Source: Parvibaculaceae bacterium (GTDB lineage: Bacteria; Pseudomonadota; Alphaproteobacteria; RS24). From it: a stretch of DNA of 64,000 bases. This document shows, piece by piece, positions 1 to 64,000 of this stretch. A program made the position numbers and the translations under genes. The notes beneath the pieces were generated by a model. That model saw only the letters and a program-made list of their open reading frames with translations, had not been told where the DNA came from and ran no database searches. The first letter of the stretch is position 1. The number at the start of each line of letters is the position of its first letter. The DNA lies in NCBI GenBank assembly GCA_965243245.1, contig OZ251536.1, forward strand, positions 161,638 to 225,637, read 5' to 3'.

Positions 1-157
1 CAGGGCTTATGCCATTTTTGAACATTTCAGCCTCACCTGAATGTAGCAAATGCCCATAGCCAATAGTTGATAGGCCAGCAGCATCGAGATATATTCTGGG
101 CTCAAAGCCCTCAAAGCGCTTTATCAGGTTGATCCCATGTTGCGTGACATGTCTCAT
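1..157 (-). CDS. Phage-type lysozyme (glycoside hydrolase family 24). Only the N-terminal 52 codons are present; the gene continues past the left edge.
   Basis: Reverse-strand ATG at 157-155. My translation is MRHVTQHGINLIKRFEGFEPRIYLDAAGLSTIGYGHLLHSGEAEMFKNGISP, which carries the GH24 endolysin signature (LIKxFEG...YxDxxGxxTIGYGH). It is absent from the ORF track because the window edge truncates it. Confidence 0.7.
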   Translation of the reverse strand, partial: MRHVTQHGINLIKRFEGFEPRIYLDAAGLSTIGYGHLLHSGEAEMFKNGISP

Positions 158-261
158 TTCCCGCTCCGTACTTTATTCATGGCACGTTGGCCGAAATAGA
201 AGCTGATGATGCCAGCGAAGATTGCTTGGTCCTCAACGCTCCATAAAATATCCATGTGCCA

Positions 262-352
262 TGGCAGAGAGGATGGGATTCGAACCCACGATGCGCTATT
301 AACGCATATTCCCTTAGCAGGGGAACGCCTTCAACCACTCGGCCACCTCTCT
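262..352 (-). tRNA. tRNA-Ser (anticodon GCU)
   Basis: The reverse complement folds by hand into a cloverleaf. Acceptor AGAGAGG/CCTCTCT, anticodon stem TTCCC/GGGAA with loop CTGCTAA, long variable arm ATGCG-TTAATAG-CGCAT, T arm GTGGG-TTCGAAT-CCCAT, encoded CCA. Length 91 nt. Confidence 0.9.
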
Positions 353-1002
353 ATTGTACTAACTTAAAAACACTAACCTAAAATTCAAACACCATTGTAT
401 CCATACTCTTATCAGCCTTACCGCTAGGCGGGCTAAGGTTCGTTATCACTCACCAAGCCCTTATAGCGTCAGCCACCTCTCTATTGTACTAACTTAAAAA
501 CACTAACCTAAAATTCAAACACCATTGTATCCATACTCTTATCAGCCTTACCGCTAGGCGGGCTAAGGTTCGTTATCACTCACCAAGCCCTTATAGCGTC
601 AGCCACCTCTCTATTGTACTAACTTAAAAACACTAACCTAAAATTCAAACACCATTGTATCCATACTCTTATCAGCCTTACCGCTAGGCGGGCTAAGGTT
701 CGTTATCACTCACCAAGCCCTTATAGCGTCGGCCACCTCTCTATTGTACTAACTTAAAAACACTAACCTAAAATTCAAACACCATTGTATCCATACTCTT
801 ATCAGCCTTACCGCTAGGCGGGCTAAGGTTCGTTATCACTCACCAAGCCCTTATAGCGTCGGCCACCTCTCTATTGTACTAACTTAAAAACACTAACCTA
901 AAATTCAAACACCATTGTATCCATACTCTTATCAGCCTTACCGCTAGGCGGGCTAAGGTTCGTTATCACTCACCAAGCCCTTATAGCGTCAGCCACCTCT
1001 CT
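341..1002. repeat. Tandem array of a 130-bp unit: 5 full copies plus a 12-bp partial copy. Each unit begins with the first 12 nt of the tRNA-Ser gene.
   Basis: Units start at 341, 471, 601, 731 and 861, with a partial unit at 991-1002. By eye they are identical except for the first base (g,a,a,g,g,a). Each unit begins (g/a)gccacctctct, the complement of tRNA positions 1-12. Confidence 0.95.
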
Positions 1003-1139
1003 CAACACCGTTTATCAATATTACAGGATATTTGCAAATATCAATAGGTTCTGATGCGTTCTTTTTGTATCCTAGCTTGATGCTGTCGGCAATAGGGATT
1101 ATGTTGCGCAGGAACAAAAAAATTAATGGAACTTTAGAG

Positions 1140-2012
1140 ATGTTTAAAGACTCAATTGTTGCACTGGTGACACCGTTTAAAAACCAGCGGGTTGATGAAA
1201 CAACGCTGGCGCGTCTGGTGGAGTGGCATATAGAACAGGGAACACATGGTATTGTGCCGTGCGGAACGACTGGCGAGTCGCCAACCCTTTCGCATGCAGA
1301 ACATTGCCGCGTGATTGAAATTGTGGTTGAAGCTTCGGCGGGGCGTATACCTATTATGGCGGGCGCGGGCTCTAACGCCACATTGGAGGCGTTAGAGTTG
1401 GTGGCTCATGCGTGCCAGACCGGGGCCGATGCTGCATTGATTGTGACCCCTTATTATAATAAGCCTACGCAAGCTGGCTTGATTGCGCATTTTAAAGCAC
1501 TTAATGAGGCGACTAAAATTCCGCTTTATATTTATAATATTCCGGGGCGTTCTGCGGTCGATATGACTGTTGAAACCATGAGCGAATTAGCAAAATTGCC
1601 GAATATTGTTGGGGTGAAGGATGCAACGGGTGACTTAAACCGAGTTAGCTTACAGCGGGAGGCATGTGGGAAGGATTTTATTCAATTATCGGGCGAAGAT
1701 GGCACCGCGCTTGGGTTTAATGCTCATGGTGGAAGCGGGTGTATTTCTGTGACGGCGAATGTTGCGCCAAAATTATGCGCGGACTTTCAAAGGGCGACGC
1801 GAAAGGGAGACTATACTAAGGCCTTGGCGATTCAGGATAAACTTATGCCGCTTCATACCGCTCTTTTTGTTGAAGTGGGTAATCCGGCTCCGGTGAAATT
1901 TGTTGCACAAAAATTAGGACTTTGTAATGCTGCTGTGCGGCTGCCTTTGTGTGAGATAAGCAAAACCAGTAAAACGCTTTTACGTCATGCTATGCAACAT
2001 GCAGGCTTGTAA
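1140..2012 (+). CDS. dapA: 4-hydroxy-tetrahydrodipicolinate synthase
   Basis: [13 protein letters not shown]...[15 protein letters not shown]...YNKPTQ...YNIPGRS are DapA motifs. I start at the internal ATG at 1140 (290 aa, the usual size) rather than track position 1032, because that upstream extension runs toward the repeat array. Confidence 0.93.
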
Positions 2013-2024
2013 GGGATAAGGGCG

Positions 2025-2513
2025 ATGTCCTCTAAATCTGGTGGGCGAAAAAAATCAGCAAATGATGGCTTAATTGCTGAGAATCGGCGTGGGCGGTATG
2101 ATTATGACATTGGCGATACGCTGGAAGCTGGGCTGGTATTGCAAGGTACGGAGGTGAAAAGTCTGCGTCTTCGAAAAGCCAATATTACACATGCCTATGT
2201 CAGCATTGAAAAAGGCGAGGCTTTTTTGATGAATGCCGATATTCCCGAATATAAAATGGGCAATCGGCACAATCACAAGCCTACTCAGCCGCGCAAGCTT
2301 TTGCTGAAAAAACGCGAGCTGAACAAACTCGCCGCCGCCGTGCAACGAGAGGGAATAACAATCATTCCTCTAAAGCTTTATTTTTCTGAGAACGGTCTTA
2401 TTAAGATACTCATTGGGCAGGCAAAAGGGCGCAAAAAATCCGATAAACGGGAAAATGAAAAACGCCGCGACTGGCAACGTGCTAAAGCACGTTTAATCCG
2501 CGAGCAAAGCTAG
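2025..2513 (+). CDS. smpB: SsrA-binding protein SmpB
   Basis: IAENRRGRYDYDIGDTLEAGLVLQGTEVKSLR...PRKLLLKKRE is typical SmpB. Size fits at 162 aa. Confidence 0.95.
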   Translation: MSSKSGGRKKSANDGLIAENRRGRYDYDIGDTLEAGLVLQGTEVKSLRLRKANITHAYVSIEKGEAFLMNADIPEYKMGNRHNHKPTQPRKLLLKKRELNKLAAAVQREGITIIPLKLYFSENGLIKILIGQAKGRKKSDKRENEKRRDWQRAKARLIREQS

Positions 2514-3151
2514 GTTGCCAATGCTTTTTTTATCTGGGCAAATACATCAAAAAACATCTCGGTAGTAAGCCGCCCCGTATTGGTGTTGTAGCGCGAGCAA
2601 TGATAACTGTCATAAATCACATAGTCATTTATCTCATGGCGATGAGTGTGCCCGAACGGATAATCCTTTTGGCGCGCGCCAAAAGCTGCGATCGTGCTGT
2701 CATGGGCTATCTTACCAAGACAAAGCATAATCTTGAGGTTAGGCAATTGCTCAATGCGCGCTTTCAAATAGGGGCGACATTGCTTTATTTCGCTTCCAAT
2801 AGGCTTGTTTTGAGGTGGCACGCACCGCACAGCATTGGTGATCATCGTATTGACAAGCTCTAATTCATCATCGCCTCGTTGGTTGTACTGACCCTTTGAG
2901 AATCCAAAATGATCTAAGGTACTATAAAGTAGCTCGCCGGCCCAATCACCTGTAAATGGCCGCCCTGTCTTGTTGGCTCCGGTGACGCCGGGCGCGAGTC
3001 CAATAATCAAAAAAGAGGCATTTTCAACCCCGAAAGACGGCACAGCTCCATTAAACCAAGCGGGGTTTTTTTGTGCGTTTTCTTGCCTATAAGTGACAAG
3101 GCGCGGGCATAAAGAGCAATCTGGTTTGGCTTCAGCAGTGGTCATAATCAA
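2510..3151 (-). CDS. Uracil-DNA glycosylase, family 4/5 type
   Basis: CSLCPRL near the N-terminus, GLAPGVTGANKTGRPFTGD, and an HCS..N motif near the C-terminus. Confidence 0.8.
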   Translation of the reverse strand: MIMTTAEAKPDCSLCPRLVTYRQENAQKNPAWFNGAVPSFGVENASFLIIGLAPGVTGANKTGRPFTGDWAGELLYSTLDHFGFSKGQYNQRGDDELELVNTMITNAVRCVPPQNKPIGSEIKQCRPYLKARIEQLPNLKIMLCLGKIAHDSTIAAFGARQKDYPFGHTHRHEINDYVIYDSYHCSRYNTNTGRLTTEMFFDVFAQIKKALAT

Positions 3152-3308
3152 TTTTCATCCGTAGTTGTGATGTCAACACAATATCGTGAATGGCGGGCAG
3201 GTCAATATAGTTATCCGCTTTGCGCATTTGGCTTGTGTTATTGGGTTTTATTATTTGACAATATGGCTTATTGATTTGCTAAATGGGTTTTGCGGAAAGT
3301 TAAAAAGC

Positions 3309-3800
3309 ATGATTTTACTTGGAATTGGCTCTAATTTGCCATTTAGAGGCTTAACACCTGTTCAGCTCATTGATAGTGCAAAACACGAACTTACACGCCA
3401 TCACATTAAAATTATCAAATCATCTTCATATTATTTAACGCCGCCCATGGGTTCTAAATATCAGCCCGATTATGTGAATGCTGTTTTTTTGGTTTCAGCT
3501 AATTTTTCGCCAGAATTTTTATTGCAAAAACTGCATGCTATAGAGGCGAGCTTTGGCCGTCAAAGGCGCGCAAAATGGAGCGCACGGACATTGGATATCG
3601 ACTTGCTTGATTGGCATGGACATAGGTTATTTAAGCGTCCTAAATTACCGCACCCAGAGATGCAAAAACGGGCGTTTGTCTTGTTTCCGTTAAACGATGT
3701 AGTGCCTTGCTGGTGTCATCCAATTTCGGGGCGAACAGCACAGCAGATGCTGATGTCTCTTAGTGTGCGCGAGAGGGCGGTGGTGAAAAAACTCAGCTAA
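3309..3800 (+). CDS. folK: 2-amino-4-hydroxy-6-hydroxymethyldihydropteridine diphosphokinase (HPPK)
   Basis: ILLGIGSNL...RTLDIDLL...LPHPEMQKRAFVLFPL. The internal ATG at 3309 gives 163 aa, the usual size. The track ORF starts at a GTG at 3186. Confidence 0.85.
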   Translation: MILLGIGSNLPFRGLTPVQLIDSAKHELTRHHIKIIKSSSYYLTPPMGSKYQPDYVNAVFLVSANFSPEFLLQKLHAIEASFGRQRRAKWSARTLDIDLLDWHGHRLFKRPKLPHPEMQKRAFVLFPLNDVVPCWCHPISGRTAQQMLMSLSVRERAVVKKLS

Positions 3801-3894
3801 GTTGTTTTTTTCCTGTATGGGTTGATTTTACTTGCGAAAATTGCGCCAAAAGCCTAGGAAGTACATATCTGAACAATATTTATGAGGTGAGCAA

Positions 3895-4329
3895 ATGGCT
3901 CGTGTGACCGTTGAAGATTGCGTTGATAAAGTGCCTAATCGCTTTGAGCTTGTTCTTTATTCTGCTCACCGCGCCCGGAGTATGACTGTGGGTTCTGATA
4001 TTCTTGTTGAGCGTAACAATGACAAGAACCCTGTTGTGGCTCTGCGCGAGATTGCCGATGCAAAAATGACCCCCGAAGTGCTTCACGAAGATCTTATTAC
4101 CTCGATGCAAAAGCGCATTGAAATTGATGAGCCAGAAGAAGCTTCTTTCGCGCCTGCGCCTGTTCAGTTGCCTCATGCAGGTGTTTTTAGGAATGCGCCT
4201 AGTGAGGATACTCAAACAGACACAGAAGTTGAAGAATTACCGCAAATGAGTGAAGAAGATATTCTTGCCACATTGCAAGAAATGCAAGCTTCAACTAAAG
4301 GATCAGGTCGGGGTGGCGATAGAGATTAA
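3895..4329 (+). CDS. rpoZ: DNA-directed RNA polymerase subunit omega
   Basis: [28 protein letters not shown] is the canonical RpoZ N-terminus. The C-terminal tail is acidic. Confidence 0.93.
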
Positions 4330-4368
4330 GTCTCTTTTTTGGGGTGTTCCAATCAAAGGGTTGCGGAC

Positions 4369-6525
4369 ATGATACGGCAATTTGAACTGGTTGATCGAGT
4401 CGCGTCTTATATTTCGGACCTCGATGAGGATTTCCTAAACAGAGCCTATGTGTTTGCTGTGAATAAGCATGGGTTACAAAAACGCGCATCAGGCGACCCT
4501 TATTTCTCACACCCTATCGAGGTTGCCGGTATTCTCACAGAGTTAAAGCTTGACCCTGAAACCATCGTCACGGGCTTATTGCATGATACCTTAGAAGATA
4601 CCGATGCAACGCCAACTGAAATTACTCAATTATTTGGCGCAGAAGTCACTCAGCTTGTTGATGGCGTCACGAAACTCTCTTTATTGGAAACAAAATCTAT
4701 CGGCAATCAGCAGGCTGAAAATTTCAGAAAATTTCTGGTCGCAACAGCGAGTGATATCCGTATCTTGATTGTCAAACTGGCTGACCGTTTGCACAATATG
4801 CGGACTTTACATTATATAGAATCAGAAGAAAAACGCCGCCGCATCTCGCGTGAGACAATGGATATTTATGCACCGCTTGCAGGGCGAATGGGAATCCATG
4901 CCTTTAGAGAAGAGCTTGAGGATCTTGCTTTTCGGCATTTAAACCCTGATGGATGGGAACTTGTATGCAATCGACTAAATAAACTTCAGCAGGATAATAG
5001 CGATATGCTTGATAGTATTGGCTATGATATTCACAATTTATTGGTCGAGCATGAAATTATTTCTGAAGTTTCCGGACGCCAGAAAAAGCCTTTTTCGATT
5101 TGGCGCAAAATGGAAAATAAAGCGATTGTGCTTGAACAGCTTTCAGACGTTTTTGCTATTCGTATCATTGTTGATAGCTGCGCACATTGTTATCAGGCTT
5201 TAGGGGTTATTCATACGAAATGGTCGATGGTTCCGGGCAGGTTTAAAGATTATATTTCTGTTCCTAAGAGTAACAAGTATCAATCCTTGCATACGACTAT
5301 TATTGGCCCCGGAAGCCAGCGCGTAGAGGTACAAATTAGAACCCAAGAAATGCATACTATTGCTGAAAATGGTGTTGCGGCACATTGGTTTTATAAAGAA
5401 AAAGATGGCGGCGTTAGCATTAATGATATTGAGCCGTTTAAATGGCTTCAAGAATTGGTCGGGCAGTTGAAATCGGAAAGCTCGGCGGAAGAGTTTATGG
5501 AGAATACGAAGCTTGAATTATTTCAGGACAGGGTTTTTTGTTTCACCCCGAAAGGGCGGTTGATTGCTTTGCCAGATGGGGCGACGCCGCTAGATTTTGC
5601 CTATGCTGTCCATACTGCGATTGGCAATAAATGTGTTGGTGTAAAAATTAACGGTCAGCAAATGCCTGTTCACCTGCGCCTGAAAAGTGGCGATGAAGTA
5701 GAGATTATCACGGATGATAAGGCGACTATACCTGCTGGATGGGAACAAATGGTGGTGACGGGCAAGGCGCGGGCGGCTATTCGCCATGAGTTCAGGGAAA
5801 ATGAAACGAAAAAAAACATCAAGTCAGGGCAGGAAATCGTTGAAAGTGTTTTTCGAGCCGAGGATGCCGAATTGAATAATACGGTCATTGAGCGCGCACT
5901 TGGGTTTTATGAGTGCTCTGAAATTAATGAGCTTTATCTAAAGGTTGGGCGGGGTGACATGACGGGTTCTGATATTATGACTTGTGTTTATCCTTCAAAG
6001 AGTCCGGGAAGACTTGTGCGTAATGCGGTAAAAGCATTGACGTGGCGCTCTTCTGGGCGAAAAGAAAAAACGCCTCAATTGCCGGTAAAAGGTGTTTCGT
6101 CAACAACGGTTCTGAGTATTGCGGCGCAATGTTATCCATTACCGGGCGACGATATTGTTGGGATTGCCAAGCCGGGGCTGGGTATTCATATTTATCCAAC
6201 AGATTCGCCTTTGCTCTTTGAGTTTGAAAAACACCCCGACCGCTGGATTTCTTTGCACTGGGATATTGATGAACATGATGAGCAATTTTTTGACTCCATG
6301 TTGAAACTCACCATCCATAATAAAATTGGTATATTAGGGAAAGTTTGCGATACCATTGCCTCATTTAAAGCCAATATCAGCAATCTTAGTATATTACAAA
6401 AAGATACAGATTTTTGTGACCTTCAGATTGAAATTATGGTTAAAAGTGCAAAACATTCAGATGATTTAATAACGGCATTACGCGGCAGTCGCGTGGTCAA
6501 TAAAGTTGAACGACATAAAGGCTAG
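4369..6525 (+). CDS. spoT: Bifunctional (p)ppGpp synthetase/hydrolase (RelA/SpoT homologue)
   Basis: HD hydrolase motif (HPIEVAGIL...LLHDTLEDT), synthetase region (YQSLHTTI...VEVQIRT), and TGS and ACT-like C-terminal regions. It follows rpoZ as in many bacteria. I prefer the ATG at 4369 to the TTG at 4339. Confidence 0.93.
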   Translation: MIRQFELVDRVASYISDLDEDFLNRAYVFAVNKHGLQKRASGDPYFSHPIEVAGILTELKLDPETIVTGLLHDTLEDTDATPTEITQLFGAEVTQLVDGVTKLSLLETKSIGNQQAENFRKFLVATASDIRILIVKLADRLHNMRTLHYIESEEKRRRISRETMDIYAPLAGRMGIHAFREELEDLAFRHLNPDGWELVCNRLNKLQQDNSDMLDSIGYDIHNLLVEHEIISEVSGRQKKPFSIWRKMENKAIVLEQLSDVFAIRIIVDSCAHCYQALGVIHTKWSMVPGRFKDYISVPKSNKYQSLHTTIIGPGSQRVEVQIRTQEMHTIAENGVAAHWFYKEKDGGVSINDIEPFKWLQELVGQLKSESSAEEFMENTKLELFQDRVFCFTPKGRLIALPDGATPLDFAYAVHTAIGNKCVGVKINGQQMPVHLRLKSGDEVEIITDDKATIPAGWEQMVVTGKARAAIRHEFRENETKKNIKSGQEIVESVFRAEDAELNNTVIERALGFYECSEINELYLKVGRGDMTGSDIMTCVYPSKSPGRLVRNAVKALTWRSSGRKEKTPQLPVKGVSSTTVLSIAAQCYPLPGDDIVGIAKPGLGIHIYPTDSPLLFEFEKHPDRWISLHWDIDEHDEQFFDSMLKLTIHNKIGILGKVCDTIASFKANISNLSILQKDTDFCDLQIEIMVKSAKHSDDLITALRGSRVVNKVERHKG

Positions 6526-6563
6526 AGCCATTGGCAGCGGCTTGTGAAAATGAGTACAAAGAC

Positions 6564-7160
6564 ATGAAACCAGAAAAAATATTGAAAGAATTCAAAGATG
6601 CTGGTGCATTGCTTGAGGGGCATTTTGTGCTTTCGTCAGGCTTACATAGTCGCAATTATTTGCAATGTGCGCGGGTTTTAATGAACCCTAAGCGTGCGGT
6701 GCGCTTGTGTAAGCCATTGGCAAAACAGGTTACGGATAGGCTAGGCGGTATTGATTATGTGGTCTCGCCTGCAATGGGGGGCGTGATTATTGGCTATGAG
6801 ATGGGGCGTCAACTTAATGTGCCGGCTATGTTTCTTGAGCGCATTAACGGTCATTTTGAGTTGCGCCGTGGCTTTGCATTGCCTAAAATTAACGGGCGCA
6901 AACCACGTGTTTTAATGGTTGAAGACATTGTAACAACTGGACTTTCCTCGCGTGAGGCAATCAAGGTTATTCGGGCATGTGGTGGTAATGTCATCGGGGG
7001 GGCTTGTTTGGTTGACCGCTCGAACGGTAAAGCAAAAATTGGGGTGAAGCTTTTTTTCTTAACAAAAATGAATATTGAAACATTTGATAAAAAGAACTTG
7101 CCTGAGGATTTAAAAAAAATACCCATAGAAAAGCCGGGTAGTCGTAACTTGAAAAAATGA
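6564..7160 (+). CDS. pyrE: Orotate phosphoribosyltransferase
   Basis: LLEGHFVLSSGLHSRNYLQC and the PRPP-binding motif VLMVEDIVTTGLSS. ATG at 6564; the track start at 6531 is a TTG. Confidence 0.88.
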   Translation: MKPEKILKEFKDAGALLEGHFVLSSGLHSRNYLQCARVLMNPKRAVRLCKPLAKQVTDRLGGIDYVVSPAMGGVIIGYEMGRQLNVPAMFLERINGHFELRRGFALPKINGRKPRVLMVEDIVTTGLSSREAIKVIRACGGNVIGGACLVDRSNGKAKIGVKLFFLTKMNIETFDKKNLPEDLKKIPIEKPGSRNLKK

Positions 7161-7170
7161 GATACTCAGC

Positions 7171-7731
7171 ATGTTTAAAAGACGCAAACCACAGGGATTC
7201 TTAGAGATTATCAGAGAATGGTTATGGCCTAAATCTGGTTGGAAACGGGCAACACAGTATGTTTTTCATCGGCTGATACGCCTAGATGATGGACCGCAGG
7301 CCATCGCTGTTGGGATGGCATGTGGGGCTTTTTCTTCGGCGAGTCCCTTAATTGGTACGCATTTTATCACCGCGGCTGTCCTTGCTTTGATTTTTAGAGG
7401 GAATGTGATCGCCTCCACAATTGGAACATGGGCGGGAAATCCCTTAAGTTTTCCTTTTATTTGGCTGTTTACATTCCAAATAGGGCAGGTGATTTTAGGG
7501 CGCGAGGTGACTGATGAAACACCTTATCCGAGTTTTACAATGTTATGGAATGCCCCTGATAATTTGTTTGACCAGCTGCTCTATCCGATGATTATTGGGG
7601 CTGTGCCGATTGGTTCTTTTTTGGCTTTGTTCACTTATTTTCCTTCGCTATGGCTGGTGAGAGGCTATAAGCTGGCACAAAAGCAGCGCAAGAAACGCGA
7701 AAAGTTAAAAACAGATATGGATGTAACATGA
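7171..7731 (+). CDS. DUF2062-family membrane protein
   Basis: LWPKSGWKRATQYVFHRL...GPQAIAVGMACGAFSSASPLIGTHF resembles DUF2062. Hydrophobic helices follow. Confidence 0.7.
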   Translation: MFKRRKPQGFLEIIREWLWPKSGWKRATQYVFHRLIRLDDGPQAIAVGMACGAFSSASPLIGTHFITAAVLALIFRGNVIASTIGTWAGNPLSFPFIWLFTFQIGQVILGREVTDETPYPSFTMLWNAPDNLFDQLLYPMIIGAVPIGSFLALFTYFPSLWLVRGYKLAQKQRKKREKLKTDMDVT

Positions 7732-8480
7732 CCAAGGAAAATGAATTGCGTCTTGGCGTTAATATTGATCATGTGGCAACGATTCGCAATGCGCGGGGAG
7801 GACGCCATCCTGAGCCATTACGGGCGGCGCAAATTGCTTCTCAAGCGGGGGCGGATGGGATAACGGCGCATTTAAGGGAAGACCGCAGGCATATTGGGGA
7901 TACTGATATTGAAATTCTTTCTGAAACGATTGAGCTGCCTTTGAATCTTGAAATGGCGGCCACCGATGAAATGCTTGCTCTTGCGTGCCGTCATAAGCCG
8001 CATGCTTGTTGTATTGTCCCTGAAAAACGCCAAGAAGTGACAACCGAAGGCGGCTTGGATGTCGCCGCAGAGCATAAACACCTTGCTTCATTTGTTGAAA
8101 AATTGACCACTAATGGCACGCGCGTATCTTTGTTTATTGACCCTGACCCGGTGCAAATTGCCGTTTCTAAGGCTCTTGGCGCCGCCGTGGTTGAATTACA
8201 TACAGGTGCTTATTGTGACGCTTACTTAAACAATCGGACGGACGCGCTTGCCTATGAGCTGGCCCGGTTGACAGAAGCTGCCCAACGCGCCAACGCCGCA
8301 GGGCTTGAAGTTCATGCCGGGCATGGGCTAACATATGAAATCGTCCAGCCGATTGCGCGCATTGGCGAAATTAAAGAGCTGAATATTGGTCATTTTTTGA
8401 TTGGTGAAGCGATTTTCATTGGCCTTGAAGCCGCTATTAAGCAAATGCGTAAGCTTATGAATGAAGCCCGCACCTCATGA
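7728..8480 (+). CDS. pdxJ: Pyridoxine 5'-phosphate synthase
   Basis: LGVNIDHVATIRNARGG..PEP, ITAHLREDRRHI, ELHTG, EVHAGHGL. Confidence 0.93.
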   Translation: MTKENELRLGVNIDHVATIRNARGGRHPEPLRAAQIASQAGADGITAHLREDRRHIGDTDIEILSETIELPLNLEMAATDEMLALACRHKPHACCIVPEKRQEVTTEGGLDVAAEHKHLASFVEKLTTNGTRVSLFIDPDPVQIAVSKALGAAVVELHTGAYCDAYLNNRTDALAYELARLTEAAQRANAAGLEVHAGHGLTYEIVQPIARIGEIKELNIGHFLIGEAIFIGLEAAIKQMRKLMNEARTS

Positions 8481-8902
8481 TTATTGGCATCGGCACCGAC
8501 ATGGTAGATGTGGGGCGAATTAAAAAGGCTCTTAATGATTATGATAGCCGTTTCAAAGATCGTGTTTTTACCTCAAAAGAGCAGGCATATGCTCAAAAAA
8601 AACCAAATCCAGTCGCGGCCTATGCAAAAAGATTCGCCGCAAAAGAAGCCTTCGCTAAAGCCCTTGGTGTAGGGCTACAGGGGCTGGGCGCGCCCCATTC
8701 AGATGGGCTCGCTTTTTTGGATATTGAAGTGGTCAATGACAAATATGGGAAGCCTGAAATTGTTATTGCTAAGGCAATTTTTGAAAAACTTCAGGCACGG
8801 CTTCATGATAAAAATAAAGCAGCACAAATTAAAATCCATCTTTCATTGAGTGATGAGTTACCTTTTGTGCTGGCTTATGTCATTATAGAAAAAATTTCAT
8901 AA
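8477..8902 (+). CDS. acpS: Holo-[acyl-carrier-protein] synthase
   Basis: MIIGIGTDMVDVGRI...RFAAKEAFAKALG. An ATGA overlap joins it to the pdxJ stop. Confidence 0.9.
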   Translation: MIIGIGTDMVDVGRIKKALNDYDSRFKDRVFTSKEQAYAQKKPNPVAAYAKRFAAKEAFAKALGVGLQGLGAPHSDGLAFLDIEVVNDKYGKPEIVIAKAIFEKLQARLHDKNKAAQIKIHLSLSDELPFVLAYVIIEKIS

Positions 8903-8929
8903 ATTTCCCCAAACTGATAGTCATTCTGA

Positions 8930-9676
8930 ATGTTCAAAAATAAAAACCAAGCTAAAGAGCCATCAAACAGCACATGGTATGAAAACATTAAGTCACTTAT
9001 TTTTGCTTTTGGGATTGCCCTGCTCATTAGAACACTCCTTTTTCAACCTTTCAGCATCCCTTCAGGCTCGATGTTGCCAACATTGTTGATCGGTGATTAT
9101 TTGTTTGTTTCTAAAACTGCTTATGGCTATTCCCATCACAGTATGCCTTTTAGCCCGCCTTTATTTAAGGGGCGGGTTTTTAAAGGCGATATTGAACGCG
9201 GCGATGTCGCTGTGTTTAAACTGCCGCGCGACGGGCGCACAGATTACATAAAACGGGTTATTGGACTGCCCGGAGACAGTATTCAGGTAAGAGGCGGGGT
9301 GGTATATATTAATGGCGCACCTGTAAAGCGTCAGCGCCGAGCTGTACCCGAAGGACTTCCCAAGACCACGATAGCATATCAAGAAACGCTCCCGAATGGA
9401 GTTAGCTATACGACATTGGATATGGGCTATCGTGCCATTGTTGATGATACGGGGGTTTATAGAGTCCCGCAACAGCATTATTTTGTCATGGGCGATAATC
9501 GTGACAATTCGCAAGATAGTCGGTTTTTGCGTTCAGTTGGCTATATTCCATACGAGAATTTTGTCGGCAAGGCTAGGCTTAAATTCTACTCATTTGATGA
9601 TGAGTCTCGGTTTTGGGAAGTTTGGAAATACCCTGTTGCTATACGCTGGGAGCGCATTTTTGGAGCCATTGAGTGA
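8930..9676 (+). CDS. lepB: Signal peptidase I
   Basis: SIPSGSMLPTL, YIKRVIGLPGD and GDNRDNSQDSR boxes, with an N-terminal TM segment. Confidence 0.92.
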   Translation: MFKNKNQAKEPSNSTWYENIKSLIFAFGIALLIRTLLFQPFSIPSGSMLPTLLIGDYLFVSKTAYGYSHHSMPFSPPLFKGRVFKGDIERGDVAVFKLPRDGRTDYIKRVIGLPGDSIQVRGGVVYINGAPVKRQRRAVPEGLPKTTIAYQETLPNGVSYTTLDMGYRAIVDDTGVYRVPQQHYFVMGDNRDNSQDSRFLRSVGYIPYENFVGKARLKFYSFDDESRFWEVWKYPVAIRWERIFGAIE

Positions 9677-10338
9677 AGCAAATAGAACAACATAAACTCA
9701 TTAAAAGGCTGGGCTATGATTTTCAAAACATCAAGCTATTTGAGGAAGCTCTGACACATGCCAGCGCGAATTCAGACTATAATAATGAACATTTAGAGTT
9801 TTTAGGAGATCGGGTGTTGGGATTGGTTATTGCTGATTATTTACGGCTGGCTTATCCCAAAGAGGCAGAGGGGAAATGGGCAAAACGTCTTGCTGTTTTG
9901 ACCAGCCGCGTTGTTTGTGCTGAGGTTGCGCAAAAATATAATATGCAAGCGGCTCTTATTGCTGATAAGAGAAATTGGCAAAATATGCCTTCTCATAATG
10001 TGATGGCTAATTTATGTGAAGCTGTAATTGCTGCTATTTATTTGGATGGAGGGTTGCTTTGCGCTCAAAATTTCATTTTCAAAGCTTGGCACGATATTTT
10101 TGAAAACCAGCCAGAGGTGCCTATTAGCGATAAAGAAGCGTTGCAGGAATTTGCTTTGGCAAATGGACTTGGCTTGCCGCGTTATAAAAAAATCAGTCAA
10201 ACGGGGCCAGACCATAAGCCTGAAATTACGGTGCTGGTCTCTTTGTCCGACAACCTATCTGCAAAGGCGAGTGAAAGTTCTAAAAAGCAAGCTGAACATA
10301 AAGCAGCGCAGGCTTTACTTGAAGCCTTAAAGAATTAG
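9673..10338 (+). CDS. rnc: Ribonuclease III
   Basis: ALTHAS...NEHLEFLGDRVLGL signature plus a C-terminal dsRBD (KQAEHKAAQALLEAL). Confidence 0.92.
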   Translation: MKQIEQHKLIKRLGYDFQNIKLFEEALTHASANSDYNNEHLEFLGDRVLGLVIADYLRLAYPKEAEGKWAKRLAVLTSRVVCAEVAQKYNMQAALIADKRNWQNMPSHNVMANLCEAVIAAIYLDGGLLCAQNFIFKAWHDIFENQPEVPISDKEALQEFALANGLGLPRYKKISQTGPDHKPEITVLVSLSDNLSAKASESSKKQAEHKAAQALLEALKN

Positions 10339-10344
10339 ACCATT

Positions 10345-11253
10345 ATGGTAATGAAAATGAATGATACAAGGTTTGGGTTTGTTGCGGTCATCGGGCCGCC
10401 TAATGCTGGGAAATCAACTTTAGCCAATGCTTTGATTGGACAAAAAGTATCTATTGTGACGCATAAAACGCAAACGACGCGGGCACGCTTGCGCGGCGTT
10501 GTTATAGAGGGCAAGGCGCAAATCATATTGGTTGATACGCCGGGTGTGTTTGATGGCCAGCGTAAAATGGACAGGGCTATGGTTCATGAGGCATGGGCAG
10601 GGGCAAATGATGCTGACGTTATTGCGGTCGTGCTGGATGTTAGCAAAAGGCTACCAAAGGAAACAGAAATGGTGCTTGCAGGTATTCAGGAAACGACAAA
10701 GCCTGTGATGCTTATTTTGAACAAAATAGATGCGGTGCGACATGAAACGCTTTTGGGCTTGGTCGATGAGTTGAGTAAAAAAGCAAATTTTAAAGAAATT
10801 TTCATGGTATCGGCTCTTAAAGAGCAAGGTTTGGAAGAGCTGCGTCAATGCCTTAGCATGGCTGTACCAGAGGGGGTTTGGCAATATCCAGAAGATATGG
10901 CGGCGGATGTACCTTCATTGTTTCTGGCGGCGGAGGTCACGCGCGAGAAACTATTTTTGCGAATGCATCAAGAGCTGCCTTATGCGCTGACGGTTGAAAC
11001 CGAAAAATGGACGCGCCAGAAAAATGGAAGTGTAAAAATCGAGCAAGTTATTTATGTGCGCCGCGATACGCAAAAAGCGATTATTTTAGGCAAAAATGGA
11101 CGCGCAATCAAAGAAATTGGACAACAGGCGCGGCTTGATATGGAAGAGATATTTGACCACCGTGTCCATTTATTTTTGTTTGTCAAAGTGCGTGAGAATT
11201 GGATTGAAGACCCAGAGCGCATGCGCATGATGGGGATTACCTCTTCATTTTAA
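10345..11253 (+). CDS. era: GTPase Era
   Basis: G1 GPPNAGKST, G3 DTPG, G4 NKID, and a KH domain at the C-terminus. It follows rnc. Confidence 0.93.
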   Translation: MVMKMNDTRFGFVAVIGPPNAGKSTLANALIGQKVSIVTHKTQTTRARLRGVVIEGKAQIILVDTPGVFDGQRKMDRAMVHEAWAGANDADVIAVVLDVSKRLPKETEMVLAGIQETTKPVMLILNKIDAVRHETLLGLVDELSKKANFKEIFMVSALKEQGLEELRQCLSMAVPEGVWQYPEDMAADVPSLFLAAEVTREKLFLRMHQELPYALTVETEKWTRQKNGSVKIEQVIYVRRDTQKAIILGKNGRAIKEIGQQARLDMEEIFDHRVHLFLFVKVRENWIEDPERMRMMGITSSF

Positions 11254-11271
11254 ACCAATCGGAGAACAGCC

Positions 11272-12027
11272 ATGGAGTGGCAGGCAGAAGCAACCGTTCT
11301 AAGTTCACGCCCGCATGGTGAAACAGCCGCCATTATTGAGGTTATCACAGAAGAAAATGGCCGTTTTGCGGGGCTTGTGCGCGGCGGTATTGGACGGCGC
11401 TTAAGACCTGTCTTACAAATGGGTAATCGAGTGCAAGCATGTTGGCGTGCCAGATTATCTGCTCACCTTGGTACTTTTACAGTTGAGCCGATTAAATTGC
11501 GGGCCGGTTTAGCGTTGCATGATCCTTTGCATCTGGCAGCTCTTAGGGCCTTATGCGATATGGCGCGAATTTTCCCCGAACGCCAAGCCTATCCGCGCTT
11601 GGCACGGGCTTTTGAGAGCTTAATTGAATGTCTTGATAGTCCGTCTGTTTGGCCCGCCGTTTTTATAAGGTTTGAGTTGGCTATGTTGGATGAATTGGGA
11701 TTTGGGCTTGATTTAACCCGTTGTGCGGCAACTGGAAGTCATCATAATTTGACGCATATTTCGCCCACAAGCGGGCGGGCGGTATCGGCAGTTGCGGCTG
11801 AACCCTATTTGGATAGGCTTTTTATCATCCCGCCGTTTTTTATTGACCCTTTGGCTCAGGTAAGAGCCGCTGATCTGAAGGCTGGTTTTGAGATAACCGA
11901 ATATTTTTTAAGTAAGCGACTTTATTATTCTATGGATGAAACCATCCCTGAGAGCAGAGCAAGAATGCTTTTTTTGTTGTTGCGTGATAGCGCGCTGGCG
12001 AATCTTGATATAAAAGCGCATGACTGA
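11272..12027 (+). CDS. recO: DNA repair protein RecO
   Basis: Conserved position after era, matching size, and an N-terminal OB-fold-like sequence (EATVLSSRPHGETAAIIEVIT). Confidence 0.85.
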   Translation: MEWQAEATVLSSRPHGETAAIIEVITEENGRFAGLVRGGIGRRLRPVLQMGNRVQACWRARLSAHLGTFTVEPIKLRAGLALHDPLHLAALRALCDMARIFPERQAYPRLARAFESLIECLDSPSVWPAVFIRFELAMLDELGFGLDLTRCAATGSHHNLTHISPTSGRAVSAVAAEPYLDRLFIIPPFFIDPLAQVRAADLKAGFEITEYFLSKRLYYSMDETIPESRARMLFLLLRDSALANLDIKAHD

Positions 12028-14275
12028 AGTAACATTGCCAGAGGACGGCGCGGCGAAAAACATTACCTTGCGCGAAGCATTAGAAACGCGTTATTTGGCT
12101 TACGCGCTTTCCACCATCACAAACCGTGCCTTGCCAGATGCGCGTGATGGCTTGAAACCGGTCCACCGCCGCCTGCTTTTTGCTATGCGTCAGCTTAAGC
12201 TAGACCCAGATCAGGGGTTTAAAAAATGCGCGCGCGTTGTTGGGGATGTGATCGGGCGGTATCACCCGCATGGCGATCAGGCGGTATATGACACGATGGT
12301 GCGGTTGGCACAAGATTTTGCTGTTCGCTATCCTTTAGTGGATGGGCAGGGTAATTTTGGCAATATTGACGGGGATAGTGCTGCTGCGATGCGTTACACC
12401 GAAGCGCGGATGACCGAAATTGCGAGCTTGTTGCTACAAGACCTTAATCAAGATACGGTTGATTTCAGAGTGACATATGATGGTGAGGATGAAGAGCCAA
12501 TTGTCTTGCCGGGGGCATTTCCGAATCTTTTGGCAAATGGTTCAACAGGTATTGCCGTTGGTATGGCGACTAATATTCCGCCCCATAATGTCAGTGAATT
12601 ATGTCATGCGGCATTACATCTTATTAAAGCACCAAATGCTCGCATTGATAGATTATTTGAATATGTGAAGGGGCCTGATTTTCCAACCGGCGGGATTATT
12701 GTTGAACCGCTGGAAAATATTCGCCAGTGCTATGCAACAGGGCGAGGGTCGATACGTCTGCGTGCCCGTTATGAGGTAGAAAACCTTGAGCATGGAACAT
12801 GGCAAATTATTATTACTGAAATTCCATATCAGATTCAAAAATCGCGCTTGATTGAAAAAATTGCCGAGCTGATGCAAGCCAAAGCACTACCAATGCTCGA
12901 TGATATTCGTGATGAGAGTGCCGAAGATATCAGACTCGTTATTATCCCTAAAAGCAAAAATATGCAGCCAGAGCAAGTTATGTCTGTTTTATTCAGGCAA
13001 ACCGATTTAGAAACGCGTTATTCTGTCAACCTCAATGTCTTGAATTCAGAAGGCGTGCCGGGTGTTTTGAATTTGCGAGAATTGCTTTTGGAATGGCTTA
13101 ATCACCGTAAATTGGTTTTAATGCGCAAAAGTAAATTTCGGCTTAGAAAAATTGATGCGCGGCTTGAAGTTTTGGATGGGTATTTGATTGCTTATCTTAA
13201 TCTTGATGAGGTTATTCGCATTATTCGTGAAGAAGATGACCCTCAGGCTGAAATGATGCAAGCTTTTGGATTAAATCAAACTCAGGCGGAAGCCATTTTG
13301 AATATGCGCCTTCGCGCTTTGCGTAAGCTTGAAGAAATGATTATAAAAACGGAGCATATAAGCCTTGAAGATGAACGCAAAGAACTCAACACTTTGCTGG
13401 GTTCAGACGAAAATCAATGGCACATTATCGGTGATGAGGTTAAGGCCCTTAAAAAAACTTATGCTCTTAAATCTTTGCTTGGACAACGGCGCACAAGTTT
13501 TGCCCTGCTTAATGAAGAAAATGAAGCACCGCTTGATATACTGATTGAAAAAGAACCTATAACTATTATCTGTTCGCAAAAGGGCTGGGTGCGTGCGATG
13601 AAAGGGCATTTAGAAAATGTTAAGGATGTAAAATATAAAACGAGTGATACGGCAAAATTTGTTTTTCATGCTCAAACGACTGATAAATTGGTTGTTATTG
13701 CATCTAACGGACGCGCTTATATTATTGAGGCGAGTAAGCTGGCGAGTGGGCGCGGCAATGGAGAACCTCTTTCTTTGATGATAGACTTGCAATCTTGCGA
13801 TGAGATTATTCAGATTTTCAGTTATGATGAAGCCCGCAAACTTGTTATGGCAACCCGAACGGGTAACGGATTTGTGGTTGAAGAAAATGAACTTTTCAAT
13901 AATCGTCGTGCGGGTAAGCAAATTGTTAATGTTAAATCCTCTGATGAGCTCTTATGCTGTGTGCCGGTTGTCGGAACGCATCTTGCGGCGTTAGGTGAAA
14001 ACCGCAAATTATTAATTTTTGAATTATCTGAGCTTCCGCTTATGACGCGCGGTAAGGGCGTTCGGTTGCAAAAATACACCGATGGCGCACTGGCTGATAT
14101 TCGGTGTTTTGATAAAAATGACGGCTTGACGGTGATTGATAAAGCGGGACGCTCGCGTTTGTTCGAAAACTTGAAAGAATGGGAAGGTATCCGCGCACAA
14201 GCGGGCCGTATTCGCCCCAAAGGGTTTCCCGCTAATGGTCTTATGGGGCCTGCTTTTAAAAACAAAATGGCATAA
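12020..14275 (+). CDS. parC: DNA topoisomerase IV subunit A
   Basis: LPDARDGLKPVHRRLLFAM, GRYHPHGDQAVYDTMVRLAQ, AAAMRYTEARM. The call of ParC over GyrA rests on size (751 aa) and the degenerate C-terminal repeats. Confidence 0.88.
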   Translation: MTEVTLPEDGAAKNITLREALETRYLAYALSTITNRALPDARDGLKPVHRRLLFAMRQLKLDPDQGFKKCARVVGDVIGRYHPHGDQAVYDTMVRLAQDFAVRYPLVDGQGNFGNIDGDSAAAMRYTEARMTEIASLLLQDLNQDTVDFRVTYDGEDEEPIVLPGAFPNLLANGSTGIAVGMATNIPPHNVSELCHAALHLIKAPNARIDRLFEYVKGPDFPTGGIIVEPLENIRQCYATGRGSIRLRARYEVENLEHGTWQIIITEIPYQIQKSRLIEKIAELMQAKALPMLDDIRDESAEDIRLVIIPKSKNMQPEQVMSVLFRQTDLETRYSVNLNVLNSEGVPGVLNLRELLLEWLNHRKLVLMRKSKFRLRKIDARLEVLDGYLIAYLNLDEVIRIIREEDDPQAEMMQAFGLNQTQAEAILNMRLRALRKLEEMIIKTEHISLEDERKELNTLLGSDENQWHIIGDEVKALKKTYALKSLLGQRRTSFALLNEENEAPLDILIEKEPITIICSQKGWVRAMKGHLENVKDVKYKTSDTAKFVFHAQTTDKLVVIASNGRAYIIEASKLASGRGNGEPLSLMIDLQSCDEIIQIFSYDEARKLVMATRTGNGFVVEENELFNNRRAGKQIVNVKSSDELLCCVPVVGTHLAALGENRKLLIFELSELPLMTRGKGVRLQKYTDGALADIRCFDKNDGLTVIDKAGRSRLFENLKEWEGIRAQAGRIRPKGFPANGLMGPAFKNKMA

Positions 14276-14278
14276 TAA

Positions 14279-15826
14279 TTATCCGAAAATTTGTTCTGGC
14301 AACCAGACGATAAGCTCTGGCAAATAGACGAGCAATGCAATCAAAGCAATCTGTATTAAAACAAAAGGTATCACGCCTTTATAAATTTCTGTGGTTTTGA
14401 GACTGTCAGGTGCAACGCCGCGTAGGTAAAATAAGGTAAACCCAAATGGCGGCGTCAGAAATGATGTTTGAAGATTCAAAGCCATCATAATGCCAAGCCA
14501 GATAGGATCAAAACCTAAGTGAAACAATATAGGCGCAACAATCGGCACAACCACAAATATAATTTCGATAAAATCAAGGAAGAAGCCTAATAAAAACATA
14601 AGCAGCATGACACTAAACAGAACGACCATGGGTCCTCCGGGGAGGTTAATTAGAAATTCATGCACAAATTCATCGCCTTCAAACCCGCGAAAAACGAGAC
14701 TGAACAAAGCCGCGCCAATCAAAATAATAAACACCATAGAAGTGATGCGTGATGTACGCATCATGACGTCACTTAATATTTTATTTTCATAGGTGCGTTT
14801 GAGGCTTGTTGCGAGACCGATTAAAAACACACCGCATAAGCCAAAAGCGATAATAATGCCGATTTGTGAGGAAAATGTAGGGGCGTTAAGATTGAGACGT
14901 AGATCAAACATATTAGTTAAAACGATAAGTCCGCCCAATGACACGGCGGCGAGGCGGATGCGTTTTGACCCGTTTTGAAGCCTATCGCCTGCCAATAATA
15001 ATGTGCCTATGGCACCAACAGCGGCGGCTTCGGTTGGTGTTGCGATACCGGTTAGAATTGCACCTAACACGGACACAATCAAAATGATTGGTGCGAGCAA
15101 ACTTGTCATAATGGTGCTAAATGAAACGGGTTCAGTGTCCTCAAAGGCGGGGGCGGATTCTGGTTTGAAGAATGCCCAGCCAAGTTGATAAATAATATAA
15201 AGACCAACGAGTAATAATCCGGGGATGAGGGCACCTGCAAAAAGTTCACCAACAGAAACCGTTTTAGGTGAAAAAATACCCATTTCAAGCTGTGTCTTTT
15301 GATAGGCATTTGCGATGACATCGCTGAGTAAAATCAACACAATGGATGGCGGGATGATTTGTCCCAAAGTACCGGCCGCGCTTATCGTGCCGGCCGTTAG
15401 AGATGGATTATACCCGCGTTTGAGCATAGTTGGCAGTGACATCAACCCCATTGTTACAACGGTTGCGCCGACAATTCCGGTAGATGCGGCGAGCAAAGCC
15501 CCAACTATAATGACCGAGATGCCAAGTCCGCCGCGCATTTTACCAAATAGACGCCCCATATTTTCTAGCAGCTCTTCTGCAATACGTGAACGCTCCAGCA
15601 TCGTTCCCATAAAAATAAACAAAGGAACAGCAATGAGTACTTTATTTGTCATTGTCCCAAAAATACGTTGCGGTAAAGCTTGTAAAAAGGCGTAATCAAA
15701 TAGATCTACGCTGATGCCGATAAGGGCAAACAACAAAGCAACGCCGCCAAGAGTGAAAGCAACTGGAAAACCAATAAGCAAAAAAACCAGGGCTGCCGCA
15801 AACATGCAAAGGGCTAGGATTTCCAT
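14279..15826 (-). CDS. TRAP transporter large permease subunit (DctM family, extended, 515 aa)
   Basis: Polytopic membrane protein with DctM-like motifs, located directly downstream of the DctQ-like and DctP-like genes. Confidence 0.85.
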   Translation of the reverse strand: MEILALCMFAAALVFLLIGFPVAFTLGGVALLFALIGISVDLFDYAFLQALPQRIFGTMTNKVLIAVPLFIFMGTMLERSRIAEELLENMGRLFGKMRGGLGISVIIVGALLAASTGIVGATVVTMGLMSLPTMLKRGYNPSLTAGTISAAGTLGQIIPPSIVLILLSDVIANAYQKTQLEMGIFSPKTVSVGELFAGALIPGLLLVGLYIIYQLGWAFFKPESAPAFEDTEPVSFSTIMTSLLAPIILIVSVLGAILTGIATPTEAAAVGAIGTLLLAGDRLQNGSKRIRLAAVSLGGLIVLTNMFDLRLNLNAPTFSSQIGIIIAFGLCGVFLIGLATSLKRTYENKILSDVMMRTSRITSMVFIILIGAALFSLVFRGFEGDEFVHEFLINLPGGPMVVLFSVMLLMFLLGFFLDFIEIIFVVVPIVAPILFHLGFDPIWLGIMMALNLQTSFLTPPFGFTLFYLRGVAPDSLKTTEIYKGVIPFVLIQIALIALLVYLPELIVWLPEQIFG

Positions 15827-16342
15827 TTAACTCTCTTCTTTGCCAAAAATCTGGTGCATGGATTTGAAACTTTGCGAAACACCTTGAAGGATTAAAAGCC
15901 CGGCCATAATTGGAATAATTGTTTTTAAAAGGTAAATAGCTTGAATACCGCCATTTTCAGGCGAGCCTTCTTTGACCCGCCATGATAAGGCAATATAATT
16001 TTGTGATGCATAAATAATCAGCACACAAAAGGGAATAAGAAAAACCAAACATCCAAACAAGTTCACCATGGCTTGATGGCGTTGTGACATTGCGCAATAA
16101 AAAATGTCAACGCGCACATGTTCATCGGCCAGAAGCGTGCCAGCACTTGCAAGCATAAATAACATAGCATGCATATAGATGATGCTTTCTTGTATTTGCA
16201 CCGAGCCAGTGCCAAAGACATAACGCATGATAACCACAAAGATTTGTACCAAGACCATACCAAGCGATAACCAAGCAACGAGCTTTAAAATAAGCGTGTT
16301 AAGCTCATCAATAGCTGCTGAAATTTTCATAAGCTGTTGCAT
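15827..16342 (-). CDS. TRAP transporter small permease subunit (DctQ family)
   Basis: Four-helix small membrane protein between the DctP-like and DctM-like genes. I chose the start at ATG 16342 to avoid overlap with the upstream gene. Confidence 0.75.
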   Translation of the reverse strand: MQQLMKISAAIDELNTLILKLVAWLSLGMVLVQIFVVIMRYVFGTGSVQIQESIIYMHAMLFMLASAGTLLADEHVRVDIFYCAMSQRHQAMVNLFGCLVFLIPFCVLIIYASQNYIALSWRVKEGSPENGGIQAIYLLKTIIPIMAGLLILQGVSQSFKSMHQIFGKEES

Positions 16343-16353
16343 TCTAAGTACCC

Positions 16354-17442
16354 TTAAAGGCGGTGTTTCAAAAAACCTTCTTCGGCAAAAGGCGACCATT
16401 TTTTATAAAAACCCATAGCCTTCATAGCACTATCATAGACACGTTTGGCAAGGTCGCTTTTTTGCGACACTTCCTGCATTACTTCTTGAGCCGTTTCTTG
16501 CAAAGCTAGCATAATGTCATCAGAGAAGTTTCGCGGGGTAATATTATGTTGGGTTTTCAGATTATGTAAGGCACGGGCATTATTATGAAAAAATTTGGCA
16601 TTGGTGCTATGTGTTTCAGCTTGGAACGCGGTTTTTAGAATTTCTTGATGCTTTTTGCTTAAACTATTCCAGACCTCAAGATTTATGCCCGTTGCCAAAG
16701 CACCATTGGATTCATGAAAACCGGGCGAGTAAAAATATTTGCTAATTTGATAAAAACCGAGTGCCATATCATTCCAAGGCCCAACCCATTCAGCCGCATC
16801 AAGCGCACCAGATTGCAAAGCAGCATATAATTCACCGCCCGGCAGAAGCACCGGCAAAGCCCCCCGTCGGCGGATGACTTCGCCGCCCAGCCCCGGCATC
16901 CGTATTTTCAAGCCTTTGAAATCTTCAATCGTGTCAATAGGCTTATTGTACCAACCACCAGATTGCGTGCCAGTATCGCCAGATATAAAGGATTTAATAT
17001 TAAACGGTGCCGTTAATTCATCCCAAAGTTGTTGGCCGCCGCCAAACTCAATCCATGCAGAAAATTCAATTGCCGTCATACCAAAAGGCCAAGTGGTGAA
17101 GAAACCAAATACAGGGTCCTTACCTTGCCAGTAATATTCGGCGCCATGATACATATCTGCCGTGCCCGTCGAGACAGCATCAAAAGCCTCTAAAGCACCG
17201 ACAAGCTCGCCTGCGGCATAAACTTTAATCTCCAATTCGCCATCAGATATGAGCTTTACCCGCTTGGCAATATTTTCAGGTGCCGTGCCAAGACCGGGAA
17301 AGTTCTTTGGCCAAGTCGTAACCTGCCTTAAGCGTCGACGCCCTTTGGCATAGGCCGGCGCATAAGGGCTAAAAGCAACGCTCGTTGCCCCAAGTCCTGC
17401 GGCTCCGGTAAGAATATTACGGCGCGTGATTTTCTTAGACAT
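16354..17442 (-). CDS. TRAP transporter substrate-binding protein (DctP family) with a twin-arginine signal
   Basis: MSKKITRRNILTGAAGLGATSVAFSPYAPAYA is a Tat-type signal, followed by a DctP-like body. Substrate unknown. Confidence 0.85.
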   Translation of the reverse strand: MSKKITRRNILTGAAGLGATSVAFSPYAPAYAKGRRRLRQVTTWPKNFPGLGTAPENIAKRVKLISDGELEIKVYAAGELVGALEAFDAVSTGTADMYHGAEYYWQGKDPVFGFFTTWPFGMTAIEFSAWIEFGGGQQLWDELTAPFNIKSFISGDTGTQSGGWYNKPIDTIEDFKGLKIRMPGLGGEVIRRRGALPVLLPGGELYAALQSGALDAAEWVGPWNDMALGFYQISKYFYSPGFHESNGALATGINLEVWNSLSKKHQEILKTAFQAETHSTNAKFFHNNARALHNLKTQHNITPRNFSDDIMLALQETAQEVMQEVSQKSDLAKRVYDSAMKAMGFYKKWSPFAEEGFLKHRL

Positions 17443-17464
17443 ATATGTAACTTTCAAAGAGTAT

Positions 17465-18187
17465 TTAATTTTTCGAGGGCTTCCACCCACTTTCAGTTAG
17501 TTTTTCAAGCGGTTTGAAACGCTCCTTATACATCATTTTTTGACAATTTTCTATCCAATACCCCAAATAGAGATATTTTAACCCCGCCTCGCGTGTGCGT
17601 TGTATCTGGTCCAAGATCATGAAAGTGCCAAGACTGCGTTTGTCCAGTTCAGGGTCATAAAATGAATAGACCATAGATAACCCATCTGAGAGCCGATCAA
17701 TGAGGCAAACGCCAATCAACTCATTATTTGGGGTTGTATATTCTACCAGATGAGTATCCACGCTTGTGTCTTCAACCATCGCTGTATAATCAAAAAAAGT
17801 CATATCGCTCATGCCGCCATCTTTATGTCGGTGCTCTAGATATTTGCATAAAAGGTCGAATTGTTTTTTATGTGTTTCGGTTTTTAGGTGAACGCCTTTG
17901 AGGTCTGCGTTTTTCTTTAGAATTCTTTGAAAACTAGAAGACGCCACAAAGGCTTGGGCTTTAACGCGAACAGAGATACATGCCTGACAGTTTTCGCATG
18001 AATGTTTATAAAGGATATTTTGACTCCGCCGGAATCCTGCATGGGTTAGTACGTCGTTAAGGGCATTGGCATTTTGGTCAGATAAATGCGTAAAAATTTT
18101 TTTCTCAATTTTGCCGTCAAGATAAGGACAAGGAGCTGGCGGTGTCATATAAAACAGCGGCAGTTTATTGTGTTCAAATTCTTTCAT
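17465..18187 (-). CDS. bpt: Arginyltransferase-family aminoacyl-tRNA-protein transferase (Bpt/ATE type)
   Basis: CPYL near the N-terminus, FRRSQN, CxxCxAC (CENCQACISVRV) and a YLGYWI motif near the C-terminus. Confidence 0.8.
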   Translation of the reverse strand: MKEFEHNKLPLFYMTPPAPCPYLDGKIEKKIFTHLSDQNANALNDVLTHAGFRRSQNILYKHSCENCQACISVRVKAQAFVASSSFQRILKKNADLKGVHLKTETHKKQFDLLCKYLEHRHKDGGMSDMTFFDYTAMVEDTSVDTHLVEYTTPNNELIGVCLIDRLSDGLSMVYSFYDPELDKRSLGTFMILDQIQRTREAGLKYLYLGYWIENCQKMMYKERFKPLEKLTESGWKPSKN

Positions 18188-18196
18188 GGCCCTATC

Positions 18197-20056
18197 TTAA
18201 GCGTGAAAATACCAAGGCGCAAACAAAGAATAAGTCAGCCAGATGATAAAAATGAGCGGCAAGCCACAACGTAGAAAATCTTTAAATTGATAATTACCCG
18301 GTGTCATGACCAGCAAGTTGGTTTGATAAGCAAAGGGGGTTGCAAAAGAACAATTGGCGGCAAAAATAACAGCAAAAACGAAGGCTTCAACAGGCATTGC
18401 GAGACTATTAGACAGACTCAAGGCAATCGGGGTGAACAAAACGGCTGTGGCATTATTACTCAAGATATTTGTGACAAGAGCGCATAATAAGAAAAAAGCC
18501 GATAAGATAATCCACGGATTAAAATTCTCGAACAAGGTGATGAAGCTCGTTGCCAAATATACCGCGCCGCCCGTCTTTGCCATCGCTGTGGACATGGCTA
18601 AGGCGACACCAATGGTCAAAAAAATCCGCATATCGACGCCGCGTGCGGCTTGGCGAATGTTCAAAACACCCGACACAATCATGGCGGCAGCCCCGGCTAG
18701 GGCGGCCGTCACAATGGGCACTATGTTGAGGGCCGCTAATAAAATAGTCACCCCGAAAATCAAGCGTGCTTGATTTGCATGGGCAAAATTTGGCAAATTA
18801 GAGGCTGACCATTCCAGTAATAAAACATCTCGATTTGAGCGCAACCCTTGGATTTGCTTGGTTGTGCCTAAAACCAACAGAACATCGCCCGGTTCTAATC
18901 TTATATCTTTGAGGTTTTGGCGCATCATTCGGCTTCTGCGCTGAACGCCTAAAGCGCGGCACCCTGTTTCAAAGCGAAACCCCGTTTGATAAATTGTCCG
19001 CGCTTGCATGCGTGAGCCGGGAGCAATAACAACTTCGGCAAGGGTTGGGGTTTCACCGGTAGCGTCTTTTTCAGAAGCAGATACAGAGGCACCAAAATCA
19101 GAGAGTGGATGCTCCAATGCCGAAAGTGCTTCGGTGAGTTGACGGCGCGTCGCAGCCAGTACCAAAGTGTCACCCGCTTCAAGTTCAAACCCCTCAAAAG
19201 GCGGGAGCATTGCTTTGGCGCGTCTTTCGACACTGCGTAGAGTCATGCCTGTGATTTCAGGAAAAAATCCAGCAACTGGCTTGGCACCGATCAAGGCGTT
19301 GTCACTTTTTAAGCGAAATTCGACAATATATTGTTTGCCCGAAAGTTCCTGACTTTCATCCGTTTTGGCTTCATTTATGTTTTTAAGAAAATAGGGCATG
19401 ACCAGCAAAACATAGAGTGACCCAATAAAGGCAAGCAATAAACCGGGATACGTAATAGAGAAAAAATTAATCTTTAAAAGCCCGCTTTCTTCGACCGCAC
19501 CCGCAACCAGCAGATTTGTCGATGAGCCGATAAGCGTTGTCATGCCACCAAGAATACAAATAAAACTAAGCGGCATCATCACTCGCGGCGAGGCTAATTT
19601 GACTCTATTAGCAAGCGCGCTAACGATAGGAATACACATAATGACAACGGGCGTATTGTTCAAAAATGCGCTGGCAATCATCGCCAGAATAAATAGCAAA
19701 GTTAGGGCAAAGAGTTGCGAATTAGAGGTCAAAGACATAAATCTTTCGGTCTCGCCTTCAATGGCACCAGATTGAAACAATCCCTGACCCATCACCAAAA
19801 GAGCAATAACGGCAATCAAGGCCGGATTACCAAACCCTGCCAAGAGGTCGACGGGACTGATTAAGCTTTGCGTTTCGGGGGTTATTAAAGCAGGCAGGTG
19901 AAATAACACTAAAAGAGCGATCAGAACGCAAAGCGATGTGACTTCCAATGCTATTTTTTCTAAAGCATAAGAAACCATGCCAAGTAGGATGATAAAATAT
20001 GTTCCCCACATCAGCCAATTATTGTGACCGATTGTCGTTTCAAATGAAAAATCCAT
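18197..20056 (-). CDS. SLC13/DASS-family anion permease with two internal TrkA-C (RCK C-terminal) domains
   Basis: Membrane halves flank a soluble segment of about 180 aa with two TrkA-C-like repeats (LEAGDTLVLAATRRQL; LEPGDVLLVLGTTKQI). I start at ATG 20056, because the track start at 20188 would overlap the divergent gene. Confidence 0.8.
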   Translation of the reverse strand: MDFSFETTIGHNNWLMWGTYFIILLGMVSYALEKIALEVTSLCVLIALLVLFHLPALITPETQSLISPVDLLAGFGNPALIAVIALLVMGQGLFQSGAIEGETERFMSLTSNSQLFALTLLFILAMIASAFLNNTPVVIMCIPIVSALANRVKLASPRVMMPLSFICILGGMTTLIGSSTNLLVAGAVEESGLLKINFFSITYPGLLLAFIGSLYVLLVMPYFLKNINEAKTDESQELSGKQYIVEFRLKSDNALIGAKPVAGFFPEITGMTLRSVERRAKAMLPPFEGFELEAGDTLVLAATRRQLTEALSALEHPLSDFGASVSASEKDATGETPTLAEVVIAPGSRMQARTIYQTGFRFETGCRALGVQRRSRMMRQNLKDIRLEPGDVLLVLGTTKQIQGLRSNRDVLLLEWSASNLPNFAHANQARLIFGVTILLAALNIVPIVTAALAGAAAMIVSGVLNIRQAARGVDMRIFLTIGVALAMSTAMAKTGGAVYLATSFITLFENFNPWIILSAFFLLCALVTNILSNNATAVLFTPIALSLSNSLAMPVEAFVFAVIFAANCSFATPFAYQTNLLVMTPGNYQFKDFLRCGLPLIFIIWLTYSLFAPWYFHA

Positions 20057-20186
20057 AAAGTTGCGTCCTTCGCCTCGGCGTTTGATTTCAATATGCGTAA
20101 AAAGGGGTGATTTCTCAAGGGATGATTGCGTTGTTATTTGTGCGATTATATATATAAGGTAATTCAGCCATATTTGGAGGGTCATC

Positions 20187-21053
20187 ATGAAAATCGCATT
20201 TATTGGTTTGGGGGTTATGGGTGGCCCTATGGCGATGCATCTTGTGGGGGGGGGGCACGAGGTTACGGTATATAATCGCTCGCTTGAAAAAACCTCTCAA
20301 TGGTTGGAAAAATATAAGGGACGGGCAGCGGTGACACCAGCGCAGGCGGCTATTGGTAATGATCTGGTTATTTCATGCATTGGTAATGATGATGATTTGC
20401 GCCAAGTGACCCTTGGCGAGCAAGGCGCGTTTCAAAATATGTCGGCGGGAAGTGTTTTTCTTGATCACACAACGACTTCTGCGCATTGTGCTTTTGAAGT
20501 GGCAGAAATTGCCTCGCGCAAGGGGTTATATTTTCTGGATGCACCTGTATCGGGCGGCGAGGCGGGCGCACTGAATGGGACGCTAACGGTTATGCTCGGC
20601 GGCGATGATAGGGCTTATGAGCAAGCAAAACCGGCACTGGATTGCTATGCCAAGGCTCACCGATTAATGGGGCGTGTTGGGGCGGGGCAAAAAACTAAAA
20701 TGGTCAATCAAATTGCCATTGCTGGATTGCTCCAAGGGCTTTCAGAGGCGTTGAATTTCGCCCGCTGTGCAGGCTTAGATGAAATGGCTGTCATTGAGGT
20801 CATTTCAAAAGGGGCGGCACAATCATGGCAAATGGACAATCGGCACGAATCAATGATCGAGGGTGCGTTTTCATTCGGTTTTGCTGTTGATTTAATGCGC
20901 AAAGACCTCGGAATTGTTTTTGATGAAGCAAAAAGCAATGGCGCGCCATTGCCTGTTACCATGCAGGTTGATTATTTTTATAAGCAAATACAAGAGGTTG
21001 GCGGCGGTCGCTGGGATACATCGAGTTTGATTGAAGTATTAAGAAAAAAATAA
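20187..21053 (+). CDS. NAD(P)-dependent oxidoreductase, 3-hydroxyisobutyrate/6-phosphogluconate dehydrogenase family
   Basis: MKIAFIGLGVMGGPMAMHL Rossmann motif, DAPVSGG, GAGQKTKMVNQ. Confidence 0.85.
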   Translation: MKIAFIGLGVMGGPMAMHLVGGGHEVTVYNRSLEKTSQWLEKYKGRAAVTPAQAAIGNDLVISCIGNDDDLRQVTLGEQGAFQNMSAGSVFLDHTTTSAHCAFEVAEIASRKGLYFLDAPVSGGEAGALNGTLTVMLGGDDRAYEQAKPALDCYAKAHRLMGRVGAGQKTKMVNQIAIAGLLQGLSEALNFARCAGLDEMAVIEVISKGAAQSWQMDNRHESMIEGAFSFGFAVDLMRKDLGIVFDEAKSNGAPLPVTMQVDYFYKQIQEVGGGRWDTSSLIEVLRKK

Positions 21054-21302
21054 GCTTAATAGTAAAAATTGAGTTTATAGACAATTATTGTAATTAATAG
21101 AAATTATTGAAATTAACATTATTTTCAATAATTCCTTTATGTGTTCAAAATTTACCTTGAAAGTTTTTTTTTGCGTATAAGGTAAGTTATTGTGTTTGAG
21201 TTATATAAATGTGTTTTTCTTAAAAAACAGAAATTGAAAGCGGTTTTTCCTCTTTTTATTAAGCGTCTTGCAGATTACCGATTTGATAATCTGCTCAGAT
21301 AT

Positions 21303-23495
21303 ATGATGCCGGGGCTGATATTGGCTCTTGTTGCTTGTGGCGGCGGCGGGGGTGGTTCGTCCACTTCGGGTAGTGGTGGTTCTACCCAAACTTCAGGCCC
21401 AACGACGATAAATATAGAAGCTTTTGATGTCACTGAGTTCATAAGTGATCTTGATATCACGCAATTCACAAATAGTAATGAATACCAGGGACAAGTTGGT
21501 CTCGCCGTTACCAAAGCGGCAGGGGCTTATGCACGGGGCTTAAGTGGGGCGGGCGTTAGATTCGGATTTACCGATACCGGGCTTGATGGGACTCACCAAG
21601 AATTTTCTCCTGCGCGTATCTATATGAATAACCGAGACCAATTTAATGGGGTTGAGCCGCGCAATTCCCAGATTAATCATGGCACCGCAGTTGCCAGTGT
21701 TGCGGCTGGCGCGCGCGGCATAGGCTCGGCTATGCATGGCGTCGCTTTTAATGCTGATATTGGCATGTATACGTTTAAATTAACGACACGTGGAAGCCTC
21801 GTTATCAGTGATGATATTTTCAATTCTGGTTTAAAAGAGCTCTCACAGGCAGGCACAGATGTTTATAATCATAGTTGGGGAATGACCGTTCAATTAAATC
21901 CAGCAATCGCGGGCTCACAAAAAGCACTCATGCAAAGTGAATACGGCAAAAGCATCCAAACCATAGCGAATACTTCAGGGGTGCATGTTTGGTCTGCTGG
22001 TAATGAACGTGGCAATGAAGTATCTATCTCTGCGGCTTTACCGCTATATTTTGACCAGCTTCAAGGGCGCACACTTGTGGTGGTCGCCACTGATTCCAAC
22101 GGTGTTATCGACACAAATAGCAACCAATGCGGTCATGCGAAGTCTTTTTGTCTTGCCGCACCGGGGGGTAGCAATAGCGGCTCGAAGTATACGCGTAGCG
22201 CACGCGCAGGGGGTGGTTATCAAAGCGTTACAGGCACCTCCTTTGCTGCCCCCCATGTCTCGGCGGCGCTGGTCTTGATGAAAGAACTTTTTGGTACGCA
22301 AATGAGCGACATCGAAATAGTAGCACGGTTGTTACAAACGACAAATAATACAGGGATTTATGAAGATGCAGATGTTTATGGGCAGGGTTTGCTCGATATT
22401 GAGGCGGCGACCAATCCGGTTGGCCCTGCATTTGTTATTATCGCTGGTGAGGAAGTGAGTGTCGATGCGAGTGATTTCAATTTTGAACATTTAGATGAAG
22501 ACTTAATAGAACAATTGCGAAACCAAGATATCGTGGTGCATGATAGTCTTGGCACACCGTTTATTATGCCTCTATCTGTGTTTGAAACTGATGAAGCTCA
22601 AGCAAAAGAAGGCGGTGGGGATAGTCTATTTGCCTCGCCAAAAGCTGAACCAACATTGCATCTGGCATTCAAAGGCGAGGGGAAAGGTTTTTTCTCAAGC
22701 TGGAGCGCGGTTAAACCAAAACAAGTTGTGGGCTTGATAGATGCCAGTTTTGACGCTGGGCAAATTCAGCATAATTTTTTGAAAAACCCCTATTTTGAGT
22801 TGATGGAAACGAGTATAGGCGGTCAGCTTGGCGTTAATAATTTGCGCTTTACAGGCTTTGTTTCGAGCTCTGATGACCCAGAAGAGTCGCGTCAAATTAG
22901 TTTCGCAACTCAGTATACCGCTAAGCACGAAGCCTCTGTATGGGCTTTGCAGGCAGGTTTGTTGTTAGAAGAAGATAGCTGGCTCGGCAATCAAGGCTCA
23001 GGCGTTTTTACAACCCAAGGCTATGGACAAAATATATTTGTAGGTTTGGGCAATATGACCTCATTGCCCAATGGATGGGTGTCTGGTTTAGGGATTTATG
23101 CAGGCCATACCTCGCATAATGCGGCGCAATCGGATGCGGTTATGTTGGTGAATGATACGACCAGCTTGGCGTTTGAACATTCTCTTATTCGCCCCCTAAA
23201 TAGCGGTTTTATCTATACGCGGATAGCTCAACCTTTGCGCATTGAAAGGGGTGATTTATCCATGCGCTTACCCGTGCGCCGTATTCCTAATGGCGGGCAG
23301 GTTTATGAGGATGTGCAATTTGATCTCAACCCTTCTGGGCGACAAATGGAATGGAGTCTTGGATATGTTCATCAAACTATGGGCCAGCACCCTAGTCGGT
23401 TAAGCATCGAAGTTCAACTCATTGATGAATATCGCCATAACCCTCAGCATGAAATGGTGGCTAGTCTTGACGCCAATTGGCGGAAAAGATTTTGA
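21303..23495 (+). CDS. S8 (subtilisin-like) serine peptidase with a lipoprotein signal and an autotransporter-like C-terminal beta-barrel region
   Basis: Lipobox LILALVAC followed by a Gly/Ser linker. Catalytic motifs are FTDTGLD (Asp), HGTAVASVAAG (His) and GTSFAAPHVSAALVLM (Ser). The C-terminal ~300 aa show an alternating pattern and end ...NWRKRF (terminal Phe). I prefer the ATG at 21303 to the track start at 21192. Confidence 0.75.
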   Translation: MMPGLILALVACGGGGGGSSTSGSGGSTQTSGPTTINIEAFDVTEFISDLDITQFTNSNEYQGQVGLAVTKAAGAYARGLSGAGVRFGFTDTGLDGTHQEFSPARIYMNNRDQFNGVEPRNSQINHGTAVASVAAGARGIGSAMHGVAFNADIGMYTFKLTTRGSLVISDDIFNSGLKELSQAGTDVYNHSWGMTVQLNPAIAGSQKALMQSEYGKSIQTIANTSGVHVWSAGNERGNEVSISAALPLYFDQLQGRTLVVVATDSNGVIDTNSNQCGHAKSFCLAAPGGSNSGSKYTRSARAGGGYQSVTGTSFAAPHVSAALVLMKELFGTQMSDIEIVARLLQTTNNTGIYEDADVYGQGLLDIEAATNPVGPAFVIIAGEEVSVDASDFNFEHLDEDLIEQLRNQDIVVHDSLGTPFIMPLSVFETDEAQAKEGGGDSLFASPKAEPTLHLAFKGEGKGFFSSWSAVKPKQVVGLIDASFDAGQIQHNFLKNPYFELMETSIGGQLGVNNLRFTGFVSSSDDPEESRQISFATQYTAKHEASVWALQAGLLLEEDSWLGNQGSGVFTTQGYGQNIFVGLGNMTSLPNGWVSGLGIYAGHTSHNAAQSDAVMLVNDTTSLAFEHSLIRPLNSGFIYTRIAQPLRIERGDLSMRLPVRRIPNGGQVYEDVQFDLNPSGRQMEWSLGYVHQTMGQHPSRLSIEVQLIDEYRHNPQHEMVASLDANWRKRF

Positions 23496-23498
23496 ACC

Positions 23499-24494
<996 letters not shown>

Positions 24495-24579
24495 TTAAAA
24501 TTCCGTAGTAAGAATTATGTAACCGTTTTTGAAGGAAGGTGCAAATATTCCCCCTTATATCAGTGCCTAATATAAGCGT

Positions 24580-25386
24580 TTAAAAAATTTTCGGCATAAA
24601 CCGATTTGTCCGTTTCATATAATCTGAAAAGCCCGGTTTGCGCTTGCTAAGAATTTTATCCAGTAAATCTGCGCCTGAAATTTTGACCAGCAGAAAATTC
24701 ATGATGATGGGGGCAAAAATAAAATATATAGCCAAAGGCGCAATGCTACAACAAATGACCCAAACGCCCCACCAAAACATGACATCCCCAAAATAGTTTG
24801 GATGGCGCGTTCTGCTCCATAAGCCTGTATTGAGGATTTTTCCTTGATTATCTGCATTGGCGCGAAAGCGAACAAGTTGCCAATCGGCGCATGTTTCTAT
24901 TATCAGTCCGCCAAGTGCTACCACCCCACCGAGCAGAGTGCCGAGCAGAGTGCCGAGCAAGCTGAGTGGTTCGGTTGTTTCATCTGTGTAGGCTAATGCA
25001 TAGATTACAGGCAGAACAATCAGCCACATGAGGCATCCTTGAAAAAGGAAGACTTTATAAATTGATTGTAGCCAAAAAAGCGGGCGATTTTTACGCATCG
25101 CCCGATAGCGGCGGTCTTCTTTGCCTTCTTGCAACCACCGCCAGAATAAATAGCCGCTCAGGCGCAAAGCCCATGCAATGATAATCAAAAGTAAGATAAT
25201 TTGACTGCCCGACTTTATATTATCTGTAAGCCAGAAAACGCCGATGCTACTTAATCCAAAGCCAAAGCCCCAAAAGTTGTCAATAATGCTGACATCTTTC
25301 AAGGGGATAGAGACAACCCAGACAGCCCCCATCATGCAAGCAATGATGAGCGCGCTGGTTAAATAGGGTGCAGTTGCTAAATCCAT
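24580..25386 (-). CDS. DUF1295-family membrane protein (steroid 5-alpha-reductase / ICMT-like fold)
   Basis: WSRTRHPNYFGDVMFWWG motif and multiple TM helices. An internal 12-bp repeat at 24929-24964 encodes LLGTLLGTLLGG. Confidence 0.75.
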   Translation of the reverse strand: MDLATAPYLTSALIIACMMGAVWVVSIPLKDVSIIDNFWGFGFGLSSIGVFWLTDNIKSGSQIILLLIIIAWALRLSGYLFWRWLQEGKEDRRYRAMRKNRPLFWLQSIYKVFLFQGCLMWLIVLPVIYALAYTDETTEPLSLLGTLLGTLLGGVVALGGLIIETCADWQLVRFRANADNQGKILNTGLWSRTRHPNYFGDVMFWWGVWVICCSIAPLAIYFIFAPIIMNFLLVKISGADLLDKILSKRKPGFSDYMKRTNRFMPKIF

Positions 25387-25589
25387 GAAACCCAATATAG
25401 TGCAAATAAATTAAGCTGTGTGAATAATCTTGTTTTTTCACTGGTAATTTTTATATTTATAGTGCAATAGATTTCAAATAATTACTATATATGGTATTTT
25501 CCAAAGCCCCATAACCCGCTATATTTCGGGGCACCCGATTTTGGGCGCGAGATTTTGAACATGAGATTTTAGGCATGAAAGGTCAGTAA

Positions 25590-26897
25590 ATGTCTGCAAC
25601 AGAGAAAACAGCTTTAGACACTGAAAGTAATAACTTTTTTCATCAGCCCCTTAGTGAAAGAGACGCTGATATTGCGGCGGCAATTGCTTTGGAGCTTTCA
25701 CGACAGCAGAATCAAATTGAATTGATTGCTTCGGAGAATATTGTTTCCAAAGCTGTTTTGGAAGCACAAGGGTCGATTATGACAAATAAATATGCTGAGG
25801 GGTATTCGGGGCGGCGTTATTATGGCGGCTGTGAATTTGTTGATATTGCTGAAAACCTTGCGCTTGAACGGGTTAAGAAACTCTATAATTGCACTTATGC
25901 GAATGTCCAGCCTCATTCTGGTTCGCAAGCCAATCAAGCGGTTATGCAGGCTTTATTGCAACCCGGTGATACTATTTTGGGCATGAGTCTTGCCGCCGGT
26001 GGTCATCTGACACATGGGGCGGCACCAAATCAGTCTGGTAAATGGTTTAACGCCGTGCAATATGGCGTGCGCCGCGATGATCATCTGATTGACTTTGAGG
26101 AAGTCGAAACATTAGCAAAAGAACATAAGCCAAAATTGATTATTGCGGGGGGCTCGGCTTATCCGCGTATTATTGACTTTAAAAAATTCCGTGAAATAGC
26201 CGACCTAATTGGAGCTTATCTGTTGGTTGATATGGCGCATATTGCTGGTCTGGTTGCGGCCGGAGCGCATCCGAGCCCGTTGCCATATGCAGATGCGATA
26301 ACAACCACAACACATAAAACGCTACGGGGTCCACGCGGTGGATTGATTTTGTCCAATGATGAGGCCCTTGGCAAAAAGTTTAACTCAGCTATTTTTCCGG
26401 GTATTCAAGGCGGGCCGCTCATGCATGTTATTGCGGCCAAGGCGGTGGCTTTTGGGGAAGCCTTGAGACCTGATTTTAAATCATATATTCAGCAAGTTGT
26501 TAAGAATGCTAAGGCCCTGGCGCAAAGCCTCAAAGGGCATGGGTTTGATATTGTTTCGGGGGGGACGGAAAATCACCTCGTGCTGGTTGATTTGCGCCCT
26601 AAGGGGGTCACCGGAAAAATGGCTGAAGAGGCTATGGAGCGTGCGTTTATTACTTGTAATAAAAATGCTATTCCGTTTGATCCTGAAAAACCAATGATTA
26701 CATCGGGTGTGCGGCTTGGCACGCCTGCGGCGACGTCACGCGGGTTTGGGGTGGTCGAGTTTCAGCAAGTAGGCGATTTAATCGCCGAGGCTCTGGAGGG
26801 CGTGGCTCATAATGCAAGCCGTCAAACGTCAGAAATCGAAGCCACTATACGCGATAAGGTTATCGCTTTGTGCCAACGGTTTCCGATTTATAATTGA
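25590..26897 (+). CDS. glyA: Serine hydroxymethyltransferase
   Basis: [47 protein letters not shown]. Confidence 0.95.
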
Positions 26898-26910
26898 GGC
26901 GGATTTTATC

Positions 26911-27378
26911 ATGCGATGCCCATATTGTAGTAACAACGACACACAGGTCAAAGACAGCCGTCCGACAGAAGATAATTCGGTTATTCGGCGGCGGCGTCAC
27001 TGCACTGATTGCGGGGGGCGGTTTACAACATTTGAACGTATTCAATTGCGTGAACTGATTATTGTTAAAAACTCAGGACGCAAAGTGCCATTTGACCGCG
27101 ATAAGCTTATGCGTTCTGTGCAAATTGCTCTGCGCAAACGCCCCGTTGAACACGAACGTATTGAGCGTATGGTGAGTGGCATTGTGAGGCGCATGGAAAA
27201 TTTTGGTGAAGCTGAGATTCCAGCAAAAATGCTCGGCGAGATGGTCATGGAAGGGCTTTTTACACTTGATCAGGTTGGTTATGTGCGTTTTGCTTCGGTT
27301 TACAGAGATTTCCGTGAGGCAAAGGATTTCGAGAACTTCCTTGTTGAAATGCCCGAAAAACAAAAATTTGATAATTAG
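26911..27378 (+). CDS. nrdR: Transcriptional repressor NrdR
   Basis: [17 protein letters not shown]...[17 protein letters not shown] zinc ribbon plus an ATP-cone. The track ORF start at 26812 overlaps glyA; the ATG at 26911 gives 155 aa. Confidence 0.93.
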
Positions 27379-27411
27379 ATTCTGGGCTTAATAAGCTTGG
27401 GCGGCAAGTAA

Positions 27412-28452
27412 GTGAAAAACCACGAAGATATAATTTATATGAATCGCGCTTTAAGGCTTGCCCGTAAGGGGCTAGGGCAAGTGGCACCTAATCCGTCTGT
27501 TGGATGTCTTATTGTGCGCGATGGCTGTGTTATCGCACAAGGGCGCACGCAAATAGGCGGCCGCCCTCACGCCGAGACGAGGGCCATTCAAATGGCACTG
27601 GCGGAACAATCTAGCAAATATTCTGACTTATCCGGCGCCGTCGCTTATGTGACCCTTGAGCCATGTGCGCATCAAGGCAAGACGCCGCCTTGTACGCGAG
27701 CACTCATAGAAAGCGGCATTTCGCGGGTTGTTATTGCGATGATTGACCCGGATGAACGGGTGAACGGGCGCGCCATTATGAGACTTAAAAAAGCCGGAAT
27801 CCATGTGACAACAGGGGTTTGCGAAAATGAAGCGGCGAGCTTAAATGCTGGTTTTATTTTGAAGGTCACGCAGCGGCGTCCCTTGGTGACGCTTAAAATA
27901 GCGATTAGCCGCAATGGTATGATGCGCAAAGCTAGAGGCACGAATTTGGCTATTACATCTGAGCAAGCGCAACGGTGGGTGCATTTAATGCGCGCAGAGC
28001 ATGACGCCATTTTGATAGGTGCGGGTACATTTAAGCATGATAAGCCATTATTGACCTGTAGATTGGCGGGCATGGCGGCTTATAGCCCAAAACGCTATAT
28101 TGCTTCGACAAAAAGCTTGACGCTGAGCGATTTGACGGGGTGGGAGGTGTTGCCTCATGCTTTGCCGCAAAAAATATTAGAACAGCTTGCCGATGACGGC
28201 ATTACGCGGTTAATGCTTGAAGGGGGGCCGAGGCTTGCTAAGGCATTTTTAGAGGCTGGTTTGGTGGATAGATTGGTTGTTTTCCAAGCTCCATTTGACT
28301 TGCCGACTAATATTGACGCGCTTGATCTGCCGACGCAAAGCGATTTGCAGTTTATGGGCATTGAAAATTTAAGCCAATCAGTCAAATTCATACATATATC
28401 CCAACAAGACTGTGCGCCAGATATGATGCACGTCTATGAGGCAAGAGATTAG
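27412..28452 (+). CDS. ribD: Bifunctional riboflavin biosynthesis protein RibD (pyrimidine deaminase / uracil reductase)
   Basis: Deaminase zinc motifs (HAET..., TLEPCAHQGKTPPC) and a reductase C-terminal half. Confidence 0.9.
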   Translation: MKNHEDIIYMNRALRLARKGLGQVAPNPSVGCLIVRDGCVIAQGRTQIGGRPHAETRAIQMALAEQSSKYSDLSGAVAYVTLEPCAHQGKTPPCTRALIESGISRVVIAMIDPDERVNGRAIMRLKKAGIHVTTGVCENEAASLNAGFILKVTQRRPLVTLKIAISRNGMMRKARGTNLAITSEQAQRWVHLMRAEHDAILIGAGTFKHDKPLLTCRLAGMAAYSPKRYIASTKSLTLSDLTGWEVLPHALPQKILEQLADDGITRLMLEGGPRLAKAFLEAGLVDRLVVFQAPFDLPTNIDALDLPTQSDLQFMGIENLSQSVKFIHISQQDCAPDMMHVYEARD

Positions 28453-28453
28453 T

Positions 28454-29062
28454 ATGTTTACTGGAATTATCACGGACATTGGAACCATTCGCGCATTAGA
28501 GCTGCGCGGGGATACTTATTATCAGGTTTCGACGCGCTATGAGGTTGACGATATTCAAATTGGTGCATCGATTGCTCATTCGGGCGTTTGTCTTACAGTG
28601 CTGGATAAGGGACGTGATGATAAGGGCAATTGGTTTGGGGTTGAGGCATCCAAAGAGACGCGCAATGTGACAATGGCGGGTGAGTGGCGGCTTGGCACTC
28701 AGCTTAATTTGGAACGCTCTTTGAAAATGGGCGATGAGCTTGGCGGCCATATTGTAAGTGGCCATGTGGATGGCATAGCCATAGTCAAAGCGATACGCGC
28801 ACAAGGCAATAGCAAAATATTTAGCTTAGAAGTGGCGGCTGAATTATCTTGTTTTATTGCCGCCAAAGGTTCAGTAACGCTTAATGGAACGTCCTTGACT
28901 GTAAATGAAGTTGATGGCAATTGCTTTGAGGTCAATTTAATTGCCCATACACAAGCTGTCACGACATGGGGTGTCACTCAGGCGGGTGATAAAATTAATC
29001 TCGAGATTGATGTGCTGGCACGCTATGTTGCGCGCCTAGCGCAAACGCTGACTAAGGTTTGA
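28454..29062 (+). CDS. ribE: Riboflavin synthase (alpha chain)
   Basis: MFTGIITDIG..., GDSIAHSGVCLTV-like and GTSLTVNEV repeated lumazine-binding halves. Confidence 0.9.
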   Translation: MFTGIITDIGTIRALELRGDTYYQVSTRYEVDDIQIGASIAHSGVCLTVLDKGRDDKGNWFGVEASKETRNVTMAGEWRLGTQLNLERSLKMGDELGGHIVSGHVDGIAIVKAIRAQGNSKIFSLEVAAELSCFIAAKGSVTLNGTSLTVNEVDGNCFEVNLIAHTQAVTTWGVTQAGDKINLEIDVLARYVARLAQTLTKV

Positions 29063-29074
29063 GGCAATTAAATA

Positions 29075-30199
29075 ATGACTGAATATAAACAATTTATTTC
29101 TCCGATTGAGGATATTATTGAAGATGTTAGGAATGGCAAAATAATTGTTCTTGTGGACGCTGAAGACCGTGAGAATGAAGGTGATTTGATTATTCCGGCG
29201 CAAATGGCGACCCCTGAGGGGATTAATTTTATGGCGAAATATGGGCGCGGCTTGATCTGTCTTGCGCTGAATGAGGCGCGGGCAAAAGATCTTGAACTTG
29301 AGTTTATGTCTTCTAAAAACCGCTCGCGCCATCAAACAGCTTTCACTATCTCGATTGAAGCACGTGAGGGAATCTCAACAGGCATTTCTGCACATGATAG
29401 AGCGCATACTATTTCTGTTGCTATTGACCCGACCAAAAACGTAACCGATATTGTCTCGCCGGGGCATGTGTTTCCCTTAGTGGCGCGTGAGGGGGGAACA
29501 CTCGTGCGCGCAGGGCACACCGAAGCGGCGGTTGATCTTTCACGCTTGGCAGGGCTCTATCCAGCTGGGGTGATTTGCGAGATCATGAATGATGATGGCA
29601 CGATGGCACGGCTTCCAGATCTTGTGAAATTTGCCCAGTTACACGGTCTCAAGCTTGGGACAATTGCCGATTTAATTGCTTATCGGCGCAAAAATGATGA
29701 GCTGGTTGAACGTATTCAAGAAACTGACCTTAATCTGATTTATGGCGGTGATTTCAAAAGCATTGTTTTCAAAAATAAAGTTGAAAATGAAGAACATATT
29801 GCGTTTATCAAAGGTGATATTTCAGGGGATGAACCCGTTCTTGTGCGTATGCATGCCGAAAATATCCTATTGGACTTGTTCCAAAATAATGTTCCCAAAG
29901 CGCAAACTTTAAGCAAGTCGTTAAAAATCATCGGTGAAGAGGGACGCGGCGTGCTGGTGCTGATACGCAATACCTCGCCGACACCTTTTAGCGACCAGAT
30001 GCTGCCAAAAGAAAAGGGCGGCAAATCAGTAGAGCTTCGTGAGTATGGTGTCGGTGCACAGATTATTTCCAATTTAGGATTGAAAAAAATAGAGCTTCTC
30101 TCAAACACCCCTCGAACGATTGTTGCGCTTGAGGGATATGGTATAGAAGTGACAGGACAGCGTCCGATTTTCACTAATAAAAAACCACAAAAATCATGA
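29075..30199 (+). CDS. ribBA: 3,4-dihydroxy-2-butanone-4-phosphate synthase fused to a GTP cyclohydrolase II-like domain
   Basis: DRENEGDLIIPAQ, RGLICLAL and AGHTEAAVDL identify the DHBP synthase half. The C-terminal half is GCH-II-like, and I did not check whether its catalytic residues are intact. Confidence 0.88.
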   Translation: MTEYKQFISPIEDIIEDVRNGKIIVLVDAEDRENEGDLIIPAQMATPEGINFMAKYGRGLICLALNEARAKDLELEFMSSKNRSRHQTAFTISIEAREGISTGISAHDRAHTISVAIDPTKNVTDIVSPGHVFPLVAREGGTLVRAGHTEAAVDLSRLAGLYPAGVICEIMNDDGTMARLPDLVKFAQLHGLKLGTIADLIAYRRKNDELVERIQETDLNLIYGGDFKSIVFKNKVENEEHIAFIKGDISGDEPVLVRMHAENILLDLFQNNVPKAQTLSKSLKIIGEEGRGVLVLIRNTSPTPFSDQMLPKEKGGKSVELREYGVGAQIISNLGLKKIELLSNTPRTIVALEGYGIEVTGQRPIFTNKKPQKS

Positions 30200-30636
30200 G
30201 TAAAAAAATTCTGCTCATTAAAGCTTCCCTTTACAAAGATTTGACGCAAGCTCTGGCTGAGGGAGCTATAAAAGTGCTTGAAGAGGCAAATTATTCATAT
30301 GAATGTATTGATGTGTCGGGCGTTTTGGAAATCCCGCCCGCGATTCATTACGCCGCCAAGAGTCAGCATGACTATGATGGATATGTGGCGCTGGGTGTCG
30401 TGATTCGCGGTGAAACCACACATTATGATACGGTTTGTAATGAAAGTGCCCGCGCTCTTATGGATCTTGGCGTGCAATATGGCTTGCCAATTGGCAATGG
30501 TATTCAGACTGTCGAAAATGAAAAACAAGCATGGGAAAGATGCGATAAAGCGAAAAAAAATAAAGGCGGCGGCGCGGCAACGGCTTGTTTACGGTTAATT
30601 GATGTGCGTGAGCAAATGTCTGGAATAAGCTCATGA
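30196..30636 (+). CDS. ribH: 6,7-dimethyl-8-ribityllumazine synthase
   Basis: GVLEIPPA...ALGVVIRGETTHYD...GNGI. Confidence 0.9.
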   Translation: MSKKILLIKASLYKDLTQALAEGAIKVLEEANYSYECIDVSGVLEIPPAIHYAAKSQHDYDGYVALGVVIRGETTHYDTVCNESARALMDLGVQYGLPIGNGIQTVENEKQAWERCDKAKKNKGGGAATACLRLIDVREQMSGISS

Positions 30637-31103
30637 CGCAAAACAATAAGGGGCACCATGATGCGCGTTCTGCCTCACGGCTCTTTGCGGTGCAGGCACT
30701 TTATCAAATGGACATTGCCAGTTCTGCGCTTGAAGAAACGATTAGTGAATATCTTAATCACAGGCTTGGTTTGCCGCTAGAAGACATGGAATTACCTGCA
30801 GCGGATGCAAGTCACTTTGAGAGCATTTTACGCGGGGTTGTCGAACACCAGCGTTTGATTGACCAGCGCGTGAATGATATATTACGCAAAGGGTGGAAAT
30901 TATCCCGACTGGACAGCATTTTGCGTGCTTTAATGCGCGCCGGCGCGTATGAAATATTATGCCGTGATGATGTGCCGCCCAATGTTGTGGCATCTGAATA
31001 TACGGATATGGCGCATGCTTTTTTTGATGGTTCTGAAGCGGGTATGGCAAATGCGTTGCTTAACAGATTAATAGAGGAAAAAGCTCAAAATTCAGTTTTA
31101 TGA
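30633..31103 (+). CDS. nusB: Transcription antitermination factor NusB
   Basis: ARSASRLFAVQALYQMD. Conserved position after ribH. Confidence 0.9.
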   Translation: MTQNNKGHHDARSASRLFAVQALYQMDIASSALEETISEYLNHRLGLPLEDMELPAADASHFESILRGVVEHQRLIDQRVNDILRKGWKLSRLDSILRALMRAGAYEILCRDDVPPNVVASEYTDMAHAFFDGSEAGMANALLNRLIEEKAQNSVL

Positions 31104-31113
31104 AGTGGTTAAT

Positions 31114-32034
31114 ATGAAGGAATTTGATTTTATTGCAAAATATTTTGCGCCTCTGTCAGATTCTTTAAGTGGTTTAAACTTAAAAGATGATGCCGCTTGT
31201 TTAACGCCGCCAACTGGTAAAGACCTTATCATTACGACAGATACGCTGGTTGAGGGGGTTCATTATTTAGCGGGTACAAGCCCTGCCGATGTGGCGATAA
31301 AGCTGGTTGGGGTGAATTTGTCTGACCTTGCGGCTAAGGGAGCAAAACCGCTTGGTTGTTTTTTGAATTTCACCCCTGTGACGCCAGATGAAAACTGGGT
31401 TGCGGCTTTTGCTCAGGCGTTTGGAGAACAGCTCAAGCATTATGATTTTTTACTCATGGGAGGAGATAGTGCTGTGCATCCGAGCCAAGCTGTTTTTTCT
31501 TTGACTGTTTTTGGTGTGGTGAAGCGGGGGGGCATGGTCAAACGAGCGGGCGCAAAAGCAGGCGACATTATTTATGTAAGCGGGTGCATCGGGGCTGGCG
31601 GGTTGGGACTCCAAGATGCAAAAGATCGAAAAGACACCGCTTTTTCTCGCCATTACCTGCGCCCGCAACCGCTTTTGGCATTAGGTCAAGCACTGGCGCC
31701 TCATATTTCGGCCGCCATTGATATGTCGGATGGTTTGCTGGCTGATTTAGGGCATATTTGCAAAGCCTCAGATTGTGCCGCCGACATCAGGCTACAAGAT
31801 ATACCGCTTGCAAAGCCTCAATATGAGCGTATGTTTCAGCTGAGTTGCGGCGATGATTATCAATTGATTTTTACAACAGCACAGAAAAACCAAACCATAA
31901 TTGAAAAAATTGCCCATCAGCAAGGTGTTTTGCTGACCCCGATAGGGCAAATAAGCAAAAATAAAAAAAATGGCCTCTATGATGAGACAGGTAAAAAAAT
32001 TGAGCTTACGCGTTCAGGCTGGACGCATTACTGA
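31114..32034 (+). CDS. thiL: Thiamine-monophosphate kinase
   Basis: EFDFIAKYFAPL...DDAA...TTDTLVEGVHY...NLSDLAAKGA. Confidence 0.85.
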   Translation: MKEFDFIAKYFAPLSDSLSGLNLKDDAACLTPPTGKDLIITTDTLVEGVHYLAGTSPADVAIKLVGVNLSDLAAKGAKPLGCFLNFTPVTPDENWVAAFAQAFGEQLKHYDFLLMGGDSAVHPSQAVFSLTVFGVVKRGGMVKRAGAKAGDIIYVSGCIGAGGLGLQDAKDRKDTAFSRHYLRPQPLLALGQALAPHISAAIDMSDGLLADLGHICKASDCAADIRLQDIPLAKPQYERMFQLSCGDDYQLIFTTAQKNQTIIEKIAHQQGVLLTPIGQISKNKKNGLYDETGKKIELTRSGWTHY

Positions 32035-32151
32035 TTTTTTGAATTTTTTTTAAGAAAAAGTTGCCTTTTTCATCATTTTTTGGCAGGTTCTGCAAATTAG
32101 TGAAAGGGATAGTTTTCGTCTATCTTTAAACATCATAAAAGGAATAAATAA

Positions 32152-34263
32152 ATGAGCACAGTTATGATGCTTATCATCGGTGCTGGCGTCCTTGCCATTA
32201 TATATGGTCTTTGGGCAATCCAGAGTATTCTGGCGGCTAGTGCTGGGAATGAGAAAATGCAGGAAATTGCTTCTGCCATTCAATCTGGCGCAAGTGCCTT
32301 TCTTAACCGCCAATATCGAGCCATTGGGTTCGTTGGTATTATTATTGCCATTATTGTGGCTTATCTGCTGGGCGTGAAAGTTTCAGTCGGGTTTATTATC
32401 GGCGCCACTCTTTCAGGGGCCGCAGGATATGTTGGCATGTTGGTTTCAGTGCGCGCGAATGTGCGTACAGCACAAGCAGCCAGCGTGAGCCTCGCCAGCG
32501 GTTTGTCTATTGCCTTTCGCTCAGGTACCGTAACAGGCATGCTGGTGGCTGGATTAGCCCTGCTTTCTGTGACCGTTTATTTTTATATTCTTACAGGTCC
32601 CCTTGGGCTGGAGGCTTCATCGCGTGAAGTTATTGACTCGCTTGTAGCACTTGGCTTTGGGGCTTCTTTGATTTCTATCTTTGCGCGTCTGGGCGGCGGT
32701 ATCTTCACCAAGGGAGCTGATGTTGGGGGCGACCTTGTCGGGAAAATTGAGGCGGGCATTCCAGAAGATGACCCGCGTAACCCGGCCACAATCGCTGACA
32801 ATGTCGGCGATAATGTCGGCGATTGCGCAGGCATGGCGGCAGATTTATTCGAAACCTATGCCGTAACAATTGTGGCAACAATGGTTTTGGCGGCGATTTT
32901 TTTCCAAAGCAGTCTTGAGCTTATGATTTACCCACTGGCAATTGGGGCGACTTGTATCGTGACATCAATTATTGGAACTTTCTTTGTTCGTCTTGGGTCT
33001 AATAACTCCATCATGGGCGCGCTTTATAAAGGTTTCATCGCGGCGGCTATTTTCTCGCTGATAGCTCTGTATTTCGTGACAGACCATCTAATCGGCTTGG
33101 ATGTCGTGCGAACAGTCGGTGAAGATTTATCCTTTACAGGTTTGGACTTGTATATTTGCGGTGTTCTGGGATTGGTGATAACAGGATTAATCATTTGGGT
33201 GACCGAATATTATACAGGGGTGGATTATCGTCCCGTTAAATCAATCGCGGCGGCGTCAGAAACAGGCCATGGAACCAATGTTATCCAAGGTCTGGCGGTT
33301 TCTATGGAAGCCACAGCACTGCCAGCTATCGTTATTGTTGCTGGTATTTTAGCTACTTATAATCTGGCGGGTTTGTTCGGCATTGCCATAGCTGTTTCAA
33401 CGATGTTGGCTTTGGCGGGGATGGTTGTGGCTCTTGATGCCTTTGGCCCCGTAACAGATAATGCTGGTGGTATCGCAGAAATGGCTGAATTGCCAGAAGA
33501 CGTGCGTAACACAACGGATGCTCTTGATGCTGTTGGTAACACGACTAAAGCTGTTACTAAGGGCTATGCTATCGGCTCGGCGGGGCTTGGGGCTTTGGTT
33601 TTATTTGCCGCTTATACAGAAGATTTAAAATACTTCTCTTCTAACTCTGACACATATAGTTATTTTGCGGGCGTTAATGTTGATTTTTCATTGTCTAACC
33701 CCTATGTGGTGGCAGGGCTATTTGTTGGTGGTTTGCTACCCTATTTATTCGGTGCTATGGGCATGATGGCGGTTGGCCGTGCGGGGGGTGCGATTGTTGA
33801 AGAAGTACGCCGCCAGTTCAAAGAAAAGCCCGGCATCATGAAAGGCACTGAGAAACCTGATTATGAGGCCGCTGTCGACCTTTTAACGCGGGCGGCTATT
33901 AAGGAAATGATTATTCCTTCAATGTTGCCGGTTTTGTCTCCGATTGTATTTTATTTTATCATTGAGGCGATAGCTGACCGCTCGGCGGCTTTTTCTGCTT
34001 TGGGAGCGATGCTATTGGGAGTCATTGTGACGGGTCTGTTTGTGGCGCTTTCTATGACGGCTGGTGGCGGAGCTTGGGATAATGCCAAGAAATATATTGA
34101 AGATGGTCATCATGGCGGCAAGGGCTCGCAGGCTCATCAAGCGGCCATAACGGGTGACACTGTTGGCGACCCTTATAAGGACACAGCCGGGCCTGCTATT
34201 AATCCAATGATTAAAATCACGAATATTGTGGCTTTGTTGTTCTTGGCGATTTTATCGCACTAA
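32152..34263 (+). CDS. hppA: Membrane-bound proton/cation-translocating pyrophosphatase
   Basis: [27 protein letters not shown] and [18 protein letters not shown] signatures. 703 aa, polytopic. Confidence 0.93.
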
Positions 34264-34281
34264 ATAATAAGCTTATTGGAT

Positions 34282-34306
34282 AAAACTAATTCCCGCCCCC
34301 CGGCAC
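34282..34306. repeat. Left copy of a 25-bp direct repeat: aaaactaatt[c]ccgccccccggcac
   Basis: Matches 35260-35284 at 24 of 25 positions. On the reverse strand it reads ...VPGGGN-stop, a duplicate of the bamE 3' end. Confidence 0.85.
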
Positions 34307-34438
34307 CCTGTATGCCTCAGATTTATTGGCAACTGCAATCGGTTTTGGTACTCCCTATAAAAATAGACTTACCCTATTTGATCCTTTGTGACATACTGTG
34401 TCCAGAACCATGTTTGATTTTTGGAAGGGAATAAAACA

Positions 34439-34699
34439 ATGAATACGGTTGTCCAAATAAATGATTTAAATCTGGATGAGTTAAATAAAATCAAGAAGGC
34501 TATCGACAAAAATATTTCAATTATCGCGGAGATGGTGAAACATGCGAACCACTTAGCTGATATTATCTCTAATGCAGAAGTTGGGAGTGACACCCAGAGT
34601 GAACTTAGAAAACTTCAAGATGAGACATTGAAATCACTTGAAAATTTAGTTGATACAACGGATAAATTATTTGTTGCTTACGTTAGATTGTTTGGGTAA
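34439..34699 (+). CDS. Hypothetical small soluble protein (86 aa, helical / coiled-coil-like)
   Basis: ATG preceded by ggaaggga. Sequence MNTVVQINDLNLDELNKIKKAIDKNISIIAEMVKHANHL... matches no family I recognise. Confidence 0.45.
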   Translation: MNTVVQINDLNLDELNKIKKAIDKNISIIAEMVKHANHLADIISNAEVGSDTQSELRKLQDETLKSLENLVDTTDKLFVAYVRLFG

Positions 34700-34724
34700 T
34701 AAAGACACATAGATAGAAAGATTA

Positions 34725-35066
34725 ATGGTGGAAAAACAGGCAAACGAAAATCAAGAACCTGAAAAATCTGATTCTAATTTAATAACGAAAAGAATAGAAG
34801 AAAAATCTACTAGTCTAACGAAAGAAGAACCTCCAACTTATTTCGATGCAGAGAAGGCTGGGTTTGAAATGTCTGGCGAGAGGCTTAAAATTGCCAAACT
34901 CGTTCTTTATGGTCTTTTCTTTTTAGCGTTAGTGTGCATGGGGCTTCTCGCGTGTTTAGATCTTGACAATAAAAGGGAAATCTTATTTTCGACGATTATT
35001 GCAATATTCAGTACGGCAACATTAGTGATTGGGTTTGTCGCAGGCTCAAGCATAGATAGAAAGTGA
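34725..35066 (+). CDS. Hypothetical small membrane protein (113 aa): charged N-terminal half and two predicted TM helices
   Basis: LKIAKLVLYGLFFLALVCMGLLACL and ILFSTIIAIFSTATLVIGFVAGS are hydrophobic stretches. No family recognised. Confidence 0.45.
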   Translation: MVEKQANENQEPEKSDSNLITKRIEEKSTSLTKEEPPTYFDAEKAGFEMSGERLKIAKLVLYGLFFLALVCMGLLACLDLDNKREILFSTIIAIFSTATLVIGFVAGSSIDRK

Positions 35067-35259
35067 ATATTTGGAAGGAAGATATAATAGATAATAAACT
35101 AAGGGGCAGATCACTCAACGGTTACCAAAGCCGTTCAACATGCTGGCTAATGAATTAGCGCAGGGTAGTTCGAGATATCACCCAAACCGCAAGCCGTGCC
35201 TCCACAAACGCAGAGGAAAAAGTGAACGCCAAAAATGGTTAAACATATATATAACCTTA

Positions 35260-35284
35260 AAAACTAATTGCCGCCCCCCGGCAC
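35260..35284. repeat. Right copy of the 25-bp direct repeat, overlapping the real bamE stop codon
   Basis: aaaactaatt[g]ccgccccccggcac. On the reverse strand it encodes the last six codons of the 35264-35740 gene (VPGGGN-stop). Confidence 0.85.
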
Positions 35285-35740
35285 ATTACTCGGACCGGCT
35301 GAATTGAAACGCCCCAAATTGCCAAATAATTGACCAAGAACCGTCAACTCCTTACCACGTGTCACGGTCTTGCGCTTAACATAATCAACAATATTGCCAT
35401 CTTCTAAACCATAATGCGCAATATTTGTGACGGTATTTTTTTCATCAAAATAAATAGCAACAATTTTGCGGGTTTTTTCTACAGGTGCTCTGTAAAGATA
35501 AGCCTCGACTTGGCTTGAAATATAATAAAATATCGAGGCATCAATTGTCGCAATCGTGGAAGGGGAACCCATAATAATACGGACATTCTCTTTGTTTGTT
35601 TTACCCATTTCGACTTGGTTTAACTTTTCTTGAACGAGGATATATCCGCGATTATGAATGACCGGTGAACAGGCGATGAGTGCCGACACACTAAGGCTTG
35701 CGAGTAAAATGCCAAATTTATTTTTTTTGAATTGGTACAT
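35264..35740 (-). CDS. bamE: Outer membrane protein assembly factor BamE (SmpA/OmlA family lipoprotein)
   Basis: Lipobox LIAC, then RGYIL...L..V..G.T.E.V....GSPS, typical of BamE/OmlA. Confidence 0.75.
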   Translation of the reverse strand: MYQFKKNKFGILLASLSVSALIACSPVIHNRGYILVQEKLNQVEMGKTNKENVRIIMGSPSTIATIDASIFYYISSQVEAYLYRAPVEKTRKIVAIYFDEKNTVTNIAHYGLEDGNIVDYVKRKTVTRGKELTVLGQLFGNLGRFNSAGPSNVPGGGN

Positions 35741-35875
35741 GAGGTTTTATCTCTAGGTTTTGTATGGTTTTTAAATATCGTATAGAGTAACGCAATTGGT
35801 TATATTGATATAGGTTTCTTGACCATGAATGCAAGTGAAGAGACCTTTGGCAGATGATTTTTTAACGGATGTAAT

Positions 35876-36433
35876 GTGAAGCTATTATACTTAGTTTTGG
35901 GTTTGTTTAAGACAAATCGCAACAGGCTCTATGAAAAGTATTTGTCGGTTTATACAGCGATTGTGAAACAGGCACGCACGACCAGCCTCTATGGTGATGG
36001 GATGGCACCAGATAGCTTTGACGGGCGGTTTGATATGCTGGTACTGCATGTGTATCTGATGTTGAAGCGTTTGAAAAAAGACGGACCGGCACGCGGCGGT
36101 GCCGGTCAGGTTATTTTTGATCTATTTTTCCAAGATATGGACCAAGTTCTGCGTGAGATGGGGGTTGGTGATCTTGGCGTGGGCAAAAAAGTTAAAAAAA
36201 TGGCAGAAGCCTTTTATGGCAGAGTTCATGCTTATGATACGGCTTTTGAACAAAATGATGAGGCGGTCTTATTGGCGACGCTTGCGCGCAATTTTTATCC
36301 CTCATCCCCAGAGTGCTTAAAGTTGGATATGGCGTCTTATGCGCATGCGCTAGATGCTTATTTGGATGGTGTTGAGAGTGAAAAAATTTTGACGCGTGAT
36401 GTGTTTAACGGATTTATGTGGGGGCTATCATGA
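35876..36433 (+). CDS. Ubiquinol-cytochrome c chaperone (Cbp3-like) family protein
   Basis: LY..IV.QAR...LY...MAPDSFDGRFDMLVLHVYLMLKRL. It sits in the conserved alphaproteobacterial position between bamE and yceD/plsX. Start uncertain (GTG). Confidence 0.75.
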   Translation: MKLLYLVLGLFKTNRNRLYEKYLSVYTAIVKQARTTSLYGDGMAPDSFDGRFDMLVLHVYLMLKRLKKDGPARGGAGQVIFDLFFQDMDQVLREMGVGDLGVGKKVKKMAEAFYGRVHAYDTAFEQNDEAVLLATLARNFYPSSPECLKLDMASYAHALDAYLDGVESEKILTRDVFNGFMWGLS

Positions 36434-36618
36434 GGGTGCTTGAATTTAGCCGTAGTAGGATTGATTTAAAAAAAATACCACAAAAGGGACTGCTAATGCA
36501 TGAAATTGCAACGGATGAAGAGCTTGAAGCATTGGTGGTATGATTTAAAATTAACGCTGTTGTGAGCCTTGAGTTTGCGGCTGATATTATATCTTGGAAG
36601 AAACAAGCGATAGCTTGA
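36430..36618 (+). pseudogene. Decayed yceD/DUF177 gene (in-frame TGA plus loss of the C-terminal two thirds)
   Basis: My translation is MRVLEFSRSRIDLKKIPQKGLLMHEIATDEELEALVV-stop(36541)-FKINAVVSLEFAADIISWKKQAIA-stop(36616). It resembles the N-terminal third of alphaproteobacterial DUF177 proteins. No further coding sequence follows before plsX. Confidence 0.55.
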
Positions 36619-36757
36619 AAACCCCTTTATGGTTTTGAAAAAATTATACCCCAAGTAATTATGTTCTGATATTTATTGAATTTTTTTAATTATTTGGGCT
36701 TATAATTTTTTTAGAATGTATCTATAGTGACCACGCAGTAGGTGAAAGAGCTTTATT

Positions 36758-37807
36758 TTGGTTAAACATGTCACAATAGCGATTGATGGAATGGGCGGCG
36801 ATCTAGGACCGGAAACGGTTCTTAAAGGGGTTGAACTTGCTCTGTCTCATAGACCCGATGCCAGCTTTATCATTTTTGGTGATGAAGATACACTCACGCC
36901 AATTGTGGATGGCTTGCCTCAACTTTCATTGGTGAGTGAGATTAGACACACAGAAGTATCCATCGCTATGGATGCCAAACCCGTTCAGGCTTTGCGCCAA
37001 GGGCGCAAGACCAGTAGCCTCTGGCAGGCGATTGCGACTGTCAAAACGGGCGAAGCGGGAGCGATTGTGTCGGCTGGAAATACCGGGGCACTCATGGCTA
37101 TGAGTAAGGTGATATTGAAAACTTTGCCGGGTATTCATCGCCCTGCTATCGCGGCGTTATGGCCGACCCTGCGCGGGGAATCTATTGTGTTGGATGTCGG
37201 CGCAACAGTTGCTGGTAAGGCAGAACAATATATGCAATTTGCCGTGATGGGTGACGCTTATGCACGGATTATTTTCGGCTTAGAAAGTCCACATATTTGT
37301 CTCCTAAATATCGGCGAGGAAGATGTCAAGGGAACGGATGAAGTTAAGTTAGCGGCTGAATTGCTGAGTAAATCATCGCTTAATTTCAAGGGCTTTATTG
37401 AAGGCAGCGGCATTGGTCAGGGCGAGGCTGATGTGATTGTCACAGATGGCTTTACGGGCAATGTCGCTCTGAAAACCGCCGAAGGCACCGCGACACAAGT
37501 TGCTGGTTATTTAAAACAGGCGATGAATAGCTCGATTTGGGCTAAAATTGGGTTTATGTTTGCACAAAGTGCCTTTCGCGCTTTAAAACAGCGTATGGAT
37601 CCAAATAATATGAATGGCGGTATGTTTCTTGGCTTAAACGGTGTGGTTGTCAAAAGCCATGGCGGTGCCAATGAGATTGGCTTTGCTTCTGCGGTTGAGC
37701 TTGCGATGGAAGTTGCTGGTGCCAAAATGTCCGAACGCATAGGCACCGAGCTTTCTGAGTTTAACAATGCCACAATTTTTGAACAAAAAATGAAAGAGGA
37801 AGCCTAA
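36758..37807 (+). CDS. plsX: Phosphate acyltransferase PlsX
   Basis: IAIDGMGGDLGP...SAGNTGALMA...TDGFTGNVALKT. Confidence 0.92.
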   Translation: MVKHVTIAIDGMGGDLGPETVLKGVELALSHRPDASFIIFGDEDTLTPIVDGLPQLSLVSEIRHTEVSIAMDAKPVQALRQGRKTSSLWQAIATVKTGEAGAIVSAGNTGALMAMSKVILKTLPGIHRPAIAALWPTLRGESIVLDVGATVAGKAEQYMQFAVMGDAYARIIFGLESPHICLLNIGEEDVKGTDEVKLAAELLSKSSLNFKGFIEGSGIGQGEADVIVTDGFTGNVALKTAEGTATQVAGYLKQAMNSSIWAKIGFMFAQSAFRALKQRMDPNNMNGGMFLGLNGVVVKSHGGANEIGFASAVELAMEVAGAKMSERIGTELSEFNNATIFEQKMKEEA

Positions 37808-37823
37808 GGCTCGTAAGTAAATT

Positions 37824-38795
37824 ATGACAATCCGTTCTGTAATAAAAGGGGCGGGTCGCTATCTTCCCCAAAGAATTCTAACCAATACTGAACTTGCTGG
37901 CATGGTTGAGACCTCGGATGAGTGGATATTGACGCGCACGGGCATTGAACAACGCCATATTGCGGGCGAGGGTGAGTATACTTCTGATCTTGCTGTGGCG
38001 GCGGCGCGGCGCGCATTAGATAATGCGGGTATTACAATTGACGCCGTTGACCAGATTATTGTGGCGACGACAACCCCTGATCGAACATTTCCATCTACGG
38101 CAAGTTATGTGCAAAAAAAACTCAAAGCAACAGGTGCCGCCTTTGATGTACAGGCTGTCTGTGCAGGCTTTATTTACGGATTGAGTGTTGCGGACAGCAT
38201 GATTTGCAAAGGAATGTCAAAAACCACCCTTTTAATTGGTGCAGAAACCATGTCCCGCATTATTGACTGGTCTGACCGCGATACATGTGTGCTATTTGGT
38301 GATGGCGCAGGGGCTGTTGTGTTACAGGCACAAATGGGTACGGGGGAGCTTTTAGACCAAGGGGTGCTGGCAAGTTATTTGCGTACAGACGGTAGGCAGA
38401 CGGAGAGTCTTTATGTTTCTGGTGGTGCTTCTTATAATCAGCAAGTGGGGTATATTAATATGAATGGGCGGGAAGTTTTCCGCCATGCTGTTAATAATAT
38501 TTCTGATGCGATTTTGCATCTTCTTGAGCAAACGGGTCTCAGCGTTGATGCGATAGACTGGTTTGTGCCGCACCAAGCCAATAAAAGAATTATTGTTTCA
38601 GTTGGTTCGAAAATTGGTCTTGATGAAAATAAAATTATTATTACGGTCAATCACCATGCGAATACTTCGGCGGCGTCTGTTCCTCTGGCATTTTGCCAAG
38701 CGATAGAAGATGGGCGTATAAAACAGGGAGATCTGGTTATGTTTGAGGCGATGGGAGCAGGGTTTAGCTGGGGCGGCAATTTGCTAAGACTTTAA
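37824..38795 (+). CDS. fabH: 3-oxoacyl-[ACP] synthase III
   Basis: SDEWILTRTGI, active-site AVCAGF, PHQANKRI, GNTSAAS, GAGFSWGG. Confidence 0.93.
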   Translation: MTIRSVIKGAGRYLPQRILTNTELAGMVETSDEWILTRTGIEQRHIAGEGEYTSDLAVAAARRALDNAGITIDAVDQIIVATTTPDRTFPSTASYVQKKLKATGAAFDVQAVCAGFIYGLSVADSMICKGMSKTTLLIGAETMSRIIDWSDRDTCVLFGDGAGAVVLQAQMGTGELLDQGVLASYLRTDGRQTESLYVSGGASYNQQVGYINMNGREVFRHAVNNISDAILHLLEQTGLSVDAIDWFVPHQANKRIIVSVGSKIGLDENKIIITVNHHANTSAASVPLAFCQAIEDGRIKQGDLVMFEAMGAGFSWGGNLLRL

Positions 38796-38870
38796 TTTTG
38801 GTTAAAAACAAAAAAAGAATATTGTTTTGGTATATAGGCTTATGCTTTACTAGCTGATATTGGAGACAGG

Positions 38871-39185
38871 ATGATGAATAAAACTTTGACGAGAGCAAGC
38901 CTTTGCGAAGTGATTTATAAAGAAATAGGTTTAAGTAGACTTGAGTCATCTGATATTGTTGAGGCTGTTCTGGATGAAATATCAAATGCGCTTGTCGGCG
39001 GGGATGATGTCAAAATATCGTCTTTTGGTACTTTTGCCGTGCGCCATAAAAATGGTCGTGTCGGGCGCAATCCGAAAACGGGTGAAGAAGTCCCGATTAC
39101 GCCGCGTCGTGTCTTAAGTTTCCGTGCGAGCCATGTGCTAAAAGATCGTATCAATACACCTAAAGGGCGTCGTGAGCAAATCTGA
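38871..39185 (+). CDS. ihfA: Integration host factor subunit alpha
   Basis: TLTRASL...[36 protein letters not shown]. Confidence 0.9.
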
Positions 39186-39570
39186 AGAAGCGTTCAGAAC
39201 AATTAGCGAAGTTTCAACTCTGATGAAGCTTGAGCCGCATGTTTTGCGTTTTTGGGAAACTAAATTCAAACAAATTCAGCCTATCAAGCGCGCTCGTGGA
39301 CGCCGTCTTTATCGGCCTGAGGATGTTGCTATGATTGCTAATATTAAGCGTCTGCTCTATGAGAGGGGGATGACGATTAAGGGGGTTCAGAAAGTTTTGC
39401 GTGAACAGGGGGTGGCGGCTTTTCGTAGCGGGGAGGTTGGCATACCAGTTAGCACCCCAGTTGATAGTGCCTCTTCTGAGTTGGCGGGAAGTGATGCTGT
39501 TTTTCTTAGTAAGTTGCGGGCGCAATTAGTTAAAGCAAAAGCTGTTTTGAGCGGCGTACCTAGTCGGTGA
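39172..39570 (+). CDS. MerR-family transcriptional regulator
   Basis: [25 protein letters not shown] is a MerR helix-turn-helix. It occupies the conserved position after ihfA. GTG start. Confidence 0.8.
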
Positions 39571-39628
39571 TAAGGTATCAGAACTAGAGTTTTATTGATT
39601 TATGAAACGTCCTCACTAAGCATCGAGT

Positions 39629-39705
39629 CGGAGCGTAGCGCAGTCTGGTAGCGCACTTGTCTGGGGGACAAGGGGTCGTGGGTTCAAATCCCGCCGCTCC
39701 GACCA
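39629..39705 (+). tRNA. tRNA-Pro (anticodon GGG)
   Basis: Hand-folded: acceptor CGGAGCG, D arm GCGC-AGTCTGGTA-GCGC, anticodon arm CTTGT-CTGGGGG-ACAAG, T arm with TTCAAAT loop, encoded CCA. Confidence 0.9.
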
Positions 39706-40180
39706 AGGTAGCGTGATATTGCCCATGTTAGAGTGTCAGTTCCAATAACAATGCCAAGTTCTTTAAGACTCTTATCTGTCATTATTAATCCCCTTCATAT
39801 TTTGTTGGTTTAGCCGCCAGACAATGAGATAAAAAATTCACCTTATTCTTTTGACCTTTTTGGACGCAAAATTCAATAAGATGTTGAAATATACAAACAA
39901 ACATAGAAAAGGGTAACACTTATTTGGTTTTAATCAACAGGAAGACTATAAGAATGTAAATTAATATGCTTGGACGCGAGCGGAGAGAATGAGAGCAAAA
40001 CCGATTGCATCTAGCAGTCCAAATATGTAGGCTGGTATATGGAATATGTGCCTCTTAAACTGTTTGGATAGGAAAACTGATGACATCTATTTTACCGATT
40101 GTTATTTTTATCGTTGTTTTTGGCGTTTTGAACTTTGTTCAGTTTGGCAGTGTGGATTAAGTCGTCTTCAGCACTTGATA

Positions 40181-40417
40181 TTAATGCTTGGTCTGAGTGT
40201 CGGGGCGTTGCATCCACCAGATAATGGCACCGGCGGGTATCGCCCATCCCATGCCCGCGACCATATAAAAAACAAATTCAATGAATTTATTTGTTGGCAT
40301 CCATGTGCTCGCCCCAAAAGCGACAATCAACACGCCATAGAAAACCAGCAGACTTATAATCAGGACCATGCCAATAAATTTACGGACTCTGATGGGTAAA
40401 AGGGGGGGACGTTTCAT
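40181..40417 (-). CDS. DUF2842-family small membrane protein
   Basis: MKRPPLLPIRVRKFIGMVLIISLLVFYGVLI...GMGWAIPAGAIIWWM. Divergent from ctaA, as is typical in alphaproteobacteria. Confidence 0.75.
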   Translation of the reverse strand: MKRPPLLPIRVRKFIGMVLIISLLVFYGVLIVAFGASTWMPTNKFIEFVFYMVAGMGWAIPAGAIIWWMQRPDTQTKH

Positions 40418-40472
40418 ATCGCTCTCCTATATGCTATGTGTGCAATCTAGTGCTTTTTAGAGTGTTTTCCCA

Positions 40473-40538
40473 GTCAAAAAATTGTCAAAAAATTGTCAAA
40501 AAATTGTCAAAAAATTGTCAAAAAATTGTTAAAAAATT
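40473..40538. repeat. 11-bp tandem repeat gtcaaaaaatt x6 (helically phased A6 tracts)
   Basis: Units begin at 40473, 40484, 40495, 40506, 40517 and 40528; the last is gttaaaaaatt. The array lies in the divergent DUF2842/ctaA intergenic region. Confidence 0.95.
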
Positions 40539-40612
40539 CTGCTCAACGCGTTTGTATAATGTTGTATAGCTTTGTATAGTAGAGCGCGTTAAATTCTGGC
40601 GAAGATTTAAAA

Positions 40613-41698
40613 ATGGAAAAAACAACTCAATATATAACCGCCCCGCATATACCGCCCGCCCATAAAGCTATCAGCATCTGGCTATTTACTGTCTGTGCGT
40701 TTGTCGTGCTGATGGTGCTCGTTGGCGGCTTGACGCGCCTGACCGATGCTGGCTTGGCGATCACAGAATGGAAACCCATTACGGGTGTGTGCCCGCCTCT
40801 GACAATAACAGAATGGGAAGTCGAATTTGAAAAATACAAAACCATTCCTGAATTCCAACTTGTGAACAGCGATTATTCATTGGAAGAGTTTAAATTCATT
40901 TATTGGTGGGAGTGGGGGCATCGCCAACTCGGACGTGTTGTCGCGATGGTGTTCTTGATACCGTTTATTTGGTTTGCTATGCGCAAAAAAATTCCGCAAG
41001 GGTTTTATGGGCCTTTGGTCAGCTTGTTTTTGCTAGGCGGATTACAGGGCTTCATGGGGTGGTATATGGTTAAAAGCGGGCTGACAGAGCGCATAGATGT
41101 TAGTCAATATCGGTTGGCTATGCATTTAGGATTGGCGTTGCTTATTTTTTCATATACGTATTGGTTGGCTCTGGATTTGTGGCGCGGGGGAGGCGTCATT
41201 AAAAAACCAGAGGGGAAAAAACCAGAGGGGAAAAAACCGAAGCCGCAAAAACTGGAGGGGCGTGTCTTGGCCAGTTTTATTGTGCTGATGACGTTCCTGC
41301 AATCGATGATGGGCGCGCTGGTTGCGGGACTTGATGCCGGAAAATCTTATACAGATTGGCCCTATATGGACGGGGCTTTAATGCCTTCCGGCTTGTTGGA
41401 TATGTCGCCTGTAGCGCGCAATTTTTTTGAAAATTACCTCACCGTTCAGTTCGACCATCGCATTGGAGCTTATTTGCTGTTAATGATGGTTTTTGTTCAT
41501 CTTTACGCGCAGTACAAATCCCAATCACCAACGCTGAAAACAGCATATCTAGTGGCATTTGCCGTCACCAGCCAAGCGGTTCTGGGCATTATAGCATTAA
41601 GGCTGGCGGTTCCCTTATTTTGGGGCGCCGTGCATCAAATTGGGGCGGTGATGGTTTTGGCGGTGGCTATAACACATTTACAGATGACGCGGTCATAA
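40613..41698 (+). CDS. ctaA: Heme A synthase (COX15/CtaA)
   Basis: GGLTRLTDAGLAITEWKPITG, WEWGHRQLGR and FDHRIGAY histidine motifs, with eight TM helices. An internal 15-bp repeat at 41201-41238 encodes KKPEGKKPEGKKP. Confidence 0.88.
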   Translation: MEKTTQYITAPHIPPAHKAISIWLFTVCAFVVLMVLVGGLTRLTDAGLAITEWKPITGVCPPLTITEWEVEFEKYKTIPEFQLVNSDYSLEEFKFIYWWEWGHRQLGRVVAMVFLIPFIWFAMRKKIPQGFYGPLVSLFLLGGLQGFMGWYMVKSGLTERIDVSQYRLAMHLGLALLIFSYTYWLALDLWRGGGVIKKPEGKKPEGKKPKPQKLEGRVLASFIVLMTFLQSMMGALVAGLDAGKSYTDWPYMDGALMPSGLLDMSPVARNFFENYLTVQFDHRIGAYLLLMMVFVHLYAQYKSQSPTLKTAYLVAFAVTSQAVLGIIALRLAVPLFWGAVHQIGAVMVLAVAITHLQMTRS

Positions 41699-41778
41699 AT
41701 GACGCGGTCATAAATGACGCGGCCACAAATGACGCGGCCACAAATGACGCAGTCACCAATGACGCCGTCATAAATGAT
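41686..41778. repeat. 15-bp tandem repeat gacgcggtcataaat, about 6.2 copies, beginning inside the last codons of ctaA
   Basis: Units begin at 41686, 41701, 41716, 41731, 41746 and 41761. The middle copies are degenerate (ggccacaaat / agtcaccaat). The ctaA stop (41696-41698) lies in unit 1. Confidence 0.95.
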
Positions 41779-41946
41779 ACGATTTGCAAAATAAACCCTG
41801 AATTTAAGGGCTTAGGACAAGGTAATATATTACCTATTTTATAACCTATTGATATTACTGTTTATTTAATAGTTTATGGTTCTTGACAGTTACTCTCTGC
41901 TCGCTTAAAACAGCCTTCAACTTCAATCGTTAAGATGGATTTCGTG

Positions 41947-42429
41947 ATGAAAACATATTCTGCAAGGCCTGCGGATGTTGAGAAAAAATGGATTTTGATT
42001 GACGCCGAAAATTTGGTCGTTGGTCGCCTTGCTTCTATTATTGCCGCTCGTTTGCGGGGTAAGCATTTGCCAACCTTTACGCCGCATATAGATATGGGAG
42101 ATAACATTGTTGTGATTAACGCTGGTAAGGTTAAGTTCACGGGTAATAAAACAAGCGATAAGATTTACTATCGCCATACAGGCTACCCCGGCGGCATTAA
42201 GAGTACAACACCTGAGAGAATCCTTGAAGGACGCTTTCCAGAGCGTGTTTTAGAGCTTGCCGTTAGGCGAATGTTGCCGGGCGGACCCTTGTCTCGCCAA
42301 CAGCTTTCCAACTTGCACATTTATGCGGCGGGCGCGCATCCACATGAGGCTCAAAAACCAGAGCAAATTGATGTTGGCGCATTAAATTCTAAGAATGTGC
42401 ATTCTAAGAATATGAGGGTCAAGGGATGA
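41947..42429 (+). CDS. rplM: 50S ribosomal protein L13
   Basis: [36 protein letters not shown]...FTPH.D.GD. Confidence 0.93.
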
Positions 42430-42947
42430 GCACAGAAACAACACTTGAGAACCTTGATGAAACGATTGCTGGTGAAGCCTCTGCTACGCCACCCTCTGCG
42501 CCAGATACTGTTGTGCCACAAGAAGAAGCTTCTGCGCCTGCGGAGCCTCAAATTGACAAACAAGGTCGTGCTTATGCCACGGGCAAACGCAAAAATGCGA
42601 TTGCGCGGGTTTGGATTAAGCCGGGCAATGGTAAGATCACGATTAATGGCCGCGAAGAAAAACGGTTTTTTGCGCGTCCCGTGTTGCGGATGATTTTGCG
42701 CCAACCCTTGGTTGGGGTTAATCGTCCAGACTCATACAACGTCATTGCGACTGTGAGTGGTGGCGGTTTATCTGGTCAAGCTGGTGCGGTGCGCCATGGC
42801 ATTTCAAAAGCCCTGACATATTATGAACCAGAATTGCGCGGCGTGCTTAAATCGGGTGGATTTTTGACCCGCGATAGCCGTGTTGTTGAGCGCAAAAAAT
42901 ATGGTCGCGCGAAAGCCCGCCGTAGCTTCCAGTTCTCTAAACGCTAG
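42426..42947 (+). CDS. rpsI: 30S ribosomal protein S9 (with an acidic/Pro-Ala N-terminal extension of about 40 aa)
   Basis: [21 protein letters not shown]...[19 protein letters not shown]...[25 protein letters not shown]. Confidence 0.93.
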
Positions 42948-42970
42948 AGCTTTTTGCTTTTTTGAGTTAA

Positions 42971-42996
42971 AAGAGAGCCTTATGGCTCTTTTTTTG
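42971..42996 (+). terminator. Probable rho-independent terminator after rpsI
   Basis: Stem agagcc / ggctct with loop ttat, extendable by A-T and G-T pairs, followed by a run of six T residues. Confidence 0.6.
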
Positions 42997-43006
42997 CATC
43001 ACTAAT

Positions 43007-43495
43007 ATGGGGATGGGTATGACTGAAGTTGAAAATAAGACTATTGAGGGTACATCGGTTGGGATTCAGGAAATCTTTGAATTATTGCCGCATCGTTTCC
43101 CATTTTTGATGATTGACCGCATCGAGGAGATGGATGGTGAGGAACGCGCTGTTGGGGTTAAAAATGTTTCTGCTAATGAGCCTTGGGTGCAGGGACATTT
43201 TCCTGATTGGCCGGTTATGCCGGGTGTTTTGATTGTCGAGGCGATGGCCCAAACGGCGGCGGCTTTGGTTGTTCATAATCGCGCGGGCGAGATTGAGCGT
43301 GAGATTATTTATTTCATGGCGATTGATAAGTGCCGTTTTCGCAATGCTGTGATGCCGGGGGATGTGTTGAAGATTGAGGTTATCAAAATCAAGCGCAAGG
43401 GGGCTGTTTGGAAGTATAAGGGAATTGCGCGGGTTGGCGATAAGGTCTGTACTGAGGCGGAGTTTATGGCGATGAATTATGCCTCTGAAAAATAG
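43007..43495 (+). CDS. fabZ: 3-hydroxyacyl-[ACP] dehydratase FabZ
   Basis: LLPHRFPFLMIDRI...NEPWVQGHFPDWPVMPGVLIVEAMAQ. Confidence 0.88.
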   Translation: MGMGMTEVENKTIEGTSVGIQEIFELLPHRFPFLMIDRIEEMDGEERAVGVKNVSANEPWVQGHFPDWPVMPGVLIVEAMAQTAAALVVHNRAGEIEREIIYFMAIDKCRFRNAVMPGDVLKIEVIKIKRKGAVWKYKGIARVGDKVCTEAEFMAMNYASEK

Positions 43496-43506
43496 GACAT
43501 TAGGAG

Positions 43507-44550
43507 ATGGAGAAAAGTAAGATTGGCGTCGCCATAATCGGGGCTTCGGGGTATACAGGCGCAGAGGCTATTAGATTGCTGTCTGGGCATCCGCGGGCTG
43601 AAATTAAGGCGGTAACGGCTAATTCTCATGCTGGCGAACAAGTATCGCAAGTGTTTCCGCAATTTGGCACCTTGGCTCTTCCGCTTTTACAAAAAGTGGC
43701 GGCTATTGCGTGGAAAGATATAGATGTTGCCATATGCGCTCTACCGCATGGGACGGCTCAGCAGGTAATTAAGAACATCCCTAATCATGTAAAAGTCATT
43801 GATATGTCAGCGGATTTCAGATTACGAGATGTTGATGTTTATGCTGAATGGTATGGCCGTGAACATGAAGCACAAGAGTTATTAAGCGAGGCTGTCTATG
43901 GATTATCCGAACATTACCGCGATGATATTAAGCAAGCGCGGCTGGTTGCTTGTCCGGGGTGTTATCCAACGGCGGCGTTGCTTTTATTACTGCCTTTACT
44001 GAAAGCTGGGCTTATTGCTCTTGAAGATTTAATTATTGATGCAAAATCGGGTGTCACGGGGGTTGGGCGAAGTTTAAAAGAAAGCAATTTATTCAGCGAA
44101 GTGGCAGAAGGTTTAGCCCCTTATAGTCTTGGCAATCATCGCCATGCGCCAGAAATTGAACAAGAATTAGGGGTGGTTTCTGGGGTAGATGTTACTATTA
44201 ATTTCACGCCGCATTTAGTGCCGATGAACCGAGGCGAATTGCTGACGGTTTATGCCAAAACCCATGCGTCTGATGCGCATGCGGTGCGCGCCGCGCTTGA
44301 GAACAGCTATCAATCTGAGCCATTTGTCTCAGTGTTATCGGCTGGAAAAACGCCAACAACACGGCAGGTGCGGGGGTCTAATTTTTGTAATTTGGCGGTT
44401 TTTGAAGATAGATTACCGGGGCGTATCATCTTGGTTTCTACGCTTGATAATTTGGTGAAAGGTTCATCGGGTCAAGCCGTTCAGAATATGAATATCATGT
44501 TTGGCTTTGATGAAACAGATGGCTTACACCAACAACCCCTTTATCCGTAA
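43507..44550 (+). CDS. argC: N-acetyl-gamma-glutamyl-phosphate reductase
   Basis: IGASGYTGAE..RLL..HP, active-site region ACPGCYPTA, DNLVKGSSGQAVQNMN. Confidence 0.92.
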   Translation: MEKSKIGVAIIGASGYTGAEAIRLLSGHPRAEIKAVTANSHAGEQVSQVFPQFGTLALPLLQKVAAIAWKDIDVAICALPHGTAQQVIKNIPNHVKVIDMSADFRLRDVDVYAEWYGREHEAQELLSEAVYGLSEHYRDDIKQARLVACPGCYPTAALLLLLPLLKAGLIALEDLIIDAKSGVTGVGRSLKESNLFSEVAEGLAPYSLGNHRHAPEIEQELGVVSGVDVTINFTPHLVPMNRGELLTVYAKTHASDAHAVRAALENSYQSEPFVSVLSAGKTPTTRQVRGSNFCNLAVFEDRLPGRIILVSTLDNLVKGSSGQAVQNMNIMFGFDETDGLHQQPLYP

Positions 44551-44885
44551 TGGCATTACGATTGGTCTCAAAACGGCTCTTGTCAATTATGATGATTATA
44601 TGCGCTTTAGGTGTTTATATGATTTTGCCGCACGCCGCACAGTCTGAAACAGTTTATGAACAACTAAGTGCCGACCAGCTTAACCGTAATTATGATGATG
44701 CGGTTTTAAAAGGCGGCGGGGAAACTAAATTGCCAGAGGATAAGGCAGCATCAAGGGCTAAAAAGTCTTCCGAATCTGTCTCTAAATCTGTCTCAAAATC
44801 TGTCATTGCTAAAGAAGATAAGCAATCCTCAAAAAAGGATAAACCAAAAACCAGCCCCTTTCGCGGTTTATCGGGCGACTTTTAG
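44550..44885 (+). CDS. Hypothetical small secreted Lys/Ser-rich protein (111 aa)
   Basis: The start overlaps the argC stop (TAATG). It has an N-terminal hydrophobic signal-like segment and an internal 12-bp repeat (44773-44808) encoding SVSKSVSKSV. No family recognised. Confidence 0.45.
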   Translation: MALRLVSKRLLSIMMIICALGVYMILPHAAQSETVYEQLSADQLNRNYDDAVLKGGGETKLPEDKAASRAKKSSESVSKSVSKSVIAKEDKQSSKKDKPKTSPFRGLSGDF

Positions 44886-44953
44886 CCAAATTTGATACTC
44901 TAATCTTGAGTTTGCCCTAAGCTTGCTGTAATTAATCTATACAAAGGCACAAT

Positions 44954-44997
44954 GAAAAATAGTGTGAAAAATAGTGTGAGAAATAGTGTGAGAAATT
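44954..44997. repeat. 12-bp tandem repeat gaaaaatagtgt, about 3.7 copies
   Basis: Units begin at 44954, 44966 and 44978 (gagaaatagtgt), with a partial unit at 44990. The array ends 14 bp upstream of the aminotransferase start. Confidence 0.9.
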
Positions 44998-45010
44998 AAG
45001 AGATAAGCTG

Positions 45011-46195
45011 ATGCCGCAGGAAGAATTTGAACGCATTCAACGATTGCCGCCTTATGTTTTTGAAGGCGTGAACAAACTAAAACATGAAGCGCGCGCAAAG
45101 GGTGCTGATATTATCGATTTTGGGATGGGCAATCCTGATTTACCAACCCCGCAGCATATCATCGACAAGCTGGTAGAAACCGTTAACAATCCAAAGACGC
45201 ATCGCTATTCTGCCTCTAAAGGTATCCCCGGTCTGCGTCAGGCTCAGGCGCGTTATTATGACCGCCGCTTTGGGGTTAAACTCAATCCCGACACACAAAT
45301 TATCGCAACATTGGGCTCTAAGGAAGGCTTCGCAAATATGGCACAAGCTATGGTGTCGCCCGGTGATGTCATTTTAGTGCCGAATCCAACATATCCTATT
45401 CATGTGTTCGGCTTTATTATTTCAGGGGCCACAATTCAGCACTTACCATTATCACCAGAAACCGACTTTTTTGAGGTGCTAGACCAAAATATACGCGGCT
45501 GTGTGCCTAAACCAAAGGCTCTGGTGTTGAATTATCCCAGCAACCCAACCGCAGAAGTAAAAGACATAGAGTTTTATAAAGAAGTTGTTCACATTGCGCG
45601 AAAGCACGATTTTTATATTCTTTCCGATCTGGCCTATGCTGAGGTGTATTTTGATGCCGATAAGCCGCCGCCTTCAATTTTGCAGGTTGAGGGCGCAAAA
45701 GACATTTGTGTTGAGTTTACTTCATTGTCTAAGACGTTCTCTATGCCGGGGTGGCGGATGGGCTTTGCTGTCGGTAATGAACGCCTGATAAGTGCCTTGA
45801 CCCGCATCAAATCTTATTTGGATTATGGTGCCTTCACCCCCATTCAGGTAGCGGCGGCGACAGCTCTTGATAGCTCTTTGAGTGTTATTGAGGATATTCG
45901 GCAAGTTTATAAAACGCGCCGCGATGTCTTGATAGAAACCTTTGCGCGTTCTGGCTGGAATGTACCGCCGCCGCCCGCAACCATGTTTGCTTGGTCGCCC
46001 ATACCCGAAAAATATAAACATCTTGGTTCTTTGGAGTTTTCCAAATTTCTGCTAACCCAAGCCGATGTGGCTGTCTCTCCCGGTATTGGCTTTGGCGACT
46101 ATGGCGATGGGTATGTTCGTATTGCTCTGGTCGAGAATGAGCAACGTATTCGCCAAGCCGGACGCAATATCAAAAAGCTATTTGAAAAGGAATAA
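45011..46195 (+). CDS. Class I/II PLP-dependent aminotransferase (AlaC/aspartate aminotransferase-like)
   Basis: RLPPYVFEGVN..K...RAKGADIIDFGMGNPD, NYPSNPT, and SLSKTFSMPGWRMG (PLP lysine). Substrate specificity cannot be assigned from sequence by eye. Confidence 0.85.
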   Translation: MPQEEFERIQRLPPYVFEGVNKLKHEARAKGADIIDFGMGNPDLPTPQHIIDKLVETVNNPKTHRYSASKGIPGLRQAQARYYDRRFGVKLNPDTQIIATLGSKEGFANMAQAMVSPGDVILVPNPTYPIHVFGFIISGATIQHLPLSPETDFFEVLDQNIRGCVPKPKALVLNYPSNPTAEVKDIEFYKEVVHIARKHDFYILSDLAYAEVYFDADKPPPSILQVEGAKDICVEFTSLSKTFSMPGWRMGFAVGNERLISALTRIKSYLDYGAFTPIQVAAATALDSSLSVIEDIRQVYKTRRDVLIETFARSGWNVPPPPATMFAWSPIPEKYKHLGSLEFSKFLLTQADVAVSPGIGFGDYGDGYVRIALVENEQRIRQAGRNIKKLFEKE

Positions 46196-46198
46196 ATT

Positions 46199-47491
46199 AT
46201 GACCAAAAAAATGAATGTCGCCATTGCAGGTTTGGGAACAGTCGGGACGGCTTTAGCCTCTAAGCTTTTATCTAGCGGCGAAACGAGCTTGTCTTTGACA
46301 GCTATTAGTGCACGCGATGCCAATAAAGAGCGCGAATTTCCTCGCGGTGGCCCCACGTGGTACGATAATTGCCTTGACTTTGCGGATGATACAAATGTCG
46401 ATATTGTTGTCGAGTTAATCGGCGGCAAAGAAGGAATTGCGCACGATTTGGTTACAAAAGCTTTGCAAAACAAAAAACATGTTGTAACTGCAAATAAAGC
46501 ACTGATGGCAAAGCATGGTCTCAAATTAGCCCAACTTGCCGAAGAAAACGGGGTGACATTGGCATATGAGGCGTCAGTGGCGGGCGGTATTCCTGTTATT
46601 AAGGTGCTCCGTGAAGCTCTTAAATGGAATAAAGTGTCACGTATCCAAGGAATTTTAAATGGAACATGTAACTTTATTTTGTCAGAAATGAGAGATGGAA
46701 ACACGGGGTTTATGAAAGCGTGTAAAACTGCGGAAAAGAATGGCTATGCCGAAGCCGACTCTGGATCTGATATTGATGGTATTGATGCGGGGCAGAAACT
46801 TTCTATTTTGGCGGCATTGGCTTTTGGCGTTCAGCCGAATTTGAAGCAGGACAGCATTGAGGGCATTCGCGATGTCATCGCCGAGGATTTTCTCTATGCA
46901 AGCGATTCTAACCGGGTGATACGGCTTGTGGCTCTTTGTGAACAAACGGCACAAGGCATATTGCAATGGGTGGGTCCATGCCTTATCCCGAATGAGGAAC
47001 CTTTGGCACAGATTGAAGGCGTGACCAATGCGGTTCAGATTGAGGGCGATATGATGGGTAATATTATGTTGCAAGGGCCGGGTGCAGGCGGCGTTGCAAC
47101 GGCGTCATCTGTTTTGTCTGATCTGAACGATATCGTCTGTGGGAATAAGCAATTTGTTTTTGCCCGCGCGGTGAAAAAATTGGTCCCGATTAAAAATAGT
47201 GCTAGTCTGGCACCTTGTCGTTGGTATTTGCGTGTGTCGTTAATTGATGAGCCGGGGAGCATGGCGAAGGTCATGTGTATACTTGTTGAAAATGATGTTT
47301 CGATTGAGGAAGTGGGGGCACGGAAAGATAAAAAAATACGTCCCGTGAAAGGTAAAAAAATACGTCCCGTGATATTCATCACACATAAGGTAGAGGCTGC
47401 GGTAATCAAGAAAGCCTTAAAGGCGTTGCGGTCTATTGATACGATTGAAAAGGACTCAATTATTATGCCTATTTTAACGGGTGCGCGGTAA
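46199..47491 (+). CDS. hom: Homoserine dehydrogenase
   Basis: VAIAGLGTVGT..., VTANKAL, ASVAGGIPVI, GILNGTCNFIL, and a C-terminal ACT domain. A 24-bp direct duplication (47329-47376) encodes KKIRPVKGKKIRPV. Confidence 0.9.
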   Translation: MTKKMNVAIAGLGTVGTALASKLLSSGETSLSLTAISARDANKEREFPRGGPTWYDNCLDFADDTNVDIVVELIGGKEGIAHDLVTKALQNKKHVVTANKALMAKHGLKLAQLAEENGVTLAYEASVAGGIPVIKVLREALKWNKVSRIQGILNGTCNFILSEMRDGNTGFMKACKTAEKNGYAEADSGSDIDGIDAGQKLSILAALAFGVQPNLKQDSIEGIRDVIAEDFLYASDSNRVIRLVALCEQTAQGILQWVGPCLIPNEEPLAQIEGVTNAVQIEGDMMGNIMLQGPGAGGVATASSVLSDLNDIVCGNKQFVFARAVKKLVPIKNSASLAPCRWYLRVSLIDEPGSMAKVMCILVENDVSIEEVGARKDKKIRPVKGKKIRPVIFITHKVEAAVIKKALKALRSIDTIEKDSIIMPILTGAR

Positions 47492-47509
47492 AAATTGATA
47501 GGATAAAGC

Positions 47510-48481
47510 ATGAGTGGGAAAATTGATCGTAGTCTGGTTTTAGAAATTGTTCGTGTTACGGAACGCGCTGCGGTGGCATGTGCGCCGTTGATTGGGCGCG
47601 GCGATGAAAAGGCGGCTGACCAAGCGGCTGTGGATGCTATGCGGCGTGCGTTGAATGCGCTTGATATTGATGGCGAGGTTGTTATCGGCGAGGGGGAGCG
47701 CGATGAAGCACCGATGCTTTATATTGGCGAAAAAGTTGGCACGGGGAAGGGGGCAAAGGTTGATATTGCTCTTGACCCGCTTGAAGGCACGACCTTGACG
47801 GCTAAGGGTATGAATAATGCTTTGGCTGTTATTGCTGTTGCTGAGCGTGGTGCTTTGCTTCATGCACCTGACACTTACATGCAAAAAATTGCCATTGGCG
47901 GTGGGTATCGTGCAGGCTTGGTAGACCTTGATGCTTCGGCGCGCGAAAATATTGAAGCCCTCGCAAAGGCTAAAAATCTAGCGGTTTCAAAGATTAATGT
48001 CTGTGTCCTTGATCGCCCGCGTCATGCTGATATTATTGCAGATATCCACGCAACAGGGGCGCGTGTTACGCTGATTAGCGATGGCGATGTGGCGGGGGTG
48101 ATGCACACGACAAACCCTGCGACCGGTATTGATATGTATATGGGTACGGGCGGCGCACCCGAAGGGGTGCTGGCGGCGGCGGCTTTGGCGGCTATTGGCG
48201 GGCAAATGCAAGCGCGTTTGGTAACGAGCAGTGAAGCGCAAAAGCAACGTGCCCTCAAAATGGGGGTCACGGATTTTGATAAAAAATTTAACCTTGCTGA
48301 AATGGTGCGCGGCGATGTTATTTTGGCTATAACCGGGGTCACGGATGGAGCACTGGTTAAGGGCGTATATTTTCAAGGTGATAATATTTGGACTGATACA
48401 ATGGTTTTGCGCGCCTCGAGCGGAACTATACGCTGGGTTAAAACGTGCCATGCGGGCGCGGAAAAATTTAATAAGGGCTAA
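47510..48481 (+). CDS. glpX: Fructose-1,6-bisphosphatase class II
   Basis: VTERAAVA...GRGDEKAADQAAVDAMR...IGEGERDEAPML...DPLEGTT. Confidence 0.92.
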   Translation: MSGKIDRSLVLEIVRVTERAAVACAPLIGRGDEKAADQAAVDAMRRALNALDIDGEVVIGEGERDEAPMLYIGEKVGTGKGAKVDIALDPLEGTTLTAKGMNNALAVIAVAERGALLHAPDTYMQKIAIGGGYRAGLVDLDASARENIEALAKAKNLAVSKINVCVLDRPRHADIIADIHATGARVTLISDGDVAGVMHTTNPATGIDMYMGTGGAPEGVLAAAALAAIGGQMQARLVTSSEAQKQRALKMGVTDFDKKFNLAEMVRGDVILAITGVTDGALVKGVYFQGDNIWTDTMVLRASSGTIRWVKTCHAGAEKFNKG

Positions 48482-48486
48482 TCTTT

Positions 48487-50265
48487 ATGCACGAGATACA
48501 AGCAAGCGTACTCGGGGTTGAGAGGTCTGCTGGGGCACGCCAATGGGTTATGCGCAAAGGCGATGAACGCATTTCAATGGCGATAGCACAGCGTTATGAT
48601 TTGACAGAGCCTGTCGCGCGCATTTTAGCCTCTCGCAGTGTGCGGCTTGAAGATGTGCCAAGCTATTTGAATCCAAAAATAAATCAGCTTTTGCCAGACC
48701 CTTCTGTTTTAGCAGATATGGATAAAGCAACGAGCCGTCTGGCTTTGGCACTTATGGAAGATCAAAAAATAGCCGTTTTTGGCGATTATGACGTTGACGG
48801 TGCGACATCTTCTGCGGTTTTGGTTAATTATTTTCGCGCCCTTGGCAAAGAATTACGCGTTTATATTCCCGACCGCATCAATGAGGGCTATGGCCCTAAT
48901 GTTCCAGCTTTTGAAAAACTCTATGAAGAGGGCGTTGAGTTAGTTATCACGGTTGATTGTGGCACTATGGCGCATGAAGCACTTGGTGTTGCCAAGCAGC
49001 GCGGCATGGATATTATTGTTGCTGACCATCATCAAACGGGGATGGATATGCCTGCCTGCTATGCGCTGATTAATCCCCAACGCCTAGATGATGAGAGCGG
49101 GCTTGAGTATCTTGCTGCTGTTGGGGTTACATTTTTGCTGGTTGTCGGCTTGAACAGAACTTTGCGCGATAAAGGGTTTTTTGAGGGAAAGTCAGAACCA
49201 GATCTCATGGCATTACTGGATATTGTGGCTTTGGGGACGGTTTGTGATGTTGTGCCATTGAGAGGCGTAAACCGTGCCTTTGTTACCCAAGGGCTAAAGG
49301 TGATGAGCCAGCGTCGTAATATAGGGCTGAGAGCTTTGGCGGATATTTCTAAACTTGAGGGCGTGCCTATGGCGTATGATTGTGGGTTTAAGCTTGGGCC
49401 GCGCATTAATGCGGGGGGGCGGATTGGGGAAAGCGAGCTTGGAACGCGACTTTTGACCACACAAGATCAAGATGAAGCTTGCGCGCTTGCGCTTCGCATG
49501 GAAGAGCTTAATCGAGAAAGACGTGATATTGGCGACCGCAATCTTGCCTTGGCGGAGGAAAAAGTTACCAAATTATTTGAACAGCATAATATTTTGCCGC
49601 CGGCATTGGTTTTGGTGGATAAGTCGTTTCATGCTGGCGTCATAGGAATTACGGCGGGCAGGTTAAAGGATAAATATCGCCGCCCTTGTTTTATAATTGC
49701 GCTTGATGATGATGGAACGGGAAAAGGATCGGCGCGTTCTGTTGGGCATGTTGATGTTGGCAAGCTTGTGGCGCACGCTGTTAGCAAGAACATTATTGCT
49801 GGCGGGGGGGGGCATGCGATGGCGGCGGGGGTGACGCTTGAGGCGGGACAGGCGGAAGCGTTTGAAAAATATTTATTTGATGAGCTTGAGGCGTTGGATT
49901 TTGCAGCGCCTGAAATGCTTTTTCTGGATGCCGCGCTGAGTACCCATGCGGCGACACGCGCGTTTTATGAAAAATTTCAAATGATCGGCCCCTTTGGCGC
50001 CGATAGTCCAGAGCCGCGCTTTGTGCTACTTGAGGCGCGGGTGATACACGCAGATATTGTCGGCGAAAGCCATATACGCTGTAGCTTGTCATCACAAGGC
50101 GGGCGCAACCTAAAAGCCATCGCCTTTTCATCAGTAGATAAGGCGGTGCGCGAGCTTCTTTTAAAGACGCAAACGCCTTTGCATATAGCTGGATATTTGC
50201 GCGCCGATGATTGGCAAGGACGCAGAGGCGTTCAGTTTATGATACACGATGTCGCGCTCACATAA
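48487..50265 (+). CDS. recJ: Single-stranded-DNA-specific exonuclease RecJ
   Basis: DHH motifs (VFGDYDVDGATS, ITVDCG, VADHH) and DHHA1 (GGGHAMAAG). Confidence 0.92.
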   Translation: MHEIQASVLGVERSAGARQWVMRKGDERISMAIAQRYDLTEPVARILASRSVRLEDVPSYLNPKINQLLPDPSVLADMDKATSRLALALMEDQKIAVFGDYDVDGATSSAVLVNYFRALGKELRVYIPDRINEGYGPNVPAFEKLYEEGVELVITVDCGTMAHEALGVAKQRGMDIIVADHHQTGMDMPACYALINPQRLDDESGLEYLAAVGVTFLLVVGLNRTLRDKGFFEGKSEPDLMALLDIVALGTVCDVVPLRGVNRAFVTQGLKVMSQRRNIGLRALADISKLEGVPMAYDCGFKLGPRINAGGRIGESELGTRLLTTQDQDEACALALRMEELNRERRDIGDRNLALAEEKVTKLFEQHNILPPALVLVDKSFHAGVIGITAGRLKDKYRRPCFIIALDDDGTGKGSARSVGHVDVGKLVAHAVSKNIIAGGGGHAMAAGVTLEAGQAEAFEKYLFDELEALDFAAPEMLFLDAALSTHAATRAFYEKFQMIGPFGADSPEPRFVLLEARVIHADIVGESHIRCSLSSQGGRNLKAIAFSSVDKAVRELLLKTQTPLHIAGYLRADDWQGRRGVQFMIHDVALT

Positions 50266-50270
50266 ATTTT

Positions 50271-50327
50271 AACACTAGTGTTAAAACACTAGTGTTCTAG
50301 CTGTGGTGCTTGAAAAGTTTTTCAAGC
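50271..50327. repeat. Two copies of the perfect 12-bp palindrome aacactagtgtt, spaced 14 bp apart, followed by the dyad gcttgaaaa-gt-ttttcaagc
   Basis: Palindromes at 50271-50282 and 50285-50296; dyad at 50308-50327. They lie between the recJ stop and tRNA-Glu. Possible terminator or operator; function unknown. Confidence 0.6.
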
Positions 50328-50354
50328 TAGGTTATATCCTCTTTTGTCACCAGT

Positions 50355-50429
50355 GCGCCCTTCGTCTATCGGTTAGGACGCCAGGTTTTCAACCTGGAAA
50401 GAGGGGTTCGATTCCCCTAGGGCGTACCA
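50355..50429 (+). tRNA. tRNA-Glu (anticodon UUC)
   Basis: Hand-folded: acceptor GCGCCCT/AGGGCGT (G1-U72 wobble), anticodon arm CCAGG-TTTTCAA-CCTGG, T arm AGGGG-TTCGATT-CCCCT, encoded CCA. Confidence 0.88.
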
Positions 50430-51098
50430 CTATTCATCCGTCTGATAGAGTTGTTCATCGCCGTGCCAGACTTTTTCAATGAACTGGTCGCGCCCACACC
50501 GATAGCGATAATACTTATAGCGTATTGGGTTTCGTTGCGCATAATCTTGATGATAATTTTCAGCCACCGTGAAAGTCGCTTGCGCCAGCACTTTTGTCGC
50601 AATGGGGCGGGCGAATTTCTTGGCTTTATCGAGTGCCATGATGGCGCCTTGAATGATTTTTTTCTGCTCTTGGGTGGCATAAAAAATGGCGGTGCTATAT
50701 TGCTGACCACGGTCACAAAATGACCCCTTGCCATCGCTTGGGTCATGCATGCGCCAAAAGGCTGATAACAAGGCTTGATAGGTGACGGTTGCGGGGTCAT
50801 AGATCACTTTGACAACTTCATAATGCCCGCTTCCTCCAGACGCGACTTGATTATAACTCGGATTCTTAATATTTCCGCCCATATAACCTGAAATGACCTC
50901 GCTTACGCCGTCAACTTTTTCAAAATCATGTTCGGTACACCAAAAACAGCCACCTGAAAAATAAGCAGCTTTATCTTTTGCCTGTGCGTCAGCAATAAAA
51001 AGTGCCTCAGTGGTAAAAAATGATAGAATTAAGAAAATAAACGCTGGGAGTCGGTGCCATGTTGGTTTTGTGTTTATGGGTGTGTTTATAAATGTCAT
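50430..51098 (-). CDS. msrA: Peptide-methionine (S)-S-oxide reductase MsrA, with an N-terminal signal peptide
   Basis: AYFSGGCFWCTEHDFEKVDGV...GYMGG...PSY..V.SG.SGH.EVV.V.YDP. Confidence 0.9.
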   Translation of the reverse strand: MTFINTPINTKPTWHRLPAFIFLILSFFTTEALFIADAQAKDKAAYFSGGCFWCTEHDFEKVDGVSEVISGYMGGNIKNPSYNQVASGGSGHYEVVKVIYDPATVTYQALLSAFWRMHDPSDGKGSFCDRGQQYSTAIFYATQEQKKIIQGAIMALDKAKKFARPIATKVLAQATFTVAENYHQDYAQRNPIRYKYYRYRCGRDQFIEKVWHGDEQLYQTDE

Positions 51099-51155
51099 AC
51101 GAACCTCTATCTTGAATTTCTCTTACTCAAATACTCTATCAGAAACTAGTTTACT

Positions 51156-51893
51156 ATGCTCGAAAAATTTAACCAGCTCATAAATCAAAGCCAAAAGATT
51201 GTCGTTTTTACAGGCGCAGGCATGAGTACTGAATCTGGAGTGCCAGATTTTAGAACGCCCAATGGTCTGTGGTCGCGTTATGCGCCGATAGATTTTCAAG
51301 ACTTTATAATCTCGCAAGAAATGCGCAATGAAGCATGGCGGCGAAAAATTAAGCTGGACGAAGAAATCGGGTTTCCCAAACCCAATCGCGGGCATCTGAA
51401 AATTGCGGAACTGGTTAAACAAGGAAAAATTACAAATATTATTACGCAAAACATTGATAATCTGCATCAAAATGCGGCAGTGCCAGATGGTCTCGTGATT
51501 GAATTACATGGTAATGGCACTTACGCGCATTGTCTTTCTTGCCATGCGCGATATGAAATGCCAGCGATGAAAAAGCAATTTCTGAAAAGCGGTCACGCGC
51601 CCGAATGTATAAAATGTGGCGGCTACATTAAATCGGCGACCATATCCTTTGGTCAGGCGATGCCCGAAGAGCCTATGCGTTTATCTCTTGAGGCGGCACA
51701 AAATTGTGATTTATTTATAGCCATAGGGTCCTCTCTTGTGGTGTCACCGGCCAATCAATTCCCTTTAATTGCCAAGCATAATGGCGCAACCTTAATCATT
51801 TTGAACCGCGAAGAAACGCCTTTAGATGGCGCGGCTGATCTGGTGCTCAATTTAGAGATAGGAGATACTTTATCTCAGCTAAGGGGCGCGTAA
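51156..51893 (+). CDS. cobB: NAD-dependent protein deacylase (Sir2/CobB family)
   Basis: VFTGAGMSTESGVPDFR, ITQNIDNLH, and a CLSC...C.KCGG zinc ribbon. 245 aa, a single domain. Confidence 0.88.
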   Translation: MLEKFNQLINQSQKIVVFTGAGMSTESGVPDFRTPNGLWSRYAPIDFQDFIISQEMRNEAWRRKIKLDEEIGFPKPNRGHLKIAELVKQGKITNIITQNIDNLHQNAAVPDGLVIELHGNGTYAHCLSCHARYEMPAMKKQFLKSGHAPECIKCGGYIKSATISFGQAMPEEPMRLSLEAAQNCDLFIAIGSSLVVSPANQFPLIAKHNGATLIILNREETPLDGAADLVLNLEIGDTLSQLRGA

Positions 51894-51974
51894 ATTGCAT
51901 GATTTCATGTCGATTTTTCTGTTATTTTTAAGCCTAGAGCGTTACACTCAAGAAGCATATTCTTGGAGGTTCAT

Positions 51975-53390
51975 GTGACTAAATTTTTCTCGCTTTTTTC
52001 TTTTTCCGCTCTGATAGCAATTCTCTTGGCTCCCTCTAGCGCGCAAGCCGCTGAGGGGGCTATGGTGTTAAACATGACAGGCACAATTTACGGGTTGTTG
52101 TCGATTGCTATATTTGTGTTCGCTTATTCTTTGGTGATGGCTGAGGAATTTATTCATTTACCAAAATCCAAGCCTGTGATGGTTGCGGCGGGCTTAATCT
52201 GGGCGATTGTCGCTATTGGCGTTAGTAATGAGGGCTATGACTCGCACCTCGTTGAAGGCGCATTTCGTCATGTTTTCCTTGAATTTGCAGAATTATTCAT
52301 CTTCCTTTTAGTGGCCATGACGTTCATCAATGCGATGACAGAACGCGGGGTATTTGAAGCTTTGCGCTCTTGGTTGGTGGCTAAAAACTTCAATTTTAGA
52401 CAAATTTTCTGGATTACGGGTATTTTAGCTTTTTTCATCTCGCCGATTGCGGATAATCTGACAACCGCCCTTTTAATGTGTGCCGTGGTGATGGCTGTCG
52501 GGTCGGGTAATATTGCTTTTGTGTCGATTGCTTGTGTTAACATTGTTGTTGCGGCCAATGCGGGCGGTGCTTTTAGCCCGTTTGGCGACATTACGACTTT
52601 GATGGTCTGGCAAAGAGGCGTTCTGGGTTTCTTCGACTTCTTCGCTATTTTTGTTCCATCTGTCGTGAACTTCTTGGTGCCAGCTGCCATCATGCATTTT
52701 GCTATCTCCAAAGAACAACCCAGTAGCACCGCTAAGAGTGTTCAAATGAAATTCGGCGCGAAACGGATTGTTCTTTTGTTCTTATTGACAATTACCCTTA
52801 CCGTTTCGGGTCACCAAATATTCCACTTACCACCTGTATTTGGTATGATGTTGGGACTTGGGATGCTTGGATTCTTTGGTTTTTACTTGACCAAAAAGGG
52901 CGAAAAATCAAGCTATACAAATAGCCCATTTAGTGTTTTTTCAAAAATAGCGCGGGCTGAATGGGATACGTTGCTATTTTTCTACGGTGTCTTGATGTGT
53001 GTTGGCGGGTTGTCTGTCTTTGGCTATTTGGCGGTGGCTTCTCAATTTATGTATATTGACCTTGGGGCGACAAATGCCAATATTCTGGTTGGGATTTTAT
53101 CGGCGATTGTTGACAATATCCCGGTAATGTTTGCGGTGCTGACAATGGGGCCTGAAATGGACCATGGGCAATGGTTATTGGCAACATTGACAGCAGGTGT
53201 GGGCGGCTCAATGCTGTCTATTGGGTCTGCTGCGGGGGTGGCTTTGATGGGACAGGCGCGGGGTATTTATACTTTTTTCTCGCATCTGAAATGGACTTGG
53301 GCGATAGCTCTTGGCTATGGCGCGAGTATTTATATCCATCTCCTGATTAATACGAGGCTTTTTGATAATGTTCCATTAATCCTAAAGTAA
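51975..53390 (+). CDS. nhaD: Na+/H+ antiporter, NhaD-like
   Basis: Polytopic protein of about 470 aa with an N-terminal signal-like segment; I recognise the family by overall pattern only. I prefer the GTG at 51975, 5 nt after ggagg, to the TTG at 51963. Confidence 0.7.
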   Translation: MTKFFSLFSFSALIAILLAPSSAQAAEGAMVLNMTGTIYGLLSIAIFVFAYSLVMAEEFIHLPKSKPVMVAAGLIWAIVAIGVSNEGYDSHLVEGAFRHVFLEFAELFIFLLVAMTFINAMTERGVFEALRSWLVAKNFNFRQIFWITGILAFFISPIADNLTTALLMCAVVMAVGSGNIAFVSIACVNIVVAANAGGAFSPFGDITTLMVWQRGVLGFFDFFAIFVPSVVNFLVPAAIMHFAISKEQPSSTAKSVQMKFGAKRIVLLFLLTITLTVSGHQIFHLPPVFGMMLGLGMLGFFGFYLTKKGEKSSYTNSPFSVFSKIARAEWDTLLFFYGVLMCVGGLSVFGYLAVASQFMYIDLGATNANILVGILSAIVDNIPVMFAVLTMGPEMDHGQWLLATLTAGVGGSMLSIGSAAGVALMGQARGIYTFFSHLKWTWAIALGYGASIYIHLLINTRLFDNVPLILK

Positions 53391-53544
53391 AGTTTTTCTT
53401 AAAAAAAACCAGCATTGTAAACAATTGTACGCGCAAATGAAATTCGAAACTTCACGCGGTGGTATTTTTTATGCTATATTTCATCTATGGTCATGTTTAC
53501 ATGACGAATAAGTGTGTAACCTGTTAGAAAAAAAGAAATGTATC

Positions 53545-54162
53545 ATGTCAGAAGAAAAAGAAATGCATCCTGCTGAGGACGAAAGTGACGCCGCTACCGA
53601 TTTGGAAAATCTCGATGAAAGTCAAAATCTCGATGAAAGTCAGGGGACGCCCATAGACGGTGAAGTAAAATGGTTTGATCCGAAAAAAGGTTTTGGTTTT
53701 ATTATTCCCGATGATGGCGGCGGCGATATACTGGTTCATCATTCGGTTTTACGCCGCTCTGGTCACGATATGATTTATCCCGGCGCAATGGTTAAATGCC
53801 TCATTGGGACTCTTGAACAAGGGCGTCAAGTCGATAAAATTATAGCCATAGACAATAGTAAGGCGATTATTCCTGATTTCAGGCAACGCCCGACCAACAT
53901 ACTGAGCGATATTGAAGAAATTAGCGATTTCGTAAAGATGGAAGTCAAGTGGTTTAATCGTATTAGAGGCTATGGCTTTGTCACGAGTGGCGATGAGCAT
54001 CCAGATATTTTTGTGCATATGGAAGTTTTGCGTGAGGCGGATATTAATGACATTAAGCCCGGCGACTTCATTGACGTTGCTTATGGCGAAGGGCCAAAAG
54101 GACTGATGGCGACACGCGTGCGGTTGAGCGAGGGGGGTCTGGAAACCTCAAGCACAGAATAA
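53545..54162 (+). CDS. Cold-shock-domain protein with two tandem CSDs and an acidic N-terminal tail
   Basis: [31 protein letters not shown] and [31 protein letters not shown]. An 18-bp duplication at 53606-53642 encodes [13 protein letters not shown]. Confidence 0.85.
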
Positions 54163-54235
54163 AATTAATTGATAGAAACTTTATTTCCAACTTGATTTGC
54201 TATCAGCTTAATTGTATCAATTCTGGCATTACAGT

Positions 54236-54312
54236 CGGAGTTTGGCGCAGTCTGGTAGCGCACCTGGTTTGGGACCAGGGGGTCGCAGGTTCGAATCCTG
54301 CAACTCCGACCA
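54236..54312 (+). tRNA. tRNA-Pro (anticodon UGG)
   Basis: Hand-folded: acceptor CGGAGTT, D arm GCGC-AGTCTGGTA-GCGC, anticodon arm CCTGG-TTTGGGA-CCAGG, T loop TTCGAAT, encoded CCA. Confidence 0.9.
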
Positions 54313-54323
54313 TTTGCGCTAAA

Positions 54324-54505
54324 TTATAATCTAGCCTTATAATCTAGCCTTATAATCTAGCCTTATAATCTAGCCTTATAATCTAGCCTTATAATCTAGC
54401 CTTATAATCTAGCCTTATAATCTAGCCTTATAATCTAGCCTTACAATCTAGCCTTACAATCTAGCCTTACAATCTAGCCTTACAATCTAGCCTTACAATC
54501 TATCC
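54324..54505. repeat. 13-bp tandem repeat x14: nine copies of ttataatctagcc, then five copies of ttacaatctagcc (the last is degenerate)
   Basis: I counted unit by unit from 54324. The array starts 12 bp after the tRNA-Pro(UGG) CCA end. Confidence 0.95.
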
Positions 54506-54687
54506 CCCCAAATATACCTGTGCCCCAAACTCATATTTTAATGAGTCCAAGAATGTCGGCTTCCATGTAAAGCTGTGACGTATGCCTTTTAGTCTTTGAC
54601 AAGATAGGGGGGGAAGTCTAAAATTCGCTCAAGAGAAGATTTGAATCAAATTTTGAATAAAGCTTGAACAAAGTGAAGGAAGTCCAG

Positions 54688-56025
54688 ATGCTTAAACCTG
54701 TTTCGCAAACGATGTTAAAAGAAGAAGAGGAAACGCATAATGGGCCGCTTCACGCGCCTGTTTTTAAAACGCCGCAAGGCCCTAATCTGGCGGACATTTA
54801 TGCATATACGAATGGTCAACCTTTTGCTCATTATGACAAATTACGTTCTGAGGCACCCATTGCGTGGATTGAGTTCCCCTCTCAGCGTGAGAATATAAAA
54901 GGGTTCTGGGCGCTGACAGGATATGAGGATATTAAGCAAGCTGAATTATTGCCAGAAATATTTTCATCCCAAAAAGGTAGTATTTATATAACCACGGGTC
55001 CCGCAAAAGAGCGTTCTAACCGTTTATCTGAAGCCACCGTCAATAATCTGATTTGCCTAGATAGATTAAACCATACACCTTTACGGATGCAACATCGGCA
55101 TTTTTTTACGCCGCAATTCACTCAAAATTTGCGTTCAAAAGTTAGCACTTATGTTGATAGTCTCTTAGACAAGATGGAAAAAAAGGGTGGTAAAGTCGAT
55201 TTGGTTGCAAATTTTGCCGAACAGATACCGATGTTCACGCTTTGTGAAATGCTGGGTGTGCATGAAAATGATCGGCCAAGGCTGATAAAATGGATGCATT
55301 ATCTTGAGCTCGCGCAAGATTATTTTGTGCGCCGCGAAAATAGTATAGTAAATCCTTTGTTTGTCATCAAATTTTTGTACAATGTACGCCAAATGTTCAA
55401 CTATGGGGAGCGCGTTCTTAAGGATCGGCGAAAAAACCCCCGTGATGATTTGCTCACCGCGATTGCGCAAGCAGAAGTAGGTGATAAACCTCTATCGCAG
55501 GCTTATTTAGATGGGTCGTGGTTATTAATCTTGTTTGCTGGGAATGATACGGCACGCAATTCGATTTCAAGTACGATGCCGCTTTTGATGGCACACCCTG
55601 AGCAAAAACAAATGTGCCTAGATGATCCCTCTTTAATTGCGCCAATGGCTCAAGAAGCGGTGAGGATGATCTCGCCGGTTATTTGTATGCGCCGTACGCT
55701 GACGCAGGATTACACATTAAGAGGGCAAAAAATAGCGGCGGGTGAGAAAGTTGTTTTCTTCTATGGCGCGGCTAATCGAGACCCTAAGATATTTGAAAAC
55801 CCTAATGCTTTTGAGGTTTTACGCCCGAACGTAACCGATCATATTGCTTTTGGTTATGGGCCGCATAATTGCTTGGGCAAAAGGACTGCGATTATGCAAT
55901 TAGAGGTGGCTTATGAGCGTCTTTTAAATCGGTTTCCAAACATTGAATGGACCGGGAAAATCTCTTATGCGCCGAATAATCTTGTGAGTGCGGTGACATC
56001 TTTGGAAGTTAATCTGGGTGTTTAA
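54688..56025 (+). CDS. Cytochrome P450
   Basis: Heme-binding loop FGYGPHNCLGKRTA, an EAVRM (ExxR) region, and AGNDTA in the I-helix. The ATG at 54688 is preceded by gaagga. Confidence 0.88.
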   Translation: MLKPVSQTMLKEEEETHNGPLHAPVFKTPQGPNLADIYAYTNGQPFAHYDKLRSEAPIAWIEFPSQRENIKGFWALTGYEDIKQAELLPEIFSSQKGSIYITTGPAKERSNRLSEATVNNLICLDRLNHTPLRMQHRHFFTPQFTQNLRSKVSTYVDSLLDKMEKKGGKVDLVANFAEQIPMFTLCEMLGVHENDRPRLIKWMHYLELAQDYFVRRENSIVNPLFVIKFLYNVRQMFNYGERVLKDRRKNPRDDLLTAIAQAEVGDKPLSQAYLDGSWLLILFAGNDTARNSISSTMPLLMAHPEQKQMCLDDPSLIAPMAQEAVRMISPVICMRRTLTQDYTLRGQKIAAGEKVVFFYGAANRDPKIFENPNAFEVLRPNVTDHIAFGYGPHNCLGKRTAIMQLEVAYERLLNRFPNIEWTGKISYAPNNLVSAVTSLEVNLGV

Positions 56026-56051
56026 GCACTCTCAGTCTAACTAAAGAGCTC

Positions 56052-56357
56052 ATGATTGCCCGCATTTATCAACCTTCCAAAACAGCTATGCAATCTGGCA
56101 TGGCTCAAACCAGAAGCTGGGTTTTTGAGTATGTGTCTCAAAAATCCAAGCAGAGCGACCCGCTAACGGGATGGATTGGCGGGAGCGAAACAAATTTACA
56201 GGTAAAATTGCAATTCAATACGCTTGAAGAAGCTGAAATATATGCTAAATCTCGCAATATTGCATATCGCGTTCAACAGCCACATAAACGCAAGCGGGTG
56301 GCAAAATCTTACGCTGACAATTTCAAGCATGACAGAATAGGGGCTTGGACGCATTAG
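56052..56357 (+). CDS. NDUFS4-like 'ETC complex I subunit conserved region' protein
   Basis: ARIYQPSKTAMQSG...W.FEY......DPLTGW.G..........L.F.T.EEA..YA....I.Y.V..P. Confidence 0.8.
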   Translation: MIARIYQPSKTAMQSGMAQTRSWVFEYVSQKSKQSDPLTGWIGGSETNLQVKLQFNTLEEAEIYAKSRNIAYRVQQPHKRKRVAKSYADNFKHDRIGAWTH

Positions 56358-56365
56358 CGGGTAAA

Positions 56366-56442
56366 GGACCCTTAGCTCAACTGGATAGAGCAGCTGCCTT
56401 CTAAGCAGCAGGTTGTAGGTTCGAGTCCTACAGGGTTCGCCA
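56366..56442 (+). tRNA. tRNA-Arg (anticodon UCU)
   Basis: Hand-folded: acceptor GGACCCT/AGGGTTC, D arm GCTC-AACTGGATA-GAGC, anticodon arm GCTGC-CTTCTAA-GCAGC, T arm GTAGG-TTCGAGT-CCTAC, encoded CCA. Confidence 0.9.
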
Positions 56443-56460
56443 TTATACTTTCGAGCTTTG

Positions 56461-56507
56461 TTTTAAGACACTGTTTTAAAACAGTGTTTTAAAACAGTGT
56501 CTTAAAA
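56461..56507. terminator. Inverted/direct repeat cluster (ttttaagacactgtttt / aaaacagtgtttt / aaaacagtgtcttaaaa), likely a bidirectional terminator
   Basis: 56461-56477 is the exact reverse complement of 56491-56507, and 56469-56488 is a perfect 20-bp palindrome. The cluster sits between convergent tRNA-Arg and the 56502-57794 gene and overlaps that gene's stop codon. Confidence 0.55.
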
Positions 56508-57794
56508 CGGATTTGTGTAATTGAGTAATAATGATTTGGTTTTTTTATCATTATTAAACTGCAAAATATTCGAGTTTGTCTTGATTTGTGAATATCCGGC
56601 AATCAGGCGGAAATTTTTTAAACCGCGATGGATAAGGCTACCCATAAGCTGATAATTCACATTATAGGCGGTAATATCATCGCGCCGAATACGTTGTGCG
56701 CCAGAATCTTCTGCCCTATGGTCGCTCTCGCCAACGCGGTACCCTAAGCTGATGGTTTGTCCACGGGTAATCATTCCCTGTAGTGAGATGGCGCCATATT
56801 TGCTTTCTTTAGAGTTGTATTGTGCTGAAAGCAGGGTTGCTTCCACGTCTTGCCAGCTGGCAAATATTGTGGTGCGCCAATGCTTTGTTAAAGCAAAGCT
56901 AACGCCGCCTCTAGCTGCAACGGTTTCACTGTCTGAATTATCGGCTGATTGATATAGTGTGCTTTTTTGATAGTCGCGCTTATTGGCTGAAAAACTCATG
57001 AAAATGAAGCTTTGAGCGAAGAATCTTTTATTAATATCTAAACCGACACTCTCATAGATTGTTTTGGGCTGTGTTTTGCTATCAATTTCGCCATAGGTTA
57101 GTTTTGGAATAATTTCTAACCCAAGCGGGTTAAGTTTGGCGCCGATTGTCAGATCATAACTGGTATATTCCATGAATTGAGTATCGCTATCAGATACTTT
57201 TGAAGCATTGAGGCTGGTGAAAAGCTTATCAGCATTTTGATTGAGGAGGTCATATTCGCTATAAAGTCCTATGCCTGAGGTGAGGGCTTTATCATCGACA
57301 GGCAGATCAAATTCACTGGTGCCATTGGAGCTGATAAAATTAGACGTGCCTTGGGGCAATTCTGCTTGCCCTGATTCTGGAAAGCTGTTCACATTCTCGC
57401 CGTCCAGATAACCAAAACTGAAACTCATAAGAAAATTCCAACGCGCACGGCGTCTAGTGAGCGTACTCAGCATTGCCGCTACCTCGCGCGCAATATTATC
57501 GGGCAAGGGCAACACATTCAAGGCGTGCAATTCGCCGCGTGCTTGTGGGTCACTCCCCATTGCCATAAGGATACGCGCACGCATAAGCCGCGCCGGCAGA
57601 TTAGTCGGCTGCTTTACAAGCACCCGTTCAATCGCCCCAAGAGCCGCCTTTGGCTTACCACGTTGAAGACGCTCGGTGGCATATTGGCGATTGAGCTGGA
57701 TGTTATCAGGGTCTTTAAGAATCTCTTGATAACTAATCTCGGACACAGAAATTGATGGCACGATAAGGGTGAGAGCAAAAACTGCGTTTTTCAT
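56502..57794 (-). CDS. Outer-membrane protein with an N-terminal TPR-like region and a C-terminal beta-barrel; Slam/DUF560-like (candidate type XI secretion component)
   Basis: Signal peptide MKNAVFALTLIVPSISVSE. Helical TPR-like segment (LQRGKPKAALGAIERVLVKQPTNLPARLMRARILMAMGS). Barrel-like alternating pattern from RWNFLMSFSFGYLDGENVN to the C-terminal ...SNILQFNNDKKTKSLLLNYTNPF. Start chosen at ATG 57794; three further in-frame ATGs lie upstream in the 21-bp repeat. Confidence 0.6.
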   Translation of the reverse strand: MKNAVFALTLIVPSISVSEISYQEILKDPDNIQLNRQYATERLQRGKPKAALGAIERVLVKQPTNLPARLMRARILMAMGSDPQARGELHALNVLPLPDNIAREVAAMLSTLTRRRARWNFLMSFSFGYLDGENVNSFPESGQAELPQGTSNFISSNGTSEFDLPVDDKALTSGIGLYSEYDLLNQNADKLFTSLNASKVSDSDTQFMEYTSYDLTIGAKLNPLGLEIIPKLTYGEIDSKTQPKTIYESVGLDINKRFFAQSFIFMSFSANKRDYQKSTLYQSADNSDSETVAARGGVSFALTKHWRTTIFASWQDVEATLLSAQYNSKESKYGAISLQGMITRGQTISLGYRVGESDHRAEDSGAQRIRRDDITAYNVNYQLMGSLIHRGLKNFRLIAGYSQIKTNSNILQFNNDKKTKSLLLNYTNPF

Positions 57795-57875
57795 TATTTT
57801 GTCTCCAGACCCCATTATTCTGTCTCCAGACCCCATTATTCTGTCTCCAGACCCCATTATTCTGTCTCCAGACCA
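57792..57875. repeat. 21-bp tandem repeat x4 at the junction of the FecR-domain gene and the Slam-like gene
   Basis: Units at 57792, 57813, 57834 and 57855 (cattatt[c/t]tgtctccagacc[c/a]). On the coding (minus) strand each unit reads GGTCTGGAGACAGAATAATG, giving GGAG, an 8-nt spacer, and an ATG overlapping a TAA. Confidence 0.95.
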
Positions 57876-59506
57876 AAGACAAGGCCTTCAATTTCTCTTT
57901 GCTCGATAAGCGGCCCCGCCCCCACCGGAATCTCACTCGGCCTGAGAGTCACGCTAACAGTATGGTCAGAAAAATTGGCGACATTTGAGCCCGCCCCGCC
58001 AAATTGCACATTAGCTAAACTCGACGTAGAGAAAACCTCAAGCGTTGCATTATCAGGGATAGTACCTTGTGTGAGAGTTACAAACTGGTCCACAGGAACA
58101 CTATTGCTGACGGCATTTGTCTGCGAGTCAAAAACAGCATCCCCGACCCGCCCAAATGCACTTTCTGGCTGGCCCAACTGCACGAGATTATCGGCGGGGA
58201 TAATTTGTCCAAATTCAAAAGCCGCGCCGCCCGTTGCCTCACGCCAGTCGAGTTGCTCTGCTTGCATATTCATAGAGGCTTCAATAAAGGTGGCCACGCC
58301 AACATCATTACCACTGCCGATAGGCTCTGATAGCCCGCGCCCATCCTCAATGCTGAAATTCCCCGTCAGCGAGCTGGTGACTGTCTGGTTGGTGAAATCC
58401 CACACATTGCGCACATTATATGACCCGCACTCACCCGTTTCACAATGACCATTAATGACGACATTATTAGCAAAGAAAGTAGCCGAACCTGTCAGACTGG
58501 CGGCGCGAATATCAGCCAGACTTGTTTGTCCTAAATATTCCGACCCTTGATTGAAAATATCAGCAACATCAGTTCCAAGATTCACGCCGTCAAAGAAATC
58601 TTGTAGCTCTTCGCCTTCCAGCTCTAAAAGGTCTTGGCCTAATAACGACAAAGCCGTCGCGGCTATAAGGGTCCGATCTTGGGTGGTTTCGCCATCAGCA
58701 ATGGCGGCCCCAAGGGTATCACTCAAAACTTCATTACTGGCAAAAGTATCAAGTTCGCCGTCATTATCTGTGTCTTCACCTGTTTGAAGCCGAAGCTCTT
58801 TGACATCAACATCAAGTTCCTTTGCAATTTCGGTAATGGCTTGTTCAGATAAGGACTGTTCAAGTTCTTGAATTTGCTCGTGTGAGGCTTGAACTGGCTT
58901 TGTTGGGCGGGTTTGTTCTGAGCGGGGGCGAATTTGAGTAACAAAGCCCGGGCGGGTAATCTCAATACTGCCAATATCATTCGTCACACTGATGCTACCG
59001 GGGGCAAGCCCAAGCGAATTATTGAGCCCCGGCCCAAGTAAAATAACAGTTGTTGAACCATCTTCTTCAACCTCTCCGGCGACGGATGTGCCGCGCACAC
59101 CGATGGTTGCGGCGGGGGTTTTAACTTTCATGGCATCTGGCGAGGCGATGGCGACTTGCCCTGAAACAAAGCGGAAGGCACCTTGTTTAACCGAAGCTGT
59201 CAAGGTGTTGGCAGAAGCAAGGCTTGGGTCATAGAGAAATTCATCAATTGTCATGGCGGCATTTGCCCCAAGTGTGAAAATCGTTTCATCGAGTAGCATG
59301 ACCTGTAATCGACTTTGCTCGCCGACTTTAATTTCATCACCAAGATAAACCGTATGACCTGATGACATCTGCCCAATAATGGCGGCTCTTTGGGGGGAAC
59401 TTGCTTTGATGACTTGCCCGCGAATACCAGCTGCAACGCCAATTTGTACGGCATGGGCAAATTCACTGCCGGCAAGTAAGAGGATAAAACTTAAAATAAA
59501 ACGCAT
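57857..59506 (-). CDS. Secreted FecR-domain protein with an acidic linker and a C-terminal TbpB/fHbp-like barrel-type region (549 aa)
   Basis: Signal peptide MRFILSFILLLAGSEFAHA. FecR-like region (GQMSSGHTVYLGDEIKVGEQSRLQVMLLDETIFTLGANAAMTIDEF...VKTPAATIGVRGTS). C-terminal GSATFFANN...YNVRNVWDFTNQTVTSSLTGNF...VQFGGAGSNVANF. I prefer the ATG at 59506 to the track start at 59557. Confidence 0.65.
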   Translation of the reverse strand: MRFILSFILLLAGSEFAHAVQIGVAAGIRGQVIKASSPQRAAIIGQMSSGHTVYLGDEIKVGEQSRLQVMLLDETIFTLGANAAMTIDEFLYDPSLASANTLTASVKQGAFRFVSGQVAIASPDAMKVKTPAATIGVRGTSVAGEVEEDGSTTVILLGPGLNNSLGLAPGSISVTNDIGSIEITRPGFVTQIRPRSEQTRPTKPVQASHEQIQELEQSLSEQAITEIAKELDVDVKELRLQTGEDTDNDGELDTFASNEVLSDTLGAAIADGETTQDRTLIAATALSLLGQDLLELEGEELQDFFDGVNLGTDVADIFNQGSEYLGQTSLADIRAASLTGSATFFANNVVINGHCETGECGSYNVRNVWDFTNQTVTSSLTGNFSIEDGRGLSEPIGSGNDVGVATFIEASMNMQAEQLDWREATGGAAFEFGQIIPADNLVQLGQPESAFGRVGDAVFDSQTNAVSNSVPVDQFVTLTQGTIPDNATLEVFSTSSLANVQFGGAGSNVANFSDHTVSVTLRPSEIPVGAGPLIEQREIEGLVFGLETE

Positions 59507-59621
59507 TACAAACTCCAACAAACTCGAGCAAACGCGAACAAACACCAAAAACGCCACTCAGTAATGCGCCGACTATATTTGTTTGTCAGAAATACTGAAA
59601 TGCTATTTTTGATATTCGGAT

Positions 59622-60374
59622 TTATGTTTTAGAACGTTGTATATTAACACCATCTTCAAAGGCTCTAAAAAAAGCTTTGGCAAACAGATTCTCCTGTGCT
59701 TTGAACTCTGGGTGCCATTGAACGCCAACCGTAAAAGCCTTAGCCCCTTTGAGTGAAACGCCCTCAATTGTGCCATCTTCGCAAACCGCTTCAACTTGAA
59801 AACAAGTCGCTAATTTATCAACCGCTTGCCTGTGCAAGCTGTTCACTTTAAAAGATGTTTTGCCAGTCCATTTTTCAAATAACCCATCCTTGGTAAAATG
59901 AACTAGATGGCGAGGGGCATGCTTAATATCACGGTCGAGAGTTTCTGGTGCGCGGTGGTCAAACCGCCCGTCAATTTCATGGACAGCAGGCGTCAAGCGA
60001 CTGCCTAAGGCAACAGTTAGCTCTTGAAACCCGCGGCATACGCCAATCATCGGAATGGCGTTTGCAAGACAACCATGAACAAAGGCGAAGGCTGTTTGGT
60101 CGCGGATTTCATCGTAAGGTGCGTGCATTTCCAAAGGTACTTGCCCATAATGAGACGGGTGAATATTTGACAAGCTCCCTGTCAGCATTAACCCGTCAAT
60201 CAGCTCAAGATAGGGCGTAATATCAAGTCCCGCTTGGCTCGGTATGATAATCGGCGTGACATTGGTTACGCTGGTGAGCCCTTCAATATACTTTTTACCC
60301 GTGCTGGATAGGCGCATATTGTCTTTATAGACGCTGTCGGCAATGATACCGATAATGGGTTTTTTGTTTTTCAT
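59622..60374 (-). CDS. Gamma-glutamyl-gamma-aminobutyrate hydrolase family protein (peptidase C26, class I glutamine amidotransferase-like)
   Basis: KPIIGIIAD..., GVCRGFQEL (nucleophile Cys), VGVQWHPE. Confidence 0.85.
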   Translation of the reverse strand: MKNKKPIIGIIADSVYKDNMRLSSTGKKYIEGLTSVTNVTPIIIPSQAGLDITPYLELIDGLMLTGSLSNIHPSHYGQVPLEMHAPYDEIRDQTAFAFVHGCLANAIPMIGVCRGFQELTVALGSRLTPAVHEIDGRFDHRAPETLDRDIKHAPRHLVHFTKDGLFEKWTGKTSFKVNSLHRQAVDKLATCFQVEAVCEDGTIEGVSLKGAKAFTVGVQWHPEFKAQENLFAKAFFRAFEDGVNIQRSKT

Positions 60375-60428
60375 TTTAATCTTGAAGCGTTATTTTTAAT
60401 CTCTATTTGTATTCTATTTATACTCTAT

Positions 60429-61610
60429 TTATGCTCTCTTTTTAGTGCTCATCTTCAAGCGTTCAAAGCCTTGAGCAAGGTCTTGCTTGAGATCTTCAAC
60501 ATCTTCTAATCCGATATGCAACCGAATGAGAAGCTGGTCAGATGGAAAAGGTCTGACCTTGCGCGGGATAATAGGATAAGGCATGATCAGACTCTCAAAG
60601 CCGCCCCAGCTGAAACCCATCCCAAAATATGTCATATTATCGAGCATTGCGCTCAAAGCCTCATCTGTTTGGGGTGCTATGGTAAAGCTGAATAGCCCCG
60701 TTGCGCCGCTGAATAGTTTTTGCCACAAATCATGTTGCGGATGTGAAGGAAGGGCAGGATGCAGGACGTTTTTAACTAGCTCTTGTTGTTCTAACCATTT
60801 GGCGATTTCAATGCTATTTTGCATGTGCCGTTCAAGCCTGACATCAAGTGTCCGTAAGCCTCGAAGGGCAATGCGCACATCATCTGGGCCGGCGCATAAA
60901 CCAAGCGAGCGGTGCATTTTGCGCAATTGTGTATAGTGTTTCTCATTGCACGTAATCGCGCCGATAAGGGCATCGGCATGGCCACTAATATATTTGGTTA
61001 CTGACTGAACGGATACATCAATTCCAATGCTTAAAGGTTTGAAATATAACGGCGTTGCCCATGTGTTATCTATGATTGTCGTAATATTATGAGCCCGCGC
61101 AATCGCCACAATTTTTTCTAAATCAGCAATCTCCATTGTTTGCGAACCGGGAGCCTCAAGGAAAATAACTTTCGTCTTGGGCGTTATCATGTTTTCGATA
61201 CCCGTGCCAACAGATGGGTCAAAGCAGGTGACATCTACCCCCATGCGACTAAGACCATAATTACAAAATTCCTGACTGGGGAAATAAACATTATCGGTCA
61301 GCAAAATATGGTCGCCCGTTTCAACAAAAGCTAAAATCGACAAAGCACAGGCATTTAATCCAGATGGCGTCAAAACCGTTTTAAAGCCGCCCTCAAGACT
61401 ACATAATGCTTGCTGCAATGCTTCACTCGTGGGCGTAAAATGCCTTCCATAACTATATTGCGGGCGAGGCGCCTTTCCAACGAGTTGCAGATAGCTATCA
61501 TACAAGAACGTAGAGGCATGATAAACAGGCGGGTTGACGGCACCATGATGCAGGGCACTCATTCGCCCATCATGAACAAGTTTGGTTTTGTCTTTTTGTG
61601 AAAAGGTCAT
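60429..61610 (-). CDS. metC: Cystathionine beta-lyase (Cys/Met metabolism PLP enzyme)
   Basis: DNTWATPLYFKPL..GIDVSVQSVTKYISGHAD (PLP lysine) and FSWGGFESL near the C-terminus, typical of MetC. Confidence 0.85.
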   Translation of the reverse strand: MTFSQKDKTKLVHDGRMSALHHGAVNPPVYHASTFLYDSYLQLVGKAPRPQYSYGRHFTPTSEALQQALCSLEGGFKTVLTPSGLNACALSILAFVETGDHILLTDNVYFPSQEFCNYGLSRMGVDVTCFDPSVGTGIENMITPKTKVIFLEAPGSQTMEIADLEKIVAIARAHNITTIIDNTWATPLYFKPLSIGIDVSVQSVTKYISGHADALIGAITCNEKHYTQLRKMHRSLGLCAGPDDVRIALRGLRTLDVRLERHMQNSIEIAKWLEQQELVKNVLHPALPSHPQHDLWQKLFSGATGLFSFTIAPQTDEALSAMLDNMTYFGMGFSWGGFESLIMPYPIIPRKVRPFPSDQLLIRLHIGLEDVEDLKQDLAQGFERLKMSTKKRA

Positions 61611-61735
61611 GGGGATTCCAAAGAGCTATTTAATCATAAAAATATATTATATTATATTGTTTCCATATTATTAGTGTTAAAGTCTTAGTCAATGAAAACC
61701 ATTTAATGAAATCAGTGCTTTTTTGTAATAACGCT

Positions 61736-61776
61736 CGTTTTTCCATAATCGTTTTTCTATAATCGTTTTCCATAAT
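61736..61776. repeat. 14-bp tandem repeat cgtttttccataat x3 (imperfect)
   Basis: Units at 61736, 61750 (cgtttttctataat) and 61764 (13 bp). The array ends 11 bp upstream of the substrate-binding protein start. Confidence 0.85.
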
Positions 61777-61787
61777 AAGGATTAGTC

Positions 61788-62804
61788 ATGATGATATTGC
61801 GTAATTTTACCTTCTTATTTATCTGCACTTTTTTAGTTATCCCATTTTCCCAAGCCTCAACGCTCGACGTGATTAAACAAAAAGGCTATGTGACTTGCGG
61901 GGTCAGTCAGGGATTGCCGGGGTTTTCGAACCCGGACGATCAAGGAAACTGGCAGGGCTTGGATGTAGATATTTGCCGTGCCCTCGCGGCGGCTATTTTT
62001 GGCGATATAGGCAAAGCTAAATTTTTACCCCTATCTGCAAAGGTACGCTTTACAGCCCTCCAATCGGGCGAGGTAGATGTCTTGACGCGTAACACAACAT
62101 GGTCGATGCACCGCGATAGCGCACTTGGCGTTGATTTTCCGGCCATTAGTTTTTATGACGGACAGGGTTTTTTGGTTACCCGAGAACTTGGTATTTCATC
62201 AGCGACGCAACTGAACGGTGCCTCATTATGTGTGAATGCAGGAACGACGACCGAAATAAACGCGGCTGATTATTTTAGAACCAATAAAATGGAATATGAA
62301 ATAAACACTTATGAAAACTCTAATGAAGCCTTAATTGCCTATGATGCAGGTCGCTGTGATGCTTATACGACTGATTTGTCGGGTCTTTATGCCCAGCGTC
62401 TAAAGCTCAAAGTGCCGAGTGAGCATATGATTTTGCCTGAAGTTATTTCTAAAGAACCGCTTGGTCCTTTAGTGCGCGAGGGTGATAATCAATGGAGCGA
62501 TGTGGTGCGGTGGACATTTTATGCCATGCTCACGGCAGAAGAGTTTGGGATAACTTCTGAAAATGTCGAAACGATGAAAGCCTCCCCAAACCCCGCGGTG
62601 CGCAGATTGCTCGGACAAGAGGGTGAACTTGGGGGGCAGTTGGATTTACCACGCGACTGGGCTTACAATATTATTCGCCTCGTTGGGAATTATCAGCAGG
62701 TTTTTGACCGAACAGTCGGCGATAAGTCACCTTTGAAAATTGAGCGCGGACTTAATGCTCTATGGACCAATGGCGGCTTACAATATGCACCACCCATCCG
62801 CTAA
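61788..62804 (+). CDS. General L-amino-acid ABC transporter substrate-binding protein (AapJ/BztA-like)
   Basis: Signal peptide, then TLDVIKQKGYVTCGVSQGLPGFS..D..G.W.G.DVD.CRA.AAA. Confidence 0.85.
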   Translation: MMILRNFTFLFICTFLVIPFSQASTLDVIKQKGYVTCGVSQGLPGFSNPDDQGNWQGLDVDICRALAAAIFGDIGKAKFLPLSAKVRFTALQSGEVDVLTRNTTWSMHRDSALGVDFPAISFYDGQGFLVTRELGISSATQLNGASLCVNAGTTTEINAADYFRTNKMEYEINTYENSNEALIAYDAGRCDAYTTDLSGLYAQRLKLKVPSEHMILPEVISKEPLGPLVREGDNQWSDVVRWTFYAMLTAEEFGITSENVETMKASPNPAVRRLLGQEGELGGQLDLPRDWAYNIIRLVGNYQQVFDRTVGDKSPLKIERGLNALWTNGGLQYAPPIR

Positions 62805-62824
62805 GCCATTTTGCGGAGCTAATC

Positions 62825-63976
62825 GTGTATATCTGGCAAGATAGAAAAGGGCGCGCTTTACTCTTTCAACTGGTTTTACTGGCGGCGGTTGGATTATCCT
62901 TTTGGTGGTTGTTCTCGAACACATTAACCAACCTTGAACAGCGTAATATTACGACTGGCTTTGGGTTTCTTTCTCAGCAAACAGGCTTTGATGTGAATTT
63001 CAGCCTGCTTGATTATGACGAAACCTCTACATTTGGACGTTTGCTCTTTGTCGGGCTGGCAAATACAGCATTGGTGGCGGTCGTTGGCATTTTCTTTGCG
63101 ACTTTGCTTGGCTTTACCATTGGTATTATGCGGCTGTCCTCTAATTGGGTGGTCGCACATATTGCGACTTCTTATGTTGAAATTATCCGTAATTTACCCT
63201 TATTGTTACAAATTTTGTTTTGGTATTCTGCTCTGTTGAATTTCCTGCCGCGCCCAAAGCAAAGCTTGGCTTTGCTTGAGCTGGTTTATCTCAATAAACG
63301 CGGATTGTTTTTGCCTAAGTTGGAGATGACCTCGTCTTTATCGGTTTTCATCGCTGTTTTGCTGGTTGGCTTTGTAATTTTTATGTTTACCTCTCGGTTT
63401 AATCGTCAAAAACGCTTGCTCACGGGTAAGTCCTCACAGAGCCGTTTTTATGTGCTTGGCACTATGGTGATGGCACTTATTGGCGTCGGGTTTGCGGCGG
63501 ATAATCTGGTGGCATTAGATACCCCTGTTTTGCGCGGGTTTAACTTTCAAGGCGGGCTTAGGCTGACGCCTGAGCTTGTCGCGCTTTTACTTGCGCTTAT
63601 TAGTTATACGGCAGCCTTTATCGCCGAGATTGTGCGGGCGGGCATACAGTCAGTTTCAAAAGGTCAGGTCGAGGCGGCAAAAGCACTTGGTCTTAAAAAT
63701 TTCCAAACACTCAAAAGGGTGATTATTCCCCAAGCCATGCGGGTGATTATTCCGCCTTTAACGAGCCAATATCTTAATTTGACTAAAAACTCATCGCTGG
63801 CGGCGGCCATTGCTTATCCTGAGCTTGTGTCTGTTTTTGCTGGAACTGCCTTGAACCAGACGGGGCAGGCAATAGAGATTTTATTTATCACGATGACAAT
63901 CTATCTTGGCTTGAGTCTTTTGGCGGCAGGCTTGATGAATTGGTATAATGACCGTGTGAAGTTGGTCGAGCGATAA
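62825..63976 (+). CDS. Amino-acid ABC transporter permease (AapQ/BztB-like)
   Basis: Polytopic permease with the EAA-type loop (GQVEAAKALGLKNFQTLKRVIIPQA). Start uncertain: GTG at 62825, just after the upstream stop. The track start at 62762 overlaps the previous gene. Confidence 0.8.
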   Translation: MYIWQDRKGRALLFQLVLLAAVGLSFWWLFSNTLTNLEQRNITTGFGFLSQQTGFDVNFSLLDYDETSTFGRLLFVGLANTALVAVVGIFFATLLGFTIGIMRLSSNWVVAHIATSYVEIIRNLPLLLQILFWYSALLNFLPRPKQSLALLELVYLNKRGLFLPKLEMTSSLSVFIAVLLVGFVIFMFTSRFNRQKRLLTGKSSQSRFYVLGTMVMALIGVGFAADNLVALDTPVLRGFNFQGGLRLTPELVALLLALISYTAAFIAEIVRAGIQSVSKGQVEAAKALGLKNFQTLKRVIIPQAMRVIIPPLTSQYLNLTKNSSLAAAIAYPELVSVFAGTALNQTGQAIEILFITMTIYLGLSLLAAGLMNWYNDRVKLVER

Positions 63977-63977
63977 G

Positions 63978-64000
63978 ATGGTCTCTTTGGGTAAAAAATC
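63978..64000 (+). CDS. First 7 codons of a further ORF (probably the second ABC permease), truncated by the window edge
   Basis: ATG at 63978, 2 bp after the previous stop; MVSLGKK... Operon context is the only support. Confidence 0.3.

Follow-up and report, generated by a model that had tools for sequence, protein, structure and literature searches.

A probable decayed integrative element at the 3′ end of bamE that carries a two-gene cassette with homologs in temperate phages

Integrative elements that have lost their integration and transfer genes and have kept attL and attR form a defined class, the CIMEs (PMC5704250). The segment described here, positions 34282–35284 of a 64-kb stretch of DNA that was analyzed as a whole (the window), resembles them in that ∼950 bp without a recombinase lie between the copies of a direct repeat to which the 3′ end of the target gene belongs; however, the class was defined on decayed ICEs and IMEs of Firmicutes, and its members usually span several kilobases, whereas the relatives of the cargo in the window point to a phage origin, with no cognate integrase known. 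A second closely comparable system is e14, which integrates in the 3′ end of icd and supplies a replacement end, leaving a duplicated, near-identical gene tail at the far junction (PMC6379469, citing Hill et al. 1989). Integration within the end of a protein-coding gene and a duplicated tail are shared by the present locus, by e14 and phage 21 in icd, and by “grounded” prophages, but e14 duplicates 163 bp and keeps its integrase and many genes, whereas 25 bp are duplicated and two genes are present in the window. For the cargo, the nearest described category is that of morons, which are small add-on transcription units with a GC content unlike that of neighboring phage genes; they are passed on by horizontal transfer, and many of them encode small envelope proteins, among them gp15 of HK97, an inner-membrane superinfection-exclusion protein encoded by a moron (PMC3594210). 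Set against these systems, the segment is probably a decayed integrative element, either CIME-like or a prophage remnant, with a two-gene phage accessory cassette in which the product of ORF2 would be an effector held by that of ORF1. The kind of element is known and its cargo is uncharacterized; the islet would represent a clean, small example of integration at a gene end followed by decay to an att-flanked stub. Among the integration-site papers listed by one full-text search, none had bamE as the target.

The left host flank is hppA (32152–34263, plus strand), a 703-aa ORF for a H+-translocating pyrophosphatase with an intact C-terminus that is 79–86% identical to, and syntenic with, the hppA of Parvibaculales relatives, and the right flank is the target gene bamE (35264–35740, minus strand), which encodes an outer-membrane assembly lipoprotein of 158 aa (Pfam BamE, E 5.8e-14). 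A first-pass annotation made from the letters of the sequence had claimed a 25-bp direct repeat that copies the bamE 3′ end, and this was confirmed: the repeat, AAAACTAATT[C/G]CCGCCCCCCGGCAC, is present at 34282–34306 and 35260–35284 in copies identical at 24 of 25 positions, which were the only two in the 64-kb window when up to three mismatches were allowed, and no copy arose by chance in 100 shuffles. Similarity drops sharply on both sides of the 25-mer. Also as first described, the right, attR-like copy is the true end of bamE, supplying its functional last six codons and stop, and the left, attL-like copy follows the hppA stop (34261–34263) after 18 bp. Read on the minus strand, both copies encode VPGGGN-stop, and the sole mismatch (GGG vs. 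GGC) is synonymous; this silent difference fits the integration model yet is uninformative, because ∼39% of the possible single changes in the 25-mer are silent by our own count. The left copy is a detached pseudo-tail, and the minus frame upstream of it (…KSEAYR/VPGGGN-stop) has no further similarity to BamE. The BamE proteins of relatives end in VPGSGQ or APGGQ, and the tail duplicated by the repeat is, on its sequence, the native bamE tail. An assembly artefact was ruled out, as the repeat is merely 25 bp long and lies inside a 1.9-Mb contig.

The minus strand of the right copy also resembles a terminator, with a T-rich tract after a small hairpin (TGCCGGGGGGCGGCA ATTAGTTTTT at 35283–35269); it was scored as terminator-like, with a 5-bp stem preceding ATTAGTTTTT, and the canonical bidirectional terminator of relatives is missing at the window locus. 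That the 25-mer is a functional terminator-like hairpin recruited twice, and no footprint of integration, is nonetheless scarcely credible: the near-identity and sharp edges of the copies indicate common descent and not convergence, the mismatch in the left copy weakens the stem, and nothing upstream of that copy requires minus-strand termination. Moreover, there is no third copy in the 64 kb, and neither metagenome nor viral contigs had a match to the core of the 25-mer.

The interior of the insert had been described as AT-rich relative to its neighbors, and the window has no stretch of equal length that is richer in AT: the GC content of the 953 bp between the repeats is 0.367, compared with a window mean of 0.450, and just 0.16% of same-size windows have GC as low, the lowest of which all overlap the insert locus. 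A left non-coding part (34307–34438, plus strand; GC 0.379), in which a GGAAGG ribosome-binding site precedes the ATG of ORF1 by 9 nt, is followed by ORF1 (34439–34699, plus strand; GC 0.333), ORF2 (34725–35066, plus strand; GC 0.374), and a right non-coding part (35067–35259), the GC content of which (0.409) is higher than that of either ORF, in line with the initial description. A small hairpin reported in the right non-coding part is present (∼35117–35135), but folding of the non-coding stretches is not stronger than that of shuffled sequences (z −0.24 and −1.2 on the right and 0.08 on the left), and neither a structured RNA nor an attC-like element is therefore proposed. Searching positions 33500–36500 against Rfam gave no match at E ≤ 1, and a consensus scan of the window gave no convincing promoter upstream of ORF1 or terminator after ORF2.

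The lack of a recombinase in the segment was likewise borne out, both by ORF content and by family searches, since only the ORFs of 86 and 113 aa lie between the repeats and neither matched a recombinase family. Inspection by eye and tBLASTn with the tyrosine integrase of a phage contig that carries a homologous gene pair (L166, described below) revealed no integrase across the 64-kb window, which covers part of the 1.9-Mb genome, and the same query had no match in any of the collected loci. Six-frame fragments of the non-coding parts had no match among PHROGs, with no gene remnant recognized, and the 1-kb segment had no BLASTn match in phages or plasmids. A transposon or insertion sequence was ruled out by the lack of a transposase and of terminal inverted repeats, and an integron cassette by the lack of an attC-like structure and of intI. 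ORF2 is flanked on both sides by a 13-bp direct repeat, which was set aside as not significant (2.6% of Markov simulations); repeats of at least 13 bp also occur in ∼16% of real 1-kb windows.

The genes hppA and bamE are convergent in 80 related genomes, which share the order ubiquinol-cytochrome-c-chaperone gene, bamE, hppA, thiL. The closest seven genomes (L001–L007) are related at the family level only (BamE 68–71% identical to that of the window; HppA 86% identical in the nearest) and have 72–89 bp between the two stops, with a bidirectional terminator and no insert; tBLASTn with ORF1 and ORF2 gave no match in 160 genome and metagenome loci. Because the nearest relatives have this short gap without an insert, the segment is considered lineage-specific, and the claim that it is an insertion holds relative to these genomes, which contain neither ORF homolog; it is not carried by all relatives. 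As in CIMEs, att-like direct repeats border a segment that has no integration or transfer genes and is absent from the closest, family-level genomes. The empty site anticipated in the first-pass annotation was recovered as to the convergent genes without insert, but the gap has the length and the terminator given above and is not ∼20 bp. Reconstructed excision, by removal of one repeat and the insert, leaves a 22-bp gap without a terminator, compared with ∼75 bp with a terminator in relatives, and since these gaps are unlike, at least one further event is required, either an additional deletion or an ancestral state unlike that of relatives. Neither an empty site from the same species nor a full-length element was seen in the genomes and metagenomes examined, no BamE relative in metagenomes exceeded 57% identity, and exact-protein look-ups for BamE and ORF2 found neither on record. 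In several other lineages, the hppA/bamE gap holds unrelated ordinary genes.

The geometry at the bamE tail matches integration at a gene 3′ end with provision of a replacement end, as for e14 in icd. A circle of foreign DNA would have entered the final 25 bp of bamE by Campbell-type recombination, which a tyrosine integrase would most likely have catalyzed at an attP that mimics the bamE tail. One copy of the tail would have been left at each side, attL-like and attR-like, without damage to BamE. The recombinase would then have been lost with the remainder of the element, giving a recombinase-less stub comparable to a cis-mobilizable element or a “grounded” prophage, and the retained cargo would be a moron-like phage accessory cassette of two co-directional, tightly spaced genes. 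The argument for an integrase step is drawn from geometry, since the window holds no integrase and the non-coding parts hold no phage-gene remnant. The footprint of integration that had been claimed at the bamE 3′ end thus stands as to its geometry and the non-random repeat, and is weakened by the gap, which is unlike that of relatives and calls for the additional event.

Illegitimate or short-homology recombination without a site-specific recombinase would instead make the 25-bp duplication a by-product of repair and not an att site, for example if a stray phage or moron fragment had been caught where the bamE tail was broken, or if a circle sharing ∼25 bp had entered by a RecA-mediated single crossover. 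Such an insertion would accord with the lack of an integrase or integrase remnant in the islet or window, with the movement of morons between genomes by non-homologous exchange (PMC3594210), with the uptake of unrelated genes by the hppA/bamE gap in several other lineages, with the lack of a flanking repeat around a homologous islet (L161–L165, described below), and with the missing ancestral terminator, which suggests a messier event than clean integration. Break repair is not, however, expected to give an exact-edged duplication of a gene tail, and we consider this origin unlikely. No terminal inverted repeats were found inside the direct repeats, and the known target-site duplications of transposons are far shorter than 25 bp. 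An exact-edged 25-bp duplication that keeps the last six codons and the stop is the product of site-specific integration at gene 3′ ends (PMC6379469).

In both ORFs of the probable integrative element, codon usage gives a host-like signal in a single frame, at the level of core genes, with a codon log-likelihood of 0.35 in frame for ORF1, negative in the other five frames, and 0.23 in frame for ORF2. ORF1 encodes an acidic (pI 5.0) protein of 86 aa, predicted to be a cytosolic two-helix hairpin; its AlphaFold2 model has this form (pLDDT 84) and agrees with the helical soluble protein described at first. In the 113-aa membrane protein encoded by ORF2, the N-terminal ∼50 aa are acidic and disordered; an ERLKIAK motif and two TM helices follow, and the protein ends in a short basic tail (IGFVAGSSIDRK). 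Its AlphaFold2 model (pLDDT 66), with long helices at 51–78 and 84–110 and a disordered charged N-terminal half, matches the charged N-terminal half and two TM helices that had been claimed.

The status of both ORFs as orphans, by contrast, was overturned. Word-indexed protein searches with ORF1 and ORF2 returned the window's own proteins only, whereas an exhaustive HMMER search with alignment recovered ORF1 homologs P0004–P0010, and an ORF2-like partner was found in five lineages; the word-indexed search alone would have falsely supported orphan status. Within this small family, the C-terminal motif LVDxTDKLFxAY is conserved. A further apparent homolog, P0003 (E 9e-12), was rejected as an artefact in which a 62-aa repeat protein multiplies one 23-residue match. 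No family in Pfam, NCBIfam, PHROG, or PADLOC matched ORF1 above cut-off; a match to Pfam YkyA, helical in nature, scored 24.8 bits against a cut-off of 28.8 and was discarded. ORF1 contains no DNA-binding domain. In Foldseek searches of the PDB and viral structures, ORF1 retrieved generic helical hairpins only, none at E ≤ 0.001, and ORF2 had no match; profile searches of the PDB with the ORFs gave only coiled-coil noise. The ORF1 family alignment has no stretch conserved enough for a scan of viral contigs, and single ORF1 proteins and the window-type ORF2 alignment had no match in viral contigs.

Wherever the DNA around an ORF1 homolog could be fetched, the gene was followed by one for a two-TM protein of 107–117 aa at −4 to +13 bp, with the exception of one strain, revealing a conserved pair in four lineages besides the window (L162–L165, L166, L169, and L170). 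The two genes are 25 bp apart in the window and 9–13 bp apart in L162, L165, and L169, and they overlap by 4 bp in L166 and L170. The downstream partners in L162–L165 and L169 are 41–45% identical to ORF2, and those in L166 and L170 are more distant proteins of the phrog_20796 type. The exceptional strain, L161, keeps the ORF1 homolog and has lost ∼400 bp with the membrane gene. Across the five lineages, gene length, gene order, close spacing, and motifs are maintained in the pair at 26–45% identity, and long-term purifying selection on parts of the proteins is therefore needed.

In L161–L165, the homologous genes form a chromosomal islet between a substrate-binding-protein gene and queF, around which no long flanking direct repeat was found; operator-like 22-bp repeats with TTGACA lie upstream of the pair in L162 and L165. 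The setting in L166/L171 is a 39-kb temperate-phage contig that also carries a diversity-generating retroelement, an endolysin, and an Ant-like gene. The pair lies ∼750 bp from the tyrosine integrase of this contig, between the integrase and the Ant-like gene in the lysogeny region, and the integrase separates it from the lysis genes. Another ORF1 homolog, P0010, is encoded on a contig with terminase genes.

The proteins at the ORF2 position in L166 and L170 match phrog_20796 (E 5e-13), and their upstream partners are clear members of the ORF1 family. Members of phrog_20796 were present at 39 IMG/VR (pro)phage loci as well as in Klebsiella phage P7641; where loci were inspected, a helical protein, phrog_21707, is usually encoded before them. 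Both are families of unknown function. These pairs resemble that of the window in that a helical protein of ∼90–105 aa precedes a two-TM protein of ∼115–140 aa with a charged N-terminus, the genes being overlapping or tightly spaced, but they differ in that ORF1 and ORF2 of the window reach neither PHROG profile, ORF2 having no match among PHROGs, phrog_20796 included, at E ≤ 1. When the ORF2 subfamily was compared with phrog_20796-type alignments by hhalign, the probability was 29–42% (E about 3–6e-4) over 25 columns that span the pre-TM motif and TM1 only; the profile–profile comparison of ORF1 with the phrog_21707 type gave a probability of 4%. The link between ORF2 and phrog_20796 is weak at the level of profiles and is drawn mainly from the homologous ORF1 partner and the common architecture. 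In four loci (L173, L176, L182, and P7641), an Rz-like spanin is encoded just upstream of the phrog_21707/phrog_20796 pair; in enterobacterial prophages, phrog_20796 is located downstream of Rz spanins. No DNA match to a prophage pair was found in complete E. coli genomes; the enterobacterial homologs are directly testable in laboratory strains.

In all 11 contexts compared, including three phage or prophage genomes, the GC content of the pair is 10–18 points lower than that of its surroundings (0.28–0.41 vs. 0.38–0.52). Because low GC is intrinsic to the cassette wherever it is sited, phages included, its AT-richness is no clock for recent arrival; the idea of mobile cargo put forward in the first-pass annotation gains support from the homologous pairs in phage contigs. 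A GC content unlike that of the surroundings is a defining property of morons (PMC3594210); a further one is insertion between conserved phage modules, which was seen for the family, the window copy being chromosomal; the prophage site just after Rz is, in addition, like that of lambda bor. The cassette differs from morons in that neither gp15 nor bor nor any other named moron resembles it in sequence and in that it comprises two coupled genes, not one. Morons also have a promoter and a terminator of their own, of which the consensus scan gave no convincing instance around the window pair; in other copies, the operator-like repeats of L162 and L165 precede the pair and the hairpin of L170 follows it.

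Evolutionary rates were measured among co-occurring strains that carry the homologous islet, with the flanking genes as reference. The dS of the pair equals that of the flanking genes (0.03–0.07), and its dN is 10–100 times higher, giving a dN/dS of 1.1–2.7 for the ORF1 homolog and 2.0 for the ORF2 homolog, compared with 0.02–0.27 for the flanking genes (Fisher p 4e-8 to 2e-5). Within the ORF2 homolog, dN/dS is 4.2 in the N-terminal region vs. 1.0 in the conserved TM2 and C-terminus. A dN/dS above 1 was significant in one of three strain comparisons (binomial p 0.03; 0.17 and 0.58 in the others); positive selection on the pair is marginal, and neutral decay on the timescale of strains is also possible.

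Read as decay, these rates would make both ORFs functionless relics of phage cargo that are drifting to loss in the host, and the islet debris. The dN/dS values of about 1 or higher, indistinguishable from 1 in two of the three comparisons, would fit such drift, as would the membrane gene already missing from L161, the lack of a canonical promoter or terminator in the window islet by consensus scan, and the 13-bp direct repeat around ORF2, which could mediate deletion. This reading is nevertheless rather doubtful, as neither ORF is disrupted and the in-frame codon signal of both equals that of core genes, the retention of length, order, spacing, and motifs over five lineages needs purifying selection, the conserved TM2 and C-terminus next to a variable N-terminus indicate structured selection and not uniform decay, and 13-bp repeats are not unusual by chance.

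RexAB and GhoT/GhoS are toxin–antitoxin or abortive-infection pairs with a small membrane effector. The ORF1/ORF2 pair is like them in consisting of two small, adjacent, co-directional, and translationally coupled genes, the soluble one first and the membrane one second, located on prophages or islets; the retention of the soluble gene and loss of the membrane gene in L161 is also the direction of loss that a toxin–antitoxin pair tolerates. It is unlike them in having no homology to toxin–antitoxin or defence families in Pfam, NCBIfam, or PADLOC, where searches for known toxin–antitoxin, defence, and holin families gave no match above cut-off, in showing neither the sequence nor the fold of a known family, and in the lack of a DNA-binding domain in ORF1. 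The two proteins may be a membrane effector and its cytosolic partner: ORF2 would be an inner-membrane effector that has two TM helices and keeps its N-terminal region in the cytoplasm, and ORF1, a cytosolic acidic helical hairpin, would bind the fast-evolving N-terminal region of ORF2 and hold or regulate it. The pair may then act in phage–host or phage–phage conflict, by abortive infection, in a toxin–antitoxin-like manner, or by superinfection exclusion; phage contexts, AT-rich islets, and fast amino-acid change are a combination typical of genes engaged in such conflict.

The cargo is the more useful result, as apparent singletons were linked to a conserved gene pair that recurs beside a temperate-phage integrase, after spanins in lambdoid-type prophages, and in AT-rich islets of small alphaproteobacterial genomes. 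More tentatively, and with low confidence, the ORF1/ORF2 and phrog_21707/phrog_20796 pairs might together constitute an unrecognized, widespread phage-borne conflict module in which a two-TM effector is gated by a co-evolving helical-hairpin partner, for abortive infection, superinfection exclusion, or addiction, and which survives as a two-gene islet in streamlined marine alphaproteobacterial genomes after decay of its carrier. If the pair is a defence, exclusion, or addiction module, two PHROG families listed as unknown would gain a function.

The position of the pair in some phages also raises a role in lysis. Class II holins have two TM helices in an N-in/C-in topology, which is the topology predicted for ORF2; the pair directly follows holin, endolysin, and Rz/Rz1 in P7641 and several prophages, and the ORF1 homolog of L166 has a weak Rz-like PHROG match (E 9e-4). 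The pair could on these grounds be a lysis-timing accessory, namely an antiholin, a holin-like protein, or a spanin accessory, with no part in defence, exclusion, or addiction, and its chromosomal copies would be inert passengers. A role as the lysis holin is unlikely because the phages with the pair already have complete lysis cassettes, with separate holin, endolysin, and spanin genes, and a timing accessory is distinctly improbable on the same ground. The pair of L166 lies, moreover, in the lysogeny region, on the far side of the integrase from the lysis genes. Holins typically carry a charged C-terminal tail, whereas the charged region of ORF2 is long and N-terminal and its C-tail has 3–6 residues, and no endolysin is encoded near the window copy or close to the other chromosomal islets. 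The position after Rz also houses the lambda lysogenic-conversion gene bor. In P7641, the pair lies between Rz/Rz1 and an HNH endonuclease, and in L170, inspection by eye revealed an HNH-endonuclease-like fragment upstream of the pair and a hairpin downstream of it.

Two copies of the 25-mer AAAACTAATT[C/G]CCGCCCCCCGGCAC, at 34282-34306 and 35260-35284, bound the islet between hppA and bamE (34282-35284); they are identical at 24 of 25 positions, are the sole occurrences in the 64-kb window with up to three mismatches allowed (0 occurrences in 100 dinucleotide-preserving shuffles), and similarity breaks off sharply at both edges. The right copy comprises the final six codons and stop of bamE (35264-35740, minus strand, 158 aa, Pfam BamE E 5.8e-14), and the left copy, which begins 18 bp beyond the hppA stop (34261-34263), likewise reads VPGGGN-stop on the minus strand. 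Their sole mismatch, GGG versus GGC, is synonymous, but since by our own count ~39% of the possible single changes in the 25-mer are silent, this fits integration into the gene end and proves nothing. The 953 bp that separate the two copies have a GC content of 0.367, compared with a window mean of 0.450, and 0.16% of equal-sized windows are as low, every one of them overlapping the segment. Two genes lie within, ORF1 (34439-34699; 86-aa soluble protein) and ORF2 (34725-35066; 113-aa membrane protein with two TM helices), and no recombinase is encoded in the segment. The first-pass annotation had thus correctly described the duplicated bamE 3′ end, the position and reading of the left copy, the AT-richness, and the two small ORFs lacking a recombinase. 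ORF2 lies nearly exactly between the two copies of a perfect 13-bp direct repeat, CATAGATAGAAAG (34708-34720 and 35051-35063), which could mediate loss of ORF2; such a repeat is no rarity by chance (it arose in 2.6% of Markov simulations, and ~16% of real 1-kb windows have one of at least 13 bp).

Codon-usage log-likelihoods per codon in the annotated frames (0.35 for ORF1 and 0.23 for ORF2) were within the range of the 34 long ORFs of the window (0.30 ± 0.06), and those of the remaining five frames were negative for both ORFs. AlphaFold2, run on single sequences, predicted a two-helix hairpin for ORF1 (helices 7-45 and 50-85; pLDDT 84), and for ORF2 an acidic, disordered N-terminal half followed by long helices at 51-78 and 84-110 (pLDDT 66). 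Neither protein matched Pfam, PHROGs, PADLOC, or NCBIfam above cut-off, no link to known toxin-antitoxin, defence, or holin families was found, and word-indexed searching across 5.8 billion proteins retrieved nothing beyond the two proteins of the window themselves, as though both were orphans. Exhaustive HMMER searching of 1.84 billion representatives, however, recovered four ORF1 homologues (87-99 aa, 30-41% identity, E 6e-7 to 3e-4), and a profile search added three more, with a C-terminal motif, LVDxTDKLFxAY, common to the homologues; a fifth HMMER match (P0003) was rejected as a repeat-protein artefact. With this family for ORF1, and an ORF2-like gene directly 3′ of its homologues, the earlier label of "orphan" no longer applies to either ORF.

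Wherever the DNA of an ORF1 homologue could be fetched, with one exception, the next gene was co-directional, encoded a 107-117-aa protein, and started anywhere from 4 bp inside the ORF1 homologue to 13 bp past it. The partners keep the ORF2 architecture of a charged N-terminus, (S/T)xRLxI(A/T)(K/R), two hydrophobic helices, and a short basic tail. Those from the L162 and L165 groups (co-occurring strains with a homologous chromosomal islet) and from L169, a further lineage, are 41-45% identical to ORF2 with a common C-terminal …IGFVAGSSID…, and those from L166, a temperate-phage contig, and L170, another lineage, are 26-28% identical and end in …GFVIGYYFKNK. The two genes diverge in parallel across lineages. 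The sole exception, strain L161, kept the ORF1 homologue and lacks ~400 bp containing the membrane gene. Comparison of L161 (6300-6331) with L162 (6313-6710) places this as a clean loss in one of five co-occurring strains, with only the microhomology cta/tta at its borders.

Judging by its genomic contexts, the pair is phage-associated. The 39-kb contig L166/L171 carries a diversity-generating retroelement (bAvd, reverse transcriptase), a glucosaminidase endolysin, an Ant-like anti-repressor, and a tyrosine integrase (PHROG integrase E 7e-36), the 5′ end of which is ~750 bp from the pair; the protein preceding the pair appears HicB-like by eye and matches phrog_12841, of unknown function. On the same contig (L171, 1-5300), the bAvd accessory protein and RVT_1 reverse transcriptase adjoin a 1587-aa PBECR1-domain protein. 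The contig of one ORF1 homologue (P0010) contains small and large terminase genes, and an HNH-endonuclease-like fragment was seen by eye upstream of the L170 pair. The membrane partners of L166 and L170 matched the two-TM family phrog_20796 (E 5e-13 and 3e-13), which is distributed over 39 IMG/VR (pro)phage loci and Klebsiella phage P7641. Of the 21 loci at which the ORF2-like ORF was inspected, 16 have a helical protein of ~90-105 aa (132-142 aa in two of the 16) that overlaps or abuts this ORF on its 5′ side, and all five helical partners tested matched phrog_21707; at three other loci (L173, L176, and L182), the upstream gene is an Rz-like spanin (phrog_13, E down to 6e-62). Profile-profile comparison of window-type ORF2 with the phrog_20796 type was weak (probability 29-42%, E about 3e-4, over 25 columns), and that of the ORF1 family with the phrog_21707 type was not significant, though colinear; the connection therefore rests on the pairs of L166 and L170, each of which joins a clear ORF1-family member to a clear phrog_20796 member. 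P7641 carries the pair just after its lysis cassette and ORFs that look spanin-like by eye, the position in which lambda carries bor. A role as the lysis holin itself is unlikely because the carrier phages already own full lysis cassettes; with low probability, the pair may be a lysis-timing accessory.

The GC content of the pair is 10-18 points below its surroundings in all 11 contexts, phage genomes included (e.g., 0.28 vs. 0.38 in L166, 0.36 vs. 0.45 in P7641, and 0.39 vs. 0.51 in L177), and differing GC is a defining trait of morons, the add-on genes of phages (PMC3594210). Because the pair is AT-rich everywhere, the low GC of the window segment says nothing about when the insertion took place. 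The L161-L165 islet, also AT-rich and located between a substrate-binding-protein gene and queF, belongs to co-occurring strains of a 1.84-Mb alphaproteobacterium that has the gene order dapA-smpB-udg-folK-rpoZ-relA (~7900-12300) in common with the window (1032-6525), the proteins being 38-55% identical; the two organisms are distantly related and carry the cassette at different sites. Among these strains, flanking genes had dS of 0.02-0.07 and dN/dS of 0.02-0.27, whereas dN/dS was 1.1-2.7 for the ORF1 homologue, at the same dS, and 2.0 for the ORF2 homologue (4.2 over the first 42 codons, 1.0 over the TM part). The non-synonymous excess of the pair over its flanks was highly significant (Fisher p 4e-8 to 2e-5), and dN/dS above 1 was marginal (p 0.03 in one strain pair). 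Together with the long-term conservation of length, order, and motifs, this excess points to selection that is diversifying, or else strongly relaxed, mainly in ORF1 and in the cytoplasmic N-terminal part of ORF2. Upstream of the ORF1 homologue in L162 and L165 (5876-5957), operator-like repeats, namely a 22-bp tandem pair (TAATTATTGTTATTGACAATTA / TAATTATTTTTATTGATAATTA) that includes TTGACA and a third partial copy nearby, suggest a regulated promoter; TTTATTGGCAACT, at about 34322-34334 in the window, is loosely similar.

A BamE scan of one genome per species yielded 80 loci. The window comes from a sparsely sampled lineage of Parvibaculales-like Alphaproteobacteria, for which the best matches were two Parvibaculales/Parvibaculaceae MAGs (BamE 68-71% and HppA 86% identical), and no closer relative was found among metagenome contigs (top BamE match 57%). 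Gene order (ubiquinol-cytochrome-c chaperone, bamE, convergent hppA, thiL) is maintained across these orders, and the BamE tails of relatives (…GVPGSGQ, …GAPGGQ) indicate that the tail in the window is native. DNA or protein similar to the segment was absent from all of the genome and metagenome loci in this comparison; on this sampling, the segment is lineage-specific, and the empty site exists at family-level distance. The predicted empty site was found insofar as hppA and bamE are convergent without an insert in the closest seven genomes, but the stops are 72-89 bp apart rather than ~20 bp, and the gap contains a canonical bidirectional intrinsic terminator, AAAACCCCGA…TCGGGGTTTTTTT. With one repeat and the insert taken out, the stops would lie only 22 bp apart and lack a terminator; either the immediate ancestor was unlike the sampled relatives, or a second event deleted ~55 bp. 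The gap is below about 115 bp in most relatives (L008-L077), and in more distant lineages it is occupied by unrelated ordinary genes of host-like GC, identified by eye as a class II fructose-bisphosphate aldolase (~1.2 kb), Usp with a Kef-like antiporter (~2.8 kb), CobT/CobS (~2 kb), PPK2, and a DUF-like membrane protein. The gap thus tolerates gene gain and is a recurrent gene-gain site.

The 3′ end of a gene is duplicated over 25 bp with sharp edges, foreign DNA separates the copies, and the target gene is intact; this is the geometry that Campbell-type integration into a gene end would produce. As in the textbook case of e14 in icd, where the element brings a replacement end and a pseudo-tail remains at the far junction (PMC6379469), the bamE tail is duplicated and the target intact; as in the recognised class of cis-mobilizable elements (CIMEs), which retain attL and attR after losing the integrase (PMC5704250), att-like repeats flank an insert without one. 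A temperate phage or related integrative element may have targeted the bamE tail, with later deletions leaving the two-gene accessory cassette alone and the ancestral terminator being lost; this would be the simplest account because relatives of the cargo are found in phages, in one case immediately next to an integrase. Capture of a moron fragment independently of a recombinase is a real rival: no integrase is visible in the 64-kb window, and no recognisable remnant was found in the non-coding parts of the insert. The first-pass reading of an att-like footprint was largely right. The islet is probably an att-flanked, recombinase-less remnant with moron-like cargo, an already known sort of element. 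None of the papers listed by one full-text literature search dealt with integration into bamE, and the cargo families (phrog_20796, phrog_21707, and a new alphaproteobacterial subfamily) are uncharacterised.

We propose, with modest confidence, that ORF2 is a membrane-acting effector controlled by cytosolic ORF1, which would bind its fast-evolving N-terminal region, and that the pair serves phage-phage or phage-host conflict, possibly abortive infection, addiction, or superinfection exclusion. This reading draws on the translational coupling of the two genes with the soluble gene first, the parallel divergence of their proteins, the variation in evolutionary rate along ORF2, the place that the pair occupies in prophages, and the single strain retaining the soluble gene only. 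The first-pass functional suggestion is still a hypothesis, one that the enterobacterial homologues now make testable in laboratory strains.

Several tandem repeats occur in the window, some of them at or beside tRNA genes. An array of a 130-bp unit (342-1002; 5.1 copies, 99% identity) begins within the first ~11 nt of tRNA-Ser(GCT) (262-352, minus strand), so each unit consists of the tRNA 5′ end and the region upstream. Twelve bp past tRNA-Pro(TGG) (54236-54312) begins an array of the 13-bp unit TTATAATCTAGCC (54324-54502; 13.8 copies, 99% identity). The ~900 bp after tRNA-Pro(GGG) (39629-39705) contain no convincing ORF, have slightly low GC (~0.41; 39706-40612), and yielded no direct repeat of the tRNA end; six copies of the 11-bp repeat GTCAAAAAATT (40473-40538) close this stretch just upstream of a heme A synthase-like ORF. 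Two further short arrays consist of a 15-bp unit in 6.5 copies (41680-41777) and a 21-bp unit in four copies (57792-57874); the latter translates into N-terminal MGSGDRI repeats of the ORF at 56502-57857.

Follow-up and report, generated by a model that had tools for sequence, protein, structure and literature searches.

Two neighbouring genes on the minus strand of the window, which is the whole 64-kb stretch of DNA that was analysed, most likely form a translationally coupled envelope module. Gene 1 encodes a secreted FecR-domain protein, and gene 2 an outer-membrane protein in which a TPR domain is combined with a predicted 14-stranded β-barrel, an architecture that resembles the Slam/DUF560 proteins. 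The explanation that we favour, with a probability of roughly 0.5, is that the barrel of gene 2 exports or displays its FecR partner, the gene 1 product. The two open reading frames and every peptide string quoted in the earlier note were recovered in the translations of this stretch. The features of the pair are given below.

57857..59506, minus strand: gene 1, secreted FecR-domain protein, 549 aa plus stop codon (ORF, PF04773, AF2 model)
59450..59506, minus strand: gene 1 signal peptide, residues 1-19, MRFILSFILLLAGSEFAHA, without lipobox (read from the translation)
58922..59449, minus strand: gene 1 N-terminal FecR-like beta domain, residues ~20-195 (Pfam, AF2 model, Foldseek, alignment)
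58502..58921, minus strand: gene 1 helical acidic middle region, residues ~196-335 (AF2 model, alignment)
57860..58501, minus strand: gene 1 family-specific C-terminal beta domain, residues ~336-549 (AF2 model)
57792..57874, minus strand: 21-nt tandem repeat, 4.0 copies, GGAGACAGAATAATG (TRF score 159, 98% matches)
56502..57794, minus strand: gene 2, outer-membrane protein of the Slam/DUF560 superfamily, 430 aa plus stop codon (ORF, AF2 model, family link to PF04575)
57444..57740, minus strand: gene 2 periplasmic TPR domain, residues ~19-117, six helices (AF2 model, TPR_19/TPR_14 matches)
56505..57443, minus strand: gene 2 predicted 14-stranded β-barrel, residues 118-430 (AF2 model, Foldseek)

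The FecR-domain protein encoded by gene 1

The longest open reading frame of gene 1 covers 57857-59557 on the minus strand, and its ATG at 59506 yields a protein of 549 aa starting with MRFILSF; more than 212 homologues were obtained in a sequence search. The protein starts with a signal peptide that has no lipobox, as had been proposed, since no Cys occurs among its first 30 residues. AHA|VQ is a plausible candidate site for signal peptidase I, read by eye, and AxA-type sites were kept across the aligned homologues.

The AF2 model of the protein (pLDDT 87.5) showed strands from residue 21 to 192, spanning the N-terminal domain. Residues 57-155 matched the Pfam FecR model (PF04773) with a score of 38.5 bits, the cut-off being 24, and the FecR match was present in all 39 of the 39 aligned homologues. 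Foldseek aligned the domain with the C-terminal signalling domain of PupR (PDB 6ovk; E 7e-5, rmsd 2.7 Å over 154 columns), and the alignment of the family (A3) revealed this domain to be its best-conserved block. A Pfam match above the gathering score and a FecR/PupR fold place the gene 1 product among the FecR-domain proteins, in agreement with the earlier reading of this region. Weak NCBIfam matches over the same region were to the Leptospira FecR-domain proteins LipL45/Lsa33 (surface adhesin), whose annotation offers a precedent for the occurrence of FecR-fold proteins beyond the periplasm. They differ from the gene 1 product, which scored far under the cut-off (19.9 vs 420), in being lipoproteins, and we know of no Slam-like partner for them.

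The middle region was modelled with helices at residues 209-335 and carries a conserved D-x-D-x-D-G-x-L-D motif; the family alignment displayed the conserved blocks GEDTDGDGxLDS and FFxGVNLG there. The C-terminal domain had been likened to an 8-stranded barrel of the TbpB/fHbp/hemophilin type. The strand number held, as the model predicted eight long strands (341-353, 361-370, 375-387, 407-420, 429-437, 487-502, 512-523 and 537-544), but the likeness to that type was matched neither in sequence, nor in profile, nor in fold. The domain gave zero Pfam matches, PF01298 (TbpB_B_D) and Lipoprot_C included, and zero PDB profile matches, while hhalign returned a probability below 1% against the fHbp barrel. 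The Foldseek matches listed for the gene 1 model concerned the FecR part only, with no TbpB, fHbp or hemophilin structure among them. A weak relation was detected by hhalign to the C-regions of the CHASE2-linked paralogues (probability 76%, 81 columns). The family alignment further showed a C-terminal motif, G-[VI]-F-[GA]-[ML]-x-[KR]-[QT], which resembles the ...VFGAKRQ end of TbpB-type cargo.

The outer-membrane barrel protein encoded by gene 2

The longest open reading frame of gene 2 extends over 56502-57857 (minus strand), and the ATG at 57794 gives a product of 430 aa that begins with MKNAVFAL and ends in NYTNPF, with a terminal Phe. Its AF2 model (pLDDT 94.5, pTM 0.84) contained six TPR helices within residues 22-116 and fourteen long strands from residue 119 to 429, and the anticipated combination of a TPR domain and a 14-stranded barrel in the Slam layout was seen in the model. 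Pfam recognised TPR repeats only marginally: TPR_19 scored 24.8 bits, its cut-off being 25, and TPR_14 also matched. Most near-invariant columns of the gene 2 family fall in the TPR domain, and the barrel has a conserved long loop at residues 134-167. The top fold matches in Foldseek, when normalised by target length, were the 14-stranded OmpG (TM 0.68-0.77) and CymA. A Slam is defined in the literature by a TPR N-domain and a 14-stranded DUF560 barrel (PMC5449769); the gene 2 model has the periplasmic TPR domain and the fourteen strands, and no solved Slam structure occurred among the PDB matches listed.

The kinship to DUF560 emerged through the family. The PF04575 match that the earlier note had led us to expect was not obtained with gene 2 itself at E values up to 1 (gathering score 22 bits), nor did Pfam return a TPR_Slam match. 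The family profile search yielded 1082 representatives, and among the full-length relatives that it retrieved with E values of 1e-27 to 1e-33 are proteins scoring above the PF04575 cut-off. Among 71 full-length relatives, 24 matched PF04575 (E up to 0.01) and 18 matched TPR_Slam; PF04575 scores reached 36.8 bits in P0163, 24.5 in P0167, 23.9 in P0152 and 24.4 in the L074 protein, against the cut-off of 22. All four relatives scored individually above E 1e-4 passed the curated PF04575 cut-off. On these sequence grounds gene 2 is a remote homologue of DUF560, through a link that is transitive and at superfamily level. A weak PF04575 match is not proof of protein secretion, because the model also matches the 16-stranded PgaA exporters (bioRxiv 10.1101/2020.01.20.912956).

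Set beside Slam/T11SS systems such as N. meningitidis Slam1 and X. nematophila NilB/HrpB, the pair has the same N-terminal TPR domain, predicted 14-stranded barrel and C-terminal Phe, gene 2 relatives that pass the PF04575 cut-off, and a neighbouring co-oriented gene for a Sec-exported partner with a beta-rich C-terminal domain. It is unlike them in that gene 2 itself stays under detection for PF04575 and TPR_Slam, and in that its partner bears a FecR domain, without a detected TbpB-like barrel signature. The conserved part of the partners is moreover N-terminal, and the wider gene 2 family is linked to CHASE2 cyclases and reaches beyond Proteobacteria, with related loci in MAGs labelled Elusimicrobiota, Omnitrophota, Planctomycetia and Spirochaetales.

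Synteny and linkage to CHASE2 cyclases

The stop codon of gene 1 overlaps an in-frame ATG of gene 2 (TAATG), as had been read from the sequence. In the window's class of related loci, gene 2 was located immediately downstream of gene 1 in 23 of 25 cases, including 13 of the 13 complete loci, and the predicted synteny was thus observed; the gaps ranged from -162 to 354 nt and were mostly -3 to +6 nt. A neighbouring FecR and barrel pair was found in 58 of the 81 related loci overall. Each barrel gene is accompanied by one to three FecR paralogues, a likeness to multi-cargo Slams.

A CHASE2 cyclase gene was identified within 7 kb in 42 of the 81 related loci, that is, in 38 of 51 loci of class B and in four of the five intermediate loci; all 25 loci of the window's class lacked one within that distance. 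The pair studied here belongs to a marine branch (Parvibaculales, Rhodobiaceae and SAR116) with no linked CHASE2 gene, and is the CHASE2-less branch of a module composed of a FecR protein, the barrel and a CHASE2 cyclase. A tblastn search with a CHASE2 cyclase detected no homologue in the 64-kb window, and no gene for an ECF sigma factor or a TonB-dependent receptor was present near the pair in the window or in the syntenic relative L084, which agrees with the neighbourhood as first described. The neighbours of the pair are C26 peptidase/GATase, Cys/Met-metabolism enzyme, NDUFS4-like, P450 and ABC transporter genes; in L084, solely housekeeping genes were found within 10 kb on each side.

The earlier conclusion, by which no FecR system described so far corresponds to the pair, overlooked the CHASE2 context of the related loci, and FecR-CHASE2 linkage had already been published (PMC5192318, PMC5498481). 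COG4254 LysM-FecR proteins are encoded next to a CHASE2 histidine kinase, and without an outer-membrane protein, in Burkholderia and Pseudomonas (P. aeruginosa PA4035/PA4036) (PMC5192318), and SMc02177 adjoins cyaD1 in S. meliloti (PMC5498481). The N-terminal FecR domain of these proteins is homologous to that of gene 1, and the CHASE2 cyclase genes beside FecR and barrel genes in the related loci are a further likeness. The differences are a LysM accessory domain in place of the C-terminal beta domain of gene 1, and a TPR-barrel protein was not part of those systems as reported, whereas gene 1 pairs with gene 2; the window's branch also differs in having no CHASE2 gene nearby. The statement that FecR had not been connected with Slam cargo was upheld, as the literature searched yielded no paper linking FecR to DUF560 or T11SS; a FecR and Slam-like barrel pair beside CHASE2 cyclase genes was likewise not found described in it.

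Proposed export of the FecR partner and alternative explanations

In the favoured explanation, the gene 1 product would be exported through Sec as a soluble non-lipidated protein, and the gene 2 product, as a divergent Slam/DUF560 member, would be its dedicated outer-membrane partner. Once in the periplasm, the FecR-domain protein would be captured by the TPR domain, after which the barrel would transfer it, wholly or in part, to the cell surface. The pair would derive from the widespread three-part system of a CHASE2 cyclase, one or more FecR proteins and the same barrel. The analysis shows the identities of the domains, the model of a TPR domain with 14 strands, the remote homology to DUF560, the tight synteny and the linkage to CHASE2 in relatives; the physical interaction of the two products, the translocation of the first and the end of it that the barrel would recognise are steps that we infer. 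Cargo-like traits of the gene 1 product are its Sec signal, the eight long predicted strands of its C-domain and its C-terminal motif. In type 11 cargo the C-terminal barrel is constant, whereas the partners of the gene 2 family show the reverse, an N-terminal FecR domain that is constant and a C-terminus that varies. That conservation in all partners lies in the FecR domain, and not in the C-terminal domain, argues against a simple reading of the C-terminal barrel as the secretion signal.

The main rival, a possible but less probable explanation, is periplasmic docking for signalling without translocation. On the periplasmic side of the outer membrane, the TPR domain of gene 2 would hold the conserved FecR domain, the barrel would sense or admit an external cue, and the FecR protein would relay it to an inner-membrane CHASE2 receptor (cyclase or kinase) that is encoded elsewhere or lost. 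By analogy with FecA-FecR, this would amount to cell-surface signalling with a Slam-like barrel replacing the TonB-dependent transducer. Because the FecR and CHASE2 sensor domains are periplasmic, contact in the periplasm accounts for the three-gene linkage at 42 loci no less well than export does. Docking is also consistent with the FecR N-domain being kept in all partners while the TPR domain is the best-conserved part of the barrel protein, with the match to the periplasmic signalling domain of PupR, with the FecR-CHASE2 linkages known from Burkholderia, Pseudomonas and S. meliloti, and with the requirement of S. meliloti CHASE2 cyclases for the outer-membrane barrel NsrA in signal perception (PMC7529298). 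However, NsrA is ~1200 aa long with no detectable homology to gene 2, CHASE2 was seen neither within 7 kb at the loci of the window's class nor anywhere in the window, and protein translocation is the sole function known to have been demonstrated for DUF560 barrels (PMC9090332). It is rather unlikely, though conceivable, that the Slam-like barrel threads the FecR protein, with the variable C-domain as the ligand-binding end at the surface and the FecR N-domain in the periplasm reporting to a CHASE2 receptor.

It is highly improbable that gene 2 encodes a channel of the BcsC/PgaA/PelB type for the export of polysaccharide, with gene 1 as an unrelated neighbour. BcsC and PelB were among the top Foldseek matches of gene 2 through their TPR and barrel layout, NCBIfam gave a weak BcsC TPR match, and some PgaA proteins also match PF04575; yet the model has 14 strands and not 16, its target-normalised TM was 0.31-0.36 to BcsC compared with 0.68-0.77 to OmpG, the conserved neighbourhood holds no synthase or glycosyltransferase gene, and gene 2 is invariably partnered by a FecR protein whose gene overlaps it at the stop/start codon. 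The least probable explanation is a classical FecR anti-sigma, TonB-dependent cell-surface signalling system, even with a Pfam FecR domain and a fold match to the PupR anti-sigma regulator in gene 1. FecR and PupR are single-pass anti-sigma factors, whereas the gene 1 product is a soluble protein in which only a cleavable signal peptide precedes the FecR domain, with no cytoplasmic anti-sigma domain and no transmembrane helix. It has an extra C-terminal ~350 aa, and neither ECF sigma factor nor TonB-dependent transducer genes lie near the pair or in the syntenic relative.

T11SS cargo has been defined by experiment solely for the host-associated cluster 1, that of the marine cluster 3 is unclear, and cargo prediction rests on the C-terminal TbpB-like barrel (PMC12282271). 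The present results add a large divergent branch of Slam-like barrels with a FecR-fold protein as the invariable partner, found in free-living marine oligotrophs and, together with CHASE2 cyclases, in MAGs assigned to several phyla outside Proteobacteria. An outer-membrane barrel, a periplasmic FecR protein and an inner-membrane CHASE2 cyclase would constitute a concrete, testable trans-envelope pathway; to our knowledge, CHASE2 is a widespread sensor domain without an established ligand or activation mechanism. If the barrel does thread the FecR protein, cell-surface signalling would have gained a new form, the CHASE2 domain would gain a defined input pathway, and the marine CHASE2-unlinked branch would be either rewired or devoted to signalling-independent surface display. 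This importance is tempered because we infer every mechanistic step past domain identity and synteny.

A tandem repeat at the gene junction

The 21-nt repeat at 57792-57874, whose first copy is the TAATG overlap, duplicates the junction formed by the Shine-Dalgarno sequence, the gene 1 stop and the gene 2 start. As a result, 63 nt separate the gene 1 stop from the signal-peptide start MKN of gene 2, which lies downstream. The repeat was absent from the relatives compared, in which the junction consists of one TAATG or ATGA overlap leading straight onto MKK.

Features of the gene pair

The two minus-strand open reading frames (ORFs) claimed in the earlier note were both present as described, and all of the peptide strings cited from them were found in the translations. 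The features are listed below, with the domain boundaries taken from the AlphaFold2 models.

59506 to 57857, minus strand: gene 1, secreted FecR-domain protein, 549 aa, with an ATG ahead of the hydrophobic signal sequence
Gene 1, residues 21-192: beta domain
Gene 1, residues 209-335: helical, acidic region
Gene 1, eight long strands between residues 341 and 544: C-terminal domain (C-domain), with an insertion between strands 5 and 6
57794 to 56502, minus strand: gene 2, outer-membrane protein, 430 aa, with the in-frame ORF reaching up to 57857
Gene 2, residues 22-116: TPR domain, six helices
Gene 2, residues 119-429: barrel, 14 long strands, with a conserved long loop at 134-167

The longest ORF of gene 1 begins at a GTG located 17 codons upstream of the ATG.

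Gene 2 is a divergent Slam/DUF560 protein

The Slam architecture is defined by an N-terminal TPR domain and a predicted 14-stranded DUF560 barrel (PMC5449769). When gene 2 was scanned directly, neither Pfam nor NCBIfam gave a DUF560 match; the PF04575 match that had been expected was absent and Pfam returned marginal TPR matches alone. Sequence searches of the PDB with either protein, or with the profile of the gene 2 family, yielded only generic TPR and porin matches. A word-based search with gene 2 recovered just seven close homologues, all of them in Parvibaculales-type MAGs. The profile built from these seven reached 1082 representatives at E<=1e-3 and 306 at E<=1e-10, and the matches were mostly full-length (430-490 aa). 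PF04575 was matched by 24 of the 71 aligned full-length family members (best E 1.2e-10), and TPR_Slam by 18. In single-protein scans, four relatives scored above the curated PF04575 cut-off of 22 bits, namely P0163 (36.8 bits), P0167 (24.5 bits), P0152 (23.9 bits) and the protein from locus L074 (24.4 bits), with coverage of up to positions 9-282 of the 288-position model.

The AlphaFold2 model of gene 2, which was computed on the family alignment (pLDDT 94.5, pTM 0.84), contained the expected TPR domain and 14-stranded barrel, the same layout as that published for Slam. No Slam structure was present among the PDB matches listed by Foldseek for gene 2, which were generic barrels instead; the best target-length-normalised matches were the 14-stranded OmpG (0.68-0.77) and CymA. 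Because some of the relatives found by the profile match PF04575 and the model combines a TPR domain with 14 strands, we place gene 2 in the Slam/DUF560 superfamily as a divergent member, beyond the reach of the Pfam model itself. The Slam-like character proposed for gene 2 was therefore borne out in both fold and remote homology.

The NsrA protein of S. meliloti was also considered as a homologue of gene 2 and was rejected. It is about 1200 aa long, and a tblastn search of a plasmid collection in which pSymB should be included returned a single weak match, in Shinella.

Domain composition of gene 1

The FecR domain read in gene 1 was substantiated by a PF04773 match over residues 57-155 (38.5 bits, cut-off 24), and all 39 aligned homologues carried a FecR match. 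In the fold search with the gene 1 model (mean pLDDT 87.5), the sole credible PDB match found by Foldseek was the PupR C-terminal cell-surface-signalling domain (6ovk, E 7e-5), with an rmsd of 2.7 Å over 154 columns. Across the PDB and BFVD, the FecR part alone was matched, and weak GFP-barrel matches were dismissed as not meaningful. The BFVD matches to the N-terminal FecR domain included two proteins of uncultured Caudovirales phages annotated as 'FecR protein' (A0A6J5M6W5 and A0A6J5LYJ1; structural E 3e-16 and 6e-14, 23-26% identity). An acidic motif, G-x-D-[TS]-D-[GN]-D-G-x-[LP]-D, is conserved in the alignment columns of the middle region (residues about 245-256, window 58700-58760) and, judged by eye, resembles calcium-binding DxDxDG loops.

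The last ~230 aa of gene 1 had been read as a TbpB/fHbp/hemophilin-type barrel. Eight long strands were indeed modelled there, but neither Pfam, PDB-profile, hhalign nor Foldseek searches gave a match to such a barrel. Neither TbpB_B_D nor Lipoprot_C was detected by Pfam in gene 1 or its 39 homologues, and the same held for the paralogues scanned, 10 of them CHASE2-linked and 4 long. The C-domain profile had no match in the PDB, and the homologue search with it returned its own family (fragments) alone. When the C-domain was compared with the fHbp barrel by hhalign, using an fHbp sequence confirmed against the PDB at 226 bits, the probability was <1%, and the sole aligned stretch was a 12-column 'tIDFaaK' motif, which was not significant. 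The C-domain ends in the motif G-[VI]-F-[GA]-[ML]-x-[KR]-[QT] in the homologue alignment. This motif and the eight modelled strands are suggestive of a TbpB-type cargo barrel, a family to which none of the searches assigned the domain.

Related loci and the CHASE2 context

The gene 1 alignment, used to scan genomes, retrieved 79 loci; together with loci collected beforehand, and once duplicate contigs were removed, the set came to 81. ORFs were called in these loci and searched with profiles of the gene 2 family and of the N- and C-domains of gene 1. Genes for CHASE2 cyclases, which are inner-membrane sensor proteins, were searched with the cyclase adjoining one gene 1 homologue as the query. 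The loci were distributed as follows.

Class A, 25 loci, including the window's type: Parvibaculales, Rhodobiaceae and Puniceispirillaceae/SAR116; FecR protein with a strong C-domain
Intermediate, 5 loci: gammaproteobacterium HIMB30, Litorivicinus, a Pseudomonadales MAG and Rhizobium sp. Q54; weak C-domain match
Class B, 51 loci: Rhodospirillales and other Alphaproteobacteria, Deltaproteobacteria, and MAGs labelled Elusimicrobiota, Omnitrophota, Planctomycetia and Spirochaetales

The barrel gene directly followed the FecR gene in 23 of the 25 class A loci, including all 13 complete ones, which upholds the synteny of the pair in relatives; the remaining two were truncated contigs. No class A locus had a CHASE2 gene within 7 kb, and no CHASE2 homologue was present in the 64 kb of the window. 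A CHASE2 cyclase was encoded in 4 of the 5 intermediate loci and in 38 of the 51 class B loci. An adjacent barrel gene was found in 31 class B loci, usually preceding one to three FecR genes. The analysis implies that the pair is a functional unit, either derived from a module of CHASE2 cyclase, FecR protein and Slam-like barrel or its sister.

In the DUF560/T11SS literature the family is a proteobacterial one. Barrel and FecR homologues, usually with a CHASE2 cyclase, were seen in 14 loci from the MAGs labelled Elusimicrobiota, Omnitrophota, Planctomycetia and Spirochaetales (L041, L043, L046, L054, L055, L059, L060, L065, L069, L073, L074, L076, L079 and L082), labels that may reflect MAG binning errors. 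A second pair, divergent in sequence and divergently oriented, lies beside the class A pair in L001 (1478-5904), L004 (1319-5439), L010, L011, L015 and L032, and is absent from the window's 64 kb. One of its two genes codes for a protein of 900-1120 aa, in which an N-terminal FecR domain is followed by a long, uncharacterised C-terminal region; the other, which it overlaps, is a TPR-barrel paralogue, and in one case this barrel came with a PF04575 SlipAM pre-annotation. In the HIMB30 locus (L030, 9880-14267), a 767-aa FecR protein and a 694-aa barrel protein with a long N-terminal extension adjoin a class-A-like pair, with a CHASE2 cyclase in the same locus. This arrangement may represent an evolutionary intermediate between the CHASE2-linked and unlinked forms.

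FecR-CHASE2 adjacency is already on record, as LysM-FecR proteins beside CHASE2 kinases (PMC5192318) and as SMc02177 beside cyaD1 (PMC5498481). In the literature searched, no paper placed FecR together with DUF560, no mention of CHASE2 was found among the DUF560, Slam or T11SS papers listed, and the T11SS cargo survey did not mention FecR. The claim that no described FecR system is matched is not supported, as the system connects to a known FecR context, namely CHASE2. As a whole, the original observation was confirmed and its interpretation in part: the Slam-like gene 2, the synteny and a FecR partner unusual for the superfamily stand, whereas the TbpB-type barrel was not demonstrated and the proposed lack of a known FecR context is contradicted by the CHASE2 link.

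Recognition and proposed mechanism

In canonical type 11 systems, the constant part is the C-terminal barrel of the cargo, whereas here it is the N-terminal FecR domain. This domain is common to every partner of the barrel family (40-56% identity between classes), while the C-terminal regions diverge, with a class A versus class B hhalign probability of merely 76% over 81 columns. A constant FecR domain with a diverging C-terminus cuts against a straightforward type 11 reading. Near-invariant columns of the barrel-protein family were concentrated in the TPR domain; given this and the constancy of the FecR domain, we infer that the TPR may recognise its partner by binding the FecR domain.

In our preferred reading, to which we assign a probability of about 0.5, the barrel would handle its FecR partner in the way that Slams handle their clients. 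The TPR domain of gene 2 would capture the partner in the periplasm, and the barrel would transfer it, in whole or in part, to the cell surface. Included in this estimate is a rather unlikely hybrid, in which the partner is threaded so that its variable C-terminal domain is exposed on the outside while its conserved FecR domain stays periplasmic; if true, the module would be a new kind of cell-surface signalling device. A periplasmic docking complex, relaying an envelope or external cue to a CHASE2 receptor with no translocation, is the main, though less probable, alternative to Slam-like transfer. A polysaccharide exporter was rejected, as the barrel has 14 strands and not the 16 of such exporters, no synthase gene lies in the neighbourhood and a FecR protein is the invariable partner. 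A classical anti-sigma system was likewise rejected, as gene 1 has no anti-sigma domain and neither an ECF sigma factor nor a TonB-dependent receptor is encoded nearby.

Gene junction, repeats and surroundings

The TAATG overlap between the gene 1 stop and an in-frame ATG of gene 2 was seen in the sequence. It forms the first copy of a 21-nt unit, GGTCTGGAGACAGAATAATGG, present in 4.0 copies at 57792-57874 (minus strand) and spanning the gene 1 stop and the gene 2 start. Every copy consists of GGAGA, a 7-nt spacer and ATG. The array thus offers four SD-plus-ATG starts in the gene 2 reading frame, and it may add an N-terminal MGSGDRI-repeat extension before the signal peptide. Relatives at 61-66% identity have a single junction, in which the stop directly overlaps the signal-peptide start (TAATG or ATGA); translational coupling is therefore ancestral and the 21-nt repeat specific to the window genome. 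The array could modulate this coupling, or could alternatively be an assembly or strain-specific expansion.

The locus is surrounded by housekeeping genes, and the same neighbourhood is kept in a relative at 61% identity. The G+C content over both genes (0.42-0.51) is just slightly higher than in the flanks, and neither measure gave any sign of a mobile island. A promoter and terminator scan gave no signal above chance. Directly upstream of the gene 1 ATG, within the longer GTG-started ORF, lies a 10-nt periodic repeat (59508-59556; plus-strand consensus ACAAACGCCA, about 5 copies, 80% matches), whose helical-turn spacing suggests a putative regulator binding array. At the other end, a largely self-complementary 13-nt unit, TGTTTTAAAACAG, occurs in 3.8 copies at 56459-56508, where it overlaps the gene 2 stop and runs into the gap before a convergent NDUFS4-like gene; the array may serve as a terminator in both directions or as a binding site for a protein.
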